A DNA stretch of 63,377 bases, the filler included, from a candidate division WOR-3 bacterium (GTDB taxonomy: Bacteria > SDB-A): NCBI GenBank assembly GCA_016934535.1. It is 5 parts of 5 records of this genome, joined end to end, with 100 filler letters (N's around TTAATTAATTAA, not from the genome) between each part and the next. Parts side by side here need not be neighbours in the genome. Positions count along the whole stretch, not along the records: positions 18,296 to 33,110 come from JAFGSQ010000074.1; 4 more parts are not named here. One strand, given 5' to 3'. Numbering within the stretch: the stretch's first letter is position 1; each line of letters opens with the position of its first letter. The notes beneath the pieces are model-generated. The model did not search any database, was not told the origin of the DNA, and worked only from the letters and a program-made list of their open reading frames with translations. A program made the position numbers and the translations under genes. Below are positions 1 through 63,377 of the stretch, in pieces.

Positions 1-41
1 AGATATTACAAAAAAAAAACAGGCAAGTAAAGAAAAAACCC

Positions 42-71
42 TTGACAAAAAAAACAAACAGTGTTTATATT
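42..71 (+). promoter_or_regulatory. sigma70-type promoter upstream of two small ORFs
   Basis: TTGACA (42-47), 18-nt spacer, TATATT (66-71); A-rich upstream tract. Confidence 0.6.
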
Positions 72-120
72 ATCAAATGTATTAGTAATAATAAATAATG
101 TTCGATAAAAGGAGGCTGAA

Positions 121-240
121 ATGAAAAAAGTCGTTCTAAAAAAAGAAAACACAAAAAAGAGCATAAACAAAAGAATCAGGGAACATAAATCAAAAACAGC
201 AAGATACCTGTTTTCGTGGAATCCCCTGTTCATCTGGTGA
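121..240 (+). CDS. 39-aa small protein MKKVVLKKENTKKSINKRIREHKSKTARYLFSWNPLFIW
   Basis: Translated by hand (below ORF-track cutoff); AGGAGG RBS at 110-115, 5 nt before ATG. Confidence 0.6.
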   Translation: MKKVVLKKENTKKSINKRIREHKSKTARYLFSWNPLFIW

Positions 241-248
241 GGTTTGAA

Positions 249-365
249 ATGAAAACAGTAAAAACTTGTATTTTAACCCCAATGAATTTCCGGTTATATC
301 CATTTTACGACGAATCGAAGATAAATATCTTCGATAACTGTTCACCGTTTTTGAAAAATTTCTGA
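249..365 (+). CDS. 38-aa small protein MKTVKTCILTPMNFRLYPFYDESKINIFDNCSPFLKNF
   Basis: Translated by hand; GAGG overlapping the previous stop codon; ends just before a terminator. Confidence 0.45.
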   Translation: MKTVKTCILTPMNFRLYPFYDESKINIFDNCSPFLKNF

Positions 366-383
366 CATAAAAGTTCCGTTAGA

Positions 384-425
384 GCCGGCGAAGTATTATA
401 ATCCATTACTTCGCCGGTTTTTTTA
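384..425 (+). terminator. Rho-independent terminator
   Basis: GCCGGCGAAGTA...TACTTCGCCGGT stem followed by a T tract. Confidence 0.8.
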
Positions 426-458
426 TGCAAAAGAAAATTGAATTTGATGAGAGGAAAA

Positions 459-1826
459 ATGATTCTTCTTGAAAATTGTCTCGCCATTGCGACCTTCGAC
501 GAAAATGAAAGAGAGTTATCAGGTTACGACATCCTTATCGACGGAAAAAAGATTAAAAAAATAGACAAACCCGTCGTTATACCAGCCGATTTTACCGGCG
601 AAAAAATTGACTGCCGAAATCATGTTGCCGTACCCGGATTTACAAACACCCATCATCACATGTTCCAGTCTCTGACGAGAAATGTTGGACCTGTTCAAAA
701 CGCAAAGCTTTTTGACTGGCTGACATTTTTGTACGGAGTTTGGTCCGGCATCGACGAAGAGTGTGTCTATTTTTCCACGCTTCTTTCATGCGCGGAACTG
801 CTAAAAACCGGCTGTGCAGTTACGTCAGACCACATGTATCTATATCCTCCGGGAATATCAGGGAGTATACTCGAGATTCAGTTTGAAGCTGCTGCAAAAA
901 TCGGCATTAGATTCGCACCTTCCCGCGGAACGATGACCAGGGGTAAAAGTAACGGAGGTCTGCCTCCGGATAAAATTGTACAAAATCCCGAAACTGTAAT
1001 AAAAGACATGGAAGAATCCATTGGCCGTTTTCATGACCCCGATCCTTTTTCCATGTCGAGAATAATTCTCGCTCCGTGCAGCCCTTTCACGGTCGAAAAA
1101 CAAGTCATGAAGGACGCCCTTCAACTGGGACGGTCAAAAAACGTGATTCTCCACACGCATCTCGCTGAAACTCGCGACGAAGATATATTCTGCAAGGAAA
1201 CGTACGGTAAAAGACCTCTAGAATTGATGGCCGAACTGGAATGGATCGGCAAAGACGTTTTTTACGCCCACGGCATCTGGTTCACCGACGATGAAATTCG
1301 CCTTCTCGCTCTATCAGGAACAGGCATATCCCACTGCCCTTCGTCTAACATGCGTCTTGGTTCAGGAATCGCTAAAATAAAAAAAATGAAAGAGCTCGGT
1401 GTCAGGATATCTCTCGGTGTTGACGGCTCTGCTTCGAACGACAGTTCGGACATGCTCGCGGAAGCAAGAAACGCCATGCTTCTGGCGAGAGTGAGTGGAG
1501 GCCCGGACGCCTTGACGGCAAGAGACGTGCTCAGGTTCGCGTGTAAAAACGGCGCACAAATGCTCGGTTTTGAAAACTCAGGAAGCATTGAAGAGGGTAA
1601 ATCCGCCGACATATCGCTCTTCGACATGAGCGGATTGGAACGCGCAGGATCGCTCTCCGATCCCGTCGCTTCACTTGTTTTTACAGGTTTTTCTCATCAG
1701 GCAGACATGACTGTCGTAAACGGTAAAATTGTGGTCAGAAATGGAAAACTGACGACGTGCGATGAACGTGAAATCACGGAAAAAGCTTGTTTATTGTCGA
1801 AAAAACTGCTCGAAAAACGCGCCTGA
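459..1826 (+). CDS. 8-oxoguanine deaminase-like amidohydrolase
   Basis: NTHHH, HTHLAET, AHG, HCPSSNMRLGSG and LGVDGSASND motifs; start moved to ATG 459 (GAGGA RBS). Confidence 0.85.
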   Translation: MILLENCLAIATFDENERELSGYDILIDGKKIKKIDKPVVIPADFTGEKIDCRNHVAVPGFTNTHHHMFQSLTRNVGPVQNAKLFDWLTFLYGVWSGIDEECVYFSTLLSCAELLKTGCAVTSDHMYLYPPGISGSILEIQFEAAAKIGIRFAPSRGTMTRGKSNGGLPPDKIVQNPETVIKDMEESIGRFHDPDPFSMSRIILAPCSPFTVEKQVMKDALQLGRSKNVILHTHLAETRDEDIFCKETYGKRPLELMAELEWIGKDVFYAHGIWFTDDEIRLLALSGTGISHCPSSNMRLGSGIAKIKKMKELGVRISLGVDGSASNDSSDMLAEARNAMLLARVSGGPDALTARDVLRFACKNGAQMLGFENSGSIEEGKSADISLFDMSGLERAGSLSDPVASLVFTGFSHQADMTVVNGKIVVRNGKLTTCDEREITEKACLLSKKLLEKRA

Positions 1827-1857
1827 CACAACTGTTTCCACAATCTTCTTCATACTT

Positions 1858-3138
1858 TTAATCGCAATAAACCACAGGCAATTCATTCCAGTCGGTAGTG
1901 AACCTTTTTGAAAGCCGGTTTCTTTTCATCTTCCACGATCCGTCAAATCCTGATGAAGCGAATTTGATGGTGTTGTTACCCATTTTTTTGTTTATCTCGT
2001 CTATTGTTTTCATTATTTTTGAATCTCCATTATCCTCGCCGAATTCCGAGAACAAAGAATTCGACGTTTCTTCTTCTCCTATCAAACCTGTAAAAACAAT
2101 TCCTGCTTTTTTGTATTTGTAACCTTGTTTGTAAATTTTTTCGAGTGCCCTGTGCGCGAGTTTTATCAGGGGGGGCGGATAGGCCGTAGGTGAAGCGATT
2201 TTGACATCCAGCCAATTTGCGTATTGAAGATCTTTATCACTAAACCTGTCCGTGGTTATGTAAACAGTCATTGTCAGCGGGATAGATTTCTGTTTTCTCA
2301 TCTTGTCGGAGGCGACGGTTACATACTCGGACAACGCTGTTTTAAGTTCATTTATTTTCTCTACGGGTCTCCCGAATGACCTGGAACAGGCGATCCCTTT
2401 TTTATCCGGTACTGCAGATTCGAGATCTATGCAAGGAATACCGTTGAGTTCTAGGGCAGTCTTCAGCCCCGTTACCGTCAAGTTCTTCAACACCCAGTCC
2501 CTGTCGGCATTTTTCAAATCGAGTGCGGAGAATATACCATTTGCCGCAAGTTTATCCGACTGCTTCAACCCTATTCCCCACAAATCCCGAGTGTTCGTCT
2601 TCGAAAGGATTTCGTCTATTTTTGTTCGGTCGAATAGACTGAAGACGCCGCTGTCGCTTTTTTTGGCATTTCTGTTGGCCGCTTTTGCGAGAGTTTTCGT
2701 TTGCGCGACTCCGACAGAAACCGGAATTCCTGTCCATTTTAAAACCGTATTTTTTATTTCTCTCGCGTATGAAGTCATGTCCTGTTCCGTAAATCCACCC
2801 AGAGAGACAAACGCCTCGTCTATCGAATATACCTCGATTTCAGGAGAAAATCTTTTCAGGGTTTGCATAACCCTCGATGACATGTCCTGGTACAGCGCGT
2901 AATTTGAGGAAAATACGCGGACAAAATTTTTCATGACGAGATCTTTTATCTTAAAAACCGGTGTACCCATTTCAATACCGAGCGCTTTTGCTTCGTTGGA
3001 CCTTGATACGACACATCCGTCGTTGTTAGAAAGAACTATGACGGGGACGCTCTTTAAAGAGGGTTCGAAAACTCTCTCGCATGAAACATAAAAATTATTG
3101 CAGTCGACCAGGGCTATCGGAGGAACGTCTTTTTCCAT
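1858..3138 (-). CDS. umuC: Y-family DNA polymerase V subunit UmuC
   Basis: [27 protein letters not shown] motifs; C-terminal [17 protein letters not shown]. Confidence 0.93.
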
Positions 3139-3148
3139 TTGATCCCCG

Positions 3149-3589
3149 TCACAAAGGATGTATGACGTGCGTTACGACGCCCCACACTTCGCAATTCATT
3201 TCTGATTTTATCTCAATGGGTTTAAAATTGTCATTTTCGGGAATAAGGAATATTTTGTCTTTTTTTTTCATTATTCTCTTAACAGTGAATTCACCGTCGA
3301 GGACAGCTATGACTATTTTGTTGTTGGCTGGTTCCTGAGACCTGTCTACTATGAGCAGGTCTCCGGAATGAATTCCGGCCCCTATCATGGAATCTCCGGA
3401 CACTTTGATAAAAAAAGTCGCCGAAGGATGTTTTATAAGATACTCGTTCAAATCCAGCTTTTTCTCCGAGTATTCTTCCGCCGGCGAAGGGAATCCGGCC
3501 GATATTTTAGTATGAAAAAAGGGCAGTTTTCGTTTTGTTCTTTTTTCAAAAGAAAATATTTCGGTTACTTTAATCTCTTTGTTGTCCAC
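3149..3589 (-). CDS. umuD: UmuD autoprotease (S24)
   Basis: SAGFPSPA cleavage region, GDSM serine and TVKR lysine; directly upstream of umuC. Confidence 0.92.
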
Positions 3590-3606
3590 ACCGGATTTTA
3601 TTTGTT

Positions 3607-4881
3607 TTACACATCAGGGTCAATCCCGGGAACAGGAGCGTGGGTTTTACGGGAAATCCAATCGAATATTTCTTTTTTCATTTTTGAGTGTTTCCTGTAA
3701 TTTTCGCGCCTTGCACGATCGGAAACAAGCTCCGCGAACGCTCCGCCGTGCTTTTTCAGAAGACCGGTCATCCTGTATATGTAAGCTAAAAAAATGTCAG
3801 GGAAATAATTTTTTGTTCCGTGCAATTCTTTAATCACGTCGGGTTTTGGAAAAAGGCTGTAAAAAATACTCCTGAAATTCTGCCGCAAACCTTCATCTTT
3901 TTTGAATCTGCTGAAAGCGCTGTGCATAAGAACCGGGTCGTCCCTGATCAGGGAGATTGCATCGTATATTATTTTTTTATCGGGCGTGTTCACTGCGGCA
4001 ATTATTCCGGTTTCCGGCGGGAAATTAACACCGAAAATTTCCTCCGCCGTCCTGAAGACCAGGCTTACTGCTCTTTGGGCATGACCTGACAATGTTATTT
4101 GACAAAACTTTTCCCAGTCAATCTTTTCAAGGCATACAATCTCGGCGATGTCCAGAAGATGAATAATTTTTAGACAAAAACCGTGCTGAAAAGAAAGATG
4201 CACGCAAAGAAACAACAGAAGATATTCCAAAGACATTACTTCAATTTCAACTCCGGCGATTTTCTCTTTAACCGCGTTTTTCCAGATATCGTTCAGAGAA
4301 ATAGTGAAAGGATTTTCTTTCGGCAAAATATCCCAATGAAGTTCAATTTTCAAACGCGTTTTGCTATTCTCCAAAAACGAGGTCATGTCGTAGCCCAGGT
4401 GATAATGGTATTTTTCTATCCACGTCTTGTTCCACTTCTCTGGTTTCGCCATTGCTCTTAGGAGCCTGTCGGCTTTTTCCGTGTCGTTCTTCCTGACCAG
4501 AAGGTCTATGTCCTGCATCGGTCTTTTTTTTAAACTCCCGTATACAGATTCAGCGACGTGCAAACCTTTTAAAAGAATGAATCTTATTCCTTCGTTTTTA
4601 AAAACCCTTTGCAGTTCTCCGAGAACAGATGAAAATGCGACTGAATCGCGCCAAAGTGGGGCATACGCGGCGGTAAGTTCCCTAAAAATTTCTCGAGAAA
4701 TTTCACCTTCTCCGGTTTCTTTCAGCAATTCTGAAAGATAACCCGATACACCGTGCACTGCGGATAATCCGACAATGGTCTTCCACGTTCTCTCCGGAAT
4801 TTCAGGGAGGGATTTTCCCTTATTCACCGGCGAAATAATCTGCGAAAGAAGCACGAAGGCAGTCTTTTCGGTTTCATTCAT
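3607..4881 (-). CDS. Nucleotidyltransferase family protein (NTP_transf_5-like)
   Basis: LLKG...Y...RPMQDIDLLV and IELHW motifs; start at MNETEK overlaps the upstream stop. Confidence 0.8.
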   Translation of the reverse strand: MNETEKTAFVLLSQIISPVNKGKSLPEIPERTWKTIVGLSAVHGVSGYLSELLKETGEGEISREIFRELTAAYAPLWRDSVAFSSVLGELQRVFKNEGIRFILLKGLHVAESVYGSLKKRPMQDIDLLVRKNDTEKADRLLRAMAKPEKWNKTWIEKYHYHLGYDMTSFLENSKTRLKIELHWDILPKENPFTISLNDIWKNAVKEKIAGVEIEVMSLEYLLLFLCVHLSFQHGFCLKIIHLLDIAEIVCLEKIDWEKFCQITLSGHAQRAVSLVFRTAEEIFGVNFPPETGIIAAVNTPDKKIIYDAISLIRDDPVLMHSAFSRFKKDEGLRQNFRSIFYSLFPKPDVIKELHGTKNYFPDIFLAYIYRMTGLLKKHGGAFAELVSDRARRENYRKHSKMKKEIFDWISRKTHAPVPGIDPDV

Positions 4882-6676
4882 GCCGTTTTCCCGTTTCGCC
4901 GGTCTGGTATAAATAAGAAGATGCATATATCCCGTTTTTTTCAATCAGTTCTTTATGCAATCCTTCTTCCGAAATCTCTCCGTTTTCCAGAACATACACG
5001 TAATCAGCCTTGACAACATTTGAAAATCTGTGGCTTATCAGAATCACAGCGGCTTCTTTGGCGGCTTCCCGCAGGGCTTCCATGACTGATTCTTCGGACA
5101 AAGCGTCCAGGTAAGCGGTTGGCTCATCAAAAACATAAACAGACGCCTTTTTGAAAAGACATCTCGCTATCGCGATTTTCTGCCATTCTCCCGCGCTCAG
5201 TTCTCTGCCTCCTTCAAACCATCTTCCGAGGCGTGTATCAAAACCTTTTTCCATTTTTTCAATGACAGTTTTGATTCTTGCTTTTTCCGCGATTTCCTTG
5301 ATCGAGCTAAAATCATTTTGTCTGATGATGTCCCCGAGCCAGACATTTTCACCCGCCGTTAGCTGATATTTCTGAAAATCCTGATACACGGCCGAAACCG
5401 ATTCGAACCAGGTTTCGGGCTCGATCTGCCGCAAATCGGTGTCATCGGCGATCACCCTTCCTTCGTCGGGGTCGTAAAACCTGCAAATCAGTTTTGCTAC
5501 CGTTGTTTTGCCAGAGCCGTTCCCTCCGACAATAGCCGTCACGCGACCTCTCTCAAAATCCATGTTCACTCTTTTAAGCGCCTTATCAGGTGATCCGGGA
5601 TACGAAAAAGTTACGTCTTCAATTTTTACACGGTGTCTGCATTCGGCTTTTACGACCTGCGGCAAAATCGAAACGGCAGTTCTGCTTTTCAACCCGAGAA
5701 AATCCGAAAAGTATGACAAAAACAATCCGCTTTCATAAAGACCGACAAACCCGCCAAGAAGACTTCTCAGGCTTCCCTGTCCTCTTTGAAACGCCTGAAA
5801 AAACATAACGAGATTGCCTAAAGACAAAATTCCACCGTAAGTTTCAGAGGTCAGGTAAACCAGGAGTGCTGCGAGAACAGCAGACGAAAGAGTCTGCGCG
5901 GCGAAATCAGAAGCGGCTCTCTTCTTTTTAATAGAAAGAAGCTGACCTCTCAGCATTTTTCTGAAATTTTTAAATCTCTCTTTGAAAAGACCGGCAATGC
6001 CGAAAAGCCTCAGTTCTTTTGCGCTTCCTTCCGAAGTCAGCAAAAAACTGTAATACCAGGTCTCTCTTTCGTATTTCGTTACTTCTTTCTGCCATTTATA
6101 TGTTTTTTTGACAAAAAACATATGGACTGCCGTGCCCGGTACGACTGCGGCAAATAGCACAAATCCGGCAACGCGGCTGAAAGAAAGAATCAACGCAGCT
6201 GTTCCGGCAAAGGTCAGCAGATTCTGAAAAATCGAGAAAATCTGATTCAAGACCACCGTCGGCCTATAGGGAGCTTCTCTTTGTGCTCTGTGAAGCGTGT
6301 CATGGTATTCGGGGTTTTCGTAAAATGATATGTCAATCTCAGAGGATTTGCCGTGCATCGTTTCGTAAATCTTATCCATGATTTTCAGGGAGTGATACTC
6401 GGTGACGACCTCGTTGAGCGAGTCGGCAATAAAGCTTACCGCGTATGCGGTTCCGGCAGCAACAATCAAAACAAGCGATCTCAAGAAAGCACCATCTGGT
6501 TCAGGCGAACTGACTCCCAAAACGACAGAATCGACGAAAAGCTTAACTATGTATAAGAGAGAGACCGGAATCACCGCACGCACGGCGGTAAGAATAATCC
6601 TGGCAAAAAGAAGCTTTTTCGAAGCCTGATAGACTGCAGAGAGAGCAGTCATAAACCGCGAAACACCGTTTTTCAA
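4874..6676 (-). CDS. ABC exporter, fused permease/ATPase
   Basis: N-terminal TM helices; Walker A GGNGSGKT, signature LSAGEWQK, Walker B VFDEPT. Confidence 0.9.
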   Translation of the reverse strand: MKNGVSRFMTALSAVYQASKKLLFARIILTAVRAVIPVSLLYIVKLFVDSVVLGVSSPEPDGAFLRSLVLIVAAGTAYAVSFIADSLNEVVTEYHSLKIMDKIYETMHGKSSEIDISFYENPEYHDTLHRAQREAPYRPTVVLNQIFSIFQNLLTFAGTAALILSFSRVAGFVLFAAVVPGTAVHMFFVKKTYKWQKEVTKYERETWYYSFLLTSEGSAKELRLFGIAGLFKERFKNFRKMLRGQLLSIKKKRAASDFAAQTLSSAVLAALLVYLTSETYGGILSLGNLVMFFQAFQRGQGSLRSLLGGFVGLYESGLFLSYFSDFLGLKSRTAVSILPQVVKAECRHRVKIEDVTFSYPGSPDKALKRVNMDFERGRVTAIVGGNGSGKTTVAKLICRFYDPDEGRVIADDTDLRQIEPETWFESVSAVYQDFQKYQLTAGENVWLGDIIRQNDFSSIKEIAEKARIKTVIEKMEKGFDTRLGRWFEGGRELSAGEWQKIAIARCLFKKASVYVFDEPTAYLDALSEESVMEALREAAKEAAVILISHRFSNVVKADYVYVLENGEISEEGLHKELIEKNGIYASSYLYQTGETGKRHE

Positions 6677-6685
6677 ATCAGCCTG

Positions 6686-7468
6686 TCACATTGTTGAAGG
6701 TCCGTTGAGCAGTTTGTCTTCAAACCAATCCCTGTCGTAAAGGTTCATCAGCCTCGTCAATCCTTCCCAAACGTATTCGTCTGTTCCGTCCAAGTGCCTT
6801 CTCAGCCAGAAACCGAAAGACATGCCGACTGTCCAGTAAGAATATCCGGTCCCATAATCATATTCTGAAAGCAGATTTCCGTATTCTTTGTCAAGATAAG
6901 TCAGCGCTTCAAATCCTCCTTCAACGACAATCTCTTTGTATTTTCTGGAATCGTTTTCTATTACTCTGTATTTATCAAGAAAAAGGTAACTTTCCGTCAT
7001 GAGCCTGAAAAATCTTCTGAACACCCTCTGATATACATATCTGTATGTTTCTCTTCTGAATCTGTCCTCAGGGGAGGGGATGAGATTTTCATAACCCCAA
7101 ACGATTATTTCGGGATTGTAATAGCCGAATTCCTCTTCTTTTAAAAGAATCGGTAATTTAGCCGCTCTTTCTATCAATTTCAAATCATAAAAGCGATGAG
7201 ATCTGTCTATTCCGAGTTGTCTCGCAAAACCGTCCAACAATCCTCCGTAAAACAGAATTCCGTTGACGCCGCCTAAAAGCATTTTTTCCTTGTCGCATGA
7301 CTCGAACATGTACTCGTAAGGATTCTCGAACCAGGTTTCGTATATAGTCTTCAGGTCTTCTTTCGAGAGAGGTTCGCCGAAACTGCTTCTCCTGTCGAAA
7401 TTTTTTAACGCCGAACAGGCCGGTAAAAAAAGCGATAAAAAAATGAAAATCGTTACATGCTTTTTCAA
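6686..7468 (-). CDS. Hypothetical lipoprotein
   Basis: GAAGGAGG RBS before a TTG start; signal peptide with LPAC lipobox. Confidence 0.65.
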   Translation of the reverse strand: MKKHVTIFIFLSLFLPACSALKNFDRRSSFGEPLSKEDLKTIYETWFENPYEYMFESCDKEKMLLGGVNGILFYGGLLDGFARQLGIDRSHRFYDLKLIERAAKLPILLKEEEFGYYNPEIIVWGYENLIPSPEDRFRRETYRYVYQRVFRRFFRLMTESYLFLDKYRVIENDSRKYKEIVVEGGFEALTYLDKEYGNLLSEYDYGTGYSYWTVGMSFGFWLRRHLDGTDEYVWEGLTRLMNLYDRDWFEDKLLNGPSTM

Positions 7469-7548
7469 ATCGCCTCCTTCTGTTTTTCGTCCGTGGACAT
7501 GAACAAATATTTTGTATATCATTATCCGAAAAATGGCAAGGAGACACA

Positions 7549-8193
7549 ATGAGAACTGTATTGTTAGTTTTGCTGATTACGGCTGTTCTAGCGGGAGGGT
7601 GTTCGGAAAAAGCATCCTCAGTCAACACCTCGCAGGATCAAACCGTTCCTGAAAACAATTACTTAAGTTTCAATCTGAAATCGGCTGAAAACCTCAAATA
7701 TCTGAAAGACGGCGATTACGTTCTTGCTTTTTCCGGCGCGACCGTCACCGAGGGCTCCTACTCAAGTCTTTCACTGCTTTTTTCATCGGCTGTTGATTCT
7801 CTTGACAGCGTCTGTTTTGAATTGATGCTGCCGGCTACGGACAGATTTTCAGTGTTTGTCGGTATGTGCACTCCGGAGGGATGTGTGCTGGACCTAATCA
7901 AACCAGAAGATAAATTCACGGTATGCGATTCGGAATATGTCGGAATCATGACCGCCTTTGACGAGCCTATTTCGCCGGCGATTCATCTTTCTTACATCAG
8001 AGAAGGAAAACCTCTTGAAACAGTGTCATTTGACAAGTTCGAAATAACGTTTGACTCCTTCATGGCCGAAGACGTGTTAATATCCGCTTTGTCAAGTTGC
8101 ATCAAATTATCATCCGCTCAATATCCGGAACTTGTTTTTCAAGGAAATTTTTCGGTTTCAGAAAAAGAACCGGTTCAAATGATGGTAGATTGA
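7549..8193 (+). CDS. Hypothetical lipoprotein
   Basis: AAGGAG RBS; hydrophobic signal ending LAGGC. Confidence 0.7.
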   Translation: MRTVLLVLLITAVLAGGCSEKASSVNTSQDQTVPENNYLSFNLKSAENLKYLKDGDYVLAFSGATVTEGSYSSLSLLFSSAVDSLDSVCFELMLPATDRFSVFVGMCTPEGCVLDLIKPEDKFTVCDSEYVGIMTAFDEPISPAIHLSYIREGKPLETVSFDKFEITFDSFMAEDVLISALSSCIKLSSAQYPELVFQGNFSVSEKEPVQMMVD

Positions 8194-8195
8194 CG

Positions 8196-8570
8196 TTGAA
8201 TAAATTCGTTTACCTGGTTTACATTCTGATTTTTGGCTGTGCCGGTCATAAGAATTACATTGTCGACAATACATTCGACGGCGACAGCATAACTGTCCGA
8301 ATAAACAAACCGTTAAAAATTGTTCTTCCGTCGAATCCTTCCACAGGATTTCAGTGGAATCCCTGTTCGACAGACAAAAACATCGTCTCTTTTGACTCTT
8401 CGTTCTTCTCAGCCAAAAACGAAGGTCTTTTAGGCTCTCCGGGAGAACAGGTGTTCACGATCAGGATTTTACGCGAAGTTGAACTGGATTTGGTTTTTTA
8501 TTATTCAAGGGAATGGGAAGAGGTTCCGCCGACAGACACTTTCGAAATATTCATAAAAACAGAACGTTAA
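8196..8570 (+). CDS. Chagasin/I42 cysteine-protease inhibitor family lipoprotein
   Basis: LPSNPSTGFQW, GSPG and YSREWE motifs; IFGC lipobox; TTG start inferred. Confidence 0.75.
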   Translation: MNKFVYLVYILIFGCAGHKNYIVDNTFDGDSITVRINKPLKIVLPSNPSTGFQWNPCSTDKNIVSFDSSFFSAKNEGLLGSPGEQVFTIRILREVELDLVFYYSREWEEVPPTDTFEIFIKTER

Positions 8571-8599
8571 CAAAAGTCAAAATTCTTCGCAAGTACCGG

Positions 8600-9247
8600 T
8601 CAAAGGTTGTGTTTTATCGTTTTTCCCGCTCCGATGAAAACGACATCTTCAGCTATGTTTGTAGTAAGATCGGCAATTCTCTCGAGATCGTGAGTGATGT
8701 TTATAAGCTTCAGCGCTCTTTCAATGGTAGTGGCGTCAGCGAGCATGAAGACTACAAGTTCCCTGATTATGCTGTCTTTTAAATCATCTACGACATCGTC
8801 GTTGGCGCATACTTCCCGCGCAAGGGCGATGTCTTCTTTTATAAACGAAACTATACTTTCCTTGAACATCTTCAGGACATCATCTTTCATTTTTACAAGA
8901 TCGGCATATTCTTTGACTTTCGGTTTTTCGATAAGAAAAAGCGAATGTTGGGCTATATTGACAGCGTGATCGCCCATTCTTTCCAAGTCGCTGTTCATTT
9001 CAAGTATCATCAGAACTTTTCTGAGATCGGATGCCTTAGGTCCGAATTGAGCCACTATGTGAGTGCAAAACTTTTCTATTTCGACTTCTTTTCTGTTCGC
9101 TTCGTTTTCGAGTTTGCCGATGACTTCATCGAGAACCATGCTGTCTCCGCTCATGAGTCCGTTAAGGCTTTTAACAATCATGTCCTCTATCAGAGAAGAG
9201 AATGAAATGATGTTTTCTTTAAGCTGTTCGATTTTTTCATGAAGCAT
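8600..9247 (-). CDS. phoU: Phosphate signalling protein PhoU
   Basis: DLERMGDHAVNIA and DLERIADLTTNIAE repeats; pst context. Confidence 0.93.
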   Translation of the reverse strand: MLHEKIEQLKENIISFSSLIEDMIVKSLNGLMSGDSMVLDEVIGKLENEANRKEVEIEKFCTHIVAQFGPKASDLRKVLMILEMNSDLERMGDHAVNIAQHSLFLIEKPKVKEYADLVKMKDDVLKMFKESIVSFIKEDIALAREVCANDDVVDDLKDSIIRELVVFMLADATTIERALKLINITHDLERIADLTTNIAEDVVFIGAGKTIKHNL

Positions 9248-9256
9248 AATGTCTCC

Positions 9257-10015
9257 TCAACTGAATTTTCCCGTGAGATATTCCTCCGTCTTTTTATCGT
9301 CCGGAGAAGTGAACATTTTTTCTGTTTTTCCGAATTCTACCAATTCTCCGAGAAAGAAAAAAGCCGTTAGGTCCGAGACCCGCGCCGCCTGCGACATGTT
9401 GTGCGTGACGAGCAAAAGCGTGACGTATTCCTTCATCTCGACGATAAGTTCTTCAATTTTAGCCGTCGATTTCGGATCCAATGCTGAAGTAGGTTCGTCA
9501 AGAAGGAGTATCTCGGGCTTCAGTGCGAGAGATCTTGCAATGCAGAGCCTTTGCTGTTGACCGCCCGACAAAAAAGTGCCTCTTTTGTAAAGATTGTCCT
9601 TGACTTCATTCCAGAGAGCCGCTTTTTTAAGTGAGTCCTCAACAATCAGGTCTCTTTCCGTACGGGATAATCTGATTCCGCCGAGTTTGTAACCTGCTAT
9701 TACATTGTCGTATATGTTCATCGTTGGAAACGGATTCGGTTTCTGAAACACCATTCCTATCTTTCTTCGTAAACCAATGGGGTCGAGTGAGTGTATTTCT
9801 TTCCCGTGCAAAAATATCTCGCCCTCGCGTCTGACGTTCGAATCGATTTCGTGCATCCTGTTTATAGCTCTGATGAAAGTTGTCTTTCCGCAGCCTGACG
9901 GCCCCATAATCGCCGTAACCTTTCCCGCTGGAATTTCTATGTTGATTTTATCAAGAGCTTTTGTTTCTCCATAGAAAAGAGAAAAATCAACGCTGTTTAA
10001 AATTTTACTTTCCAT
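9257..10015 (-). CDS. pstB: Phosphate ABC transporter ATPase
   Basis: GPSGCGKT, GMVFQKPNPFPT, LSGGQQQRLCIAR, DEPTSALDP; start at MESKIL. Confidence 0.95.
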   Translation of the reverse strand: MESKILNSVDFSLFYGETKALDKINIEIPAGKVTAIMGPSGCGKTTFIRAINRMHEIDSNVRREGEIFLHGKEIHSLDPIGLRRKIGMVFQKPNPFPTMNIYDNVIAGYKLGGIRLSRTERDLIVEDSLKKAALWNEVKDNLYKRGTFLSGGQQQRLCIARSLALKPEILLLDEPTSALDPKSTAKIEELIVEMKEYVTLLLVTHNMSQAARVSDLTAFFFLGELVEFGKTEKMFTSPDDKKTEEYLTGKFS

Positions 10016-10848
10016 TTTCTGGCTATTCCACTCGCTATGAAATTGATTAATAAAATGAACGCTATCAAAAACAACGAAGCTCCCCAGGCGATTTGCTGCC
10101 AATCCTTATAAGGACTCGTCGCGTATCTGTATATAAGAAGCGGAAGGGCGTTCACAGGTTTGAAAATATTGTAGTTCATGAACTGATTGCCGAAAGCAGT
10201 AAAGAGAAGAGGCGCCGTCTCTCCGGCGATTCTTCCCACCCCCAGGAGAACTCCCGTCAGTATGCCGCTGGCGCTGACAGGCAGAACGACGCGTAAAACG
10301 GTTTTGTAATACGGCACTCCAAGAGACAACGCGGCTTCTTTTATCGAATCAGGAACCATTTTGACCGTCTCTTCCGTGGCTTTTATTACAAGGGGAAGCA
10401 TCATAATGGAAAGGGCGACAGAACCGGCAAAAGCCGAAAAAAGTCCTTTCAGGGGTCTGATTATCCATATATACGCTACTATTCCCATAACTATAGAAGG
10501 TACGCCCTGAAGCACCTCCACCCATGTTCTCACCCAGAAAGATAATTTAGACTTCCTGCATTCTGCGAGAAAAACTCCACACAGAATTCCGAGAGGGATC
10601 GACATAACGCACGTTAATGCGATTAATATTATCGTTCCGACGATCGCGTTTGAAATGCCTCCGCCTTCCTGCCCAACGGGTTTGGGAAGAGAGAAAAGAA
10701 AATTCATGTCTATTGCGGCTATCCCCTTTTTTGCGACGAAGAACAAAATCAGCACGAGCGGAATGACTGTAGCCGACGAAAGAGTTATGACCGCCATTTT
10801 AAAAAGAAAATTTTCGGTCTTTCTTAACTCAATCGGTTTGCTTTTCAT
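9997..10848 (-). CDS. pstA: Phosphate ABC transporter permease
   Basis: GGGISNAIVGT, EAALSLG and RIAGETAPLLFT motifs. Confidence 0.93.
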   Translation of the reverse strand: MKSKPIELRKTENFLFKMAVITLSSATVIPLVLILFFVAKKGIAAIDMNFLFSLPKPVGQEGGGISNAIVGTIILIALTCVMSIPLGILCGVFLAECRKSKLSFWVRTWVEVLQGVPSIVMGIVAYIWIIRPLKGLFSAFAGSVALSIMMLPLVIKATEETVKMVPDSIKEAALSLGVPYYKTVLRVVLPVSASGILTGVLLGVGRIAGETAPLLFTAFGNQFMNYNIFKPVNALPLLIYRYATSPYKDWQQIAWGASLFLIAFILLINFIASGIARKWKVKF

Positions 10849-10870
10849 TTCAATTCTATTTTCAAAGGCA

Positions 10871-11788
10871 TCAGGCAGATCCCGATTTGTCGAATTTCTT
10901 TATTATCAATCTTCCTGAAAAGTTTATTACAGTTGTCACCAAGATTAGAAGAAGACCCGTTTGTATAAGGGCGGAAAGATGAATACCGCTCGATTCGTTG
11001 AATTCAAGAGCTATTATACTCGACATCGTGTTTCCAGGTGAAAACAACGTTTTGTGAAGTTCGGCAAGAGAAAAAAGCGTTTTCGGAAGTGCGTTTAGGT
11101 TTCCGATAACCATCGTCACTGCCATCGTCTCTCCGAGAGCCCTGCCAAGTGCCAAAAGAAGACCTGCCGTCACTCCCGATCTCGCGCAGGGAAATATGAC
11201 GTTTTTTATAACTTCAAAACGCGTCGCGCCGAGAGAATAAGCCGCTTCTTTAAGCTCGGTCGGGACTAGATGTAAAGACTCCCTGATCATTGAAGCGGAA
11301 TATGGTATTATCATTATTGAGAGAACCAGAGAAGAAGTCATAATCCCGACGCCGTACGGCGGTATTCCGGTTTTTGCTTCAAATGATCTGGCAATGGGTA
11401 CTATTACGCTGAATCCCCAGAAACCGTATATCACTGATGGTATTCCGGATAAAAGTTCCATTGTGCTTTTAAGAAAAGCTGGGAGAAAGCCGGATTTAAA
11501 ATATTCACCGAGCAGAAGTGCCGTAGAAAAAGCGAACGGTATCGAGATCAAAAGAGAGAGAAACGCGGTGGAAACGGTTCCGAACAAAAAAGGCAGGGCT
11601 CCAAGTTCTATCTTTTCCCCTCTCCACACCGATTGAGGGTCCCATCGAGTACCGGTAAAAAAGGAAAATCCCAATGCTTTTATCGAAGGCAGCGCTCTAA
11701 TGAACAGCGTTAAAAAAATACCCGCTATCAGTAAAATGATTACAGTCCCTGAAACATAAAGGATCGCCTTGAACACCCTGTCGTTCAT
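10871..11788 (-). CDS. pstC: Phosphate ABC transporter permease
   Basis: ELLSGIPSVIYGFWG, EAAYSLGATR and RALGETMAVTMVIGN motifs. Confidence 0.93.
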   Translation of the reverse strand: MNDRVFKAILYVSGTVIILLIAGIFLTLFIRALPSIKALGFSFFTGTRWDPQSVWRGEKIELGALPFLFGTVSTAFLSLLISIPFAFSTALLLGEYFKSGFLPAFLKSTMELLSGIPSVIYGFWGFSVIVPIARSFEAKTGIPPYGVGIMTSSLVLSIMIIPYSASMIRESLHLVPTELKEAAYSLGATRFEVIKNVIFPCARSGVTAGLLLALGRALGETMAVTMVIGNLNALPKTLFSLAELHKTLFSPGNTMSSIIALEFNESSGIHLSALIQTGLLLILVTTVINFSGRLIIKKFDKSGSA

Positions 11789-11810
11789 TATAAAAACCGA
11801 ATACAAATAA

Positions 11811-12890
11811 TCAGATGAGGGCTTCTCCGCCGAAGTTGACGGATTTTATTAAACTTTCTATTTGCTCAATCGCTTTTTCCGGTATCGGTGCGTAGTGCAA
11901 TTCTTCGCAATAAACCTGTCCTTCATGAGTCATCCACCATATAAGATTGACAAGTTCTTTCGCTCTTTTTTGATCTCTTCCCCCGTAATTCTGATCCTTG
12001 TAAAGTATTATCCATGTGAATCCGCTTATCGGGTAACCTTCCGGAGCGTCCGTGTCGGTAAGGGAAACGATCATGTTTGCAGGCAGGTCAATTTCAGCCG
12101 ATGCGCTAACAGAGCTTATTGAAGGGACGATGAAAGTGCCGCTTTTATTCTGTATTGAAGCGACCGACATTGAATTGCTGAGGGCGTATATCAATTCGGT
12201 GTAGCCTACCGCTCCGGGAGTAGAGCTTATCTGTCCAGCCACGCCGGGATTTCCGTTGGCTCCTATACCTGTCGGCCAATCGAGAGATTTTCCGGTTCCG
12301 ACTTCCTGCGCCCAGTTCCTGCTGACTTTAGTGAGATAATCGCTGAAAATATATGTCGTGCCGCTTCCGTCCGACCTGTGAACAACGATTATTTCCATTT
12401 CGGGAAGGGCTGTTCCCGCGTTTATTGCTGATATTTTCGGATCGTTCCATTTCGTTATTGTACCGAGAAATATTTCTGCTATGACATCAGAAGTCAGGTT
12501 TAAAGCAGGATTTCCGGGCAAATTGTAGGAAACAACCACCGCTCCCAGGCAAACAGGGACGTGAATAATATCGGCGCCGGCTTTTTGAAGCTCGTCTTCC
12601 TTCATGGGGGCGTCAGTTCCTCCGAAATCCACTGTCTTTTCTATGAGCTGATTTATTCCTCCTCCGGATCCGATTGCGTTATAATTGATTTTAGGTCCTT
12701 TGATGTTACTGTATTCATCGAACATTTTAGAATACAGCGGGAAAGGAAAAGTCGCTCCCGCTCCCAAAAAATCCATACTGACAAGTTCTACCTGCGAAGA
12801 ATCCTGAAGCTGTTGTACGGGTTTTTGACTGCATCCCGTCAAAACAACTAAAACCGCAGACACAGCGATAAATAAAATTCTAGTTTTCAT
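11811..12890 (-). CDS. pstS: Phosphate-binding lipoprotein
   Basis: GAGATFP, GSGGG and HRSDGSGTT motifs; LTGC lipobox. Confidence 0.95.
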   Translation of the reverse strand: MKTRILFIAVSAVLVVLTGCSQKPVQQLQDSSQVELVSMDFLGAGATFPFPLYSKMFDEYSNIKGPKINYNAIGSGGGINQLIEKTVDFGGTDAPMKEDELQKAGADIIHVPVCLGAVVVSYNLPGNPALNLTSDVIAEIFLGTITKWNDPKISAINAGTALPEMEIIVVHRSDGSGTTYIFSDYLTKVSRNWAQEVGTGKSLDWPTGIGANGNPGVAGQISSTPGAVGYTELIYALSNSMSVASIQNKSGTFIVPSISSVSASAEIDLPANMIVSLTDTDAPEGYPISGFTWIILYKDQNYGGRDQKRAKELVNLIWWMTHEGQVYCEELHYAPIPEKAIEQIESLIKSVNFGGEALI

Positions 12891-12914
12891 TCTCTTTCCT
12901 CCTGTATAAATATC

Positions 12915-12937
12915 AAGGGGGACCCGATGTCCCCCTT
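12915..12937. other. Intergenic stem-loop between the porin gene and pstS
   Basis: AAGGGGGAC-ccgat-GTCCCCCTT perfect 9-bp stem; no clear U tract on the sense strand. Confidence 0.55.
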
Positions 12938-12959
12938 ATGTTTTATTGCACAATTATAA

Positions 12960-14018
12960 TTAAGACGACACTTTTGTGTCAAACACCCATTTTACCTGAA
13001 ACAGAAACATGTTTGTCGAAGTGTAATCTTCCATTTCATAACTTTCCATCATGTATTCAGCTCCAAGATAAACACAGTTTTTACTGTCTTTGAACGCTGT
13101 CCAGTTAAAACCGCCGAAAATCCTGTTCAGCCCGTCGTCGTCCGTGTCTGTGTCCGGATCCCACTGGTCGTATCTCGCGTAAATGTCTATTTCGTTTCCC
13201 GTCATGGGTTTGAGGTGAAGGACAGGATAAACGGCAAATCCCATCGATTTGACAGCATCATCGGCGCCGGCCGCTGTGAAACTTCTTCCGTAATAAACTG
13301 CGCCTAATCCGAAATATTCGTGATTGAAATTGATCGCCGCGTGGTAAATGTTGTTTGAGGCATATTCGTCGTCCGCATCAGGCGTACCCGGATTGTCATA
13401 AACGTAGGATCCGCCGAAATTCAATATCGGTAAAGGTTTTATGTTTGCGGCAACGGCGAACATCATTTTTTTATTGAAATTCGCGCTTCCACAGGTGTTT
13501 TTGTATCCTTCTCCGTTAACTGCCGTAGCGGCCCAGTCAAAATACTCAAGGTTTCCAATGGCTGCTGTTCCATAATCCGCAGATGAATGCAGTTTCTGCA
13601 TATCGAAAAAACGCGAAGAGATGGTCGGGCAATTCGCCTTTGCAACGCCTTCTTCGCCGAATACATTGCCGATGAGACCGAGTTGAAACTTGTGATATTG
13701 AACGAGATTGGAAAGCTGGATGTAACCTGTTTTCAATCTTACCGAAGCACCGTCTTTATAATCTTTGCTGCTGAGAAAATCGACAGTCAGTTTTCCTGAA
13801 AGATAATCGTTGTATTTCGCAGACAGTATTACGTATCCCCTGTCAATGCTGAAATAAGTTTGCGTTATCTCGGCATCGCCTGTGTCGTCGGGCGCTTCCT
13901 GAACGAGAGTGAATCTGTTTCTGACTTCCATACCGAAATTCAAGTCGAAGCCTTGCATGGCCGAGAATAATCCGGCTGAAAGAACCGCCGCGATTAAAAC
14001 TGTTTTCACTGTGTTCAT
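12960..14018 (-). CDS. Outer-membrane porin-like beta-barrel, probably phosphate-related
   Basis: AAAGGAGG RBS, signal peptide, alternating aromatic strands, YARYDQWDP motif; lies between phoR and pstS. Confidence 0.7.
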   Translation of the reverse strand: MNTVKTVLIAAVLSAGLFSAMQGFDLNFGMEVRNRFTLVQEAPDDTGDAEITQTYFSIDRGYVILSAKYNDYLSGKLTVDFLSSKDYKDGASVRLKTGYIQLSNLVQYHKFQLGLIGNVFGEEGVAKANCPTISSRFFDMQKLHSSADYGTAAIGNLEYFDWAATAVNGEGYKNTCGSANFNKKMMFAVAANIKPLPILNFGGSYVYDNPGTPDADDEYASNNIYHAAINFNHEYFGLGAVYYGRSFTAAGADDAVKSMGFAVYPVLHLKPMTGNEIDIYARYDQWDPDTDTDDDGLNRIFGGFNWTAFKDSKNCVYLGAEYMMESYEMEDYTSTNMFLFQVKWVFDTKVSS

Positions 14019-14079
14019 AAATCCTCCTTTTAGATTGCGGTTTGCAAGAATCGCTTTTTGACAGCACAAAAACACGCAC

Positions 14080-14133
14080 ATCATAAAATAGGTGGGTTAC
14101 AATTAAATAAACGGTTGGTTAATTTTTTGTTAA
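14080..14133 (-). promoter_or_regulatory. Pho-box-like tandem repeats and -10 element
   Basis: Minus strand TTAACA-N5-TTAACC-N5-TTTATT-N5-GTAACC (11-bp period), then TATGAT about 10 nt downstream. Confidence 0.65.
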
Positions 14134-15884
14134 TTCTTATATTCCGGGAAACTAACGGTAAAAACCGTTCCGACGTCAATTTCGCTGTCAAACGAAACAT
14201 AAGCGCTGTGTCTGTCGGCAATGCTTTTGACTATAGACAGGCCCAGCCCTGTCCCTCCCGTTTCTCTCGACCTTGATTTATTGACTGTATAAAATCTCGA
14301 AAAAATGTTTTTTCTGTGTTTTTCCGGAATTCCTATACCGGTATCTTTTACTGATAAAAATATCATGCCTTCTCTTTTCGAAAGAGAAACAAGGACTTCC
14401 CCGTTAACTTTGTTGTATTTTATTGAATTGTCGACAAGATTAACAAGCAGTTGTCCCAAAAGAAAATCGTCTCCGTAGACGAAAAAATCGGTTTCAGAGA
14501 AACTTTTGTTTAAGGATATGTTTTTTTCCTTGGCCTTTTGTTCGAAAACAATCATTGTTTCATCGGCTATGATCTTTATGTCGGTTTTTTTGAAATCATA
14601 AAGAAATCCGGGGTCGTCTGATTGCGCAAGAAGAAGAAGATCTTTCACGAGATTGTTGAGCCGATTGAGATTTTTATTGATTATGCAGATAAATTTACTT
14701 TTATTTTCCTCCGATTCTGATTCCAAAATCTCGGCAAAACCCATTACAATCGAAAGCGGTGTTTTCAGTTCGTGGGCAGTGTTGATTATGAATCGGTTTT
14801 GCCTGTGTTCAGCCGCTTTTTGTTCGGTGATGTCCTGAATTGAAACAATCGAATATTTGGATTTATCAATTTCTTGATATTTTACGGACACAAGGCAGAC
14901 AAGGTTAAAAATTTCAACTTCCCCGCTTGCTTCTCCGGCAGTCTCGGCTTTTTTTAGCATTTTCAGCAATTCCTCTGATTGGAATATTTCTCTGTAATAC
15001 TTGCCTTCATAATCGCCTGTGTAGTTTTTCAGGAATGTTGCTTTAACGGTTTTGTTTGTAAAAACAATTCTTCCTGTGCCGTCAATAATCAGAACACATG
15101 AGGGAAGTCCGTCTGCTATAGAATTAAGACTCGAAAAAAGCTCCGAAGTCTTAACATTTGGTTTTTCTTCATCTTGCATCGCAGTAAAAAAATATGAAAA
15201 TTTTTCACCGAGAAGCATTCTTTCTTTTCCGTATAAAAGTATTTCCGTGGAATTTTTACGAGCCGCTTCTGCCGAAATTCTGATTGAGTCTATTGTTTTT
15301 ATAATTGTACCCGTACATAAAAACAATGCCGCCAAAGAAGAAAAAACAATCAATCCGAACGCTGCAAAATACAGCTTATATGCCGCTTTTGGATATATGA
15401 TGTCCGGATCTCCTTCAACAAGTATCACTCCTTTAAGATTTTTTTCATAATAAAAAGGCAGCGCCAGAGACGCAGAAGAAGCTGTTTGTGAATAACCGTA
15501 ATATCTGCTGTTTTCATGAGAATCAGTTAAAACTCTAAGCGCTTGATAAAAAGCGCTTTTCAATGGGATTTTAGCGTTGTTTACTGTATTGAGCTTTGAA
15601 TCAGCCAGCACATTCCCCTGGTCGTCGTAAAGGATATATCTGAGTTTTTGTCCGCCAAAAATATCTTTAAAAACACTGTCGATGTTTTCTTTTCCGTATT
15701 CTTCAAGGGTCTTCTCGGAGATCAACCGCGCGTTTACACAAGCCGTGTATAAAACGTTAATGCTTTCATTTCGTTCAATAACGCGTCCCGTTTTTACAAT
15801 CATAACAACCGAAACAACGGATGAGAAAAATACTATCAGCGCAGGCAATATAGAGAAAGCGAAAATCCTTTTAAAAAGCTTCAA
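14130..15884 (-). CDS. phoR: Sensor histidine kinase PhoR
   Basis: Two TM segments, PAS-like region, HELKTPL H-box, NLVDNSIKY, DTGIGI, GGTGLGLSIV. Confidence 0.88.
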   Translation of the reverse strand: MKLFKRIFAFSILPALIVFFSSVVSVVMIVKTGRVIERNESINVLYTACVNARLISEKTLEEYGKENIDSVFKDIFGGQKLRYILYDDQGNVLADSKLNTVNNAKIPLKSAFYQALRVLTDSHENSRYYGYSQTASSASLALPFYYEKNLKGVILVEGDPDIIYPKAAYKLYFAAFGLIVFSSLAALFLCTGTIIKTIDSIRISAEAARKNSTEILLYGKERMLLGEKFSYFFTAMQDEEKPNVKTSELFSSLNSIADGLPSCVLIIDGTGRIVFTNKTVKATFLKNYTGDYEGKYYREIFQSEELLKMLKKAETAGEASGEVEIFNLVCLVSVKYQEIDKSKYSIVSIQDITEQKAAEHRQNRFIINTAHELKTPLSIVMGFAEILESESEENKSKFICIINKNLNRLNNLVKDLLLLAQSDDPGFLYDFKKTDIKIIADETMIVFEQKAKEKNISLNKSFSETDFFVYGDDFLLGQLLVNLVDNSIKYNKVNGEVLVSLSKREGMIFLSVKDTGIGIPEKHRKNIFSRFYTVNKSRSRETGGTGLGLSIVKSIADRHSAYVSFDSEIDVGTVFTVSFPEYKN

Positions 15885-16572
15885 ATTTATACCCGACCCC
15901 CCTTACGGCTTTTATGAATTTTCCGTATTTTCCAATCTTTTCTCTTATTTTAACCACGTGAACGTCTATGGTTCTGTCAATCACAATTTTTTCAGAACCC
16001 CACAGCTTTTCCAGGAGAACTTCCCTGCTGAAAACTCTGTCGGGTTTAGACACAAGGATTTCGAGAATTTTAAATTCAGTGAAAGTCAGATCAGCGGTTT
16101 TACCACAGACTTTAATCGAGAATTTATCCCTGTCTATTACCAGTTCTTTGTATTTTACCAGATTCGTTTCCTCTTTATTCTTTTCCTGCGGACAAGATGT
16201 TCTTCTCAAAACAGCTTTGACTCTCGCGATAAGTTCTTTGACGCTGAAGGGTTTTACGATGTAATCGTCCGCCCCGAGTTCGAGACCCAGAACCCTGTCT
16301 GTTTCTGAATCCTTTGCCGTCAGCATAATAATGGGGATGTTCTTTTTTTCAGGAGATGCCTTGATTATTTTGCATATTTCTATTCCGGTATATCCGGGCA
16401 GCATGAGATCGAGAATGATTAGATCTGCGTTGTTTTCCGATATGTGTCTGATGAAAGCAGCCCCGTCTGAAAAAGATTCTGTCAAGAAATTCTCTTTGTG
16501 AAGGCTGTATGATAACAATTCGACTATATCAGGTTCATCGTCGACGATCGCTATCTTTTTTTTGACAGACAC
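15871..16572 (-). CDS. phoB: OmpR/PhoB-family response regulator
   Basis: IVDDE, LDLMLP, GADDYIVKPF, RTIDVHV and VRGVGY motifs; GTG start after GGAGG. Confidence 0.85.
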   Translation of the reverse strand: MSVKKKIAIVDDEPDIVELLSYSLHKENFLTESFSDGAAFIRHISENNADLIILDLMLPGYTGIEICKIIKASPEKKNIPIIMLTAKDSETDRVLGLELGADDYIVKPFSVKELIARVKAVLRRTSCPQEKNKEETNLVKYKELVIDRDKFSIKVCGKTADLTFTEFKILEILVSKPDRVFSREVLLEKLWGSEKIVIDRTIDVHVVKIREKIGKYGKFIKAVRGVGYKFEAF

Positions 16573-16662
16573 TCCGCCTCCTGTATAATCCATTTATGAT
16601 TGCTTCGTTTGAGTATACATTATATATAATGCATTGATAAACATAATTTTTAGGAGGTCCCG

Positions 16663-17103
16663 ATGTGGATAACATGGGCTTGGCTTATTTTTGCCGCAGT
16701 GTTTATCGTAGGTGAGATTTTTACTGCGGGTTTCTTTCTTATCTGTTTTGGAATAGGCGCCGCCGCCGCGGGTATCGTTTCGATGATAGAAGTTCATCCT
16801 CTCTGGCAATGGGTCGCTTTTGTTTTACTTTCAGCTGTTTCGTTCGCTTTTGCCAGGAAATTTTCCGACAAAGTCACAAAAAAACAGCCCCGTGGGGTAG
16901 GAGCCGACAGGCTTATTGGAATGAAAGGCGTGGTGACTGAAAAAATAATAAATCATGAAAACAGCGGTTTCGTAAGGGTAGAAAACGAGATTTGGAAAGC
17001 ATCTGCTGAGTCAGACGAAGAAATTGATAAAGATGTCGAAATTGAGGTGGTTGAAAAAAAGGGTGTTCATTTAATTGTAAGAAAAACAAAGAAAGGAGTC
17101 TGA
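16663..17103 (+). CDS. NfeD-like (YbbJ-type) membrane protein
   Basis: Three TM helices plus OB-like C-terminus (GFVRVENEIWKA); precedes an SPFH gene. Confidence 0.85.
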   Translation: MWITWAWLIFAAVFIVGEIFTAGFFLICFGIGAAAAGIVSMIEVHPLWQWVAFVLLSAVSFAFARKFSDKVTKKQPRGVGADRLIGMKGVVTEKIINHENSGFVRVENEIWKASAESDEEIDKDVEIEVVEKKGVHLIVRKTKKGV

Positions 17104-17104
17104 G

Positions 17105-17980
17105 ATGAATATGCTTCCATTGATAATTTTCCTGGCTGTAATAATTTTCTTTTTCGCGGCTACTTCTCTAAAGATTGTCAGGCCATGGGAAAAAGGTCTC
17201 GTAGAAAGGTTTGGAAGATACCAGAGAACAGTCGGCAGTGGTCTGAATTTTGTTTTTCCTTTCATAGAGAAAATCAGAAGAATTGATTCCCGCGAACAGG
17301 TTGTAGACGTTCCGCCTCAATCCGTAATTACAAAAGACAATGTTGTCGTAGACGTCGACGCCGTAGTCTACTACGAAGTCACAGATCCCGTTAAAGTAGC
17401 TTACAACGTGGCAAATTTTTATCTTGCGGCTACAAAACTCGCCCAGACAAACCTCAGAAACCTTATAGGAGATCTCGCGCTCGACGAGTCCCTTACTTCG
17501 AGAGAGGTTATAAACACGAAATTGAGAATGATACTTGATGAAGCTACAGACAAATGGGGAACCAAAGTCACCAGGGTCGAACTGCAAAGAATCGAGCCTC
17601 CTTCCGAAGTCGTCGATTCCATGCACCGCCAGATGAAGGCGGAAAGAGAGAGAAGGGCGATGATACTCGAAGCTGAAGGCCACAAACAGTCAGTCATACT
17701 AAAGGCCGAAGGCGACGCCGAGTCAATAAAAAAGGTCGCCGATGCTTCAAAATATCAAAAAATTACAATCGCTCAGGGTGAAGCGGAATCCATATCTATA
17801 GTTTTTAACGCCATTCACAATGGCAATCCTACGAACGACCTTCTGGCTATCAAATATCTTGAAGCTCTCGAAAAAATATCAAACGGAAACGCGACAAAAA
17901 TATTCATGCCCTACGAATCCTCTGCTTTCCTCGGCTCAATTGCATCTGTCGGCGAACTGTTTCAAAAGAAAGAAAACTGA
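17105..17980 (+). CDS. SPFH/band-7 stomatin-like protein (QmcA-type)
   Basis: VERFGRY, QSVITKDNV, LRNLIG and QMKAERERRA motifs. Confidence 0.92.
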   Translation: MNMLPLIIFLAVIIFFFAATSLKIVRPWEKGLVERFGRYQRTVGSGLNFVFPFIEKIRRIDSREQVVDVPPQSVITKDNVVVDVDAVVYYEVTDPVKVAYNVANFYLAATKLAQTNLRNLIGDLALDESLTSREVINTKLRMILDEATDKWGTKVTRVELQRIEPPSEVVDSMHRQMKAERERRAMILEAEGHKQSVILKAEGDAESIKKVADASKYQKITIAQGEAESISIVFNAIHNGNPTNDLLAIKYLEALEKISNGNATKIFMPYESSAFLGSIASVGELFQKKEN

Positions 17981-17983
17981 TAA

Positions 17984-18018
17984 ACAGGGCGGAATAATCT
18001 CCGCCCTGCTTTTCTTTT
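17984..18018 (+). terminator. Rho-independent terminator
   Basis: CAGGGCGGA...TCCGCCCTG stem followed by TTTTCTTTT. Confidence 0.8.
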
Positions 18019-18195
18019 GTGTCAATTCGTGGTTATATTGTCTTTCTTAAATTTCGTGTCTATTGGTGGTTTGTTTTCTTTTAGTTAACCTTCGTGGTTT
18101 ATTTCTTTTTCTATTTTTTATTATTAAATCTAATAAAAGACCAAACACAATTTTCACCACGAAGTCGGAGATAATAAATTATCTCCTGCACGAAG
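18018..18195. repeat. CACGAA-family intergenic repeat locus 1 (contig end)
   Basis: Three minus-strand ACCAC(G/C)AA units, then plus-strand CACCACGAAGTC-hairpin-TGCACGAAG. Confidence 0.75.
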
Positions 18196-18295
18196 NNNNN
18201 NNNNNNNNNNNNNNNNNNNNNNNNNNNNNNNNNNNNNNNTTAATTAATTAANNNNNNNNNNNNNNNNNNNNNNNNNNNNNNNNNNNNNNNNNNNN
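18196..18295. other. Artificial contig linker
   Basis: N run containing TTAATTAATTAA (stop codons in all frames). Confidence 0.98.
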
Positions 18296-18380
18296 AATCC
18301 CGACAATCCCCTAAATGCCAGAGACCCTTGTGGACAAATGAATCTCTTCAATTTATAATGATTTTATTAGGACACTAGTG
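18296..18380 (+). mobile_element. Right end of an IS4-like element (transposase C-terminus plus terminal IR)
   Basis: Frame NPDNPLNARDPCGQMNLFNL* (18296-18358), then TAGGACACTAGTG, the reverse complement of CACTAGTGTCCTA at 56617. Confidence 0.65.
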
Positions 18381-18466
18381 ACAATAGGATTGTATTTAAA
18401 AAGGATTTATGAAAATTGAAAAGAAATACACGGTTTGAAAATCAAATTTAGAAAACGGAGTGACTG

Positions 18467-18994
18467 ATGCCATTCGACACAGATCGTTTTAACAGATCCT
18501 ATAAGGAAATCACGGGCAGTTCCTGTCGCTGTGTAAAAATCAACGCATTCAAAAGCAAAAATTCTCCAAAACAGAAAGCTGATTTTTTATACGAGGCCAT
18601 GTCCAAAATTGAAGAAAAGATCGGCACTGACAATCTGAAAACTGTTATGGAAAAATGCGGCATGGAATGCATAGAGGATTCATTATTGCAAACCGCCAAG
18701 CAGATATACGAAAAAAACACATCCATGGAATCTTTCCTTGACGAGTTAAATACTAACGACATAGGCGGCGGACATCTGACCTTGAACGGAACTGTAATTG
18801 ATGTAACATACGACAAATGCTACTGTGGAAGCGTCAAACATACAAAGAGAAAATTTCCGTTGATCTACTGTTATTGCTCAACAGGATGGTTTAAGAAACT
18901 TTTTGAAGAGATTCTGCAAAAAAAGGTCAAAGTCGAGCTTATACAGACAATAATCAACGGAGCAGATTGCTGCAGATTAAAAATACACATTTGA
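18467..18994 (+). CDS. DUF6144-like Cys-rich protein (V4R-like)
   Basis: CGMEC, CYC, YCYCSTGW and SII/TII..G...C pattern. Confidence 0.65.
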   Translation: MPFDTDRFNRSYKEITGSSCRCVKINAFKSKNSPKQKADFLYEAMSKIEEKIGTDNLKTVMEKCGMECIEDSLLQTAKQIYEKNTSMESFLDELNTNDIGGGHLTLNGTVIDVTYDKCYCGSVKHTKRKFPLIYCYCSTGWFKKLFEEILQKKVKVELIQTIINGADCCRLKIHI

Positions 18995-19114
18995 CAATCC
19001 AATATAATTTCTCAAGGATGTGCAATCCCGGTGAGTAATTATTGAGCCGTTAACAATGAAGCATAATATTGACGATCAATTTTTTAATATCTTAAAAACA
19101 CTTCAAAATTTTTT

Positions 19115-19756
19115 ATGAATATTCACAAAACTCAATTTACACCCCAGGTTCACGGATTCAGTTTTGAAAATCGTTTTAAAATCACGACGACAGACCTTGG
19201 ACTCGGCAGTTTTGCCAAAGTGTCCTTCTGCTTTGGACTTTGTGGCGGTATGTGCTTTGCAGCTCTCGACAGATTCTTTAAAGCAAAGAAAACAGAGACG
19301 CGTACGGACATTCCGGCTCTTCCTGATCCACTATTTAAGGAAATTGTGGCAAGACAAATCGGAGCGGCAAAAAATGGAGTTTGGTGGAAAGTGATGCTAT
19401 GGCAGAATTATCCTGCTACAAATCTTCGGAACAGAATGAATGACATTGAGCACCGGACAAAAAGCGAATGGCCGGCAATCAGAAAGCATCTCGACAACGG
19501 TGTTCCAATCACCATATGTCTGATCAGCACGAGAGGTTGTAAGGGAAATCCTAAGGACAATCACCTGGTGGTTGCTTATCATTACGAGGAGAAAGACGGT
19601 CGAACCTTCATTCAGGTCTATGATCCGAATCATCCGAAAATTTCTCAAAATCTCAGCGCAAACTTGAAACCTGAAAACGACAACATAGACATCGTTTATT
19701 CTTCTACTTATTTGAAACCTTTGCGCGGATTTTTCCCTGTTGTGTATGACAGATAA
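19115..19756 (+). CDS. Hypothetical protein with papain-like Cys-His-Asp pattern
   Basis: HGFSFEN, GLCGGM, NHLVVAY and VYDPN motifs. Confidence 0.6.
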   Translation: MNIHKTQFTPQVHGFSFENRFKITTTDLGLGSFAKVSFCFGLCGGMCFAALDRFFKAKKTETRTDIPALPDPLFKEIVARQIGAAKNGVWWKVMLWQNYPATNLRNRMNDIEHRTKSEWPAIRKHLDNGVPITICLISTRGCKGNPKDNHLVVAYHYEEKDGRTFIQVYDPNHPKISQNLSANLKPENDNIDIVYSSTYLKPLRGFFPVVYDR

Positions 19757-19803
19757 GTTTTTTTTGATTCGCGATAATAAGTCTTTAACACACTGAACAA
19801 AGT

Positions 19804-20496
19804 ATGATAATACACACTGACAAAGAATACAGGGAGACAAAGCTGATAATGCTCGGCAGGAAGGAAATCAAACCTGAATTCAAGTCACTCGCCAAGTGGA
19901 TTGACGATAACTTTTGTGTTAAAACAATAAATATTTTTTTCGACACTATAGACGATGGAACGAGACCGAGACTCGGCATATTCTTTGAATGCACCGAAGA
20001 AGCGGACAGTTTTCACGAGAACGGCAGATTTTCCAACTACGACAGCATTAAGCAGAAAAGAATCGCCGACAAGTTCAGGCAGACACTTGAAAACACTGGA
20101 TTAATCGTTGATTTAAACAATCCGGAAACGGTAAAATATTCAACTGATAATGTTCTGGTATATACGAGCGCTTTTAGACCGATAGCAATGGCTGAAGCCA
20201 ACGAAAACATTCCACAGGAAAAAATTGAAGAACTTAAAAGACGGATTGACAATAAGGATTTATGGGAAATCTCGCGTTCATTTTCAAGAGTTACATTTTT
20301 TCTCTTCACCGACGAACATGTAAAAAAATATACCAACACAGAATCTGTAAAAAAATGGAAGGACAAGTATTATGAGCTCCTTACCCGATACGACGAATTC
20401 GGATATTTCAAGCGCGAAAACTTTTCAATAGACCTGGACAGCAAGGAAAATTTCGACAAGAATTTTCAAAGTAATTGGTACTATTACTACAAATAA
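19804..20496 (+). CDS. Hypothetical protein
   Basis: 230-aa ORF with plausible composition; no family recognised. Confidence 0.65.
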   Translation: MIIHTDKEYRETKLIMLGRKEIKPEFKSLAKWIDDNFCVKTINIFFDTIDDGTRPRLGIFFECTEEADSFHENGRFSNYDSIKQKRIADKFRQTLENTGLIVDLNNPETVKYSTDNVLVYTSAFRPIAMAEANENIPQEKIEELKRRIDNKDLWEISRSFSRVTFFLFTDEHVKKYTNTESVKKWKDKYYELLTRYDEFGYFKRENFSIDLDSKENFDKNFQSNWYYYYK

Positions 20497-20586
20497 AAAT
20501 GAGTTTATTCCGAAATTTATTCATTGGTCACAGTCACTTAAAGGATTTAAATACCATTTTTTTCCGGGGTAAAAAACATGAAAATA

Positions 20587-20760
20587 GCGGTATGTGTTTT
20601 GCCGCTCTCGACAGATTCTTTGAGTCCCGTCAAATTGAAACCAGCACCGAGATACCGAACAGCTCGGATCCAATGTTAAAAGAGCTTTTGAACCGGCAAA
20701 TCGCCACTTTCAGAAGAGGTCTGTGGTCAAAGGGGATTTTTTCCTGTAATATACGACAGA
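20587..20760 (+). pseudogene. Internally deleted paralog of 19115-19756
   Basis: GMCFAALDRFF...DP...RQI...W.K segment joined out of frame to GGATTTTTTCCTGTAATATACGACAGA, which matches the paralog's 3' end. Confidence 0.8.
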
Positions 20761-20858
20761 CCTATACCCTGTCCCCCAATTTTACAGTTTTTACAAGCGA
20801 TTGAGCCCCCGCTTTACGACATTTGACGTCTTAATGTATCGGTTTTATTATCATGTAA

Positions 20859-21842
20859 GTGAAAACTATGTGGGAAATCGAAAAAATAATCAACTTCGAA
20901 AAAGGTGAATACTATAAAGACGGCTATTCTTTCGTCTTCTTTGGACAAAACGGTTCAAAATTCTATTTCGACTACGAAAGTAATTGGGTCGGTCACATGG
21001 CCGACGACGGGCATTTCTTCTGGACTGCAGGAAAATATTTTCCATCAAATACAGAACACCATTATCATCTGGATATTCTTAATCCCCATTACATTACGGA
21101 TCAAAAAGACGCATCAATCCTGATTTCAGAGCAAAACGCCATTCACAGAATTAATCCTCTCTCAAAGACTGTAACAAAACTGATTGATTGTAGAAAATCG
21201 GGGATTGAAAGCGCTGGTAACTGTATTGTTGATTTTGACGGAGACATTTGGATAAATGACGTTACAGGTTGCAAAGTGTTTCGTTTTGATAAAGAAGGCA
21301 ATTTAATTGAAATTCTTGGCAGTGGAAAACCCGGATTCAGTAAAAATGACACGCCCTTTGAAACAGTAGAATTTAACTGGATCTACGACATCAGAAAAGG
21401 GGCTGACGGAAACATATATGTCCTCGACAGCAAAAATTATTCGCTCCGCATGATCGATAAAAAAAGGCGTTTGGTAAAATTGATCGCGGGAACTGGCGAA
21501 CCCGGTTATTCAGGCGATAATAACGACCCCAGATACGCGACATTTGGAGGAAATCCGGAAGAGTATTTTGATGGCCCATGGTCTTTGTCAATAGACGAAT
21601 CTAATAATATTTACATAGGTGACACACAAAATCATGTATTAAGGATGATAGACAGGAAGGCTAATATAATTATGTCAATCGCAGGCAATCCAAATGCAAT
21701 ATCAGGAAAAAGAAACAATCCAAATGAAAAAAATCCGCTGAAAATTAATTTACAAAAAATATGCAGTTTAGAATATTTCAATGAAAAACTTTATATCCCG
21801 GAATGGGACGGAGATCTGATCGTTCTCCAAAAATCCGAATAA
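20859..21842 (+). CDS. NHL-repeat-like beta-propeller protein
   Basis: Repeats DGDIWIND, DGNIYVLDSKNYSLR, NNIYIGDTQNHVLR; IAGTGEPGYSGD. Confidence 0.75.
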   Translation: MKTMWEIEKIINFEKGEYYKDGYSFVFFGQNGSKFYFDYESNWVGHMADDGHFFWTAGKYFPSNTEHHYHLDILNPHYITDQKDASILISEQNAIHRINPLSKTVTKLIDCRKSGIESAGNCIVDFDGDIWINDVTGCKVFRFDKEGNLIEILGSGKPGFSKNDTPFETVEFNWIYDIRKGADGNIYVLDSKNYSLRMIDKKRRLVKLIAGTGEPGYSGDNNDPRYATFGGNPEEYFDGPWSLSIDESNNIYIGDTQNHVLRMIDRKANIIMSIAGNPNAISGKRNNPNEKNPLKINLQKICSLEYFNEKLYIPEWDGDLIVLQKSE

Positions 21843-21955
21843 CAGCTATTATGAAACAAATAATTTCCCCATTTTAATAATTTTCATTTTGATGTAATTC
21901 ATTGGTAGAATGAAAAGATTATCTTAAAATATATTGCACAAAAGAATATAACAAA

Positions 21956-22657
21956 ATGCAAAATTTTTTGGTCGAAAAAATCATGCAGATCTGCAATGTT
22001 GAGAAATTTGAAGTTGGGTATGCGGATTTGGAGGGATTGCTGGATCCCATATGGAATAATTACAGATATGGAATATCCATAATGAGGAAACTCGACGACA
22101 AGATAATAGACGGGATTGTAAACGGACCGACAGAGGAATACTTCGATCATTACAATGAAGTCAATGAGGAATTAAATTTTGCGGCCGGCCAAATCGCGAA
22201 CCTTTTAAATAACAACGGAATAGAAGCGGTGCCGATAAAGGCTACGCTCGACGAAAGCGATCTGGATAAAAATTTCAGTAAAACTCTAAAGTATACGCTG
22301 TCACACAAAATGGTCGCAACGAGGGCAGGTCTCGGGTGGATCGGCAGAACGGATCTTTTAATATCGAAAAGGTTCGGCCCCAGAATCAGGATGGCTAGCG
22401 TTTTGACCGACAAGAAAATATCAGAAACAGGCGTGCCTATAGAAAAGAGTATGTGTGATAATTGTTGTTTGTGCGTCAAAAAATGCCCGGTCGGTGCTTC
22501 GACGGGAATGACTTGGAAAAAAGGGGTGGAAAGAGAGGAGTTCTATGACGCGTTCAAGTGCAGGGATTACGCGAGAAAGATATCAGGGGAAAGGATAAAT
22601 AAAGAGGTAAGTCTCTGCGGTATATGCTTCAGTGTGTGTCCGGTGGGGAGAAGATAA
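21956..22657 (+). CDS. QueG-like 4Fe-4S dicluster protein (epoxyqueuosine reductase family)
   Basis: HKMVATRAGLGWIG, FGPRIR, CxxCxxCxxxCP and CGICxxxCP motifs. Confidence 0.8.
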   Translation: MQNFLVEKIMQICNVEKFEVGYADLEGLLDPIWNNYRYGISIMRKLDDKIIDGIVNGPTEEYFDHYNEVNEELNFAAGQIANLLNNNGIEAVPIKATLDESDLDKNFSKTLKYTLSHKMVATRAGLGWIGRTDLLISKRFGPRIRMASVLTDKKISETGVPIEKSMCDNCCLCVKKCPVGASTGMTWKKGVEREEFYDAFKCRDYARKISGERINKEVSLCGICFSVCPVGRR

Positions 22658-23030
22658 CCACGAATTGACACTAATGTAAAAGAAAAATAAGATTGAACCG
22701 CGAATGAACGCGAATAGACACTAATGAAAAGTAATAAAGAAAATTTATCCACGAATCCGATTTTTCATCGTAGATGAAAATATCGTCGCGTTAATGAAGA
22801 AGAAAAGATATCCACCACGAAAGAAAAAATGAATACATTTTTTCTTCACGAAGGTTTAAAAAGTAATAAAGAAGATTTAACCACGAATTGACGCGAATGA
22901 ACGCGAAGAAGAAAAAAATATATCAACCACGAAGTTAAGATTCAAAATATCGTTACGCGAATAGACACTAATAAAAAGTAATAAAGAAGATTACCCCACG
23001 AATTGACCCGAATGAACGCGAAAAAAGAAT
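22656..23030 (+). repeat. CACGAA-family repeat array, locus 2 (seven units)
   Basis: Units begin at about 22656, 22696, 22747, 22813, 22879, 22925 and 22994 with CC(A/G)CGAA; internal motifs at 10-bp spacing; A-rich linkers. Confidence 0.85.
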
Positions 23031-23100
23031 AAAAATACTTACAATAATCTACCGCTGGTTTCCGTCTTTATTGTGTAAGGAAAAATCAACAGGAGAAATT

Positions 23101-23655
23101 ATGGAAAATGCGGACAGGAGAGTGTACTCTGTAGATCATGCCGGAGCTCTGGACACAAACTTACGGAAACTTGTTCATAATCCCAAAAGAATTCTCTGGC
23201 CGTACCTGGGGACAGGTATGACCGCGCTTGACCTGGGCTGCGGACCTGGATTTTTCACCTTGGAAATGGCAAAGATAGTGGGAAAAACAGGAAAAGTCAT
23301 TGCCGCCGATATTCAGGAAGGAATGCTCGAAAAACTCAGGGAAAAAATATCCGGGTCGGAATTCGAAGGAATGATTTGCCCATACAAATGTCCGGATGAC
23401 AGGATAGGTCTGAACGAAAAGGTCGATTTCGTCCTGATGTTCTGGATGCTCCATGAATCTGCAGATCCGGCAGGACTGATAAAAGAGGTAAAATCAATTC
23501 TGAACAAGTATGGGAGAATTCTGCTCTGTGAGCCTTTTTTTCACGTGTCAAAAAAGGATTTCAGAAAATCTCTGGACATGTTCAAGAACAGCGGATTTGT
23601 ATTTGTCGACGAACCAAAAGTATTCCTATGCAGGTCTGCGCTTCTAGAAGCATAG
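23101..23655 (+). CDS. Class I SAM-dependent methyltransferase
   Basis: LDLGCGPG motif I; AGGAG RBS before ATG 23101. Confidence 0.88.
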   Translation: MENADRRVYSVDHAGALDTNLRKLVHNPKRILWPYLGTGMTALDLGCGPGFFTLEMAKIVGKTGKVIAADIQEGMLEKLREKISGSEFEGMICPYKCPDDRIGLNEKVDFVLMFWMLHESADPAGLIKEVKSILNKYGRILLCEPFFHVSKKDFRKSLDMFKNSGFVFVDEPKVFLCRSALLEA

Positions 23656-23738
23656 ATCATCGTTTGACTCCCCCGCTCCTCTGTTTTAAAATACTGTTTT
23701 TAGCTCTGGATTTCGCTGTCAAACAGGAGGACCGGAAT

Positions 23739-24479
23739 ATGGAAGCACTGATGAAAGCTTACAACCGAGACCTGAAATCCTTGGATGAATTCTACTCTTT
23801 CCTCAACAAAGAAATCGAATACGAACCCGGTAAATCCACTTCGCTGGGAATAATCTACTGGGGCAGAACTGAACATATGCCTGATCTGAAAAAAGCCTGC
23901 GACAGGATAGCCTCAAACGGAACAAAGGACTTCTGCGCACTGCACGAAGCAGTCCGAACTCCTTCGAAGATGAGAAAGTTCGCAATCCTGAACAAACTCA
24001 ACGAAAAGATTCTCAAAATCCTCTCTCATGACTTGAACATGTGGATGCCCCAGAGAACTGAGTTGTCAGCTATTCCACTGCTCAGAGAAAACAAGGAGGA
24101 TCTTAAAAAGTTTTGCGACTACGGAATTGAGGACCAGATCTCGTTTCTGTCAGGCTATTTTAAAAAAACCAAGAGAAAGGATCTGGCAAAAGATTTGAAG
24201 ATAAAGCTGGACCAGATGAACGAATACATAAAAATCTGCGATTTTTTCAGAATGGGAGGAAAATTAGAAGCAATAAGACCCGTCATATTTTATAAAATGG
24301 GATACGATACTCATCAGAAATGGGCCAAGGCCAAACCGGCAATGGTTATAAAAAGATTTGATGAGTATATGAAAAAAAATAAAATGACAGGAAAATATTT
24401 AACGCCTTTTACAAAAGAAATAGTAAACACGATCGAATGGGCTAAAGTGCATCACGGATTGTTTAAAGTTGAATATTGA
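23739..24479 (+). CDS. Hypothetical protein (possible DUF4332-like C-terminus)
   Basis: GGAGG RBS; CDFFRMGG...FYKMGYDT segment resembles an HhH-like DUF4332 region. Confidence 0.55.
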   Translation: MEALMKAYNRDLKSLDEFYSFLNKEIEYEPGKSTSLGIIYWGRTEHMPDLKKACDRIASNGTKDFCALHEAVRTPSKMRKFAILNKLNEKILKILSHDLNMWMPQRTELSAIPLLRENKEDLKKFCDYGIEDQISFLSGYFKKTKRKDLAKDLKIKLDQMNEYIKICDFFRMGGKLEAIRPVIFYKMGYDTHQKWAKAKPAMVIKRFDEYMKKNKMTGKYLTPFTKEIVNTIEWAKVHHGLFKVEY

Positions 24480-24599
24480 AGATTGAATACATCTGATTCT
24501 GGTTTTTTAATATCTTGTCCTTCTTAATTCCACCCTTCGATTGTTTCAATTACTGTTTGTAGATCATTATCCTTAATATAAAATCTTTGTGAGTCAAAC

Positions 24600-26402
24600 C
24601 TAATGTTTGTGAGATATCTCCTTTTCGCAGGATCCGTCGATTGTACAGCGCTGCCAGTAACTCGTGTGCAGAAGTTTGTGTGATAACTCGCCCAGGGGTT
24701 CGCCGAGAAATTTCGCGTATATGCCTTTCGGGCTCATCACTGCGGGATTTTCGTGAGACTGTCTTTTTGCCATGCTCCGATCTTCGGCGTAAAGTCCTTC
24801 TCCTCTTCGCGCTTTTTTCGCCATTGTACTCCCCAGAGGTTGTCCTCCGCCTCCAACACACCCGCCTGGACAGGCCATTATCTCGATGAATGCATATTCG
24901 CTTTTACCGGTGTTCATTAACTGTTCGCGGATTTTTTCAAGAAGCTGACGCGCATTGCCGAGTCCATGTGCCACTGCGACCTTTATGTTCAATTCTCCGA
25001 AATCCCTCGTAGGAATTTTGAGGGACGCTTCTTTTATTCCCTCCTGACCTCTGACAGGTTTTATATCGAGGTCTTTCATGTTTTCCCCGGTAAGAAGATA
25101 CCACGCCGATCTAATGGCCGCTTCCATAACCCCTCCGGTGGCGCCGAAAATCGTCCCAGCACCTGTATACTGACCCATCAAATCATCAGCTTCGGCAGGT
25201 TTAATATTTTTAAAATCTATACCGGCCTCCCGTATCATTTTAACGAATTCTCTTGTAGTCAGGACGTAGTCGACGTCTTGAAATCCTGAGTCGCGCATTT
25301 CAGGTCTTTTAGCCTCAAATTTTTTTGCCGTGCATGGCATGATCGAAACGCTTACTATTTTTGAAGGGTCAATTCCGTACTCTTTTGCAAAATAAGTTTT
25401 GGAAAGCGCTCCGAACATCTGCTGGGGAGATTTGCACGTAGATATGTGTTGAGCATAATCAGGAAAAAAAGTCTCCATGAATTTTATCCAACCCGGAGAA
25501 CAGGAGGTTATCAGAGGAAGAGAGCCGCCTTCTTTTATTCTTTTTACGAGTTCAGATCCTTCCTCGAGAATAGTCAGATCGGCTGTGAAATTGGTATCGA
25601 ATACATAATCGAAACCGATTTTCTTTAAAGCGGCATACATCTTTCCCGGTGTTGCTTGTCCCGGCTCCATACCGAATTCTTCGGCGATTGAAACTCTAAC
25701 CGACGGAGCCTCCTGTACTATTACTGTTTTGTCCGGATCGAATATTGAATTCCAAACCTCCTCGATTTCAATTGATTCTCTTATCGCTCCTGTGGGGCAG
25801 ACAGCAGCGCACTGGCCGCAATTTACACATGTACTCTCCCCCAATCCCTTTTTGAAAAACGTGTTGACGTTGACTCCAAATCCTCTTTCCACAAAATGTA
25901 TCGCGCTCACCGTTTGAATTTCGTTGCAGACAGTAACGCATCTGCCGCATTGTATACATTTTTTTGGATCTCTTATTACCGAAACGCTTGATTCGTCCAA
26001 GTCCTCATTGGACTGGATTTTTGCGTATTTATTCGTATCAGCACCTAAAAGTTCTGATAGAGTTTGAAGTTCGCATTTGCCGTTGGCCGAACAGGAAGGA
26101 CAGGAAACGTCGTGATCTGACAAAATGAGTTCGAGCAGTGATTTTCTCATGCCTCTCAACTTCTTGGAGTTCGTCGTAATATTCATTCCATCTTCAGCGA
26201 GTGTACAGCAGGCTCTTTTCGGGACTTGTTGACCTTCAATTTCGACAACACACAAACCGCACGATCCCGAAGGTTTCAAATCTTCGTGATAACAAAGAGT
26301 CGGCACATAGATGCCGGCATTTTTCGCCGTTTCGAGTATAGTTTTTCCTTTTTCAGATATTATTTCTTTGTTGTCTATTATCAGTTTTATCAGTTCAGAC
26401 AT
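24600..26402 (-). CDS. hydA: [FeFe]-hydrogenase catalytic subunit (group A)
   Basis: H-cluster motifs ITSCSPGW, MPCTAKKFE, EIMACPGGCVGGGGQP; N-terminal 2Fe-2S, His-ligated 4Fe-4S and 2x4Fe-4S. Confidence 0.95.
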   Translation of the reverse strand: MSELIKLIIDNKEIISEKGKTILETAKNAGIYVPTLCYHEDLKPSGSCGLCVVEIEGQQVPKRACCTLAEDGMNITTNSKKLRGMRKSLLELILSDHDVSCPSCSANGKCELQTLSELLGADTNKYAKIQSNEDLDESSVSVIRDPKKCIQCGRCVTVCNEIQTVSAIHFVERGFGVNVNTFFKKGLGESTCVNCGQCAAVCPTGAIRESIEIEEVWNSIFDPDKTVIVQEAPSVRVSIAEEFGMEPGQATPGKMYAALKKIGFDYVFDTNFTADLTILEEGSELVKRIKEGGSLPLITSCSPGWIKFMETFFPDYAQHISTCKSPQQMFGALSKTYFAKEYGIDPSKIVSVSIMPCTAKKFEAKRPEMRDSGFQDVDYVLTTREFVKMIREAGIDFKNIKPAEADDLMGQYTGAGTIFGATGGVMEAAIRSAWYLLTGENMKDLDIKPVRGQEGIKEASLKIPTRDFGELNIKVAVAHGLGNARQLLEKIREQLMNTGKSEYAFIEIMACPGGCVGGGGQPLGSTMAKKARRGEGLYAEDRSMAKRQSHENPAVMSPKGIYAKFLGEPLGELSHKLLHTSYWQRCTIDGSCEKEISHKH

Positions 26403-28155
26403 TTTCCACCTCCACTGATTTCCGGAGTTTCTTTTCTCTCACTAACTCTTTACTGAAGTTTTGGACCGCACTTTTTACCGGATTTAATAGAGACTGGCCG
26501 AGAGGACATAAAGACATGCTCTTCATTAGCTCGCATATATCTATCATTTCATTCAATTCATTTTCTGTCTCGAATGTTTCCAAAAGTTCAACGAGCTGAC
26601 GCGTTCCGATTCTGCAAGGACTGCATTGTCCGCAGGATTCGTGGAGGAAAAATTCAAGGACTGCTCTGAGGTTTGTCAGTATCGAGGATTCTTCATCTAT
26701 AACGAGAACAGAACCCGAACCGAGAACGGCGCCGATTTCTTTGAGGCTTTCAAAATCCAAACTCACATTCAATTGCTTTTTTGTCAAATAAGTCCCGGAA
26801 GCACCACCGACGAGCGCTGATTTGAATTTCATTTCATCTTTCATTCCGCCTGCGTGTTCTATAATTTTTTTCAGAGTAGTTCCCATTTCAGCTTCGGTCA
26901 CGCACGGTTTTTGGACTTTTCCGGATACAGTGAAAAGTTTGGTTCCGCTGGATTTTTCGGTCCCCAGGGTTCTGAACCATTTCCCCCCGTATAGAACTAT
27001 TTCCGGAATGTTGAAAAAAGTCTCGACGTTGTTTATTAAAGCGGGATTTTCCCAAAGTCCGTATTCTGTCGGAAAAGGCGGTTTGATTCTGGGATTTCCT
27101 CTTTTACCTTCTATCGATTCAAGAAGCGCTGTCTCGTCTCCGCAGACATAAGCTCCGGCTCCTTTTCGCATTTCCATATCAAAATCAAAACCCGAGCCTA
27201 ATATATTTTTTCCGAGATAGTTTCTTTCGCGTGCTTTTCCTGCCGCATTGACAAGCTTTTCAAAAGAATGTTCGTATTCTCCCCTGACGTAAACATATCC
27301 CCTGCTTGCGCCGACAACGTATCCCGCAATTATCATTGCTTCAAGTATTTGCCGGGGATTGTTCTCCATCAATATCCTGTCTTTTGACGTTCCCGGTTCG
27401 CCTTCATCGGCATTACATATTATGTATTTTTCTTTTGAAGGATAGTTTTTTGCGCTTTCCCATTTCAAATATGCCGGAAATCCCGCTCCTCCTCTCCCTC
27501 TCAATCCTGATTCTTTCAGCTCCGATAATATTTTTTCGGGACTGATTTTTTCAGTGAATATTTTTTCCAGAGCTTCGAACTTAGCCGAATCATTCTCACC
27601 GACAGCTACTTTTTGAGGAAAACATTTTTCAAGTAGTATGTTTTTTCGACCAATTTTGCAGTCATGTATGCCTTTTTCGACAAAAGACGATTTTCTTTCG
27701 ATTTTTTCTTTCATGCCTGAAATAATCTCCGAAATCTTTTTCGGCGTGAGATTCCCGTGAGGCTTTCCGTTTATCATCAGGGCAGGAGCCATTTCGCACA
27801 AACCGAGACATGACGATTTTTCAAGAGTGAATAATCCGTCTTCTGTCGTCTCTCCCCATGCAATACCCAGGATTTTTTTTATCTCTTTTGAAATTTGAGT
27901 GGATCCCATGAGATCACATGAAGGTGAACCGCATATTCTTATTATGTATTTACCTCTCGGTTTGAAGCTGAACATGGAATAAAAAGAGGCAATCCCGTAG
28001 ACTTGACCGCAGGGTACGCCGATATGCTCCGCAACATCAATAAGGTCTTCCATTTTGAGACATTTGTCTTTACATGCGTTTTGTAAATCATGAAGAATAC
28101 TCAGAAGATTTTCTCTTGATTTTGAATATTTCTGCAGAATATCCGAAACTTTCAT
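26395..28155 (-). CDS. NuoE-NuoF (HydC-HydB) fusion diaphorase subunit
   Basis: ASFYSMF, CxxxxC...CxxxC (2Fe-2S); LRGRGGAGFP, NADEGEPGT, ESCGQCSPCRIG...SLCPLG; ends without a C-terminal 2x4Fe-4S domain. Confidence 0.9.
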   Translation of the reverse strand: MKVSDILQKYSKSRENLLSILHDLQNACKDKCLKMEDLIDVAEHIGVPCGQVYGIASFYSMFSFKPRGKYIIRICGSPSCDLMGSTQISKEIKKILGIAWGETTEDGLFTLEKSSCLGLCEMAPALMINGKPHGNLTPKKISEIISGMKEKIERKSSFVEKGIHDCKIGRKNILLEKCFPQKVAVGENDSAKFEALEKIFTEKISPEKILSELKESGLRGRGGAGFPAYLKWESAKNYPSKEKYIICNADEGEPGTSKDRILMENNPRQILEAMIIAGYVVGASRGYVYVRGEYEHSFEKLVNAAGKARERNYLGKNILGSGFDFDMEMRKGAGAYVCGDETALLESIEGKRGNPRIKPPFPTEYGLWENPALINNVETFFNIPEIVLYGGKWFRTLGTEKSSGTKLFTVSGKVQKPCVTEAEMGTTLKKIIEHAGGMKDEMKFKSALVGGASGTYLTKKQLNVSLDFESLKEIGAVLGSGSVLVIDEESSILTNLRAVLEFFLHESCGQCSPCRIGTRQLVELLETFETENELNEMIDICELMKSMSLCPLGQSLLNPVKSAVQNFSKELVREKKLRKSVEVENV

Positions 28156-28190
28156 AGACTTCTCCGATACATATTTTGATATTAATAATT

Positions 28191-28228
28191 CAAAAACGCG
28201 TACGTCATTAATGAACAGGCGCGGTTTT
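28191..28228 (-). terminator. Imperfect terminator-like hairpin in the hydrogenase leader
   Basis: Minus strand AAAACCGCGcctGTTCATTAATGACgtaCGCGTTTTTG. Confidence 0.45.
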
Positions 28229-28272
28229 AATCCGTCCGGGTTATGTCGAAATCACTGTCTATGAGCTGAGGA

Positions 28273-28308
28273 CTATGGGGGTTCTTTACAGATTCTTGCT
28301 TTGCTCAT
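28273..28308 (-). CDS. 11-aa leader ORF MSKARICKEPP
   Basis: ATG 6 nt after the AAAAGGAG RBS that forms the 3' strand of the riboswitch P1. Confidence 0.45.
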   Translation of the reverse strand: MSKARICKEPP

Positions 28309-28312
28309 TTTT

Positions 28313-28412
28313 TTCTCCTTTTCAAGTATGGAAGGCAGAACCGTTTCCAATCCCACCCTGTCGGTTTGCAGGCTTGGCAACCCTTGCTTTAGCACTGAAA
28401 ACTCGGAGTTTC
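28313..28412 (-). ncRNA. Moco RNA motif riboswitch, P3-less (tungsten-cofactor-associated) variant
   Basis: ACTCCGAG-P2(GTTTtCAG..CTAA..CTGcAAAC)-CGACAG-P4(GGTGGGATTG GAAA CGGTTCTGCC)-P5(TTC-CATACTT-GAA)-AAGGAG follows the Moco motif layout; no P3 stem. Confidence 0.82.
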
Positions 28413-28416
28413 GCGA

Positions 28417-28445
28417 ACTTTAACATCGATAATATTCATTGTCAA
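28417..28445 (-). promoter_or_regulatory. sigma70-type promoter of the riboswitch/hydrogenase transcript
   Basis: TTGACA-N17-TAAAGT with an extended -10 TG, just upstream of the aptamer. Confidence 0.7.
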
Positions 28446-28661
28446 GCTTTCTGAGTTTCTGTCGAAACGGATGTTATCAGATTCAAATATTTTATAATTT
28501 AATCATTAATTCAATTCCATGCTTTCTGAATATATACATTATCTGCTTAATATGATTTTTCTGATATATAATTTTTTTTTTGACACTCCAAGCTCTTCAG
28601 TTTTAAAATCTACCCGTACTCTTAACCCTAAAGATTAAAAAGAGTTCTGTAAGGAGTATTC

Positions 28662-29372
28662 ATGATTGAGGTAAAATGGTTTCCGCCTGCGTGGGTACAG
28701 ATCAAGAGCGAGGAGTCAGTTATTTATATCGATCCCTCATTCATCAATACATATTACGAAAACCACCCGTTAAAAATAATACTGTCGAAGTGGCCCGATG
28801 AAACTGACGGTCTGCCTGAAAAACTGGAAATGGCTGACCTTATTCTTTTTACCCATGAACACCGGGATCATTGTAATAAAATGACAGTAGATCATCTAAA
28901 AGGCAAAGATACAATATTAATCGGACCCAAAAAATGCAAAAAAGAGATTGGGAGTCAATTAAAGATAATGAAAGCAGTCGAGGAATTTTCCGCCGGAGAT
29001 TTCCGGATAAATACAATTCAAGCCTACAACCCGCCCAAAGGAAGCTCCGTTAAAAAATTTCACAAAAAGGATTCAGGTATAGGATACGTCGTGTCGATCG
29101 GATCAAAGAAAATTTATCATCCCGGCGACACGGGTTTTATCCCGGAGATGAAAGAGCTTAGCGATATCGACGTCGCGTTTTTCCCAATTGACGGGATGTA
29201 CACTATGGACGTCGACGAAGCGGTTCAGGCAGCCTTGCAAATATCTCCTAAAATAGCTGTTCCCATTCACGATATGGGCAAAAACGACCCCAATATGTTC
29301 AAAGAAAAACTTGAAAGCGAATCCGATGTCGAAGCGCGAATTTTAACAATCGGGGAATCTATTATACTTTGA
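28662..29372 (+). CDS. MBL-fold metallo-hydrolase (UlaG-like)
   Basis: IYIDP, THEHRDH, YHPGDT and AVPIH motifs. Confidence 0.85.
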   Translation: MIEVKWFPPAWVQIKSEESVIYIDPSFINTYYENHPLKIILSKWPDETDGLPEKLEMADLILFTHEHRDHCNKMTVDHLKGKDTILIGPKKCKKEIGSQLKIMKAVEEFSAGDFRINTIQAYNPPKGSSVKKFHKKDSGIGYVVSIGSKKIYHPGDTGFIPEMKELSDIDVAFFPIDGMYTMDVDEAVQAALQISPKIAVPIHDMGKNDPNMFKEKLESESDVEARILTIGESIIL

Positions 29373-29713
29373 AATTCACAAGCAACTTAGATCTTTTGAA
29401 GGTTTTTTTTGAAGCCGAGAACATAAGAGACTGGAACTTATTCCGCAAATTCCTCCACCCCGATGTAGAATGGACTGTTTTCAACGATTCAGAAGGAGTT
29501 TTGATACGCGGAAGAGACAATTACATGGACAGAATAATATCCAACTATAAGGAAAAAGACACAAAATTCGAGTGTGAAAACACATTTATAGACGGAGAAT
29601 GCAATCAAATTGTCGCCGTACTCGTGAAAGAAACGGGAGAAAGATCGATTGATATTTTTAATTTTAAAAAAAGACTGATTTGGAAAGAGTGGGAATTTAT
29701 TCTGCACAAGTAA
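29369..29713 (+). CDS. SnoaL/NTF2-like protein
   Basis: FFEAEN.RDW...FLHPDVEW...IRGR pattern; overlaps the upstream stop. Confidence 0.7.
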   Translation: MKFTSNLDLLKVFFEAENIRDWNLFRKFLHPDVEWTVFNDSEGVLIRGRDNYMDRIISNYKEKDTKFECENTFIDGECNQIVAVLVKETGERSIDIFNFKKRLIWKEWEFILHK

Positions 29714-29855
29714 AAAAACCTGACTGTTTTTACCAAATCGTAATTTCTCAAAATAGAATAATTTTTAACGCTTTAAGGGAGCCGCCCCACAATTTTTGTG
29801 TTATAATTGATTATAATTAAGTTATTTTGTTGATTATTTGAAATAAGGAGTGTGT

Positions 29856-30236
29856 ATGCTCGATTATTTTTTTGACATTCAAACTTCTTCTCCCAAAGAA
29901 GCAGCAGATACTTTGTTCAACAACGCACTGTCGTTTGTACCCGATCAATCCGTAGAAAGTATCAAGTCAAGTTTCGAAGGATATAAAGGCCCTTGGGGTT
30001 CGACGAAACTAATAAATGGAAATAAAGCCGAATTATATGAAATAGTGCTCCGCAATCTCGAATGGACACAGAAAACAGCGGGTTTTCAGTATTTCACGGT
30101 TCACGTGCGCGATCAGCAGAAGCTGGCCCAGATAATTTCATGGTCGGATTCAAAAGGAGCATCGGTCTGCTTATGGCGGAATAATGACGAACTCTATCTC
30201 TGCGGAAATGTGCATTTTGATTACTCGCTGAAATAA
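29856..30236 (+). CDS. Hypothetical protein
   Basis: TAAGGAG RBS; no family recognised. Confidence 0.6.
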   Translation: MLDYFFDIQTSSPKEAADTLFNNALSFVPDQSVESIKSSFEGYKGPWGSTKLINGNKAELYEIVLRNLEWTQKTAGFQYFTVHVRDQQKLAQIISWSDSKGASVCLWRNNDELYLCGNVHFDYSLK

Positions 30237-30464
30237 CGCACTCAATCTCAGGACAAAAACAATATAAATTACGTATTCGGATTTTTATTTACATTCATTT
30301 GCAGTATTCTAAAACAAATTAGTCATTTTATAATTATTCTGTAATTCCAAGACTATTTTTGGAATTTTCTTATTGGGTCTATGTTACCAATCTGTACCGA
30401 TTTATAATTGTACTGAAAACTGATGTACAAATATACTGTTAGGAAAAACAAAACGGAGGCCGGT

Positions 30465-31757
30465 ATGAAACTCGAATTTTACATAATTATCTTTTTGATG
30501 TTCACTTTTTCCCTGTTTGTTTTTTTTCGTGACATCGTTTCACTCGCTCCGCCGGAAATTACATGGAATAAGACATACGGAAATTTTTACGACGGTAAAA
30601 TTACGTGCATTCATCAGACTGCTGACGGCGGATTTGTCGCATCAGGCGTCACAGGCTCTGAAACAGGCAGTAATAATGATTACTGGCTGATAAAAACAGA
30701 CGCATACGGAAACGAAATTTGGGCGAGAACTTTCGGAGGACCGCAGGACGATGTCTGCGAGCACTCACTTCAGACGAGTGATGGCGGATATATAATGATC
30801 GGCAGGACATTTACCGGGGTCAGCCATTCACACGATATTTTTATTGTTAGAACAGACGCTTCAGGAGAGCTGCTTTGGTCCAAAACATACGGAGAAGTCC
30901 TTGACGATTTCGGAGTTTCCATATTGCAGGTCAGTGACGGAGGTTTTGTAGTAATAGGATTTACGGATAACTTCGGCGGAGGATGGGACGACATTTGGCT
31001 GATAAGAACTGACAAAGAAGGTGACACTCTTTGGACAAAAACATTTGGTGGTTACGCTTCCGATCTTGCATATTCGATTAACGCTACATCTGACGGCGGA
31101 TTAATCATAGCTGGAAGCACTGAATCTTTCGGCGACGATTCAGCTGAGATTATAAGAGTCATGACAGATACGGTCAAAAAAGAGCAGGAAGAACAGGGCT
31201 GCCACGGTCCGGATCAAAGCATGCCAGTATATTTCGACACATGCGACTCCGATGGCTGGCTGATAAGGGTGGACGCATCGGGAGAAATAGTCTGGTCAAA
31301 GACATACGGCGAATGCGAATATGATCATTTTTATCACGCCAAACAGACCCAAGACGGAGGATTCATTGTCACAGGAGTCACCAGATCGGCTCCGGGCGGC
31401 TTTTCTGATATCTGGTTGGTCAAAACAGACGGATACGGCGAAGTTGAGTGGTCAAAATCATTCGGCGGAGAGAAATGGGACGTCGGGATTGAAGTTGAGC
31501 AGGTTTCAGACGGCGATTTTATTGTCATCGGATACACCGATTCGTTCGGAGCCGGAGGGAAAGACGTTTGGCTCCTGAAGACAGATGCATCGGGCAATTT
31601 GCTGTGGTCAAAGTATTTCGGAGAGACCAACGAAGATTCCGGATATTCCATAGATCTGACTCATGACGGCGGATGCATTATCGCCGGCAATACATATATT
31701 CCGGAAAGCAGGCATTCCGACCCATGGCTCATAAAACTGGGATCAATTTCCGAATAA
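30465..31757 (+). CDS. Secreted or anchored beta-propeller repeat protein
   Basis: About seven repeats of QTxDGGFIxxGxT...DxWLIKTDxxGxxxWxKTFGG; N-terminal hydrophobic segment. Confidence 0.8.
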   Translation: MKLEFYIIIFLMFTFSLFVFFRDIVSLAPPEITWNKTYGNFYDGKITCIHQTADGGFVASGVTGSETGSNNDYWLIKTDAYGNEIWARTFGGPQDDVCEHSLQTSDGGYIMIGRTFTGVSHSHDIFIVRTDASGELLWSKTYGEVLDDFGVSILQVSDGGFVVIGFTDNFGGGWDDIWLIRTDKEGDTLWTKTFGGYASDLAYSINATSDGGLIIAGSTESFGDDSAEIIRVMTDTVKKEQEEQGCHGPDQSMPVYFDTCDSDGWLIRVDASGEIVWSKTYGECEYDHFYHAKQTQDGGFIVTGVTRSAPGGFSDIWLVKTDGYGEVEWSKSFGGEKWDVGIEVEQVSDGDFIVIGYTDSFGAGGKDVWLLKTDASGNLLWSKYFGETNEDSGYSIDLTHDGGCIIAGNTYIPESRHSDPWLIKLGSISE

Positions 31758-31766
31758 GACACTTCC

Positions 31767-32045
31767 ATGCTTAATATATTGGCGATGATGGCAATCGGTA
31801 TTGCCGCCGGATTCCTGATCAGGAAAAAACAAAAGACGGTTAAATTTTTCGATCTCGCTTCCGGTGCCTCTGTCTATGTACTTCTTTTCCTGTTGGGGAT
31901 TTCAGTGGGCAAAAACGAAACAATAGTCTCCAATCTTGGCTCAATCGGAATCCGGGCAATATCTCTGGCGATCGGCGCCGTCTCAGGCAGTGTGATATCT
32001 TCTTTTTTGATCTTCAAAATCATTTTCAAAGATAATAATGATTAA
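31767..32045 (+). CDS. LysO family transporter, small N-terminal subunit
   Basis: LLFLLGISVGKN motif; three TM segments; pairs with the next gene. Confidence 0.8.
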   Translation: MLNILAMMAIGIAAGFLIRKKQKTVKFFDLASGASVYVLLFLLGISVGKNETIVSNLGSIGIRAISLAIGAVSGSVISSFLIFKIIFKDNND

Positions 32046-32640
32046 ATCGCTGATTATAACGGCTTTTTTCGTGCTGGGGACAATGTTCGGTTTTTACGAG
32101 ATGCTTCCCGAAGTTTTTATTGAAAACGATTTCAGCATATATGCTCTCAGCGCTTTGATGTTTTTGGTTGGCGTAGGAACAGGCGCCGACAAGAATTCCT
32201 GGAAAATCCTTAAAAAACTGAATCTGAAAATAGTTATGGTGCCTCTGACCGTTATTTTCGGCACCTTTGCAGGCGTAACGGCTGTTTCTTTGATCCTGAA
32301 AGACATTACCCTTAAAGAATCTCTGGCCGTGGGAGCCGGATTCGGATATTACAGCTTATCGAGCGTCTTCATAAGCAGGATCAGCGGCGAAACTCTCGGT
32401 GTTGTGGCTTTGATATCAAATGTTTCCAGGGAAATAATAACGCTTTTGACTGCTCCACTGCTCGTTAAATTTTTCGGTAAAATCGCTCCGATTGCATCAG
32501 GAGGAGCGACTGCAATGGACACTACACTGCCGGTCATCACAAAATTTTCCGGCAAAGATTACGCCATAATTGCCGTTTTCAGCGGAATTGTATTGACTGT
32601 TCTGGTGCCTCTTATTGTCACAATCATTTTAAACGCTTGA
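32038..32640 (+). CDS. Lysine exporter LysO family protein
   Basis: GFGYYSLS, NVSRE and GGATAMDTTLP motifs. Confidence 0.88.
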   Translation: MIKSLIITAFFVLGTMFGFYEMLPEVFIENDFSIYALSALMFLVGVGTGADKNSWKILKKLNLKIVMVPLTVIFGTFAGVTAVSLILKDITLKESLAVGAGFGYYSLSSVFISRISGETLGVVALISNVSREIITLLTAPLLVKFFGKIAPIASGGATAMDTTLPVITKFSGKDYAIIAVFSGIVLTVLVPLIVTIILNA

Positions 32641-32641
32641 G

Positions 32642-33110
32642 TCATTCAAGTTCCAGGCATAATCTTATCAACTCCTCGACTTTTTTAAACGACGAATATT
32701 TCCACACTATTGGCCTGTTAAAATAAAGGGTCAGTTTTCCGCCGCCGGCCACGGCGGCTCTTAATTTTCTTTCAGCGAGTTTTTTTAATTTTTCAGGTTT
32801 TTGAAAAAATTTGGCTGTAGGTTTTTTATCCGCGTAAAGGTAATATTTTTTGTCGAACTCAAAATTTGATGTGCTGAATTTCGCACTGTATGAAGGCATC
32901 TCAGGCGAGACTATCTTCTCTTCGTCGTGATGTCTGAAATCCATAACGATAAGCCATTGCTGGTCTTCGGCTATGTCTGTTTCAATTTTGTAAGCTTCGA
33001 AACTGTAACCAACCGCTTCGGTGGTATCAGCGTCGACGTGCATCATGGTCACAGAAAAGGCTATCGAACGCCTTCTGATTTTCCCTGAAAATACTACGTC
33101 TCCTCCATAT
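32642..33110 (-). CDS. Hypothetical protein, 5' end cut by the contig edge
   Basis: Reading frame stays open from 32642 to the contig end. Confidence 0.6.
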
Positions 33111-33210
33111 NNNNNNNNNNNNNNNNNNNNNNNNNNNNNNNNNNNNNNNNNNNNTTAATTAATTAANNNNNNNNNNNNNNNNNNNNNNNNNNNNNNNNNN
33201 NNNNNNNNNN
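33111..33210. other. Artificial contig linker
   Basis: N run containing TTAATTAATTAA. Confidence 0.98.
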
Positions 33211-33223
33211 CCTCCTGATTAAA

Positions 33224-33296
33224 TGAGTCGCGTGGGATTCGAACCCACGGCCCCCTGCTTAAAAGGCAGGTGCTCTACCTCCTGAGCTAGCGACTC
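33224..33296 (-). tRNA. tRNA-Lys(TTT)
   Basis: GAGTCGC/GCGACTC acceptor stem, CCTGC-CTTTTAA-GCAGG anticodon arm, GGTTCGAATCC T arm; CCA not encoded. Confidence 0.95.
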
Positions 33297-33392
33297 TATT
33301 GTTGAATAGTATATCAATTCGAAAATTCAAGTCAACAACAATGATTAAACTAATTTTAAATATTTCAGTCTAAAAACAAAAAGGAGGATTCA

Positions 33393-33914
33393 GTGAAATT
33401 ATTGAAAATCGCATTGCTCGTACTGGCCGTGTTGACTCAAACAGCATACGGCAGGGACTTAGGGCGGGAAAAACAGCGGGAATTCCATGAAGAAAGAGAA
33501 AACCACCCGCCGCCGGATCGTGAAAACAACGATCGGCACGAATTTCGGTTCCGGTTGTTTGAAGAGCTCGATATGACCGATTCGCAGAAAGATGAAATAA
33601 AAGCGATGTTTGAAGAAAACAGGGAATTTAACCGCGGTGTCCGCGAACAGATGAGAGAAAAATTCGAAGAAATCAAGAACGCCATCGAAAACGGTATGTC
33701 TCAAAGCGAAGTTGAGGCGGCAATGGATGAGATAATGAACAGCGAAAGGCAAATAGCGCTGCAGCGCATCCGGCTGGCTTTTTCTCTCAGGCAGGTATTG
33801 ACGGAGGAACAACTCGGAAAACTGCCGACGGATTTCCTTGCCAGAATGATACTCCCTCCTCCGCAGGGACAAAGAGACGAAAGAAACGAACACAGGTTCA
33901 TGGACTGCCACTGA
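33393..33914 (+). CDS. Spy/CpxP-family periplasmic protein
   Basis: Signal peptide; LDMTDSQ and VLTEEQ (LTxxQ) motifs; AAGGAGG RBS. Confidence 0.8.
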   Translation: MKLLKIALLVLAVLTQTAYGRDLGREKQREFHEERENHPPPDRENNDRHEFRFRLFEELDMTDSQKDEIKAMFEENREFNRGVREQMREKFEEIKNAIENGMSQSEVEAAMDEIMNSERQIALQRIRLAFSLRQVLTEEQLGKLPTDFLARMILPPPQGQRDERNEHRFMDCH

Positions 33915-33929
33915 AATTGTTTGAAAAGA

Positions 33930-33961
33930 ATGCGGCGTATTTTTAAAAAAATACGCCGCAT
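33930..33961. terminator. Hairpin between convergent genes, probable bidirectional terminator
   Basis: ATGCGGCGTATTTTT/AAAAATACGCCGCAT perfect inverted repeat. Confidence 0.75.
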
Positions 33962-33997
33962 ATATTTTGTTTGAAAGAAATCAAAGTCCGTTGTTTT

Positions 33998-35065
33998 TTA
34001 AAAATCAAACTCGAGGTCGTATATTTTTTCGGGTGTTATCTCGATTTCGATAAAAGTGTCTGAATATCCTGTTTTTCGCAGGTAATTTGAGTTAAATACG
34101 TAATCTCTGAGAGCCGTGTCCAGTTTTTCAGGCATTTCGATCCTGAAAACGCGGCCGCCAGAGTCGATGTCGAAACGGATTTTTACCGATCCTGTTAATT
34201 CCGGATGTTCTTTTCTGACGTCGTCCAAGGTCGTCAGTTCAAAAAAACCTTCACCCGAAGCGGTTTCCTCGCAAGCGACGGAAGGTTGTGACGAACATTC
34301 GATTTCTTGAGTGAGACTCCTGTCCAAAGGGATCGCGTCTTCAGTTCCGTCCGAAGATAAACCTGCATTTTCGTCTATCTCGGAACATGCCCCCGCAACT
34401 TTTAGAGCCGACGCGGGAAAAAGAAAGTCTTGATCCTGATAGTCGGGCGTAGTTGATGACACTGTTCCGACCAAGTCAACACCGGATTCCTGAATTTCCG
34501 TGGAAATCCCCCCGTAAGCAGTTCGACTGATAAGGCAGTCTGCCGCGTAATATCCGGTTGAGTCTTTAGCGTTTCCCGTAATCGCTGTTTCATTCTCTTC
34601 GTCTGACTGATTCAAAGCAAATACGGAGCGATGGGTCGTCGCCTGTCTTTGCAGGTTTTCAGTTTCAACGGCAGTTTGAGTTTTTTTGTTTTGAATGTCC
34701 CTGTATGTGTTGACGAACATCAGTCTGAAAATGATGGCGAAAATAAGGACAAAACCCATAATGCCGACGGCGGACATTTCTCTTCTCGACATGAAGGAAA
34801 ACAATTGCCCCCATTCAAAGCCCGGTTTTCTCGGCAATTGAGTCATGATTGCAGAGGACAGGGATTTAAAGTATGAGTCGGAAGGCATTATCTCGCTGTC
34901 GGCAACCTTGCCGATCTTAGTGTCTATGGATTTCATTTCTTCGTAATATTGCCGGCATTCGCCGCACATTTTGAGATGTTCGCGGACTATGTAGGAGTCC
35001 TCAATGTTCAGCTCTTTGTCTATGAAAGCGCCTATCATGTCAATTATTTTTTCGTGTTCCATCAC
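33998..35065 (-). CDS. Zinc-binding anti-sigma factor (zf-HC2) with one TM helix
   Basis: HLKMCGEC (HxxxCxxC), single TM segment, long extracytoplasmic tail. Confidence 0.85.
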   Translation of the reverse strand: MMEHEKIIDMIGAFIDKELNIEDSYIVREHLKMCGECRQYYEEMKSIDTKIGKVADSEIMPSDSYFKSLSSAIMTQLPRKPGFEWGQLFSFMSRREMSAVGIMGFVLIFAIIFRLMFVNTYRDIQNKKTQTAVETENLQRQATTHRSVFALNQSDEENETAITGNAKDSTGYYAADCLISRTAYGGISTEIQESGVDLVGTVSSTTPDYQDQDFLFPASALKVAGACSEIDENAGLSSDGTEDAIPLDRSLTQEIECSSQPSVACEETASGEGFFELTTLDDVRKEHPELTGSVKIRFDIDSGGRVFRIEMPEKLDTALRDYVFNSNYLRKTGYSDTFIEIEITPEKIYDLEFDF

Positions 35066-35622
35066 GACCTCTTGGAAAATTTATCGAGAATCAGTTTTCT
35101 CGCTCTGTTAAGTCTAGACATTACTGTCCCAACCGGGACTGAAATTTTTTCTGAAATCTCGGTGTAGCTGAAACCTTCCGCTCTCAGCACTAAAACTTCC
35201 CTGTATTCGGGCGTCAGTTCGGACAGTATCTCTTTTATTCCGTCAAGTTCATCAATTTCTTTGAGAAAGTCCTTTTTTTCAGGGCGAGATCCGGGATTTT
35301 CGTATAATTCCTGAACGCGCGATTTACTCGTGATTTTTTTTCTGAGAAAATCTTTACTGAGGTTTATTGCTATTGTAGCGAGCCATGGATAGAAATCGTT
35401 CCCTCGCTTGAAAGAATTCAGGTTTTTGAAGCATCTGATGAAAGTGTCCTGCATTATGTCGTCCATGTCATCGCTGTCAATGTAATACTTCCTCTTGATC
35501 TGCGCGTACACTTTCTTTTGATATTTTTCGATGAGCAGTCCAAAACATTCCCTGTCCCCCTTCAAGACTTTATCAATTATCTCATCGTCCGCTTTTTCTT
35601 TATTTTCTATACCCGAAAACAT
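35062..35622 (-). CDS. ECF RNA polymerase sigma factor
   Basis: DIMQDTFI, FYPWLATIAIN and SYTEISE...GTVMSRLNRAR motifs. Confidence 0.92.
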   Translation of the reverse strand: MFSGIENKEKADDEIIDKVLKGDRECFGLLIEKYQKKVYAQIKRKYYIDSDDMDDIMQDTFIRCFKNLNSFKRGNDFYPWLATIAINLSKDFLRKKITSKSRVQELYENPGSRPEKKDFLKEIDELDGIKEILSELTPEYREVLVLRAEGFSYTEISEKISVPVGTVMSRLNRARKLILDKFSKRS

Positions 35623-35628
35623 CCTTTT

Positions 35629-36174
35629 TTATTCCACTTCTTTCGTTTTAAAAGTCGAGAAGATTATCCAGAGAACCGCGCCGACAGAAATTGCCGCGTC
35701 GGCGACGTTAAAAGCCCAAAATCTGTGACGTCCTATGCCTATGTCAATGAAGTCTATGACTCCTCCTGACCTCATAATTTTATCTGCAAGGTTACCCACC
35801 GCTCCGGCAAATACCATGAAGAGTCCGAGGTTTTTGAAAAAAGATGTATTTTTCTTTCCAAAAAGGCTGACGACGCCGTAAATTCCGACAAGCAGGGTCG
35901 CCAGTGAGGACGTCAAAGCGTGAAGCCATGAAGGCCCGAATCTCAATCCCATGGCTCCGAATGGATTTTCGACGTAAACTATGTTGAAATATGTTCCCAA
36001 GACGTGAATGGGATCAGGATTGCCGGCGAATCTGTTCTGTATCAATTGCTTGGTGAACTGGTCGGCGGCGAGTATTACCGCAAACATGGATAAAACTATG
36101 ATTTTCTGTCTTGTGCTGTTAGTGATGTTGACCTCCTGAAAATTTTTAGCCGAATATTCTGTCTCCGGCGTCAC
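35629..36174 (-). CDS. lspA: Lipoprotein signal peptidase II (start uncertain)
   Basis: DQFTK, NPFGAMG, GAVGNLAD, VIDFI and FNVADAAI motifs. Confidence 0.9.
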   Translation of the reverse strand: MTPETEYSAKNFQEVNITNSTRQKIIVLSMFAVILAADQFTKQLIQNRFAGNPDPIHVLGTYFNIVYVENPFGAMGLRFGPSWLHALTSSLATLLVGIYGVVSLFGKKNTSFFKNLGLFMVFAGAVGNLADKIMRSGGVIDFIDIGIGRHRFWAFNVADAAISVGAVLWIIFSTFKTKEVE

Positions 36175-36763
36175 CTAAACCCGGCAGTATGTATCCTTTG
36201 TTGTTGAGCTCTCTGTCGAGAGATACAGTGTAAATTCTCGCTTCAGGGTGCGATTTTTCCAGTTTTGCGATCCCTTCCGGAGCGCTGATTATTGTCAAAA
36301 CGTCTATGACTTTCGGATTTCCTTTCAAAAGAGCCGAATAAGCGGCGATAATCGAACCTCCGGTCGCAAGCATAGGGTCGAGAAGAAAGACATGAATACC
36401 TCTCAAATCATCCGGAATACAGGTGTAGTATGTCACGGGTCTGAGTGTTTTCTCGTTTCTTTTTATTCCCACTGGATAGACATTGACTTCAGGAAGAAAG
36501 CCGAGGATGGGATTCACCATCCACATTCCGGCTCTCAAAATCGGTACAAGGGCGATTTTTGACTGTTCGATGAATTTGCCGACGGTCTGTTCCAAAGGTG
36601 TCCTGACGTGGGAGTTTCGAAGCTCGATATTTTTCGATGCTTCAATAAAAAGACAGGCGGTCATCCTCGAGATCGCCGATCTGAATCCGTTTTTGGAAGT
36701 GCCGGCGTTTCTTGCCACGCTTAAATCATTCCGGGCTAACGGGCAGTCGATTTCAATCAGCAT
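36146..36763 (-). CDS. upp: Uracil phosphoribosyltransferase
   Basis: VPILRAG, LDPMLATGGS and GYILPGLGDAGDRIFG motifs. Confidence 0.95.
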   Translation of the reverse strand: MLIEIDCPLARNDLSVARNAGTSKNGFRSAISRMTACLFIEASKNIELRNSHVRTPLEQTVGKFIEQSKIALVPILRAGMWMVNPILGFLPEVNVYPVGIKRNEKTLRPVTYYTCIPDDLRGIHVFLLDPMLATGGSIIAAYSALLKGNPKVIDVLTIISAPEGIAKLEKSHPEARIYTVSLDRELNNKGYILPGLGDAGDRIFG

Positions 36764-37493
36764 TGTTCTCGAAATCGTTCAGTGTATTCAAAAGGACCTG
36801 AGCTTCGTTGTCTTCGGGATTCTCAATGAGCATTTTTGTCCAGATAGCTTTGGCTTTGTCTTTCTTGCCCATTTTCAGGTTTATGGAACCCAGAATTCTC
36901 AACGCGTCTCTGAAATTCGGGTCTTTTTTAAGAATCGCGAGCAGCTGTATTTCGGCGCTAGAAAAATCGCCGATGGCTATGTAAGCTTTCGATAGTTTGA
37001 GGCCGATGTCGAGGAAATCCGGAGCGATTTCAATTCCCTTTTTGTATTCATTTATCGCGCTGTCAAATGCCTCGACGTCGAAATACAAATCTCCCGTGTA
37101 GGCGTGTGCGTTTGCTATCCTCGATCCGGCGGCTCCGAAAAGGAATTTGCTGTTTTTTTCAATATCCTTGACCGCTTTGAAGTGCTCTATGGCTTCCTTG
37201 TCGTAACCGGCGTCCGAAAGAGTTATGGCTAAGTTTAAGCGCGGTTCCAAATATTTTGGATTCAGCTCTATAGATTTTTTGAAAAATTCTATGGCCTTTT
37301 CGTAGTTGCCTGTCAGAGCGTAAACGACACCGATTTCATGGTGCAGATCGGGATAATCCGGAGCCAGAGCGAGAGCGGTTTTAAGTTCTCTGAGAGCGTC
37401 CTCTCTTCTGCCGCGGCGGAGATAAGCCTTTCCCATTTCAATGTGAAGCAGTATGTCCGCCTGTTTGCTGCCGTTGGATTTTTCGTCACTCAA
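36753..37493 (-). CDS. Tetratricopeptide repeat protein
   Basis: Multiple TPR units (A...L...P.Y.D). Confidence 0.85.
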   Translation of the reverse strand: MSDEKSNGSKQADILLHIEMGKAYLRRGRREDALRELKTALALAPDYPDLHHEIGVVYALTGNYEKAIEFFKKSIELNPKYLEPRLNLAITLSDAGYDKEAIEHFKAVKDIEKNSKFLFGAAGSRIANAHAYTGDLYFDVEAFDSAINEYKKGIEIAPDFLDIGLKLSKAYIAIGDFSSAEIQLLAILKKDPNFRDALRILGSINLKMGKKDKAKAIWTKMLIENPEDNEAQVLLNTLNDFENNAD

Positions 37494-37503
37494 TTGATCC
37501 CCC

Positions 37504-38028
37504 CTATCTTATGTAATAAAAGGCGAAGACTAATCCGGCGCATAAAATGCTGACGCCGGCAAATTCAAAAAAATTAACCCTTGAAAAACCACTTCTAATG
37601 TCGAGACTGGCCAAAGCAATATCCGTTTCGCTCAAAGAGGCCACGTCGACGGATCCTTTTCTTTCAGATTCATGGAAACCTGCCAAATCGCCGTTTTTGA
37701 AAAGCAAAAGAATCATCTTCAATTTCCATTGAGCTCTTTCAGGTGTGAAAAGAGTTGCGTTCTGAAGTTCCCAGGACAAGTCCAGTTTTTCAGCGGACAC
37801 GAACACTGTCTCTTCGGCAAAAACTGATCCCTGGCGTGATTCGTTCGAGTAAAGATTAATTGCTCTCGCTGCGAGAGTGTCGTTTTCGGATTGAGTGAGA
37901 GGTGAGTAATACGAAGACGATAATTCGGGAATTGGATTGCTTTCAAAGAAAGACAGGTAAATCTCTTTAACTATTATGTGCCTTTCGTAATTAGTCAGTG
38001 TCATAATAACCCAGAAAAATAAAATCAT
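37504..38028 (-). CDS. Hypothetical membrane-anchored protein
   Basis: GAGGAGAGG RBS; hydrophobic N- and C-termini. Confidence 0.6.
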   Translation of the reverse strand: MILFFWVIMTLTNYERHIIVKEIYLSFFESNPIPELSSSYYSPLTQSENDTLAARAINLYSNESRQGSVFAEETVFVSAEKLDLSWELQNATLFTPERAQWKLKMILLLFKNGDLAGFHESERKGSVDVASLSETDIALASLDIRSGFSRVNFFEFAGVSILCAGLVFAFYYIR

Positions 38029-38192
38029 ACCTCTCCTCTTGCCCTTATAAATATAAGAGCCATTAAAAGATTTAATTAAATCATTGGCCGCAAGTCAAGA
38101 TATAATAAAACTGGATTTAGCGGCGGATTTGTCTTTAAATTAATTTTTACGGTGACTCAGGTACAGGATAAAAATCAAAAACAAGAAAATCT

Positions 38193-39794
38193 ATGAACAA
38201 GAAAGTAAAAATATTTTTGATGACTGCAATGGTTGTGTCGGTTTCACTGTCGAGATTTTTTTGGCTGGGAGACATGGAAGTTCAGCCCTGGGATGAAGCA
38301 ATGTATGCTTCGAGGGCCAAAAGCGTCGTGATGCATGGGAGCTGGCTCGATCAGACCGAGCATTCTGTAAACGGCTTGTATTCTTCTTCTCATCCTCCTC
38401 TGTATATATGGCTTTCAGCCCTCGTCATGAAATTTTCCGGATTTACGCCGTTCGCCGCGCGATTTTGGTCGGCTGTAGCCGGTGCAATTTCCGTTTTGAT
38501 GTTTTTTAGTATTATTGACAACAAACTCGCGGGTTTTTTTTCGGCGATGATTCTCGGAACCAACGCGTTTTACTTTTCGTATTCCAGGCAGGGACAGCTC
38601 GACGTATTTTGCGCCTTCTGGATTTGTGCCGGACTCCTGACTTTTATTCGGTACGACAAAGGGAAAGGATTTCTGTATTTGTTGCTGGCGGGAATTTGTT
38701 TCGGCTTTTCCCTGATGAGTAAAATCCTCGTGGGGATGTTTTTACCGGCGACTGTTTTTATATTTTTACTTGTTCAGGTTCTGTCCAGGCGGAAAACCAT
38801 CGGTGCGGCTTTTCGCGAAATGTCAATATTGTCGGCAATCGGAGCCCTGATCGCTCTTCCCTGGCACCTTTACATGATTGTTCTTTACGGGCACGCTTTT
38901 TTGGATAATTTCATCGTTTTCCATCTGGTAAAAAGGACTTTGGAGGGTGTTGAGTCCAACATTCAGAGGCTCGGCGTCCTTTTTTACGTAAATCAGCTGG
39001 CCGTGATGATGCCTGTTTCGCTCGCGGTGCTGGTTTCGCGTTTTTTTAAAATTATCAGGGACAAAAGGTCGGAGGTCGTCATATTTTTCATTCTTTTCGC
39101 CGTCACTTTCACTGTTTTCAGTTTGTCGAAGACCCAGCTGAGAACCTATTCGATCAATTTCATTCCGGCAGTTTCCGTTCTGACCGGATTTTATTTGTCC
39201 GACCTGGCGAGGAATAAGGAAAAGTTCCTCTTTACCGCTCTTCTGTCGGCTGTATTTCTCATTTGGTCCGCTTACCCTTTTTTGAGGTCCGCTTTCAAAT
39301 CTGACCCCGGCGGTCTTCTGATGCCGCTTTTCGTTTTGACTGCGCTGTCTTTCGTATTTGTCTATTTGAATAAAAAATCCAAAAAAGTGCTCGCGTCCCT
39401 GTGTTTGTTTTTTCTCGCCTGCTTGAGCGGAATATTCTCCGAGACCAGACTCTTTTATTCAAGTCAAATTGACCGTTTTGCACACAAGTTTTATTCGGAA
39501 GGATTCACATCGCTTGTCTATGTTGACGACACCGTTCACTTGACCAATCCGCAGATAACGTATTATTTTAATTCGATTGACAGAACCGCGGATACTGGCA
39601 GACAGTTTGTAAGAATTTACAGGAAACCTTTGGATTCTGGTCTCGTAACAGACCTGACGGGCAAAACCCTGATAGTAGTGAATTCGTGGCACGAAAATCC
39701 GGAGGTTATTAAAATAGAGAGTTTTTTGAAAAAGAAACTGAACCCGAGGATGATAGGCGCAAACGAATTCTATAGAATTTATGAATCAGAATGA
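38193..39794 (+). CDS. GT-C glycosyltransferase (ArnT/PMT-like)
   Basis: WDEAMY, HPPLYIW, ARFWS, LMSK and LPWH motifs; many TM segments. Confidence 0.85.
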   Translation: MNKKVKIFLMTAMVVSVSLSRFFWLGDMEVQPWDEAMYASRAKSVVMHGSWLDQTEHSVNGLYSSSHPPLYIWLSALVMKFSGFTPFAARFWSAVAGAISVLMFFSIIDNKLAGFFSAMILGTNAFYFSYSRQGQLDVFCAFWICAGLLTFIRYDKGKGFLYLLLAGICFGFSLMSKILVGMFLPATVFIFLLVQVLSRRKTIGAAFREMSILSAIGALIALPWHLYMIVLYGHAFLDNFIVFHLVKRTLEGVESNIQRLGVLFYVNQLAVMMPVSLAVLVSRFFKIIRDKRSEVVIFFILFAVTFTVFSLSKTQLRTYSINFIPAVSVLTGFYLSDLARNKEKFLFTALLSAVFLIWSAYPFLRSAFKSDPGGLLMPLFVLTALSFVFVYLNKKSKKVLASLCLFFLACLSGIFSETRLFYSSQIDRFAHKFYSEGFTSLVYVDDTVHLTNPQITYYFNSIDRTADTGRQFVRIYRKPLDSGLVTDLTGKTLIVVNSWHENPEVIKIESFLKKKLNPRMIGANEFYRIYESE

Positions 39795-40782
39795 GAAAAC
39801 AATTAAGGGGTTGAAACTCGACGGCGGATTTGAGTTGAAAATCCGGGAAGCATTTTCAAAAATTTCCCTTGAAAATAAACTCTGGGTCGCGTGCAGCGGA
39901 GGGGGAGATTCAATTGCGCTGGCATACCTTTCCGATTATATTGCCGGAGAAAGACTGAAAGGACTTGTCTATTTCGATCACGGGCAGAGAGATAAGGAAC
40001 AATTGGCAGAGGAGTCGTTGCTGGTCGAATCCGTCAGCAGATCCCTCGGCGTCGTATTTGTTCGGGGAGAGATTATAAATGCCGTTTCGGGCATGTCGGA
40101 GGAGCTGCTGCGGAAAAAAAGGTACGAGTATTTTGACGAATTTGCCCTAAAAAACAAAGCGATGATATTGCTCGGTCACAACCTGGACGACCGTATTGAG
40201 ACTTTTATGTTCAATCTTATGAGGGGAACCGGGACGAACGGACTTCTATCCATCAAGCAAAGTCGAAGCAGTTATTTCAGACCCCTTCTTTCGCTTACCA
40301 GATCGGAAATAAGGAAATTCCTCGATGAAAATTCTATCGAGCACAAAGACGACCCTTCCAATCTGTCTTTGAATTTCAAGAGAAACAGGATCAGAAAAAC
40401 TTTGATGCCGCTTTTCGGAGATATTTCCGGCAGAAATTACAGGATTTTCTTCGAGAGGCTTTTTTTCTCTCTCGAACTCGATTTCGAAGCCCTCGAATCA
40501 CACGATGAACGTCTTTTAAATGAAGTTGCCTGGCTGGGGCCGACAGGTTATACTATAAAACTTGAAGCGTTTAACCGGATACCGGATCATTCTAAAAGGA
40601 GAATCCTTAGAAAAGCTGCATTTAGATCGGGACATAATTCATTGAGCAGCCGTCAAACGGAAAGACTTTTGCTTTTGAGCGGAGGCCGCGCCGGGTCTAA
40701 AGTTTTCTGCAGCGGACTCAGAGCCTTCAGAAGAAAAGGAATGCTAATCATATTAAACAAACAGGTAACGGAATGGAAATAA
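39781..40782 (+). CDS. tilS: tRNA(Ile)-lysidine synthetase
   Basis: ACSGGGDS, GHNLDDRIET, RPLL and DPSN...RNRIR motifs. Confidence 0.92.
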   Translation: MNQNEKTIKGLKLDGGFELKIREAFSKISLENKLWVACSGGGDSIALAYLSDYIAGERLKGLVYFDHGQRDKEQLAEESLLVESVSRSLGVVFVRGEIINAVSGMSEELLRKKRYEYFDEFALKNKAMILLGHNLDDRIETFMFNLMRGTGTNGLLSIKQSRSSYFRPLLSLTRSEIRKFLDENSIEHKDDPSNLSLNFKRNRIRKTLMPLFGDISGRNYRIFFERLFFSLELDFEALESHDERLLNEVAWLGPTGYTIKLEAFNRIPDHSKRRILRKAAFRSGHNSLSSRQTERLLLLSGGRAGSKVFCSGLRAFRRKGMLIILNKQVTEWK

Positions 40783-41291
40783 AAGAAGTAATTCTTGGTG
40801 AAAAAGAAATAGAGCTTGCAGTCAGGAATCTTGCAAGAGAACTGAACAACGTTTATAAAGACGACGATAAAGTCGTTCTTGTTGCCATACTTAAAGGTTC
40901 CGTTGTTTTCGCCTCCGATCTCATGCGTAAACTCTCATTTTCAGTAGAACTCGATTTCATCGCCGCTTCTTCGTATGGATCTTCGACGCAGACGAGCGGA
41001 GTCGTCAGAATAACAAGAGACCTCGATACTTCGATAGCCGGAAGAAACGTTCTTCTGGTCGAGGACATTGTCGACACCGGCCTGACTATTTCATACATAA
41101 AAAAACTTCTCGATTCGAGAAATCCGAAAACGCTGAGAATTTGCGCTTTTTTAGATAAACCTTCGAGAAGAAAAACCGATCTGACAATTGACTACACCGG
41201 CGTCAAGATCCCTGATAAATTCGTCGTCGGATACGGTCTTGACTGGAACGAAAAATACCGCAATCTGCCGCGCGTGGCGGTAATAGGCTGA
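40773..41291 (+). CDS. hpt: Hypoxanthine phosphoribosyltransferase
   Basis: ILKGS, LLVEDIVDTGLT and FVVGYGLD motifs. Confidence 0.95.
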   Translation: MEIKEVILGEKEIELAVRNLARELNNVYKDDDKVVLVAILKGSVVFASDLMRKLSFSVELDFIAASSYGSSTQTSGVVRITRDLDTSIAGRNVLLVEDIVDTGLTISYIKKLLDSRNPKTLRICAFLDKPSRRKTDLTIDYTGVKIPDKFVVGYGLDWNEKYRNLPRVAVIG

Positions 41292-41326
41292 TCTGAATTA
41301 AATGACCGCAGGAGGGGAAGCTAAAA

Positions 41327-43195
41327 TTGCCTGACAACAGAAAATTTTCATTTTTAAAAGGTTTACTGTTCTGGATAGCCATAATCATACTCGGATTGGT
41401 TATTTCAGAGATTTGGGGCATGAAAAGGGAAAAAAGAGGGAGCGTCGATTTTTCTTACTTTTACGGCCTTTTGAAAGAAGGAAAAGTGAAATCCCTCGTA
41501 GTCGTCGAACAGGACATAGAAGGAGAACTTACAGAACCTGTGAGGCTCGATCCCGAAGAAGACGAGTTCAAGCTTTTCAAGACAAGAATCCCTTATCCCG
41601 ACCCCGATTTGATAAGAGAGATACTTCAGGACAGTACAGTAGTCGTTTCCTCCAAAAATCCTTCCACTTTCTGGCAGTACATTCTGCCGTGGATACCGAT
41701 TGTAGTGATTTTTGTCGCCTGGATTTTTATATGGCGATACATGATGGACAATCAGGGTTCGGGCAAAGCGTTTTCATTCGCCAAATCGAGAGCGAAAAGA
41801 TTTATAGCCACCAAAAACAAGGTGACTTTCAAAGACGTCGCGGGCGGAGATGAAGCCAAGGAAGAACTCAGGGAAGTCATTGTTTTTTTAAAAGATCCGA
41901 AAAAATTTACAAGGCTTGGCGCAAAAGTGCCAAAGGGAGTTCTTCTGATCGGTGCACCGGGGACAGGAAAAACGCTTCTCGCCAGGGCAGTTGCCGGAGA
42001 AGCTGACGTTCCTTTTTTTTCAATCACCGGCTCGGATTTTGTTGAGATTTTCGTCGGTGTAGGCGCGAGCAGGGTTCGTGATCTTTTCAGGAATGCCAAG
42101 GAAAACACACCTTGCATAATTTTTATTGACGAAATAGACGCCGTGGGTAGACACAGAGGAAATTCCCTCTCAGGAGCTCACGAGGAGAGGGAGCAGACCC
42201 TGAACGCTTTGTTGTCTGAGATGGACGGATTCGAACAGAATCAGGGTATCATAGTCGTTGCGGCCACCAACCGTCCAGAAATACTCGACGCAGCGCTTCT
42301 CAGACCCGGCAGATTTGACAGGAGAGTCATAGTCGACGTTCCTGATGTAATCGGAAGAAAAGGGATTCTCGAAGTGCACACGAAAAATCTACCGCTCGCT
42401 CCCGGCGTGGATCTGGGAATTCTTGCCAAGCAAACTCCGGGATTCGTCGGAGCGGATCTCGCGAACATGGCCAACGAAGCAGCTCTTCAGGCGGCAAAGA
42501 AAAATAAAGATTATCTCGAGATGTCGGATTTCGAATGGGCCAAAGACAAGATATTGATGGGTGTCGAAAGAAAATCCCTGTTGATCAGCGAGAAAGAGAA
42601 AATTATCACCGCCAATCACGAAGCCGGACACGCAATAGTTGCGAAATTTCTGGAAGAATCCGATCCTATACACAAGGTTTCAATAATTCCCAGAGGAAGA
42701 GCTCTCGGTGTCACTCAGTCCCTTCCCATAGACGATAAGCGGATTTACAGAAAAACTTATATCGAAGGTATGCTGTGTCAGCTTCTCGGAGGAAGAGCCG
42801 CGGAAATGCTCGTTTTTGGAGAGCCGACGACGGGTGCTTCAAACGACCTTGAAAAGGCGTCGCAGATAGCAAGGACAGTGGTCACCGAGTGGGGAATGAG
42901 CGATAAGATAGGACCGATCAATTTCGGCAGAAACGACGAAAGATTTTCAATAGGCGGAAAGGAATTTTCCCAGGGAAAAGAATATTCCGAGGCCACCGCC
43001 GTAGTCATAGACGAAGAAGTGAAGAAAATATTGGATTCCTCATACGATAAGGCCGCCGCGATACTGCGTGACAATTTTGACGTATTTGAAAAGACAGTTA
43101 AAAAACTTCTTGAAAAAGAGGTGGTAACGGGCGCTGAAATAGATGAAATAATAGTCGAATGCGGCAAAACCCCTTTGAACAAAGAAACAGAATGA
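41327..43195 (+). CDS. ftsH: ATP-dependent zinc metalloprotease FtsH
   Basis: Two TM segments, [25 protein letters not shown] and HEAGH motifs. Confidence 0.97.
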
Positions 43196-44403
43196 AAGTC
43201 CAGATCTGCTCGTTGGAAGACCGGAGAGACGTTTACAAAGTTTTTGAAAGGATTGGCGTCGATCCGGAGGCGTGGGAGATCATGTGGAAAAAATCTGCGA
43301 CCCTGTGCCTTCTTGTCGACGACCTCTCCATGGCGGGAGGGAATGTGCTTAAACAGACAGCTCTTTCGTCGGGAGCCGAAGCCGCAGTGTCCGGCGGAAT
43401 AATCAACGGAACATCTCCGAGGACAAAAGTACTCCTCATGGGGACAAGGTCTCAGCTTTCATTGGTGGCGTCGAAGATAAAGATCCAGCAGTTCCACCTG
43501 AGCGAACTTTCGGATATTATGGAAAATATTTTGTTGAAAAACGAGGCGCACGGATCACCTGTATGGAAAATGAGAGACAAGGAGATAAAACTCGACAGAC
43601 CGAGGATAATCGGAATAATCAACGTCACGCCGGACAGTTTCTACCAAGATTCGAGAAATTACGACCCTCAAAGCGCCGTAGATCTCGCTATGAAAATGGC
43701 TGAACAGGGCGCGGACATGCTCGACATAGGAGGAGAATCCTCTAGACCCGGCAGTTCTCCTCTTGACCTTGAAGAGGAAGCGAAAAGAGTTTTACCCGTG
43801 ATCAGAAAAGTGAGAGAGAAGACTTTTTTGCCCGTTTCAATAGACACGGTGAACCCGACGACTGCTGAGACGGCCCTCGGGGAAGGTTGTGACGTGATCA
43901 ACGACATTTCGGGATTCGAAAACCCGAAAATGACGGATGCTGCCGTAAAATACAATTCCGGAGCCGTAATCATGCACAAGAAAGGCCAACCTTCGGAAAT
44001 GCAGAAAAACCCTCATTACGACGACGTTTTTGAGGAAGTGAGGGACTTTTTGAAAAAAAGAGTTGAAGTCGCCGAATCTTCAGGAGTGCGACATGAAAAC
44101 ATAGTCTGTGATCCTGGAATTGGTTTCGGCAAGACAGCTGCACACAATCTTGCATTGCTGAGGAGATTAGCGGATATGAAAGCCTATCTGGACAAGCCTG
44201 TTTACATAGGTCTGTCCAGAAAATCTCTTGTAGGCGCTCTCGGCGGGGGCCAGACTCCTGCCGAAAGGCTTTACGGCTCTTTATCTCTTTCAACTCTCGC
44301 TCTGACAGAGGGAGTAATGCTTTTCAGGACTCACGACGTGCTCGAAACAAAAAAAGCCCTCGATACAGCCTTCGAAGCGCTCAGGAACGGCAGATGGGTT
44401 TAG
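43192..44403 (+). CDS. folP: Dihydropteroate synthase with N-terminal extension
   Basis: GIINVTPDSF, DIGGESSRPG, DPGIGFGK, GLSRKS and RTHDV motifs. Confidence 0.93.
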   Translation: MKVQICSLEDRRDVYKVFERIGVDPEAWEIMWKKSATLCLLVDDLSMAGGNVLKQTALSSGAEAAVSGGIINGTSPRTKVLLMGTRSQLSLVASKIKIQQFHLSELSDIMENILLKNEAHGSPVWKMRDKEIKLDRPRIIGIINVTPDSFYQDSRNYDPQSAVDLAMKMAEQGADMLDIGGESSRPGSSPLDLEEEAKRVLPVIRKVREKTFLPVSIDTVNPTTAETALGEGCDVINDISGFENPKMTDAAVKYNSGAVIMHKKGQPSEMQKNPHYDDVFEEVRDFLKKRVEVAESSGVRHENIVCDPGIGFGKTAAHNLALLRRLADMKAYLDKPVYIGLSRKSLVGALGGGQTPAERLYGSLSLSTLALTEGVMLFRTHDVLETKKALDTAFEALRNGRWV

Positions 44404-45221
44404 TACAGTTCATTACTCTCGACGTGATAGATATTTTTCTTGTATCCCTGATAATTTACTTCATGCTTCTTTTTTTCCGGGGCACAAAAGCGATTTCGAT
44501 GCTGACAGGACTCATCATTGTTTTTCTTTTGGGCTTTTTGGCCAACATACTTCAACTCAGGGCTTTGTCGTGGCTTCTGAAAGGTCTTGAAACGGTATGG
44601 CTGATAGCATTTGTGATTGTTTTTCAGCCGGAAATCAGATCCATACTCTCTTCGATTGGGAAAAAACAGTATTTCAATTTCCTGAGAAGAGAGCGCGAAG
44701 AACAGGACGAGATAAAGAATATTGACGAAATAGTGGAAGCCTGTCAGTGGCTTTCCGATCAATATACGGGTGCTCTGATAGTGATTGAGAGAATGATAGG
44801 GCTGAAACATCTTCTCAGGGAGGACGGAGTGAGTCTCGACGCTACGGTTTCGAGTTATCTTCTCGAGACTATATTTTCAAAAGGGTCTCCTCTTCACGAC
44901 GGAGCCGTGATAATAAAGAATTCGAAGATTATTGCCGCAAAGACGAGGCTCCCCTGGACAAACAGATATCTGGGGAAAGAAACCAGCCAGCTCGGCATGC
45001 GACACAGGGCGGCAATGGGTATAGCTGAAGAAACAGACGCCATAAGTATTGTGGTTTCCGAACAGACGGGCGATATATCTATAGCTATAGGTAAAAGACT
45101 TATAAGGAAAATCGACGCGGACACCTTGAAAGTCAATCTCACACAGAACCTTGTCGAACCTCAGAAGAGCAAAAGAAGATGGATGGATGAAATTAAAAGC
45201 GTGATGGAAAAAATCAAATGA
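44394..45221 (+). CDS. cdaA: Diadenylate cyclase CdaA
   Basis: Three TM segments, FQPEIR, PLHDGA and GMRHRAA motifs. Confidence 0.92.
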   Translation: MGLVQFITLDVIDIFLVSLIIYFMLLFFRGTKAISMLTGLIIVFLLGFLANILQLRALSWLLKGLETVWLIAFVIVFQPEIRSILSSIGKKQYFNFLRREREEQDEIKNIDEIVEACQWLSDQYTGALIVIERMIGLKHLLREDGVSLDATVSSYLLETIFSKGSPLHDGAVIIKNSKIIAAKTRLPWTNRYLGKETSQLGMRHRAAMGIAEETDAISIVVSEQTGDISIAIGKRLIRKIDADTLKVNLTQNLVEPQKSKRRWMDEIKSVMEKIK

Positions 45222-45258
45222 ACATAATCTTTTTTGTCAAACAAGGAGAATTTGCGCT

Positions 45259-45345
45259 ATGAGCAGGATCCGAACAGCGATGTTTGCGGCAGTGACTTTA
45301 ATAAGCGGGATAGTATATTACTACACGATGTCGCCGACAGTGGCG
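45259..45345 (+). CDS. 5' fragment of a membrane protein (DUF2723-like), cut by the contig edge
   Basis: AAGGAG RBS; MSRIRTAMFAAVTLISGIVYYYTMSPTVA matches the YxxTxxPTV start of that family. Confidence 0.55.
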
Positions 45346-45445
45346 NNNNNNNNNNNNNNNNNNNNNNNNNNNNNNNNNNNNNNNNNNNNTTAATTAATTA
45401 ANNNNNNNNNNNNNNNNNNNNNNNNNNNNNNNNNNNNNNNNNNNN
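45346..45445. other. Artificial contig linker
   Basis: N run containing TTAATTAATTAA. Confidence 0.98.
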
Positions 45446-45458
45446 GAAGGAAAGATGA

Positions 45459-45532
45459 GGGCGAATGGCTCAGATGGTTAGAGCGCCGGTCTCACATACC
45501 GGAGGTCAGAGGTTCAATTCCTCTTTCGCCCA
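45459..45532 (+). tRNA. tRNA-Val(CAC)
   Basis: GGGCGAA/TTCGCCC acceptor stem, CCGGT-CTCACAT-ACCGG anticodon arm, GGTTCAATTCC T arm; CCA not encoded. Confidence 0.93.
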
Positions 45533-45543
45533 GTTATCGACAA

Positions 45544-45573
45544 GCGGGATAGCTCACTATCCCCGTTTTTTTT
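45544..45573 (+). terminator. Terminator downstream of tRNA-Val
   Basis: CGGGATAG-ctca-CTATCCCCG followed by a T tract. Confidence 0.75.
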
Positions 45574-45589
45574 GTCCGGAGATGTTCTC

Positions 45590-46324
45590 GTGACCAATCC
45601 TCTGGACAGCCTCAATGAACTTCACAAACTTGATCAGAGAATTATTAAACTCAAGGAAAGAATGGATTCCATACCTGAAAGACTCTTTAAGCTGAATGAA
45701 AATTTTAAAAAAAGAGAAACTGAAATTGAAAGAGAAAAGGAATCCCTGAAATCCAACGAAGTCGCCAGAAAAAAGATAGAAATAGACATAGAGGAATTCG
45801 AAAACAAGATAAGCACTTATAAACTTCAGCTTCAGAAAGTTAAAACCAACGAAGAATACAGGGCGATGGAATCCCAGATAGAATTTTCTAAAAATAAAAT
45901 AAGCGAACTCGAGACGAAAGAGATAGAGATATTCGACGAAATCGACAGAATGAAAAACGAACTTGTCGAACTCCAAAAAAGGCATTTTTCAGAAAAGGAT
46001 AGATTTGAGACCGAAATGAAAAATCTCGAAGAAGAACAGGCGAGAGGAAAAGAGATTCTCGAAGAACTTGAAAAACAGAGGGTCGTGATGGTTTCGGGAT
46101 TCGAAATAAAGTTGCTTAAAAAATACGAAAAAATAAAGAACGCCAGAGGGACTGCTCTGGCTCAGATTTTTCTTTCAGACTCGGAAAACGTCAATTCAAA
46201 GAAAAATTTCTGGGTTTGCGGAGGTTGTAATTCCATGGTGGCGCCGCATCTTGTTGAAGAGGTCAAAATGAAAAAAGATATCGCTCAGTGCGAATCGTGC
46301 GGAAGAATTCTTTTTTTTGAGTGA
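45590..46324 (+). CDS. Coiled-coil protein with C4-type zinc ribbon
   Basis: VKTNEEYRAM, CGGC...CESCGRILF motifs; GTG start inferred. Confidence 0.85.
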   Translation: MTNPLDSLNELHKLDQRIIKLKERMDSIPERLFKLNENFKKRETEIEREKESLKSNEVARKKIEIDIEEFENKISTYKLQLQKVKTNEEYRAMESQIEFSKNKISELETKEIEIFDEIDRMKNELVELQKRHFSEKDRFETEMKNLEEEQARGKEILEELEKQRVVMVSGFEIKLLKKYEKIKNARGTALAQIFLSDSENVNSKKNFWVCGGCNSMVAPHLVEEVKMKKDIAQCESCGRILFFE

Positions 46325-46341
46325 AATTTAAAGGAGAAAGT

Positions 46342-46515
46342 ATGTTTCAAAGCGTCATGATGGTTTATATAGGATTGTGGCTGATAGCGAGCGCTTTGGT
46401 ATTCAGGTCGAGCGCTGACAAATCCAATATAACCTTCGGCATAATAATAGCCGTTTTGGCTTTAGTTCAGGTTTTTTGGACAGTCAAAAGAAATAAAGAG
46501 AAAAAAGGAAAATAA
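46342..46515 (+). CDS. Small two-TM membrane protein (SPW-repeat-like)
   Basis: AAGGAG RBS; GLWLIAS...N...G pattern. Confidence 0.6.
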   Translation: MFQSVMMVYIGLWLIASALVFRSSADKSNITFGIIIAVLALVQVFWTVKRNKEKKGK

Positions 46516-46516
46516 T

Positions 46517-46810
46517 ATGTGGACTTCATGGGCGATTTTTTACATATCATTGTGGATTATGGGTTCCGGATTTGTCATCGGAGGACCGAACAAATTGACA
46601 AACGTCGCCGCGGGTTTTTTTCTTTTAGTCCTGTCCGCCTGGACCGGGATTAAATACAGGAGATCCCTTTTTATCAGGGATATCTCTGCCGACGAAAATG
46701 AACAAAAGAACGCCTCCGACAACAGCGGGAGCGTAGTGAGCGACGATTCTCCAGAGAAGAATGAGAGCGGTGACAGGTCCGTCCCAGCTCAAAGCGAAAC
46801 TGATTCCTGA
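46517..46810 (+). CDS. Small membrane protein (SPW-repeat-like) with polar tail
   Basis: AAGGA RBS; SLWIMGS...NVAAG; overlaps the convergent gene by 186 nt. Confidence 0.55.
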   Translation: MWTSWAIFYISLWIMGSGFVIGGPNKLTNVAAGFFLLVLSAWTGIKYRRSLFIRDISADENEQKNASDNSGSVVSDDSPEKNESGDRSVPAQSETDS

Positions 46811-47737
46811 GAGTTCGGCTATTCCCGCCCCTCCCGGCGTAGGGGCGTAAGCGAGAATGTACGAAAGAGCGACGCCTGTCGCGTAAAGGCCTGCGAGGTC
46901 TCTCTCTGGGCTTAAACTCATAGCCAGACACGGTGTAATAAGAAAATATACTCCCATCTCCGCTACGGCTATCAAAGAAGCAAGAGCGGTTTTTGACGGA
47001 TGCTTGTAAAAGAAAGATTCGTAGTTTTTCGCAAGATGTTCAACCGAATTTAAAAATTTAATCACGTATTTTAAAATCAATCCTGCCGCTTTGTTGCCCC
47101 TGTTTTTGAACAATATCGCTGACGCCAGCTTTTTCACTGATTTGTTTTTGAACATTATAAGATAGAAAAAAACAGCTACTGCAAGATAAAAGGCTAGTAC
47201 GTAATTCGAAAAGCCTGAAAACATGCGGCTTTTAAAAACGCTGTCCGCGTAAATAAACAGCAACGGCAAAGAGACGACGAGAAAAAGGCCGTTCAAAGCG
47301 CTTTTAAAAGTAATGATCGCGACGCTTCTTGAAAAACTGCATCCGGATTTTTTTAATATATAAATTTGATAAGCTATTCCTCCGCTTTGAAGAGGAGTCA
47401 CGGAGGATAAAAAAAACGGACAAAAAGTGAATCTGGCTGTTTTGACGAAAGAAAAAGAGACACCCTGAGCCCTTGTTATCAGCATCATTTTAAGAACACT
47501 CAAAGTCATCTGAAAAAAAACGAGGACGAACGCCAGAAAAATGAAAAAAATGTCAGCACTGGCAACGGCTGTTTTTAAAGAACAAAAACCCTGCATCCAT
47601 CTTTCGGTGAACGAACCGCCTTCTGAGATATTCAGAGGAATGAGAAGTATCCACGCTGAGAGAGTCAGCAAAACGAAAAGAGCGATCCCTTTCCGGATTT
47701 TGCCCGGATCAATAGGAATCGAGATCTTGTTTTTCAA
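46625..47737 (-). CDS. Lysylphosphatidylglycerol-synthase TM / flippase-like protein
   Basis: SSVTPLQSGG, APTPGGAGIAE and LLWR motifs. Confidence 0.85.
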   Translation of the reverse strand: MKNKISIPIDPGKIRKGIALFVLLTLSAWILLIPLNISEGGSFTERWMQGFCSLKTAVASADIFFIFLAFVLVFFQMTLSVLKMMLITRAQGVSFSFVKTARFTFCPFFLSSVTPLQSGGIAYQIYILKKSGCSFSRSVAIITFKSALNGLFLVVSLPLLFIYADSVFKSRMFSGFSNYVLAFYLAVAVFFYLIMFKNKSVKKLASAILFKNRGNKAAGLILKYVIKFLNSVEHLAKNYESFFYKHPSKTALASLIAVAEMGVYFLITPCLAMSLSPERDLAGLYATGVALSYILAYAPTPGGAGIAELSGISFALSWDGPVTALILLWRIVAHYAPAVVGGVLLFIFVGRDIPDKKGSPVFNPGPGGQD

Positions 47738-48758
47738 TGTGCAGGACTCTAAGAGAAATCACGGCTCCGAGAACAGTCGGTATATAGCAAGTAATTATCC
47801 TCCAGGCTAGAGTCAGAAGGCTTATAACTGGAGAACCTTTTGGAATGAAATGACTGAAAGTGCTGCTGAAACCAAGTTCGACAAGACCGCTCCCGCCCGG
47901 AGTCGGCGCGAAAAGAAATACGAAAGTCAAAATGAGCTGAAGAGCCATTGTCTCGATTATTCTGAAATTGTTAAGACCCATGCCGTACATTAAAAAAGCC
48001 GGAATAAGGTAAACCATCATCAGAAAAAGAGCCGTACATAGAAAAGCGAGAAAGAGCATCATTTTGCCTGTCTTGAGATATGTTCTGAGACCTTCCTTGA
48101 AAAAATTGATCTCTTTAAAAACTTTACACACAAACTTGAAGTAAAATCTCGGTTTCTTTTTTGTCTTGTTCCACATAAATCTGCCTATTCGGTAAAAGAA
48201 ATTTTTTGTGTACCTGGGTTTGAAGGCGATGAATAGCGAAACCGTTACGCCCACTGTTATTGCGGTTATCACCCAGAAAAACATAGTGACTGTCAACGGA
48301 TTTTTGGGAAAATAGGGTATTACAACGGGGATAACGAGCACGCTGACTGCGAGCTGGAGTATACCTCTGAAAAGAAGAACAAGAGTCGCCTTGCCGGGAG
48401 ATATGTTTTTTTTGTGAAATATATACATCTGAACCGGAAGACCGCCGGTTTGAAAAGGGGTGACTGTCGCCAGGAAGATTCCCGATACTATGACTTCTAT
48501 TGCAGTCCAGAGTTTTATTCTCTCTCCTGAGCCCATCACGAGAAGCTTGGTTCTCAAAGCGTCCAAAAGGATTGCTCCAGCCCACAGGCCGAGCGATATG
48601 AGCAGAAAGAGAGGGTTTATGTCCCTTAAAATCTGGATTACCGATTCTCTTGTCGCGTTCTTGAGAGAAAAGAAAAATATAAGAAGGAGGGTTACGAACG
48701 TTATTGTCAAAAAAAGCCTGAAACCGAGGGCTATCTGCTTGGTGAGTTTACCCGCCAA
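47709..48758 (-). CDS. Lysylphosphatidylglycerol-synthase TM / flippase-like protein (paralog)
   Basis: TVTPFQTGG, APTPGGSGLVE and LAWR motifs. Confidence 0.85.
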   Translation of the reverse strand: MAGKLTKQIALGFRLFLTITFVTLLLIFFFSLKNATRESVIQILRDINPLFLLISLGLWAGAILLDALRTKLLVMGSGERIKLWTAIEVIVSGIFLATVTPFQTGGLPVQMYIFHKKNISPGKATLVLLFRGILQLAVSVLVIPVVIPYFPKNPLTVTMFFWVITAITVGVTVSLFIAFKPRYTKNFFYRIGRFMWNKTKKKPRFYFKFVCKVFKEINFFKEGLRTYLKTGKMMLFLAFLCTALFLMMVYLIPAFLMYGMGLNNFRIIETMALQLILTFVFLFAPTPGGSGLVELGFSSTFSHFIPKGSPVISLLTLAWRIITCYIPTVLGAVISLRVLHIEKQDLDSY

Positions 48759-49685
48759 CTAAAAACGAGCTCCGATTGAAAAATAATAATCGAGACGGTC
48801 GGCTTTAAAATCATCGGTCTGACCCCAGCATGCGGCGGAAACAATATACCTGTCGCGCGCAAAAGTAGTGCCGAAAGAGAAAAGTTTTGCGCCGTCTTTT
48901 TCAACATAACCGGTGGAGGCTTTGGCAGGGCCGTAGAACGCCTGAATACAGTAATGGTGAATCACGCTCCAGTCTTTTTCGGAGTACTCAAAATCGTAAG
49001 CCGCAGAGGCGTATTTCATAGACATCGAAATTCCGGCTCTGTAGGAAGAGGGAACGGTGATCTCATCGTCGAAGACTTTTCCTGCAAAGTTTTTCGCGCT
49101 GACACCCATGGCAAAATGTGAGATAACAATCGCAAGACCAGCGTCTACGAAAAAACCGTGAGCGGGAAATGCTCTGAAAATAAGCGAATCTTCCGCGAAT
49201 TGACCCGAATCCGGATATGAAATCTCCCTGTAAGAGGCGTGAAAGTATTTTATCGTGCCGCCTACTGAGAATGAGGATAAATCGGCATCCCTTATAGCAA
49301 AAGAAAGGCCGGCTTCGTCGGCTCTGAGCAAAGCGCTCGTTTTTCTTCCGGAATAAGCGGTGTCTGTACGATCTGCTTCGAGTATTCTCCAATAAAAAGC
49401 CGTTTGAGGAGAGGATATGAGAACCGAATTGACGTATTTTCCGTCGTAGGCAGAGTATTCACCGAAGCCAGTGCAGGCGGAGTCCTTGTCCCTGACTCCG
49501 TAGTACGATACAAGAACCGAGGAATAATATGAAAAGGGCAGCATTGCGGGATTGTAAAAAACCGGATCGTCCGTTAATGCCGTCCCGGTCCCTCCGCATC
49601 CCAGAGAGTATGCCGATGTTGGCATCCCGAAATAGCCGGGTCTTTCAAAGAAAAATCCCACAACAAGAAAAAATGTCAAAAACAT
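48759..49685 (-). CDS. Outer-membrane beta-barrel, PorV/UPF0164-like
   Basis: SAYSLGCGGTGTALTDD.VFYNPA N-terminal motif; C-terminal FSIGARF beta-signal. Confidence 0.7.
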   Translation of the reverse strand: MFLTFFLVVGFFFERPGYFGMPTSAYSLGCGGTGTALTDDPVFYNPAMLPFSYYSSVLVSYYGVRDKDSACTGFGEYSAYDGKYVNSVLISSPQTAFYWRILEADRTDTAYSGRKTSALLRADEAGLSFAIRDADLSSFSVGGTIKYFHASYREISYPDSGQFAEDSLIFRAFPAHGFFVDAGLAIVISHFAMGVSAKNFAGKVFDDEITVPSSYRAGISMSMKYASAAYDFEYSEKDWSVIHHYCIQAFYGPAKASTGYVEKDGAKLFSFGTTFARDRYIVSAACWGQTDDFKADRLDYYFSIGARF

Positions 49686-49800
49686 GAAAAAATGCTATCA
49701 TTTAAGGTTGATTTTATCAACTCAAATAGCTTTGAAAAATATTAGGTGCAATGAGTTTTTTGTACGGTAAGATTTGTTTGAACAAGCAAAGGAGTTTAAG

Positions 49801-52800
49801 GTGAAAAAAATTATAGCTGTGTTGTTCATTTTTTCAGCCTGCCTTTCCGCTGAAACGTTTGAATATGTTTTTACTTTCGAAGAACCTGACAAACACAATT
49901 TTTTGAGCCCCTGGGGTGATTCATACGAGTTTTATTACCTGCCTGGCAGACCTGTTGTTTCAGCGCCTTCGTGTCCGTTTATTTATTCGGAGACCGAGAT
50001 AATAAAATTGCCCTCTGGTTTTGTGGTTGAAAATATAAGCGTGGCGCAGGAGGAAGGGACAATTATCGCAGAAAACATATTTTTGGCTCCCCATCAGGGA
50101 ACCCAACCCATGAGTTTTATTCAAACAGTTTATTTCGAACCCGACCGAAATATTTACTCAAAAGACGCCCTCTATCCAACAGATAATATTTTGTCCTACA
50201 AACAGGGAAGAGCGGGAAGCGAAAACCTGCTGGCCATAGCGATTTCACCTTTGCAGTACAATCCCGTGAGAAAAAAATTATTCTTCAACGAAAAAGTCGG
50301 AATAATTGTCGAAGGACGTTACACCGGTGTATCTACAACTGCTGTTCCGGAAAGCGTCTCCGACACTGACATGATAATAGTTACTGTTCCAAATTACATG
50401 CCCGCAGCCGATAGCCTGGCTCAACTTCACATTAAAAGCGGCATCAACTGCGCCGTCAGAACAACAGAATATATAAATCAAAATTATCAGGGAAGAGACA
50501 TCCAGGAAAAGATAAGGAACTGCATAAAATATATGAACGAAAACCATTCCGCCTCTTATGTCCTGATTTTGGGCAACTGGCAGGCGGTTCCCGGAAGATA
50601 TTGTCACATCGAAATGCAGAGTCTTTCCGAAGACATTCCATCCGACCATTACTATTCCGACTTGGACGGCTCCTGGGACGCCGACAACGATAATGTTTTC
50701 GGTGAGATAGAAGACAGTCTCGATATGTTCCCGGAAATGAGCGTGGGCAGAGCGTGTGTCGGATCTTCTTCCGAAGCTCTCGATTTTTTCAATAAAGTGA
50801 AGTCCTACTGCACGAGTGATTCGCTTTTTTATCCGGAGAACATTATTTTTATGGCCAGCTATCTCGACGCCAACACGGACGGGGGAGTGGCGAAAAATTA
50901 CATAGCCGACAATCTGATAAGCCCTGTTTTCACCGTCCACAGGCTTTACGAATCCCTTTCGAATCTCAACATCGGGTCCTTTCAGGACACCTGTGAACGT
51001 TACGGATTTTCTTTCCTGAATCACATTGGACACGCCGGAACAAATTCGATGCAGTGCGGACCGGATTATCTCGAAAAATCCGACGTCGACAACCTTTCGA
51101 ATTTTTCAAAGTACGGAATCGTTTATTCGACGGGATGCTGGGCGGCCGCGTTTGACGACGACTGCGTGGGCTGGCATTTCGTCTCGAATTCCTCCGGCGG
51201 AAGCATAGGATTCATCGGAAATTCAAGATACGGATGGTTCACTCCCGGGTTTCCCGGATGCGGCAGTTCGGAAGTCATAGATTACAATTACTTCAGAACC
51301 GTGCTGTCCGAAGGCGAAAACGTTCTCGGAAGATCGTTTTCTCTTCACAAAATACCTTACATAGCGTTGTCCGGACAGGCTAACGATTACAGGTGGATAA
51401 TGTTCGCGCTTACTTTATTCGGAGATCCGGCGCTGTACCTTAGGACTGAAGCCGAATTAACCGAGATGGACGTGTTTTTACCGGGAACTGTTTTCCCGGC
51501 CGGAAGCGGAGTTATCAGCGTTTCAGTAAAGGATTTGACTGGAACCCCACTCGAAGGCGTTATTGTTTCTCTTACTTCGGCAGGAAGTCTGATAACGGCA
51601 GGTCTGACGGACGCCTCCGGCACTTGTTTTATTCCGTACAACGGAGTGAGCTCAGGTGACGGCGTGATATCCGCGTCCGGAGCAAATCTCGTTTTCGAGC
51701 AAGTTCCTGTTCAATTCGGAGACGCCGCATACAGAATACAGATAGATTCGACAATATATGCCGACACTTTTCCTGCCTGCAACGCCGACGGTAAGTTTTC
51801 ATCCGGAGAGACTCTCGAATACTCAATTTATATAAAAAATACGGGTTCGTCGGCCTTGACTTCTTTGACAGGAGACTTGGCTTCAGACAGCTCATTCATA
51901 GGATTTATAATTTCAAGCGACACGATAGCTTCCGTCGCTTCGGGCGGCGAAAGTGTCATGACCTTTATTATTTTTTCTGAACCCGGAATAAACAACGGAA
52001 CGCCGATGAATTTGAACCTTAATCTTGTAACCGCTTCTCTCGACGACACTTTCAGCCTTCCGTCGGTCATACAGAACCCCGAAATGCACTGCACAGGCTT
52101 TAGATGTTTGGACACAATCAGCGGCAACGGCAACGGTTTTTTTGAATCCGGAGAGACCGCTCTCTGGGAATTCACGTTTGAAAACGCCGGTTTTTCAGAT
52201 CTTTTCCCGGGACAGACAGCAATACACCTGAACACAACAGAAGTGACTGTCAATGACAGCTTTTTTTCACATACCCGCGTCAATGCAGGTAATGACATGA
52301 CGATTCCCTTCGTTTTAACAGCCTCTTCGAATCTCCCTGCCGAATTTCAGGCTCTGTTCACATTTACGTCAGGAAATCTTCCTGTTCCCGATGAATACTC
52401 TGTAAATCTCACCACTGGAATTTTCGGTTTCACGGACGACATGGAAGGGGACACATCTTTGTGGGTTCATTCGGGAGACCCGGATCTATGGCACATATCG
52501 TCACGACGTTACTCTTCTTCATCGAATTCCTGGTACTGCGGCAATGAATCGACAGGTCAATATCCTCCTGCTTTCGCCGAGACGCTTGAAACCGTCGTAA
52601 TGAGATCAGGTCATGACATGGCACTCTCATTTTGGCACTGGTACGAAGTCGAGGCAGGTTACGATTATTGTATTGTTCAGGCTATAGAGGACGGGCAGTG
52701 GAAGAATCTGGCGACTTTTTCAGGAAGCTCTCAGGGCTGGTCCTACGAAGAAATTCTGTTTGACGTCTCAGCCGATTCGTTCAATCTGAGATTTGTCTTT

Positions 52801-53157
52801 TATTCCGAAGACAATAATAACCAGTACGAGGGCTGGTACATAGACGACGTCAGGGTTTTTGGAATGCAGACCGTCGAGGTCGAAGAAAATATAATTGTAT
52901 CAGCACCTTCTCTCGAATACTCGGGTTCATTCATAACCAACAGATGGTCGCTTAATTTGACATGCCCGGAAAATGAAAATGTAAATATATATTTATTCGA
53001 CGTTTCAGGCAGAACAATTAAAGTTTTACACGAAGGGATTCTGGCGAGGGGTTTCCGTTCGTTCGGACTGCCTCAGGACCTGCCCCTGGGCGTATATTTT
53101 ATAACTGTTGAGGGGAGTTCCTTCAAGGAGAGTATAAAGCTGATGAAAGCGATCTGA
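49801..53157 (+). CDS. Gingipain-like C25 cysteine peptidase with propeptide and T9SS-type CTD
   Basis: YVLILG, PSDHYYSDLDG, VGR, HIGHAG (His), STGC (Cys), LFGDP; C-terminal IYLFDVSGR...LPLGVYFI. Confidence 0.88.
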   Translation: MKKIIAVLFIFSACLSAETFEYVFTFEEPDKHNFLSPWGDSYEFYYLPGRPVVSAPSCPFIYSETEIIKLPSGFVVENISVAQEEGTIIAENIFLAPHQGTQPMSFIQTVYFEPDRNIYSKDALYPTDNILSYKQGRAGSENLLAIAISPLQYNPVRKKLFFNEKVGIIVEGRYTGVSTTAVPESVSDTDMIIVTVPNYMPAADSLAQLHIKSGINCAVRTTEYINQNYQGRDIQEKIRNCIKYMNENHSASYVLILGNWQAVPGRYCHIEMQSLSEDIPSDHYYSDLDGSWDADNDNVFGEIEDSLDMFPEMSVGRACVGSSSEALDFFNKVKSYCTSDSLFYPENIIFMASYLDANTDGGVAKNYIADNLISPVFTVHRLYESLSNLNIGSFQDTCERYGFSFLNHIGHAGTNSMQCGPDYLEKSDVDNLSNFSKYGIVYSTGCWAAAFDDDCVGWHFVSNSSGGSIGFIGNSRYGWFTPGFPGCGSSEVIDYNYFRTVLSEGENVLGRSFSLHKIPYIALSGQANDYRWIMFALTLFGDPALYLRTEAELTEMDVFLPGTVFPAGSGVISVSVKDLTGTPLEGVIVSLTSAGSLITAGLTDASGTCFIPYNGVSSGDGVISASGANLVFEQVPVQFGDAAYRIQIDSTIYADTFPACNADGKFSSGETLEYSIYIKNTGSSALTSLTGDLASDSSFIGFIISSDTIASVASGGESVMTFIIFSEPGINNGTPMNLNLNLVTASLDDTFSLPSVIQNPEMHCTGFRCLDTISGNGNGFFESGETALWEFTFENAGFSDLFPGQTAIHLNTTEVTVNDSFFSHTRVNAGNDMTIPFVLTASSNLPAEFQALFTFTSGNLPVPDEYSVNLTTGIFGFTDDMEGDTSLWVHSGDPDLWHISSRRYSSSSNSWYCGNESTGQYPPAFAETLETVVMRSGHDMALSFWHWYEVEAGYDYCIVQAIEDGQWKNLATFSGSSQGWSYEEILFDVSADSFNLRFVFYSEDNNNQYEGWYIDDVRVFGMQTVEVEENIIVSAPSLEYSGSFITNRWSLNLTCPENENVNIYLFDVSGRTIKVLHEGILARGFRSFGLPQDLPLGVYFITVEGSSFKESIKLMKAI

Positions 53158-53162
53158 CGGAA

Positions 53163-54095
53163 ATGAAGACTGTCGGTATAGTCGGTTCGACGGGTGCGGT
53201 CGGCACAAAGGCCGTTGAAATAATAAAAAGCAGATCTCTTCCCGTCGAACTGAGGGCATTTTCTTCTTACTCGGGCGGACGCGAAGTATTTGGAGTCGAA
53301 GTCGAAGAGCTGAAAGAGGTTCCAAAAAATCTCGATTTCGCTATTTTTTCAGCGGGATCTGCAGTTTCTTTAAAATGGGCAAAAAATTTCGCCGACGCAA
53401 ATATAGTCTGCATCGACAACACTTCGGCTTTCAGAAGAGATGATGACATTCCTCTCGTTGTGCCCCAGGTCAATTTCGACGACGTTAAAAAAGACGGTTT
53501 TCTTATATCGAATCCGAACTGCGCTACAATACCGGTTGTAAGGATTTTGAATAATTTCAAAGACGAAGTGACCGGATTTCACGCCGTTACTTTTCAGTCT
53601 GTGTCGGGAGCGGGGAGAAGAGGATTGACAGCACTTTCCGAAGAGAGCAGAGGTTTAAAGTTCGAGCAGTCGCCTTTCGCTGAAAAAATTTTCGACAACG
53701 TATTGCCTCTCATAGGAAACATTTCTGAAACCGGATGCTCTCAGGAAGAACTCAAACTCGTCTTTGAGACGAGAAAAATACTTCACAAAAAGGACATGAG
53801 AATCTCGGCTGTGTGCGTCAGAGTGCCGGTGACAGTGGGTCACTCCGTGTCGCTGACTCTTGAGGGAAAAAATCTTACGGCCGAAAAGGTCAGGAATTGG
53901 ATTAAGCTGAACAAAGATGTTCTGTACAAAAAAGTTCCCACCCCTCGCGACATTCAGGATAGAGACGAAGTAATCGCCGGAAGAGTAAAAGAAGAGGACG
54001 GTTATCCTGGGCTCGTCAGTCTGTTCGTGTGCGCAGACAATTTAAGGGTCGGGGCGGCGACGAACGCCGTTGATATTCTCGAAAAGCTTTTGTGA
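53163..54095 (+). CDS. asd: Aspartate-semialdehyde dehydrogenase
   Basis: GSTGAVG, IDNTSAFR, NPNC, QSVSGAG, CVRVPV..GH and DNLRVGAATNA motifs. Confidence 0.95.
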   Translation: MKTVGIVGSTGAVGTKAVEIIKSRSLPVELRAFSSYSGGREVFGVEVEELKEVPKNLDFAIFSAGSAVSLKWAKNFADANIVCIDNTSAFRRDDDIPLVVPQVNFDDVKKDGFLISNPNCATIPVVRILNNFKDEVTGFHAVTFQSVSGAGRRGLTALSEESRGLKFEQSPFAEKIFDNVLPLIGNISETGCSQEELKLVFETRKILHKKDMRISAVCVRVPVTVGHSVSLTLEGKNLTAEKVRNWIKLNKDVLYKKVPTPRDIQDRDEVIAGRVKEEDGYPGLVSLFVCADNLRVGAATNAVDILEKLL

Positions 54096-54098
54096 AAA

Positions 54099-54296
54099 TT
54101 ATTTTTTAAGATTCCACGCTCTGAAAAAGTTCTCTCTCGACCTGTCGTAGGTTTTTTCATATTCTGGGGGAAAAAAACAGCCAGGCAGTTCTCCCGCATC
54201 TCTGTGATAAGCGACGCATTCACAGCACATTCCTTTCTTTGAACAGTTGTAGGTGCAGGCGCAAGTCAAAGCTGTCTTTTCTTTTCTGCATTCCAT
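54099..54296 (-). CDS. DUF6485-like small Cys-rich protein
   Basis: CxCTY.C..KG.CCECV.YH....LPGCFF....TYDRS pattern. Confidence 0.75.
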
Positions 54297-54299
54297 GAA

Positions 54300-55325
54300 T
54301 CATTCTCCAATCAATAAATAAGGTTTTATTTTTTCAAAAAGCGAGCTTCCTATGCCTGTGATGTTCAGGAGTTCTTCAAGAGTTTCAAATTTTCCTTTTT
54401 CAGATCTGTATTCGACTATTCTCGTGGCGAGAACGGGACCAATACCCGGGATTCTGTCGAGAAGAGGTGCGGAAGCCTTGTTTAAGTCCAGAGGGAAAAT
54501 GCTGGCTGCAATTGTGTCGGGATCAAGTTGAAGTGTGTAGGATGAGGAAGGTTCCAACGTTTTTAAAAATTCTTTTTTCCAGGACAACGAAGCGGTGTGA
54601 GTATATCCGAGATCAGCGTGGTTGGAAAGACCGTAGTGCGAACCGATGTTTGAAGCTTCGGCCTCGAAACCGACTGAAAACTCTCCGGGGCTGTCAGTGT
54701 ATCCGATTATAAAAGAGAGGGCGTTGAACCTGAAACAGAGCGAAAAACTCTTTCTAATATCTCTGTCTCTGACCTTGAAGGCGCAAAGCCCAATGCTGAC
54801 GCCGTCGAAATATTCCAGCAAAATGTGCGCGTTTACAGACAAAGGAGGTTGGTTTGATGAAGTGCCGTAAGTTGTCGAGAGCATGTTTTGAACGGAAACA
54901 CCAAATCCGAAATATTGATTTATGTCGGTCCATGTATAAAGGTCGGAGCTCCAGACTATTTTACTGCCGTATCCTTTAATGGACAAGAACATCGGTTTAA
55001 AGCGCAGACCCGCTGACTGACCCTTCAATCTGTACGCACACGCAAATCCGGTCGTTATCTCTCTGTAGAGTGAGTTGCCGAACTGAGAAGCTGTCACGGA
55101 GAAGGAGTATGGATTTTTTGTCCAGGAAACGCCTGCCGAGTAGAGGTTGAGATCATCCATCGAATAGAGCTGAGTGAAACAGCAAGAAGCTCTCAAACCG
55201 TCGGAGAGAGGGATTGAAGGATTAAGAAATACGTTGAAGTGGGAAATTTTTGAAACAGGATGGTAGAATTTTGGCAGAGGGTTTAATTCGAAGGCAGAGA
55301 AGAGAATTATCCAAAATGCATACAT
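54300..55325 (-). CDS. Beta-barrel-like domain fused to a ComEA-type helix-hairpin-helix domain
   Basis: C-terminal LDLNKAS..LDRIPGIGPVLA.RIVEYR..GKF..ITGIG; N-terminal LNPS, amphipathic strands and LGYTH. Confidence 0.75.
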   Translation of the reverse strand: MYAFWIILFSAFELNPLPKFYHPVSKISHFNVFLNPSIPLSDGLRASCCFTQLYSMDDLNLYSAGVSWTKNPYSFSVTASQFGNSLYREITTGFACAYRLKGQSAGLRFKPMFLSIKGYGSKIVWSSDLYTWTDINQYFGFGVSVQNMLSTTYGTSSNQPPLSVNAHILLEYFDGVSIGLCAFKVRDRDIRKSFSLCFRFNALSFIIGYTDSPGEFSVGFEAEASNIGSHYGLSNHADLGYTHTASLSWKKEFLKTLEPSSSYTLQLDPDTIAASIFPLDLNKASAPLLDRIPGIGPVLATRIVEYRSEKGKFETLEELLNITGIGSSLFEKIKPYLLIGE

Positions 55326-55558
55326 CTTTTATATTTTAAACCAAGATTGAGATAATTTCAAATGTTATTTATTCATAACTTTAGCAACAACAAAATATAA
55401 ACGGTTAAGTTTCATTATTTTACAGATTATCTTCATTTTTACAATTTATTGATTTAACTAATTATTGTATAATATGTAAAAATGTTATTTATATAATTAA
55501 TAAATTGACACAAAAAAAAAATAAGATAACATCTGGCAACTTTTACAAGGAGGTATTC

Positions 55559-56632
55559 TTGAAAAGAACTCTTATCAGCGCCGTAGTTTTGTTTTTAACT
55601 ACGTCTGTGATGGTGGGGCAAATATCGCCCGGGGGCTGGGAAAAAATCTACACTAATTTGGACGGTGTAGCTCACGATCTTGAAAAAACCGCCTTCGGTT
55701 ACACATTTGTCATCGGAAGCGGAAGAGTCGGTCCGGACCAGTATCAGGTTTATTCTCCGACAACTTTAGTCGCTGTAAACAATTCAGGAAACATAATCTG
55801 GCAGATAACGAACAATGATCTTGTCATGAACCCTGATCATAAAATTGTCTTCGCCGGACACAACGACAGTACGAACAGCTATATTTTCCTTGTTGCGGGT
55901 TACGGAGAATACAATGACACTTCTGCAATGCAGCTCTGGCCTGTTTCTGCTGATTACAATCCGGGAACCCAGACATGGTCTGTGAATTCATTGCCTGTTA
56001 AGACATATATTGATTATAGTTCTTATTTTCCTTCAGATTTAATTTATTATGAAAGTAACAAGTTTATGCTTGTAGGTTTTTTAAACAATTCTTATGGTAG
56101 AGGGTTTTTTCATTCACAAATAAATCATTCTGGTATCGCTGATAGTTTATATCAAGGTTGGGGATGTTATTTTTCTGAATTTGTATGCTGTAAATACAAT
56201 GATGAATTAGTAATGGTCGCTTCTCAAAACAATCTAAATAATTATTCCATTACAATAATGGTTTATGATGATGTTAACCAAATTTATCCTGATCAGATTT
56301 CTTATATATCAACATCTGGAAATCATTATTTAATTAATTCAATAACAATGAAGTATGATACAATACTTTTAGGTTCAGTTGTCAGTTGGGGAAGAAATAT
56401 TTCTTATCATAATATAATTAAGACAAACAAATCAGGTTATCTGTTCAACCATTATTCATATGGCTATAATAATGGTTGTAAAAAAATGAACGCAATCATC
56501 GACAACAACAACGAATATCTAACTGTTGGTGGAAGTTTGTATCCTGGTGATTCCCTGTCTCCGCCATGGTGCGGCGGATTTTATATGAAGAATTATTCTG
56601 ATTTTAGTTTTAAATCCACTAGTGTCCTATAA
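55559..56632 (+). pseudogene. Secreted beta-rich protein, probably truncated by an IS end at 56617
   Basis: AAGGAGG RBS with TTG start, signal peptide; the stop codon lies inside the IS terminal repeat. Confidence 0.55.
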
Positions 56633-56703
56633 AAAATAAAAAGAAAAAGACTGGTTCCTAAAAAGAAAATATAATCAAAAAAAGCTAAAAAAAGGAACCA
56701 GTC
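56617..56703 (+). mobile_element. Left end of an IS4-like element
   Basis: CACTAGTGTCCTA matches the IR at 18368-18380; internal IR GACTGGTTCCT/AGGAACCAGTC; contig breaks here. Confidence 0.6.
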
Positions 56704-56803
56704 NNNNNNNNNNNNNNNNNNNNNNNNNNNNNNNNNNNNNNNNNNNNTTAATTAATTAANNNNNNNNNNNNNNNNNNNNNNNNNNNNNNNNNNNNNNNNN
56801 NNN
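56704..56803. other. Artificial contig linker
   Basis: N run containing TTAATTAATTAA. Confidence 0.98.
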
Positions 56804-57622
56804 CTCATTTCCATACTCGACAGAAACGCCTGTGTACTTAACATCCCTGAGCGGGACAGGGAAGGAGTCATCAGAAGGATTGCTACGATCGCATCCAAGA
56901 CAGAAGCGCTGACAGGAGTTTCACCCGAAATAATTTACGAAAAACTCATGTCGCGCGAAACAGAGGGATCAACCGGCATTGGTAACGGCATCGCCATACC
57001 TCACGCCCGAATCGAGGGGATGAAGGCTTTCCTTCTTTTTATCGTGACTTCACACCGTGGAGCCGAATTTAATTCCATTGATAAAAAAAGGGTACACACC
57101 TTCTTTGTAGTCATCGGTCCAGAGGAACGAATCAATGATCATTTAAAAATACTCGCGGCAATATCCCACATTCTCGCATCATCAAACGTGAAAAAAGAAC
57201 TCCGCAGAGCCATAACCAACACGGCTCTGTATGAAGCATTTCTACGCAACGTGCGTATCGCGGATTCAAAATACGATTCCACACAGAAATTCAAGGCTCT
57301 CTTTGTCATTCTTTATTTTGAAGAATTCCTCTACGACATACTCGAATTTTTCATCCAGGAAGGAATCGAAGGAGCCACTATTTTTGATTCATCGGGAATG
57401 GGGCAGTACATATCTAATATACCCCTGTTTGCAAGTTTCATAGGTTTCATGAACGAAACCAAAAATCACAGCAACACTATTGTCGCTATGATTCCGGAGA
57501 ACAGGTTCAATGATATAGTCGAAGGAATCGAGGAGATTACGGGAAACCTCGACAAAAAGGAAGGCGCCATGCTTTTCGCGGTCGATGTCAGCTTCGCGAG
57601 GGGCACGATGAAAATGATGTAG
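56804..57622 (+). CDS. PTS EIIA (PtsN/fructose-type) domain fused to a PII-like domain; 5' end cut
   Basis: Frame open from the contig start; RE..GSTGIGNGIAIPHAR, HLKILA; C-terminal GIEGATIFDSSGMG...PLFASF. Confidence 0.8.
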   Translation, partial: LISILDRNACVLNIPERDREGVIRRIATIASKTEALTGVSPEIIYEKLMSRETEGSTGIGNGIAIPHARIEGMKAFLLFIVTSHRGAEFNSIDKKRVHTFFVVIGPEERINDHLKILAAISHILASSNVKKELRRAITNTALYEAFLRNVRIADSKYDSTQKFKALFVILYFEEFLYDILEFFIQEGIEGATIFDSSGMGQYISNIPLFASFIGFMNETKNHSNTIVAMIPENRFNDIVEGIEEITGNLDKKEGAMLFAVDVSFARGTMKMM

Positions 57623-57718
57623 GAGAACCATGAAACTGTACGAGATTTTCGTCAATGGTCTGGCCGTCAAAATTAAACCTACGGACAATGAATGCTTCTC
57701 ATGAATTTAAATTGAAAT

Positions 57719-57808
57719 TTCTACAGAAAAGGCATCAGAACTGCGATAGTAAAATTAATGATTGCATGGGCAAAAAAGCGGAGCTGTGAGAAAATTCAAG
57801 TGAATGAC
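57719..57808 (+). pseudogene. GNAT acetyltransferase fragment
   Basis: YRKGIRTAIVKLMIAWAKKRSCEKIQ resembles GNAT motif A; no intact start. Confidence 0.45.
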
Positions 57809-57809
57809 T

Positions 57810-58008
57810 ATGAAAATCAGAGTTTTCAATAAATCAGATGAAAAAGAAGTCATCGAACTTTGGATCAAATGCGGACTTGTCAGGCCCTGGAACAATCCGC
57901 GGAAGGACATCGAATCAAGAGTTCTACAAATCACTGGATTATAAAATAGATGATGTCATAAGTATGGGAAAAAGGCTGAAAGAGGACGACATGTACGAGG
58001 AGACTTGA
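57810..58008 (+). pseudogene. YpeA-like GNAT acetyltransferase with internal deletion
   Basis: MKIRVFNKSDEKEVIELWIKCGLVRPWNNPRKDIE joined out of frame to EFYKSLDYKIDDVISMGKRL. Confidence 0.8.
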
Positions 58009-58010
58009 TT

Positions 58011-58388
58011 ATGGGCGATTTCCCTGTTTTCATGAAAAACGCTCTAAACAAAATACCCGTTTCGACACAGAACACGAAGGATATCGAAGGTTTTTATTTC
58101 GAAGGGAAAGACGGTTCCCAGATGGCTTTCTGGACCAGCTTTTCCGACAGAACTTCCGAAAAACACATGCATGACTTCGACGAATACATGACGGTTGTCA
58201 ATGGTCAGTATACAGTTTACGTCGAAGGCGAAAAAACGGTTCTGAATCCCGGAGACGAACTCTTCATACCGAAAGGGAAAGAACAATGGGGGGAATGTCT
58301 GGCTGGGACGAGGACCATCCATTGCTTCGGCGGTAAAAGAATAAATCCGGGAAAAAGCACTGAAACTGAAAATGATCTGGGAAAATAA
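58011..58388 (+). CDS. Cupin domain protein
   Basis: HMHDFDEY..V..G and LNPGDELFIPKG motifs. Confidence 0.85.
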   Translation: MGDFPVFMKNALNKIPVSTQNTKDIEGFYFEGKDGSQMAFWTSFSDRTSEKHMHDFDEYMTVVNGQYTVYVEGEKTVLNPGDELFIPKGKEQWGECLAGTRTIHCFGGKRINPGKSTETENDLGK

Positions 58389-58390
58389 TC

Positions 58391-59356
58391 TTGGAAAGCA
58401 TGAACCGGAAAATAATCGACAGGATAATAAAACAAACCGGCGCTCAGGATCTCGTTCAACTGCTGGTCGACAAACTTTCTTTCGGGGAACTGCAGTCGCT
58501 TCTGTTGAAAGTGTTCGAGTTGAAGACTAAAAAGAAAAGGCATAAAGACGTTCTTTCAGAATACCGGACAAACAGATTCTCCCGGCCTTCGGACATAAGT
58601 CCACTGATGCACAGAAAGTTCGAATTAGCCGTATTTTCACTGCTCCCCACCGGATTTGAAACAATAGACCTTTCGCCTCTCACGCCGCTCGGGACAACCA
58701 GTGTTCTGACGCCTGTTCACCAGAACAACGTCATCTCGACGGTGAGAAACACCGAGGTCGCGGCAGACACGACAAACATCCTCGCCCTTGAATGTGCAAA
58801 AAGGCGCGGCGAACTTCTGATGAACAACAAAAAGAACAATTATCCGGTAAAACTATGTTCGAGTCAGCGAGTAACGAGAGCCCAGATGTATGAAAACAGA
58901 AATTTTTCAGCTTTCTTCAACATCATCGCCCTGTGCACGGCTGGGAGGGATACCGGAAACGACGGTTTTGAAAACACCGCCCTCGAAGAACACGTAATGT
59001 TTTACACCAGAGTTATCGAAGAGTTAATCGAAGTGAACGACGTAAAAAGAATAAACATAAAGTTCTACAATTACGGGAACTGCGACAATTTAACACTGAT
59101 CGGAAACATAAAAAACAAACTCAAGGGGCGGGATAAGATCCTCTTCAAAACCGAGAACGACAGTTCTTTCGGTAGGAACTATTATTCAAGGCTCAGGTTC
59201 AATATCGGAGTCGTCAACTCTGAAGACAAGGAGTTTGACTACATAGACGGTGGATTCACAGACTGGACATCGGATCTTTTGAACAGTGATAAGGAAAGAC
59301 TTTTGACAAGCGCTATTGGAACCGATTATCTTTTACGGAGTATTAGAACCGTATAA
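58391..59356 (+). CDS. Hypothetical protein
   Basis: Long ORF with LSPLTPLGT, DTTNILALE, YY and DGGFTDW segments; function not assigned. Confidence 0.7.
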   Translation: MESMNRKIIDRIIKQTGAQDLVQLLVDKLSFGELQSLLLKVFELKTKKKRHKDVLSEYRTNRFSRPSDISPLMHRKFELAVFSLLPTGFETIDLSPLTPLGTTSVLTPVHQNNVISTVRNTEVAADTTNILALECAKRRGELLMNNKKNNYPVKLCSSQRVTRAQMYENRNFSAFFNIIALCTAGRDTGNDGFENTALEEHVMFYTRVIEELIEVNDVKRINIKFYNYGNCDNLTLIGNIKNKLKGRDKILFKTENDSSFGRNYYSRLRFNIGVVNSEDKEFDYIDGGFTDWTSDLLNSDKERLLTSAIGTDYLLRSIRTV

Positions 59357-59430
59357 CGGAATAGACCTTGTTTCACCAGGAATATTTTTTCTGAATTGCT
59401 TGCGGGAAATAACAAAAAGGAGGAAGGGTA

Positions 59431-60099
59431 ATGGCTGAGTGGAACGACCTGTTTCTTGACAAGGAGTTCATTGATCTGATTCCTCAAACTGAGATACACA
59501 GATTCATTGTAAATCTTCAGAAAATCTTTCAAACCCGAAAAGTAATGATATGGGATCAGTGCTGCGGCGCCGGACGCCACACTGTGCTTGCGGCAAAACT
59601 CGGATGCGATGTCTACTCTTCGGACGTATCCAAAAACGGAACCGATTACCTCAGATGCAGGCTTGATGAGGAAAATCTCGGGGCAAAAGTAAAAATCGCT
59701 GACATGACCAAAGATCCATGGGAAAATAAACGGTTTCACGGAGTAATGGTCTGGGACGCAATTCATCACAACACGATCGGAAACATCCGAAAAGCCTTCG
59801 ACATTATCTACGACCGGCTTCAACCGGGAGGACAATTTCTGTGCACTTTGATGTCCGACAAATCGAAGTCCTATGCCCTCGGCAGTGAAATAGAAAAAAA
59901 TACTTTCGTTCAGTCCGAAGGACCCGAAGCAGGCGTTCCACACCATTATTTCGACGAAGCGGAAGTCACAAACATTTTTCAGAAATGGAAAAAACTGGTT
60001 CTGTCTGAAAAAGAAGTCAGGTACGTAGAGACCGCAAAGGATTTCTACAAAACCAATCCTTTCGGATACACAAAATGGGAAATACTTCTGGAAAAATAA
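59431..60099 (+). CDS. Class I SAM-dependent methyltransferase
   Basis: DQCCGAGRH motif I; AAGGAGG RBS. Confidence 0.85.
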   Translation: MAEWNDLFLDKEFIDLIPQTEIHRFIVNLQKIFQTRKVMIWDQCCGAGRHTVLAAKLGCDVYSSDVSKNGTDYLRCRLDEENLGAKVKIADMTKDPWENKRFHGVMVWDAIHHNTIGNIRKAFDIIYDRLQPGGQFLCTLMSDKSKSYALGSEIEKNTFVQSEGPEAGVPHHYFDEAEVTNIFQKWKKLVLSEKEVRYVETAKDFYKTNPFGYTKWEILLEK

Positions 60100-60458
60100 C
60101 CGCCGCTGGTGACTGCATTTTGTGTGCCTTTTAAGGAAGAAAAGTGGAAACAAAACATTGGGTGAGATTCCGGCAAACGCCACACGAAGATTATAGAATT
60201 GGTAAAAATTGATGCTGGACAAAAGACAAATCGAGAACAACATAGGCTGGTCGACCTATTGTATGACCAGAATCGCAGCCAATGTTTTAAAGCACGAGAG
60301 AACTCAATGACTAACCGCTTATTGTTTATTTGACTTGGTCTGAAAGCAAATTTAAAATTTATATGATACGTTTATTATGCGAAAATTATTAGACACAAAC
60401 CGAAAAAACCAAAACCAGTCAACAAGAGAAAAAGTGTTTTGCTAGGAATCCTGGAGAT

Positions 60459-60629
60459 ATGAAAATTTCTTATGAACCCGTCGGAATCATACACACTCCG
60501 TTCAAGTCTAGAGAAGGTATGCCCATTCAGACCAGGGGGGCAAAAGGGATTAAAGGGAAAATCGTTCTGAATGAAGAGTTTGTCCCCGGTCTTTCCGACC
60601 TTGACGGATTTTCACACAATGAAATATGA
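60459..60629 (+). pseudogene. Truncated TrmO/TsaA-like tRNA methyltransferase
   Basis: MKISYEPVGIIHTPFK...PIQ...GLSDLDGFSH, then a stop after 56 aa; GGAG RBS. Confidence 0.8.
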
Positions 60630-60649
60630 CGTCTGGAAGAGGATTTGAT

Positions 60650-61207
60650 ATGTATGTTTTCATTACAATATGGGGGATTTGGTTTCTCTCGGAAATCTTT
60701 CTGTCAAGATTCGTAAAATCCAGATCGACGAACTCAGAAAATTTGGACAAAAACTCCCTGCGAATAATGTGGACAACTATCATTGTCTCAATTTTCGCCG
60801 GAGTGATTCTGATGATTTACACCAGTTTACCGGTATCAGGTTCCCCTCTGACGGCATACATCGGATTGTCAGTCATTGTCTCCGGTATGATTCTCCGCAT
60901 AATTGCCATCATAACTCTCGGAAGGTTTTTCACCGTTGATTTGGCGATCCACAGCGATCAGAGGATAATTCGAAAGGGTCTTTATAAATTCATCCGGCAT
61001 CCTTCCTATACGGGATCGTTGATTTCATTCGTCGGATTGGGCATGTCATTCAACAACTGGGCAAGTCTTGTTGTTATATCCGTTCCAGTAATTCTATCTT
61101 TTATTTACCGGATAAATGTTGAAGAGAATCTGATGTTTCGGCAATTCGGAAAGGAATACGATGAGTACAGGAAAAAGACCAGGCGGCTTATTCCGTTCGT
61201 ATATTGA
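60650..61207 (+). CDS. Isoprenylcysteine carboxyl methyltransferase (ICMT/Ste14) family protein
   Basis: TLGRFFT, GLYKFIRHPSYTG, RINVEE and FG.EY..Y...T.RLIP motifs. Confidence 0.88.
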   Translation: MYVFITIWGIWFLSEIFLSRFVKSRSTNSENLDKNSLRIMWTTIIVSIFAGVILMIYTSLPVSGSPLTAYIGLSVIVSGMILRIIAIITLGRFFTVDLAIHSDQRIIRKGLYKFIRHPSYTGSLISFVGLGMSFNNWASLVVISVPVILSFIYRINVEENLMFRQFGKEYDEYRKKTRRLIPFVY

Positions 61208-61396
61208 ATAGATTTCCATGAGAAAGCTGAATAATTCTGACAATGCTTTCAATGCCTATTATATTCGATCCGGTGTTATGTTGAAGCCTGTCGATTTTGA
61301 GATCCGAAAAAAGGGATATCAAATTTTCCGAACAGCTCAGATTTCGAAGATTTGACGGCAGGGAATGGTTTTACTTTGCGATTTGTGTTGCCGTTT

Positions 61397-63070
61397 CTAC
61401 GGCAGGACGATTTTTCCTTTCTGCTGAAATCCCCCAGAAGTGAAAGTATAAAAGTATAACCCGCATGGAATCGAATTTTGGAACAAGCGCATAGAATGTC
61501 TTCCCGCGGACAGATATCCGAAATCTCTGTCGGACACAAGTCTGCCTGAGGCGTCGAATAATTTTATCTTTGTATACCCGCCTTCAGGCAAATCGATTTC
61601 AAAGAGTATGTTTTCATCAGAAAACACAGTCTTAATTCTGTATAAAACCGGTATTTCATCTCCAAAAATTTCTTCAATGTTTACGTAGTAAGGCATCTGA
61701 ATGCCCGAAAAATATATTCTATTACCCGGAGTGTCAATATTATGAATTACTTGAAAATAAGGTTGATAAACCGGATTAAGCAACCATTTTAAATAAGTGC
61801 TTTTCGGCCTGTAATATTCAATGCTCGTGTCCGCGGGAGTTATCCTGTTTACGTTCCATGTAGTTCCGCTGTCATCTGACATCGCTGCATAAAGTTGAGT
61901 TGAATACAATGTGTCGTTGCCGATAACAGTATCCGCAACAGCGCTGAATGTAATCCAAAGGGCAGATCCAAAAATCGGTGGTTCAATTGAAATCACTCCG
62001 TAAATATCGAAAATTGATGGTGATGAGGCAATTTGTTCAAAAACGGAAGTATCTCCTGCGGCTATTGGAATAGCCCCAGAGGGATCAAAAACATAATTAC
62101 CCGGCGACCCTCCTGAGGGTTTTATGAAATACAATTCCCCGTATTCAAAAGAATCCCACATATCTTCAGAATTGTCAAAAATCGCCGCGATGTAAGGGAC
62201 ATTCTCTTCCGGACTGACAAAAACACCGTATCCACCTTTTAGGGATAAAGATAAAATCTGGCCTCCCGTCTGAACATTGAATAGCGTTTCCTCATCCGAC
62301 CATGTCACTCCGTAATCCGTTGTCTCCCTATAAAGCGGAATTTTAGGTGAACTGTCTGAATTTGAAACAGCGTAAAAAGCAAACGCGTATCCATTTAAAC
62401 CATTTTCAATAACTGCTGAAGATGTTATGTAATCTGCTGAAGGAGCTCTAAATACGAAATGCTCCCAGTTACTTCCGTGATCTGTGCTCCTCCATCCGTT
62501 TATTGTGTCAATTCCCGAAAGAATGCAGATTGTATCTCCATTTCCCCAGACGCAAATCGTATGCCCGTAATGAGAATAAGTGCTATCAATTTCATGAGGA
62601 TTGTATATTGCCCAAGGAGGATTTTCATCATAGGTAAAAAACAGCGTATTAAATTCGTTCCAGACTATGAAATTTTCGACAGCAGGGCTCGAAGGGTATT
62701 CATAATTATATCCCTGATCAATGTCAGTTTTAATTCTCATGGTAAAATTACTCCCCAGCTGATTGTAGGACCAATTATTACCGTTGTCTGTGGAATAGGA
62801 TTGATGGAGCAACATGTCATAGACGGGGTCTGAGGTCTTTACCGCGAAAATTATGGCTATGGTGTCGTATGAGGATATAATTTTTCTGCCCGGTCCAAGA
62901 AGTGCATCTTCATGCGCTTCAGCGGTTATGAATACCGGATATGACGGGGAAAAAAGCAAATATCCCTGTGCATCCAGTGTCGTGTAGACAGTTCCGTCTT
63001 TCTCGAAATTCAGGGAATAAATTGATTGGATGAAAAGAAAAAAACTCATGAACAATAATTGTTTTTTCAT
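61397..63070 (-). CDS. Secreted BNR/Asp-box protein with T9SS-type CTD
   Basis: Signal peptide; STDNGNNW, STDHGSNW, TTDYGVTW, SDDSGTTW; C-terminal LFDASGRLV...IPCGLYF. Confidence 0.8.
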   Translation of the reverse strand: MKKQLLFMSFFLFIQSIYSLNFEKDGTVYTTLDAQGYLLFSPSYPVFITAEAHEDALLGPGRKIISSYDTIAIIFAVKTSDPVYDMLLHQSYSTDNGNNWSYNQLGSNFTMRIKTDIDQGYNYEYPSSPAVENFIVWNEFNTLFFTYDENPPWAIYNPHEIDSTYSHYGHTICVWGNGDTICILSGIDTINGWRSTDHGSNWEHFVFRAPSADYITSSAVIENGLNGYAFAFYAVSNSDSSPKIPLYRETTDYGVTWSDEETLFNVQTGGQILSLSLKGGYGVFVSPEENVPYIAAIFDNSEDMWDSFEYGELYFIKPSGGSPGNYVFDPSGAIPIAAGDTSVFEQIASSPSIFDIYGVISIEPPIFGSALWITFSAVADTVIGNDTLYSTQLYAAMSDDSGTTWNVNRITPADTSIEYYRPKSTYLKWLLNPVYQPYFQVIHNIDTPGNRIYFSGIQMPYYVNIEEIFGDEIPVLYRIKTVFSDENILFEIDLPEGGYTKIKLFDASGRLVSDRDFGYLSAGRHSMRLFQNSIPCGLYFYTFTSGGFQQKGKIVLP

Positions 63071-63111
63071 TGTTTCTCCTTTTGTATTTATTATACAAGG
63101 TGAAGAAAACT

Positions 63112-63377
63112 AACCGCAAATATGATTTTTTATCATAGATGAAAATATCGCGGTATTTTTTTTTACAAAAAAAACCGTACCACGAATAAACGCGAAGCAG
63201 AAAAATACATTTCTGTATAAAATTTGTATCTCAAATTTTATACTTCGTGAAGCTCTCTTACTTTGCTATGCAAATAAGAGAGCCTTCGTGCAGGTGATAA
63301 TCGAAGATTTTCACCGACTTCGTGGTAGAATTTTTCTTTGGTTTTTGAATAGATTCAGAAATAAAAGGTTGAAAAAA
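63112..63377. repeat. CACGAA-family repeat locus 3 (window end)
   Basis: Plus-strand AACCGCAAAT-hairpin and ACCACGAATAAACGCGAAG, then minus-strand CACGAAG-hairpin-CACGAAG-hairpin-CACGAAG. Confidence 0.78.

Follow-up and report, generated by a model that had tools for sequence, protein, structure and literature searches.

What would a riboswitch for the tungsten or molybdenum cofactor do in front of a hydrogenase that contains no such cofactor? The question is raised by a locus of a candidate division WOR-3 bacterium, found within the stretch of 63,377 nucleotides analysed here (the window). To our knowledge, the described members of the Moco riboswitch regulon all make, import or use the pterin cofactor. 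A hydrogenase has no such role, and a riboswitch before its genes would therefore report cofactor status to a competing pathway; if this is true, the locus is a case of metabolic cross-regulation and not of feedback.

A P3-less Moco RNA leads a hydrogenase operon

A cmscan search of the whole window at gathering threshold returned three matches: two tRNAs and RF01055, the Moco RNA motif (Table 1). The RF01055 match spans model positions 1-135, with the positions of the P3 hairpin deleted in the cmscan alignment, and contains P1, P2, a GAAA-capped P4 and P5. P1 is formed by CUCC (28408-28405) and GGAG (28318-28315) on the minus strand, and P2 bears a tetraloop-receptor-like CUAAAG...CCAAGC. The conserved Moco core is present in the alignments (CUCCGAG, AGGG, the GGAAAC tetraloop hairpin, CCUYCC and GGAAAGGAG), and the MFE fold of 28411-28305 recovers P1, P2, P4 and P5. 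On a purpose-built model made from P3-less RNAs only (R1) the window aptamer scores 87.8 bits, and it can be aligned with 82 other P3-less RNAs (83 in total), including the covariations in P5 and in the receptor. When the 10 hydrogenase-linked RNAs were aligned together, 94.4% of cells paired, 13 of the 27 pairs differed on both sides and none of 500 shuffles came as high, in an alignment that was model-fitted and favours pairing. Judged from these comparisons, the window RNA is a P3-less Moco-class riboswitch, and binding of the cofactor is predicted.

The main text of Regulski et al. (2008; PMC2408646) reports that P3 is absent from 58 of 176 Moco RNAs and that 17 of the 19 organisms carrying P3-less RNAs have tungsten-cofactor genes, which is a correlation and not a measured specificity; the ligand of the family is deduced there from genetics. 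What the earlier note had given as established, namely the genes that Moco RNAs precede and the link of P3-less variants to tungsten, agrees with this source.

On the minus strand the locus runs from a promoter-like site through the aptamer, a mini-ORF and a spacer to hydB and hydA; the operon ends at a convergent gene. The downstream context usual for the Moco family is a gene for Mo/W transport, cofactor biosynthesis or a cofactor-using enzyme; here hydB and hydA stand in its place, and a Pfam scan (9 + 50 ORFs) detected no Mo/W gene in the window. A PBP_like_2 ABC system in the window was considered as a tungstate importer and ruled out, as it corresponds to PstS and is accompanied by PhoU. 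Comparison of the locus with two metatranscriptome contig sets of the same study yielded 0 records and a single 35-nt piece (90-95% likeness), which says nothing about expression.

The main observation of an earlier note on this DNA, a P3-less Moco riboswitch with a promoter and two hydrogenase genes in an operon without any Mo/W gene, is borne out by RF01055, Pfam and NF040763, and the covariance-model search that it proposed gave a match well above the cut-off (64.1 bits against 36). Its span of 28313-28445 took in the aptamer core and the promoter and missed the 11-codon ORF and the spacer of about 117 nt.

Table 1. Features of the hydrogenase locus in window positions, in order of transcription from the promoter-like site
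Feature	Position	Strand	Remarks
Promoter-like site: -35 TTGACA (28445-28440), 17-nt spacer, TG-extended -10 TAAAGT (28422-28417)	28417..28445	-	10/12 matches
Moco/W-cofactor riboswitch aptamer, P3-less class	28299..28420	-	RF01055, 64.1 bits (gathering 36), E 4.1e-13
Shine-Dalgarno AAGGAG of the mini-ORF	28315..28320	-	GGAG is the P1 3' strand; 6 nt to ATG
Leader mini-ORF, 11 codons and stop (MSKARICKEPP-stop)	28273..28308	-	Directly behind the aptamer
Spacer, 117 nt (L282: 116 nt)	28156..28272	-	56.3% identical; poorly conserved
hydB, predicted flavoprotein subunit with fused NuoE-like and NuoF-like parts, 586 aa	26395..28155	-	Pfam; Shine-Dalgarno GGAG 28165-28162
hydA, predicted [FeFe] hydrogenase catalytic subunit, 600 aa	24600..26402	-	NF040763; 8-nt overlap with hydB
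Convergent DUF4332 gene, operon end	23628..24479	+	Pfam; syntenic in L282, protein identity 84.5%

The hydrogenase is of a predicted NADH-dependent type

HydB joins a NuoE-like 2Fe-2S domain (residues 4-148) to a NuoF-like part (residues 190-572) with FMN, SLBB and NuoF 4Fe-4S domains, and it is without a C-terminal ferredoxin domain or extra Fe-S domains. Its SLBB site reads GGASG, against GGPSG in bifurcating enzymes (PMC7311640), a difference of one residue at the single marker compared. HydA consists of 2Fe-2S, NuoG-type 4Fe-4S, two 4Fe-4S, H-cluster and small-subunit domains and scores 819.8 bits (cut-off 765) against the NCBIfam model NF040763, "NADH-dependent [FeFe] hydrogenase, group A6". 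The H-cluster motifs TSCSPGW, MPCTAKKFE and ACPGGCVGGGGQP are kept. TSCSPGW was considered as an oddity and ruled out, as the Ser variant is also found in A. woodii HydA1 (PDB 7q4v). By domain composition and family model, the enzyme encoded by hydBA is predicted to be a ferredoxin-independent, NADH-dependent [FeFe] hydrogenase like HydAB of Syntrophus aciditrophicus; the S. aciditrophicus enzyme is described as a non-bifurcating NADH-dependent [FeFe] hydrogenase in the excerpted text of Losey et al. (2020; PMC7311640).

The arrangement is conserved in the closest relative

The same promoter-aptamer-hydBA layout is found at one locus (L282) of the closest relative (genome G001), where HydB is 74% and HydA 89% identical to the window proteins. 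An 89.5-bit aptamer (67.5 bits on RF01055) lies there at 5802-5918, directly 5' of hydB. From the first paired base of the aptamer through hydA and two more genes, window and L282 align collinearly (82% identity). No fdh, aor or moa gene separates the RNA from the hydrogenase in L282, so the reading of the earlier note stands on this point. Of 97 aligned aptamer positions, 80 are identical (82.5%), compared with third-codon-position identities of 57.6% in hydB and 62.1% in hydA, and the aptamer differences fall mostly in distal P2 or preserve pairs. This pattern points to selection on the aptamer, which appears conserved well above neutral sites; such tests are shallow because the [FeFe] arrangement is present in only two genomes, which are close (82% DNA identity). 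The HydB cluster at 74% identity has further members, in Logan assemblies only (P0003, P0123, P0124), and additional leaders of the hydBA type may be present there.

Judging from its gene content, the closest relative appears to be a tungsten user. It encodes WtpA (260.9 bits, cut-off 242.75), one aldehyde:ferredoxin oxidoreductase (AOR) and a Sec-FdhA (TIGR01591, 891.6 bits, cut-off 666) with its own ShyB/ShyC-like NAD(P)H subunits, and the neighbors of the latter are moaA, moaC, moeA, mobA, fdhD, focA, hydF and a radical-SAM maturase gene (hydG or hydE). HydA is the only strong H-cluster match in this genome, in which a [NiFe] large subunit was not found. The genome has exactly two Moco RNAs, one P3-containing before wtpB-wtpC-wtpA and the other before hydBA. 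In the wtp leaders of this genome and of a second genome of the same phylum (G004), a mini-ORF lies behind the aptamer and overlaps a hairpin with a U run. The earlier note had also offered the hydrogenase as a partner of a tungsten enzyme encoded elsewhere; with regard to a shared NADH module, at any rate, HydB would not be needed, since the FdhA of the relative comes with NAD(P)H subunits of its own.

The leader contains a mini-ORF and a poorly conserved spacer

The predicted transcript start lies at about 28411-28409, 1-3 nt 5' of P1. In the promoter region four promoter-like sites were counted against 2.5 +/- 1.7 in shuffles, and for this reason the motif alone is weak evidence. The promoter-like site of L282 reads TTGACA-18 nt-TATCTT with TG, and its distance of 8 nt to CTCCGAG is the same as in the window.

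The mini-ORF behind the aptamer has a Shine-Dalgarno sequence whose GGAG forms the 3' strand of P1, so that the ORF would be shut off from ribosomes when P1 is closed. Shine-Dalgarno sequence and ATG directly after AAAGGAG are frequent in our sample of 82 P3-less RNAs. In L282 the mini-ORF, read from its second ATG, encodes MCKVKVCIDPP followed by a stop, with the same 6-nt Shine-Dalgarno spacing. Both mini-ORFs end in Glu/Asp-Pro-Pro-stop and keep the frame and the length of 11 codons, while 27 of 36 nucleotides are identical and 6 of the 11 residues are changed. The evidence for conservation of the mini-ORF is modest, and an intact frame of 36 nt may persist by chance.

The sole short box common to both spacers is GACAGT (28259-28254), 13 nt past the stop codon, and in L282 a perfect TTGACA hexamer lies inside this box. 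Between aptamer and hydB neither a same-strand promoter nor a terminator was predicted in either genome, by promoter scans for a consensus that misses non-sigma-70 promoters. Folding window and L282 together detected no conserved spacer structure (consensus energy -0.5 kcal/mol), folding of the whole leader gives an energy much like that of shuffled sequences (z 0.12), and the spacer is not consistently C-rich. A window hairpin at about 28230-28190, taken as a candidate conserved terminator, is weak (-9 kcal/mol with z -1.5 in one calculation, -5.9 kcal/mol in another) and absent in L282. The leader MFE also pairs the Shine-Dalgarno sequence of hydB with the P1 5' strand; this was given no weight because any GGAG pairs with CUCC.

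A second hydrogenase class carries the same class of RNA

We also examined hydrogenase loci and Moco RNAs of other genomes. With the covariance model, no Moco RNA was detected within 3-4 kb of hydB at any of the 160 loci whose HydB is less similar (33-51% identity), so the survey that the earlier note called for yielded L282 and nothing among these. In our sample of 82 P3-less Moco RNAs, hydrogenase parts were likewise absent from the 79 first ORFs found behind the RNA, a set that includes AOR (5/79) and FdhA (3/79). The two counts together indicate that the link between Moco RNAs and [FeFe] hydrogenases is rare. A crude regular expression for the Moco core had given 4 matches in the first 80 HydB loci, all of them without the conserved features, and the covariance model was used instead.

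In at least eight genomes of an unrelated order, within a sample of 151 genomes, a P3-less Moco RNA (58-99 bits) leads an operon for [NiFe] small and large subunits; this count is a lower bound, made from the 150 listed of 654 RNA matches. The 33 top-scoring [NiFe] small-subunit loci had no Moco RNA, and the positive loci belong to a lower-scoring hydrogenase subgroup. Of these leaders, 6/8 have a strong hairpin with a U run behind the aptamer. Since the named records of the order include Desulfoscipio and Desulfotruncus, a cultured member may carry the RNA-hydrogenase arrangement.

We found no published account of a Moco RNA controlling a hydrogenase. The word "hydrogenase" occurs 0 times in the main text of Regulski et al. 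(2008), the supplement of which (alignment, gene lists) could list a hydrogenase context. What appears to be new here, as far as sequence comparison can tell, is the link of a Moco-class RNA to an [FeFe] hydrogenase; both the RNA class and the enzyme type were already known.

Proposed regulation and its alternatives

Taken together, the better-supported reading, and in our judgment a fairly probable one, is that a working P3-less (tungsten-cofactor-type) Moco riboswitch has been recruited to control hydBA, likely as an OFF switch. We infer both the OFF polarity and the coupling of the aptamer to hydBA. Plentiful cofactor would close P1 and hide the Shine-Dalgarno sequence, leaving the leader ORF untranslated, and the untranslated leader would then undergo transcription stop or mRNA decay before hydB. 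Rho would be the most likely agent, although its involvement is pure conjecture; a ribosome lingering at the Pro-Pro-stop could otherwise shield the RNA, by analogy with TnaC. With cofactor present the hydrogenase would go down and NAD(P)H would be re-oxidised by a cofactor-dependent formate dehydrogenase, and with cofactor scarce the hydrogenase would go up and electrons would exit as H2.

A shift of electron disposal between tungsten enzymes and H2 according to cofactor supply fits the data but is unproven. It agrees with the genes of the closest relative, which encode a WtpA-type importer, AOR and a Sec-FdhA accompanied by an NAD(P)H module, and with the independent occurrence of the same RNA class before [NiFe] hydrogenases. 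In syntrophic and fermenting anaerobes, the NADH outlet is a choice of H2 or formate. In digesters and sediments, trace tungsten, molybdenum and selenium have been investigated as possible influences on this choice, reportedly in work by Plugge (2009) and Worm (2011). A cis-acting RNA before hydrogenase genes would offer a concrete, testable mechanism for this old question.

A broader proposal, which we put forward tentatively and would not yet expect to hold in full, is that Moco sensing by riboswitch constitutes a general and undescribed control of electron disposal in anaerobes. The P3-less class would have been recruited at least twice, for [FeFe] hydrogenase in a candidate phylum of five species and for [NiFe] hydrogenase in an unrelated order, and the expression platform would be new, with an aptamer gating an 11-codon ORF whose Pro-Pro-stop end holds a transcript-protecting ribosome.

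The opposite polarity, by which the cofactor turns hydBA on and the hydrogenase works together with cofactor-dependent enzymes, seems to us unlikely but worth serious consideration. An example would be H2 oxidation to give NADH and reduction of CO2 by formate dehydrogenase, a two-enzyme interconversion of formate and H2. HydAB-type enzymes are indeed reversible in vitro (PMC7311640, excerpted text), and the formate dehydrogenase locus of the closest relative adjoins hydF and a hydG or hydE maturase gene, a hint of joint use. ON logic would also be sensible for the many P3-less RNAs that precede cofactor-requiring enzymes, such as the AOR and FdhA genes counted above, and at hydB there is no structural element that settles the polarity. 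However, an ON switch requires that translation of the leader ORF inhibit downstream expression, and no signal-inverting anti-Shine-Dalgarno or anti-terminator element is conserved. The sole conserved element of the platform is the Shine-Dalgarno sequence within P1, which is the OFF arrangement of E. coli moaA (PMC2408646, main text). An analogous mini-ORF layout is seen, within the phylum of the window bacterium, in the leaders of the wtp importer, where OFF is expected.

We consider it quite improbable that the aptamer is a relic or bystander, left from a lost Mo/W gene of which the mini-ORF is the stump, with little effect on hydBA. The rarity of the link (missing from 160 of 160 distant HydB loci and 79 of 79 first ORFs) is in keeping with such an origin; the mini-ORF could represent the first codons of the lost gene, and the homology between window and L282 begins exactly at the aptamer, which is compatible with an insertion or junction. 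Yet the aptamers both retain full scores on RF01055 (64.1 bits in the window, 67.5 bits in the relative) and are 82.5% identical next to a spacer at 56%, the position of the promoter and the length and ending of the mini-ORF are all kept in L282, and another hydrogenase class gained the same RNA class independently in at least eight genomes. The suggestion of the earlier note that the original target gene had been deleted is disfavored, as the relative has the same layout and conservation of the aptamer lies well above that of neutral sites.

Least probable of all is that the riboswitch controls only a leader peptide or short leader transcript with a role of its own, hydBA being transcribed from a spacer promoter that escaped recognition: the length of the spacer (117 nt), the TTGACA hexamer of L282 and the escape of non-sigma-70 promoters from consensus scans would allow this, but both genomes lack a -10 element at 16-18 nt, the spacer is otherwise unconserved, and a peptide in which 6 of 11 residues have changed would hardly serve as an effector.

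Comparison with known systems

The closest described counterpart of the window RNA is the E. coli moaA Moco riboswitch (PMC2408646, main text). The two belong to the same family and share the P1/P2/P4/P5 core, the GAAA tetraloop, a receptor-like P2 and a ribosome-binding site in the 3' strand of P1, an arrangement shown for moaA to act as an OFF switch. In contrast to moaA, the window RNA is without P3, its operon has no Mo/W transporter, biosynthesis gene or pterin enzyme, and the Shine-Dalgarno sequence and ATG serve the 11-codon leader ORF and not the regulated gene.

The predicted enzyme resembles S. aciditrophicus HydAB in its two genes, the NuoE-NuoF fusion in HydB and the absence of GGPSG, a likeness of domain layout; no riboswitch is mentioned for characterised HydAB enzymes in the excerpts of PMC7311640.

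P3-less ("Tuco-type") RNAs precede tup and wtp transporter genes, moaA, moeA, and genes for AOR and NAD-type FdhA (PMC2408646, main text; FdhA and AOR also in our own sample), and aorA1-3 of Pelobacter carbinolicus are linked to a P3-less Moco RNA (PMC3543383, excerpts). The window RNA is of the same structural class in the 83-sequence alignment, and differs from them in having a hydrogenase target.

In the tna operon of E. coli, stalling at the Pro-stop end of tnaC blocks Rho, and the mgtA leader combines a Mg2+ riboswitch with the proline-codon ORF mgtL. The window resembles tnaC and mgtA in the short proline-ended ORF between sensor and structural genes, where read-through could depend on occupancy by ribosomes. 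The likeness is by analogy only; the window sensor, unlike those of tnaC and mgtA, would gate initiation of the leader ORF itself. The Pro-Pro-stop mini-ORF suggests a route from a translational riboswitch to the control of a distant gene.

The [NiFe]-linked RNAs are the nearest parallel in logic. They belong to another hydrogenase class and phylum, and their leaders contain a hairpin with a U run (6/8) where the window has a Pro-Pro-stop mini-ORF. In both cases an RNA of the P3-less class leads a hydrogenase without a pterin cofactor, and the same choice between cofactor-dependent enzymes and H2 is implied.

The Moco RNA and the operon behind it

Besides two tRNAs, an Rfam search of the whole window at gathering threshold returned a single match, to the Moco RNA motif (RF01055), which scores 64.1 bits (cut-off 36, E 4.1e-13). 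The alignment spans the model from end to end; P1, P2, the GAAA-capped P4 and P5 are present, and the model positions of P3 are deleted. The covariance model thus recovers, at the same site, the Moco RNA without P3 that the earlier note had described as a tungsten-cofactor-type riboswitch; membership of the P3-less class suggests that specificity, which is drawn from a correlation. The other elements of that description, namely a promoter, two hydrogenase genes, a convergent gene at the operon's end and no Mo/W gene, were all seen in the window as well. Transcription from the sigma-70-like site is predicted to start 1-3 nt ahead of P1, and the hydBA operon is terminated by a convergent DUF4332 gene.

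Features of the hydBA leader and operon in the window
Feature	Position	Strand	Description
Sigma-70-like site	28445-28417	minus	TTGACA, 17 nt, TG-TAAAGT
Moco RNA motif (RF01055)	28299-28420	minus	P3-less aptamer
GGAG	28318-28315		P1 3' strand, within AAGGAG Shine-Dalgarno sequence
Mini-ORF	ATG at 28308		six nt past GGAG; 11 codons, MSKARICKEPP-stop
hydB	28155-26395	minus	586 aa; NuoE-like 2Fe-2S domain and NuoF-like flavoprotein
hydA	26402-24600	minus	600 aa [FeFe] hydrogenase; 8-nt overlap with hydB

The mini-ORF stop is separated by 117 nt from the start of hydB, which has its own GGAG. No promoter or terminator is predicted between the two in the window leader; the only hairpin in the spacer is weak (-9 kcal/mol, z -1.5), and the fold of the whole leader was not better than shuffles.

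Among the 59 window ORFs scanned we found no Mo/W transporter, cofactor-synthesis gene or pterin enzyme. The sole PBP_like_2 system in the window, which might be confused with TupA, is PstS with PhoU. It belongs to a complete pstS-pstC-pstA-pstB-phoU operon (8600-16593) beside a histidine kinase and an OmpR-type regulator (PhoR/PhoB-like).

HydA scores 819.8 bits with the NCBIfam model NF040763 ('NADH-dependent [FeFe] hydrogenase, group A6'), above its cut-off of 765. HydB is laid out like the beta subunit of Syntrophus aciditrophicus HydAB, an enzyme that produces H2 from NADH without ferredoxin and in whose beta subunit residues 15-152 are gamma-like and fused to a beta-like part (177-585) (Losey et al. 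2020, PMC7311640). At the one marker compared, HydB carries GGASG, in contrast to GGPSG in bifurcating enzymes (PMC7311640), and the enzyme type is a prediction. HydB also lacks a C-terminal ferredoxin domain. The textbook form of the first H-cluster motif is TSCCPxW, and that of the window HydA is TSCSPGW (window 25490-25510 region; residues about 298-304). The variant is ordinary, as the same Ser is present in the solved, active HydA1 of A. woodii (7q4v).

Conservation of the arrangement in the closest relative

In a large protein collection the closest relative of the window HydB (74% identity; next best 49%) is encoded at L282, a locus in a public MAG (contig of 87 kb). There, too, a P3-less aptamer (5802-5918, 89.5 bits) stands directly before hydB with no fdh, aor or moa gene between RNA and hydrogenase, and a promoter-like TTGACA-18-TG-TATCTT lies 8 nt before CTCCGAG, as in the window. 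The L282 mini-ORF, counted from an ATG at equal 6-nt spacing, reads MCKVKVCIDPP-stop and is followed by a 116-nt spacer, hydB, hydA, and convergent DUF4332 and methyltransferase genes, again as in the window. The two sequences are collinear at 82% identity from the first paired base of the aptamer onward. These two genomes, which are close relatives, are those from which the [FeFe]-linked arrangement is known.

Between the window and L282, identity is 82.5% (80/97) in the aptamer and 75% (27/36) in the mini-ORF, compared to 56.3% in the spacer and 57.6% and 62.1% at third codon positions of hydB and hydA, respectively. The higher identity of the aptamer relative to spacer and third codon positions indicates, from this segment comparison of two close relatives, that the aptamer is under purifying selection. 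Such selection argues against the fallback explanation of the earlier note, according to which the original target gene was deleted and the RNA is a relic. In the mini-ORF the frame, the length and the Glu/Asp-Pro-Pro-stop ending are kept; since the ORF is short and 6 of its 11 residues differ, its conservation is weaker evidence than that of the aptamer.

Additionally, a sequence of ~50-130 nt from the intergenic region downstream of the window methyltransferase gene (22678-22993) recurs in L282 at 79-94% identity, in several places including 4661-4817 and 11204-11332, flanking the hyd operon on both sides. It is a small dispersed repeat.

Cofactor-related genes in the relative's genome

L282 lies in a 2.2-Mb genome (G001) whose phylum is represented in the collection by just five species genomes; of these, G001 alone has the fused HydB type. 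It contains exactly two Moco RNAs. The second has P3 and precedes wtpB-wtpC-wtpA (WtpA 260.9 bits against 242.75; WtpB and WtpC slightly below their cut-offs), and a P3-containing Moco RNA also precedes the wtp importer in two further genomes of the phylum, G003 and G004.

The FdhA of G001 is a selenocysteine protein (TIGR01591, 891.6 bits against 666) accompanied by ShyB/ShyC-like subunits of the NAD(P)H type; its operon lies among moaC, moaA, moeA, focA, mobA and fdhD and adjoins hydF and a radical-SAM maturase. On contig C6 the maturation genes (L290:9760-13822; hydF and either hydG or hydE, a radical-SAM/BATS gene) are divergent from the FdhA/cofactor cluster (L290:460-9239); therefore hydrogenase maturation and FDH/cofactor genes are neighbors in G001, with hydBA elsewhere. 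An aspartase/fumarase-like gene precedes the maturation genes. There is one aldehyde:ferredoxin oxidoreductase (AOR), encoded with a polyferredoxin, and neither FDH nor AOR has a riboswitch in G001. HydA is the only strong H-cluster match, the next one reaching 118.8 bits; the assembly yielded no [NiFe] large subunit. Taken together, WtpA, the selenocysteine FdhA, AOR and HydA make this organism look like a tungsten user with two NAD(P)H outlets: cofactor-dependent formate production and cofactor-independent H2 production. The cofactor-sensing RNA stands on the H2 outlet, the one without need of the cofactor.

Contig C8 (L292:3456-9116) encodes two neighboring proteins. One, of 672 aa, is NuoF-like and carries a ferredoxin domain at its C-terminus; the other, of 1210 aa, fuses a 2Fe-2S domain to a GltD-like NAD(P)H module, NuoG-type clusters and a molybdopterin-like domain with a weak score (76 bits). 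The pair is a candidate Bfu/Nfn-type complex that would have neither a hydrogenase nor an FDH catalytic site.

Distribution of P3-less RNAs and hydrogenase genes

We built a covariance model from 83 P3-less Moco RNAs and ran it on the loci of HydB relatives with 32-51% identity (80 genome and 80 metagenome loci). None of these 160 distant loci has a P3-less Moco RNA within 3-4 kb, and the window was the sole scorer (87.8 bits). The survey of [FeFe] genes for an upstream Moco RNA that the earlier note had proposed is positive in L282 and negative throughout the distant loci. Likewise, no H-cluster or NuoF gene lies within 2 kb of any of 82 sampled P3-less Moco RNAs. Pfam assignments of the first ORFs behind the sampled RNAs (n=79) comprise 15 TupA-like and 1 ModA-like binding proteins, 7 MoaA, 5 AOR, 3 MoeA, 3 NuoG-type FdhA, 1 MobB, 4 ABC permeases, 4 outer-membrane receptors, 2 MOSC, 2 sulfite-oxidase-like proteins and 11 others; 21 are without a Pfam family. 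In three Syntrophomonadaceae/Bacillota MAG loci (L098, L142, L158) the NuoG-type FdhA ORF ends after 355-363 codons, within the molybdopterin domain, probably at a selenocysteine TGA; in L158 there are two aptamers, separated by about 290 nt.

A second association was found with [NiFe] hydrogenases. In 151 genomes sampled from the order of a Desulfoscipio genome, the 33 top-scoring [NiFe] small-subunit loci have no Moco RNA. When all small-subunit coordinates of these genomes were matched against 150 of the 654 RF01055 matches listed, at least eight genomes had an RF01055 RNA upstream of a [NiFe] small subunit on the same strand. The aptamer is of the P3-less type in 8/8 of these leaders (58-99 bits), and the small subunit (Oxidored_q6 and NiFe_hyd_SSU_C) and a 482-aa large subunit follow ~200-800 nt downstream; HycI, HypA and a NUBPL-type ATPase are encoded as well at the one locus scanned further. 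In 6/8 leaders the aptamer is followed by a strong hairpin and a U run (-11.8 to -19.1 kcal/mol), the usual transcriptional platform. Across ten hydrogenase-linked RNAs, in an alignment that is model-fitted and so favors pairing, 94.4% of cells pair and 13 of 27 pairs change on both sides, values reached by 0/500 shuffles. The [NiFe]-linked P3-less RNAs occur in an unrelated order. We conclude that the riboswitch-hydrogenase link arose at least twice. In two of the [NiFe] loci the P3-less model also matches weakly about 190-300 nt past the strong aptamer (L343:609-721, 28.7 bits; L344:4433-4538, 30 bits), which may reflect chance or a degenerate tandem copy.

Probable leader mechanism and comparison with known systems

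The wtp leaders of the same phylum (L286, L304 and L303) offer a related layout. In G001 (contig C7, L286:5905-6107, minus) the P3-containing RNA is followed by a 19-codon mini-ORF, just upstream of wtpB-wtpC-wtpA, that spans a hairpin plus U run (-10 kcal/mol). The G004 leader is laid out likewise, with a 26-codon ORF (hand-read) overlapping the wtpB start and a hairpin of -12 kcal/mol; G003 has the RNA and wtpB/C, and the hairpin was not found in the folded slice. Because the mini-ORF runs through the hairpin and U run, its translation would melt the terminator, and these leaders look like riboswitch-gated, translation-coupled attenuation.

No such hairpin is conserved in the hydBA leaders of the window and L282, and for this reason Rho or decay is the favored candidate link from leader to hydBA. 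A ribosome terminating slowly at the Pro-Pro-stop end would stay over the RNA just beyond the stop codon. It would there cover the region of GACAGT, the one spacer box shared by the window and L282, 13 nt past the stop. The tnaC and mgtL leaders are comparison systems for this arrangement.

As to polarity, bound cofactor would close P1 and block initiation at the mini-ORF, in the manner of the E. coli moaA Moco riboswitch, reported as an OFF switch (PMC2408646), and a leader free of ribosomes would lower hydBA expression. The opposite polarity, with cofactor raising hydBA expression, is less probable.

In the literature searched we found no Moco-class riboswitch ahead of hydrogenase genes. Where papers contain both terms, the passages concerned place the Moco RNA before moaA/moaC, molybdopterin clusters, aor genes or a molybdate transporter, and the word 'hydrogenase' is absent from the main text of Regulski 2008 (PMC2408646). 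The RNA described here is a member of a known family, and its target and candidate mini-ORF platform are new variants within it.
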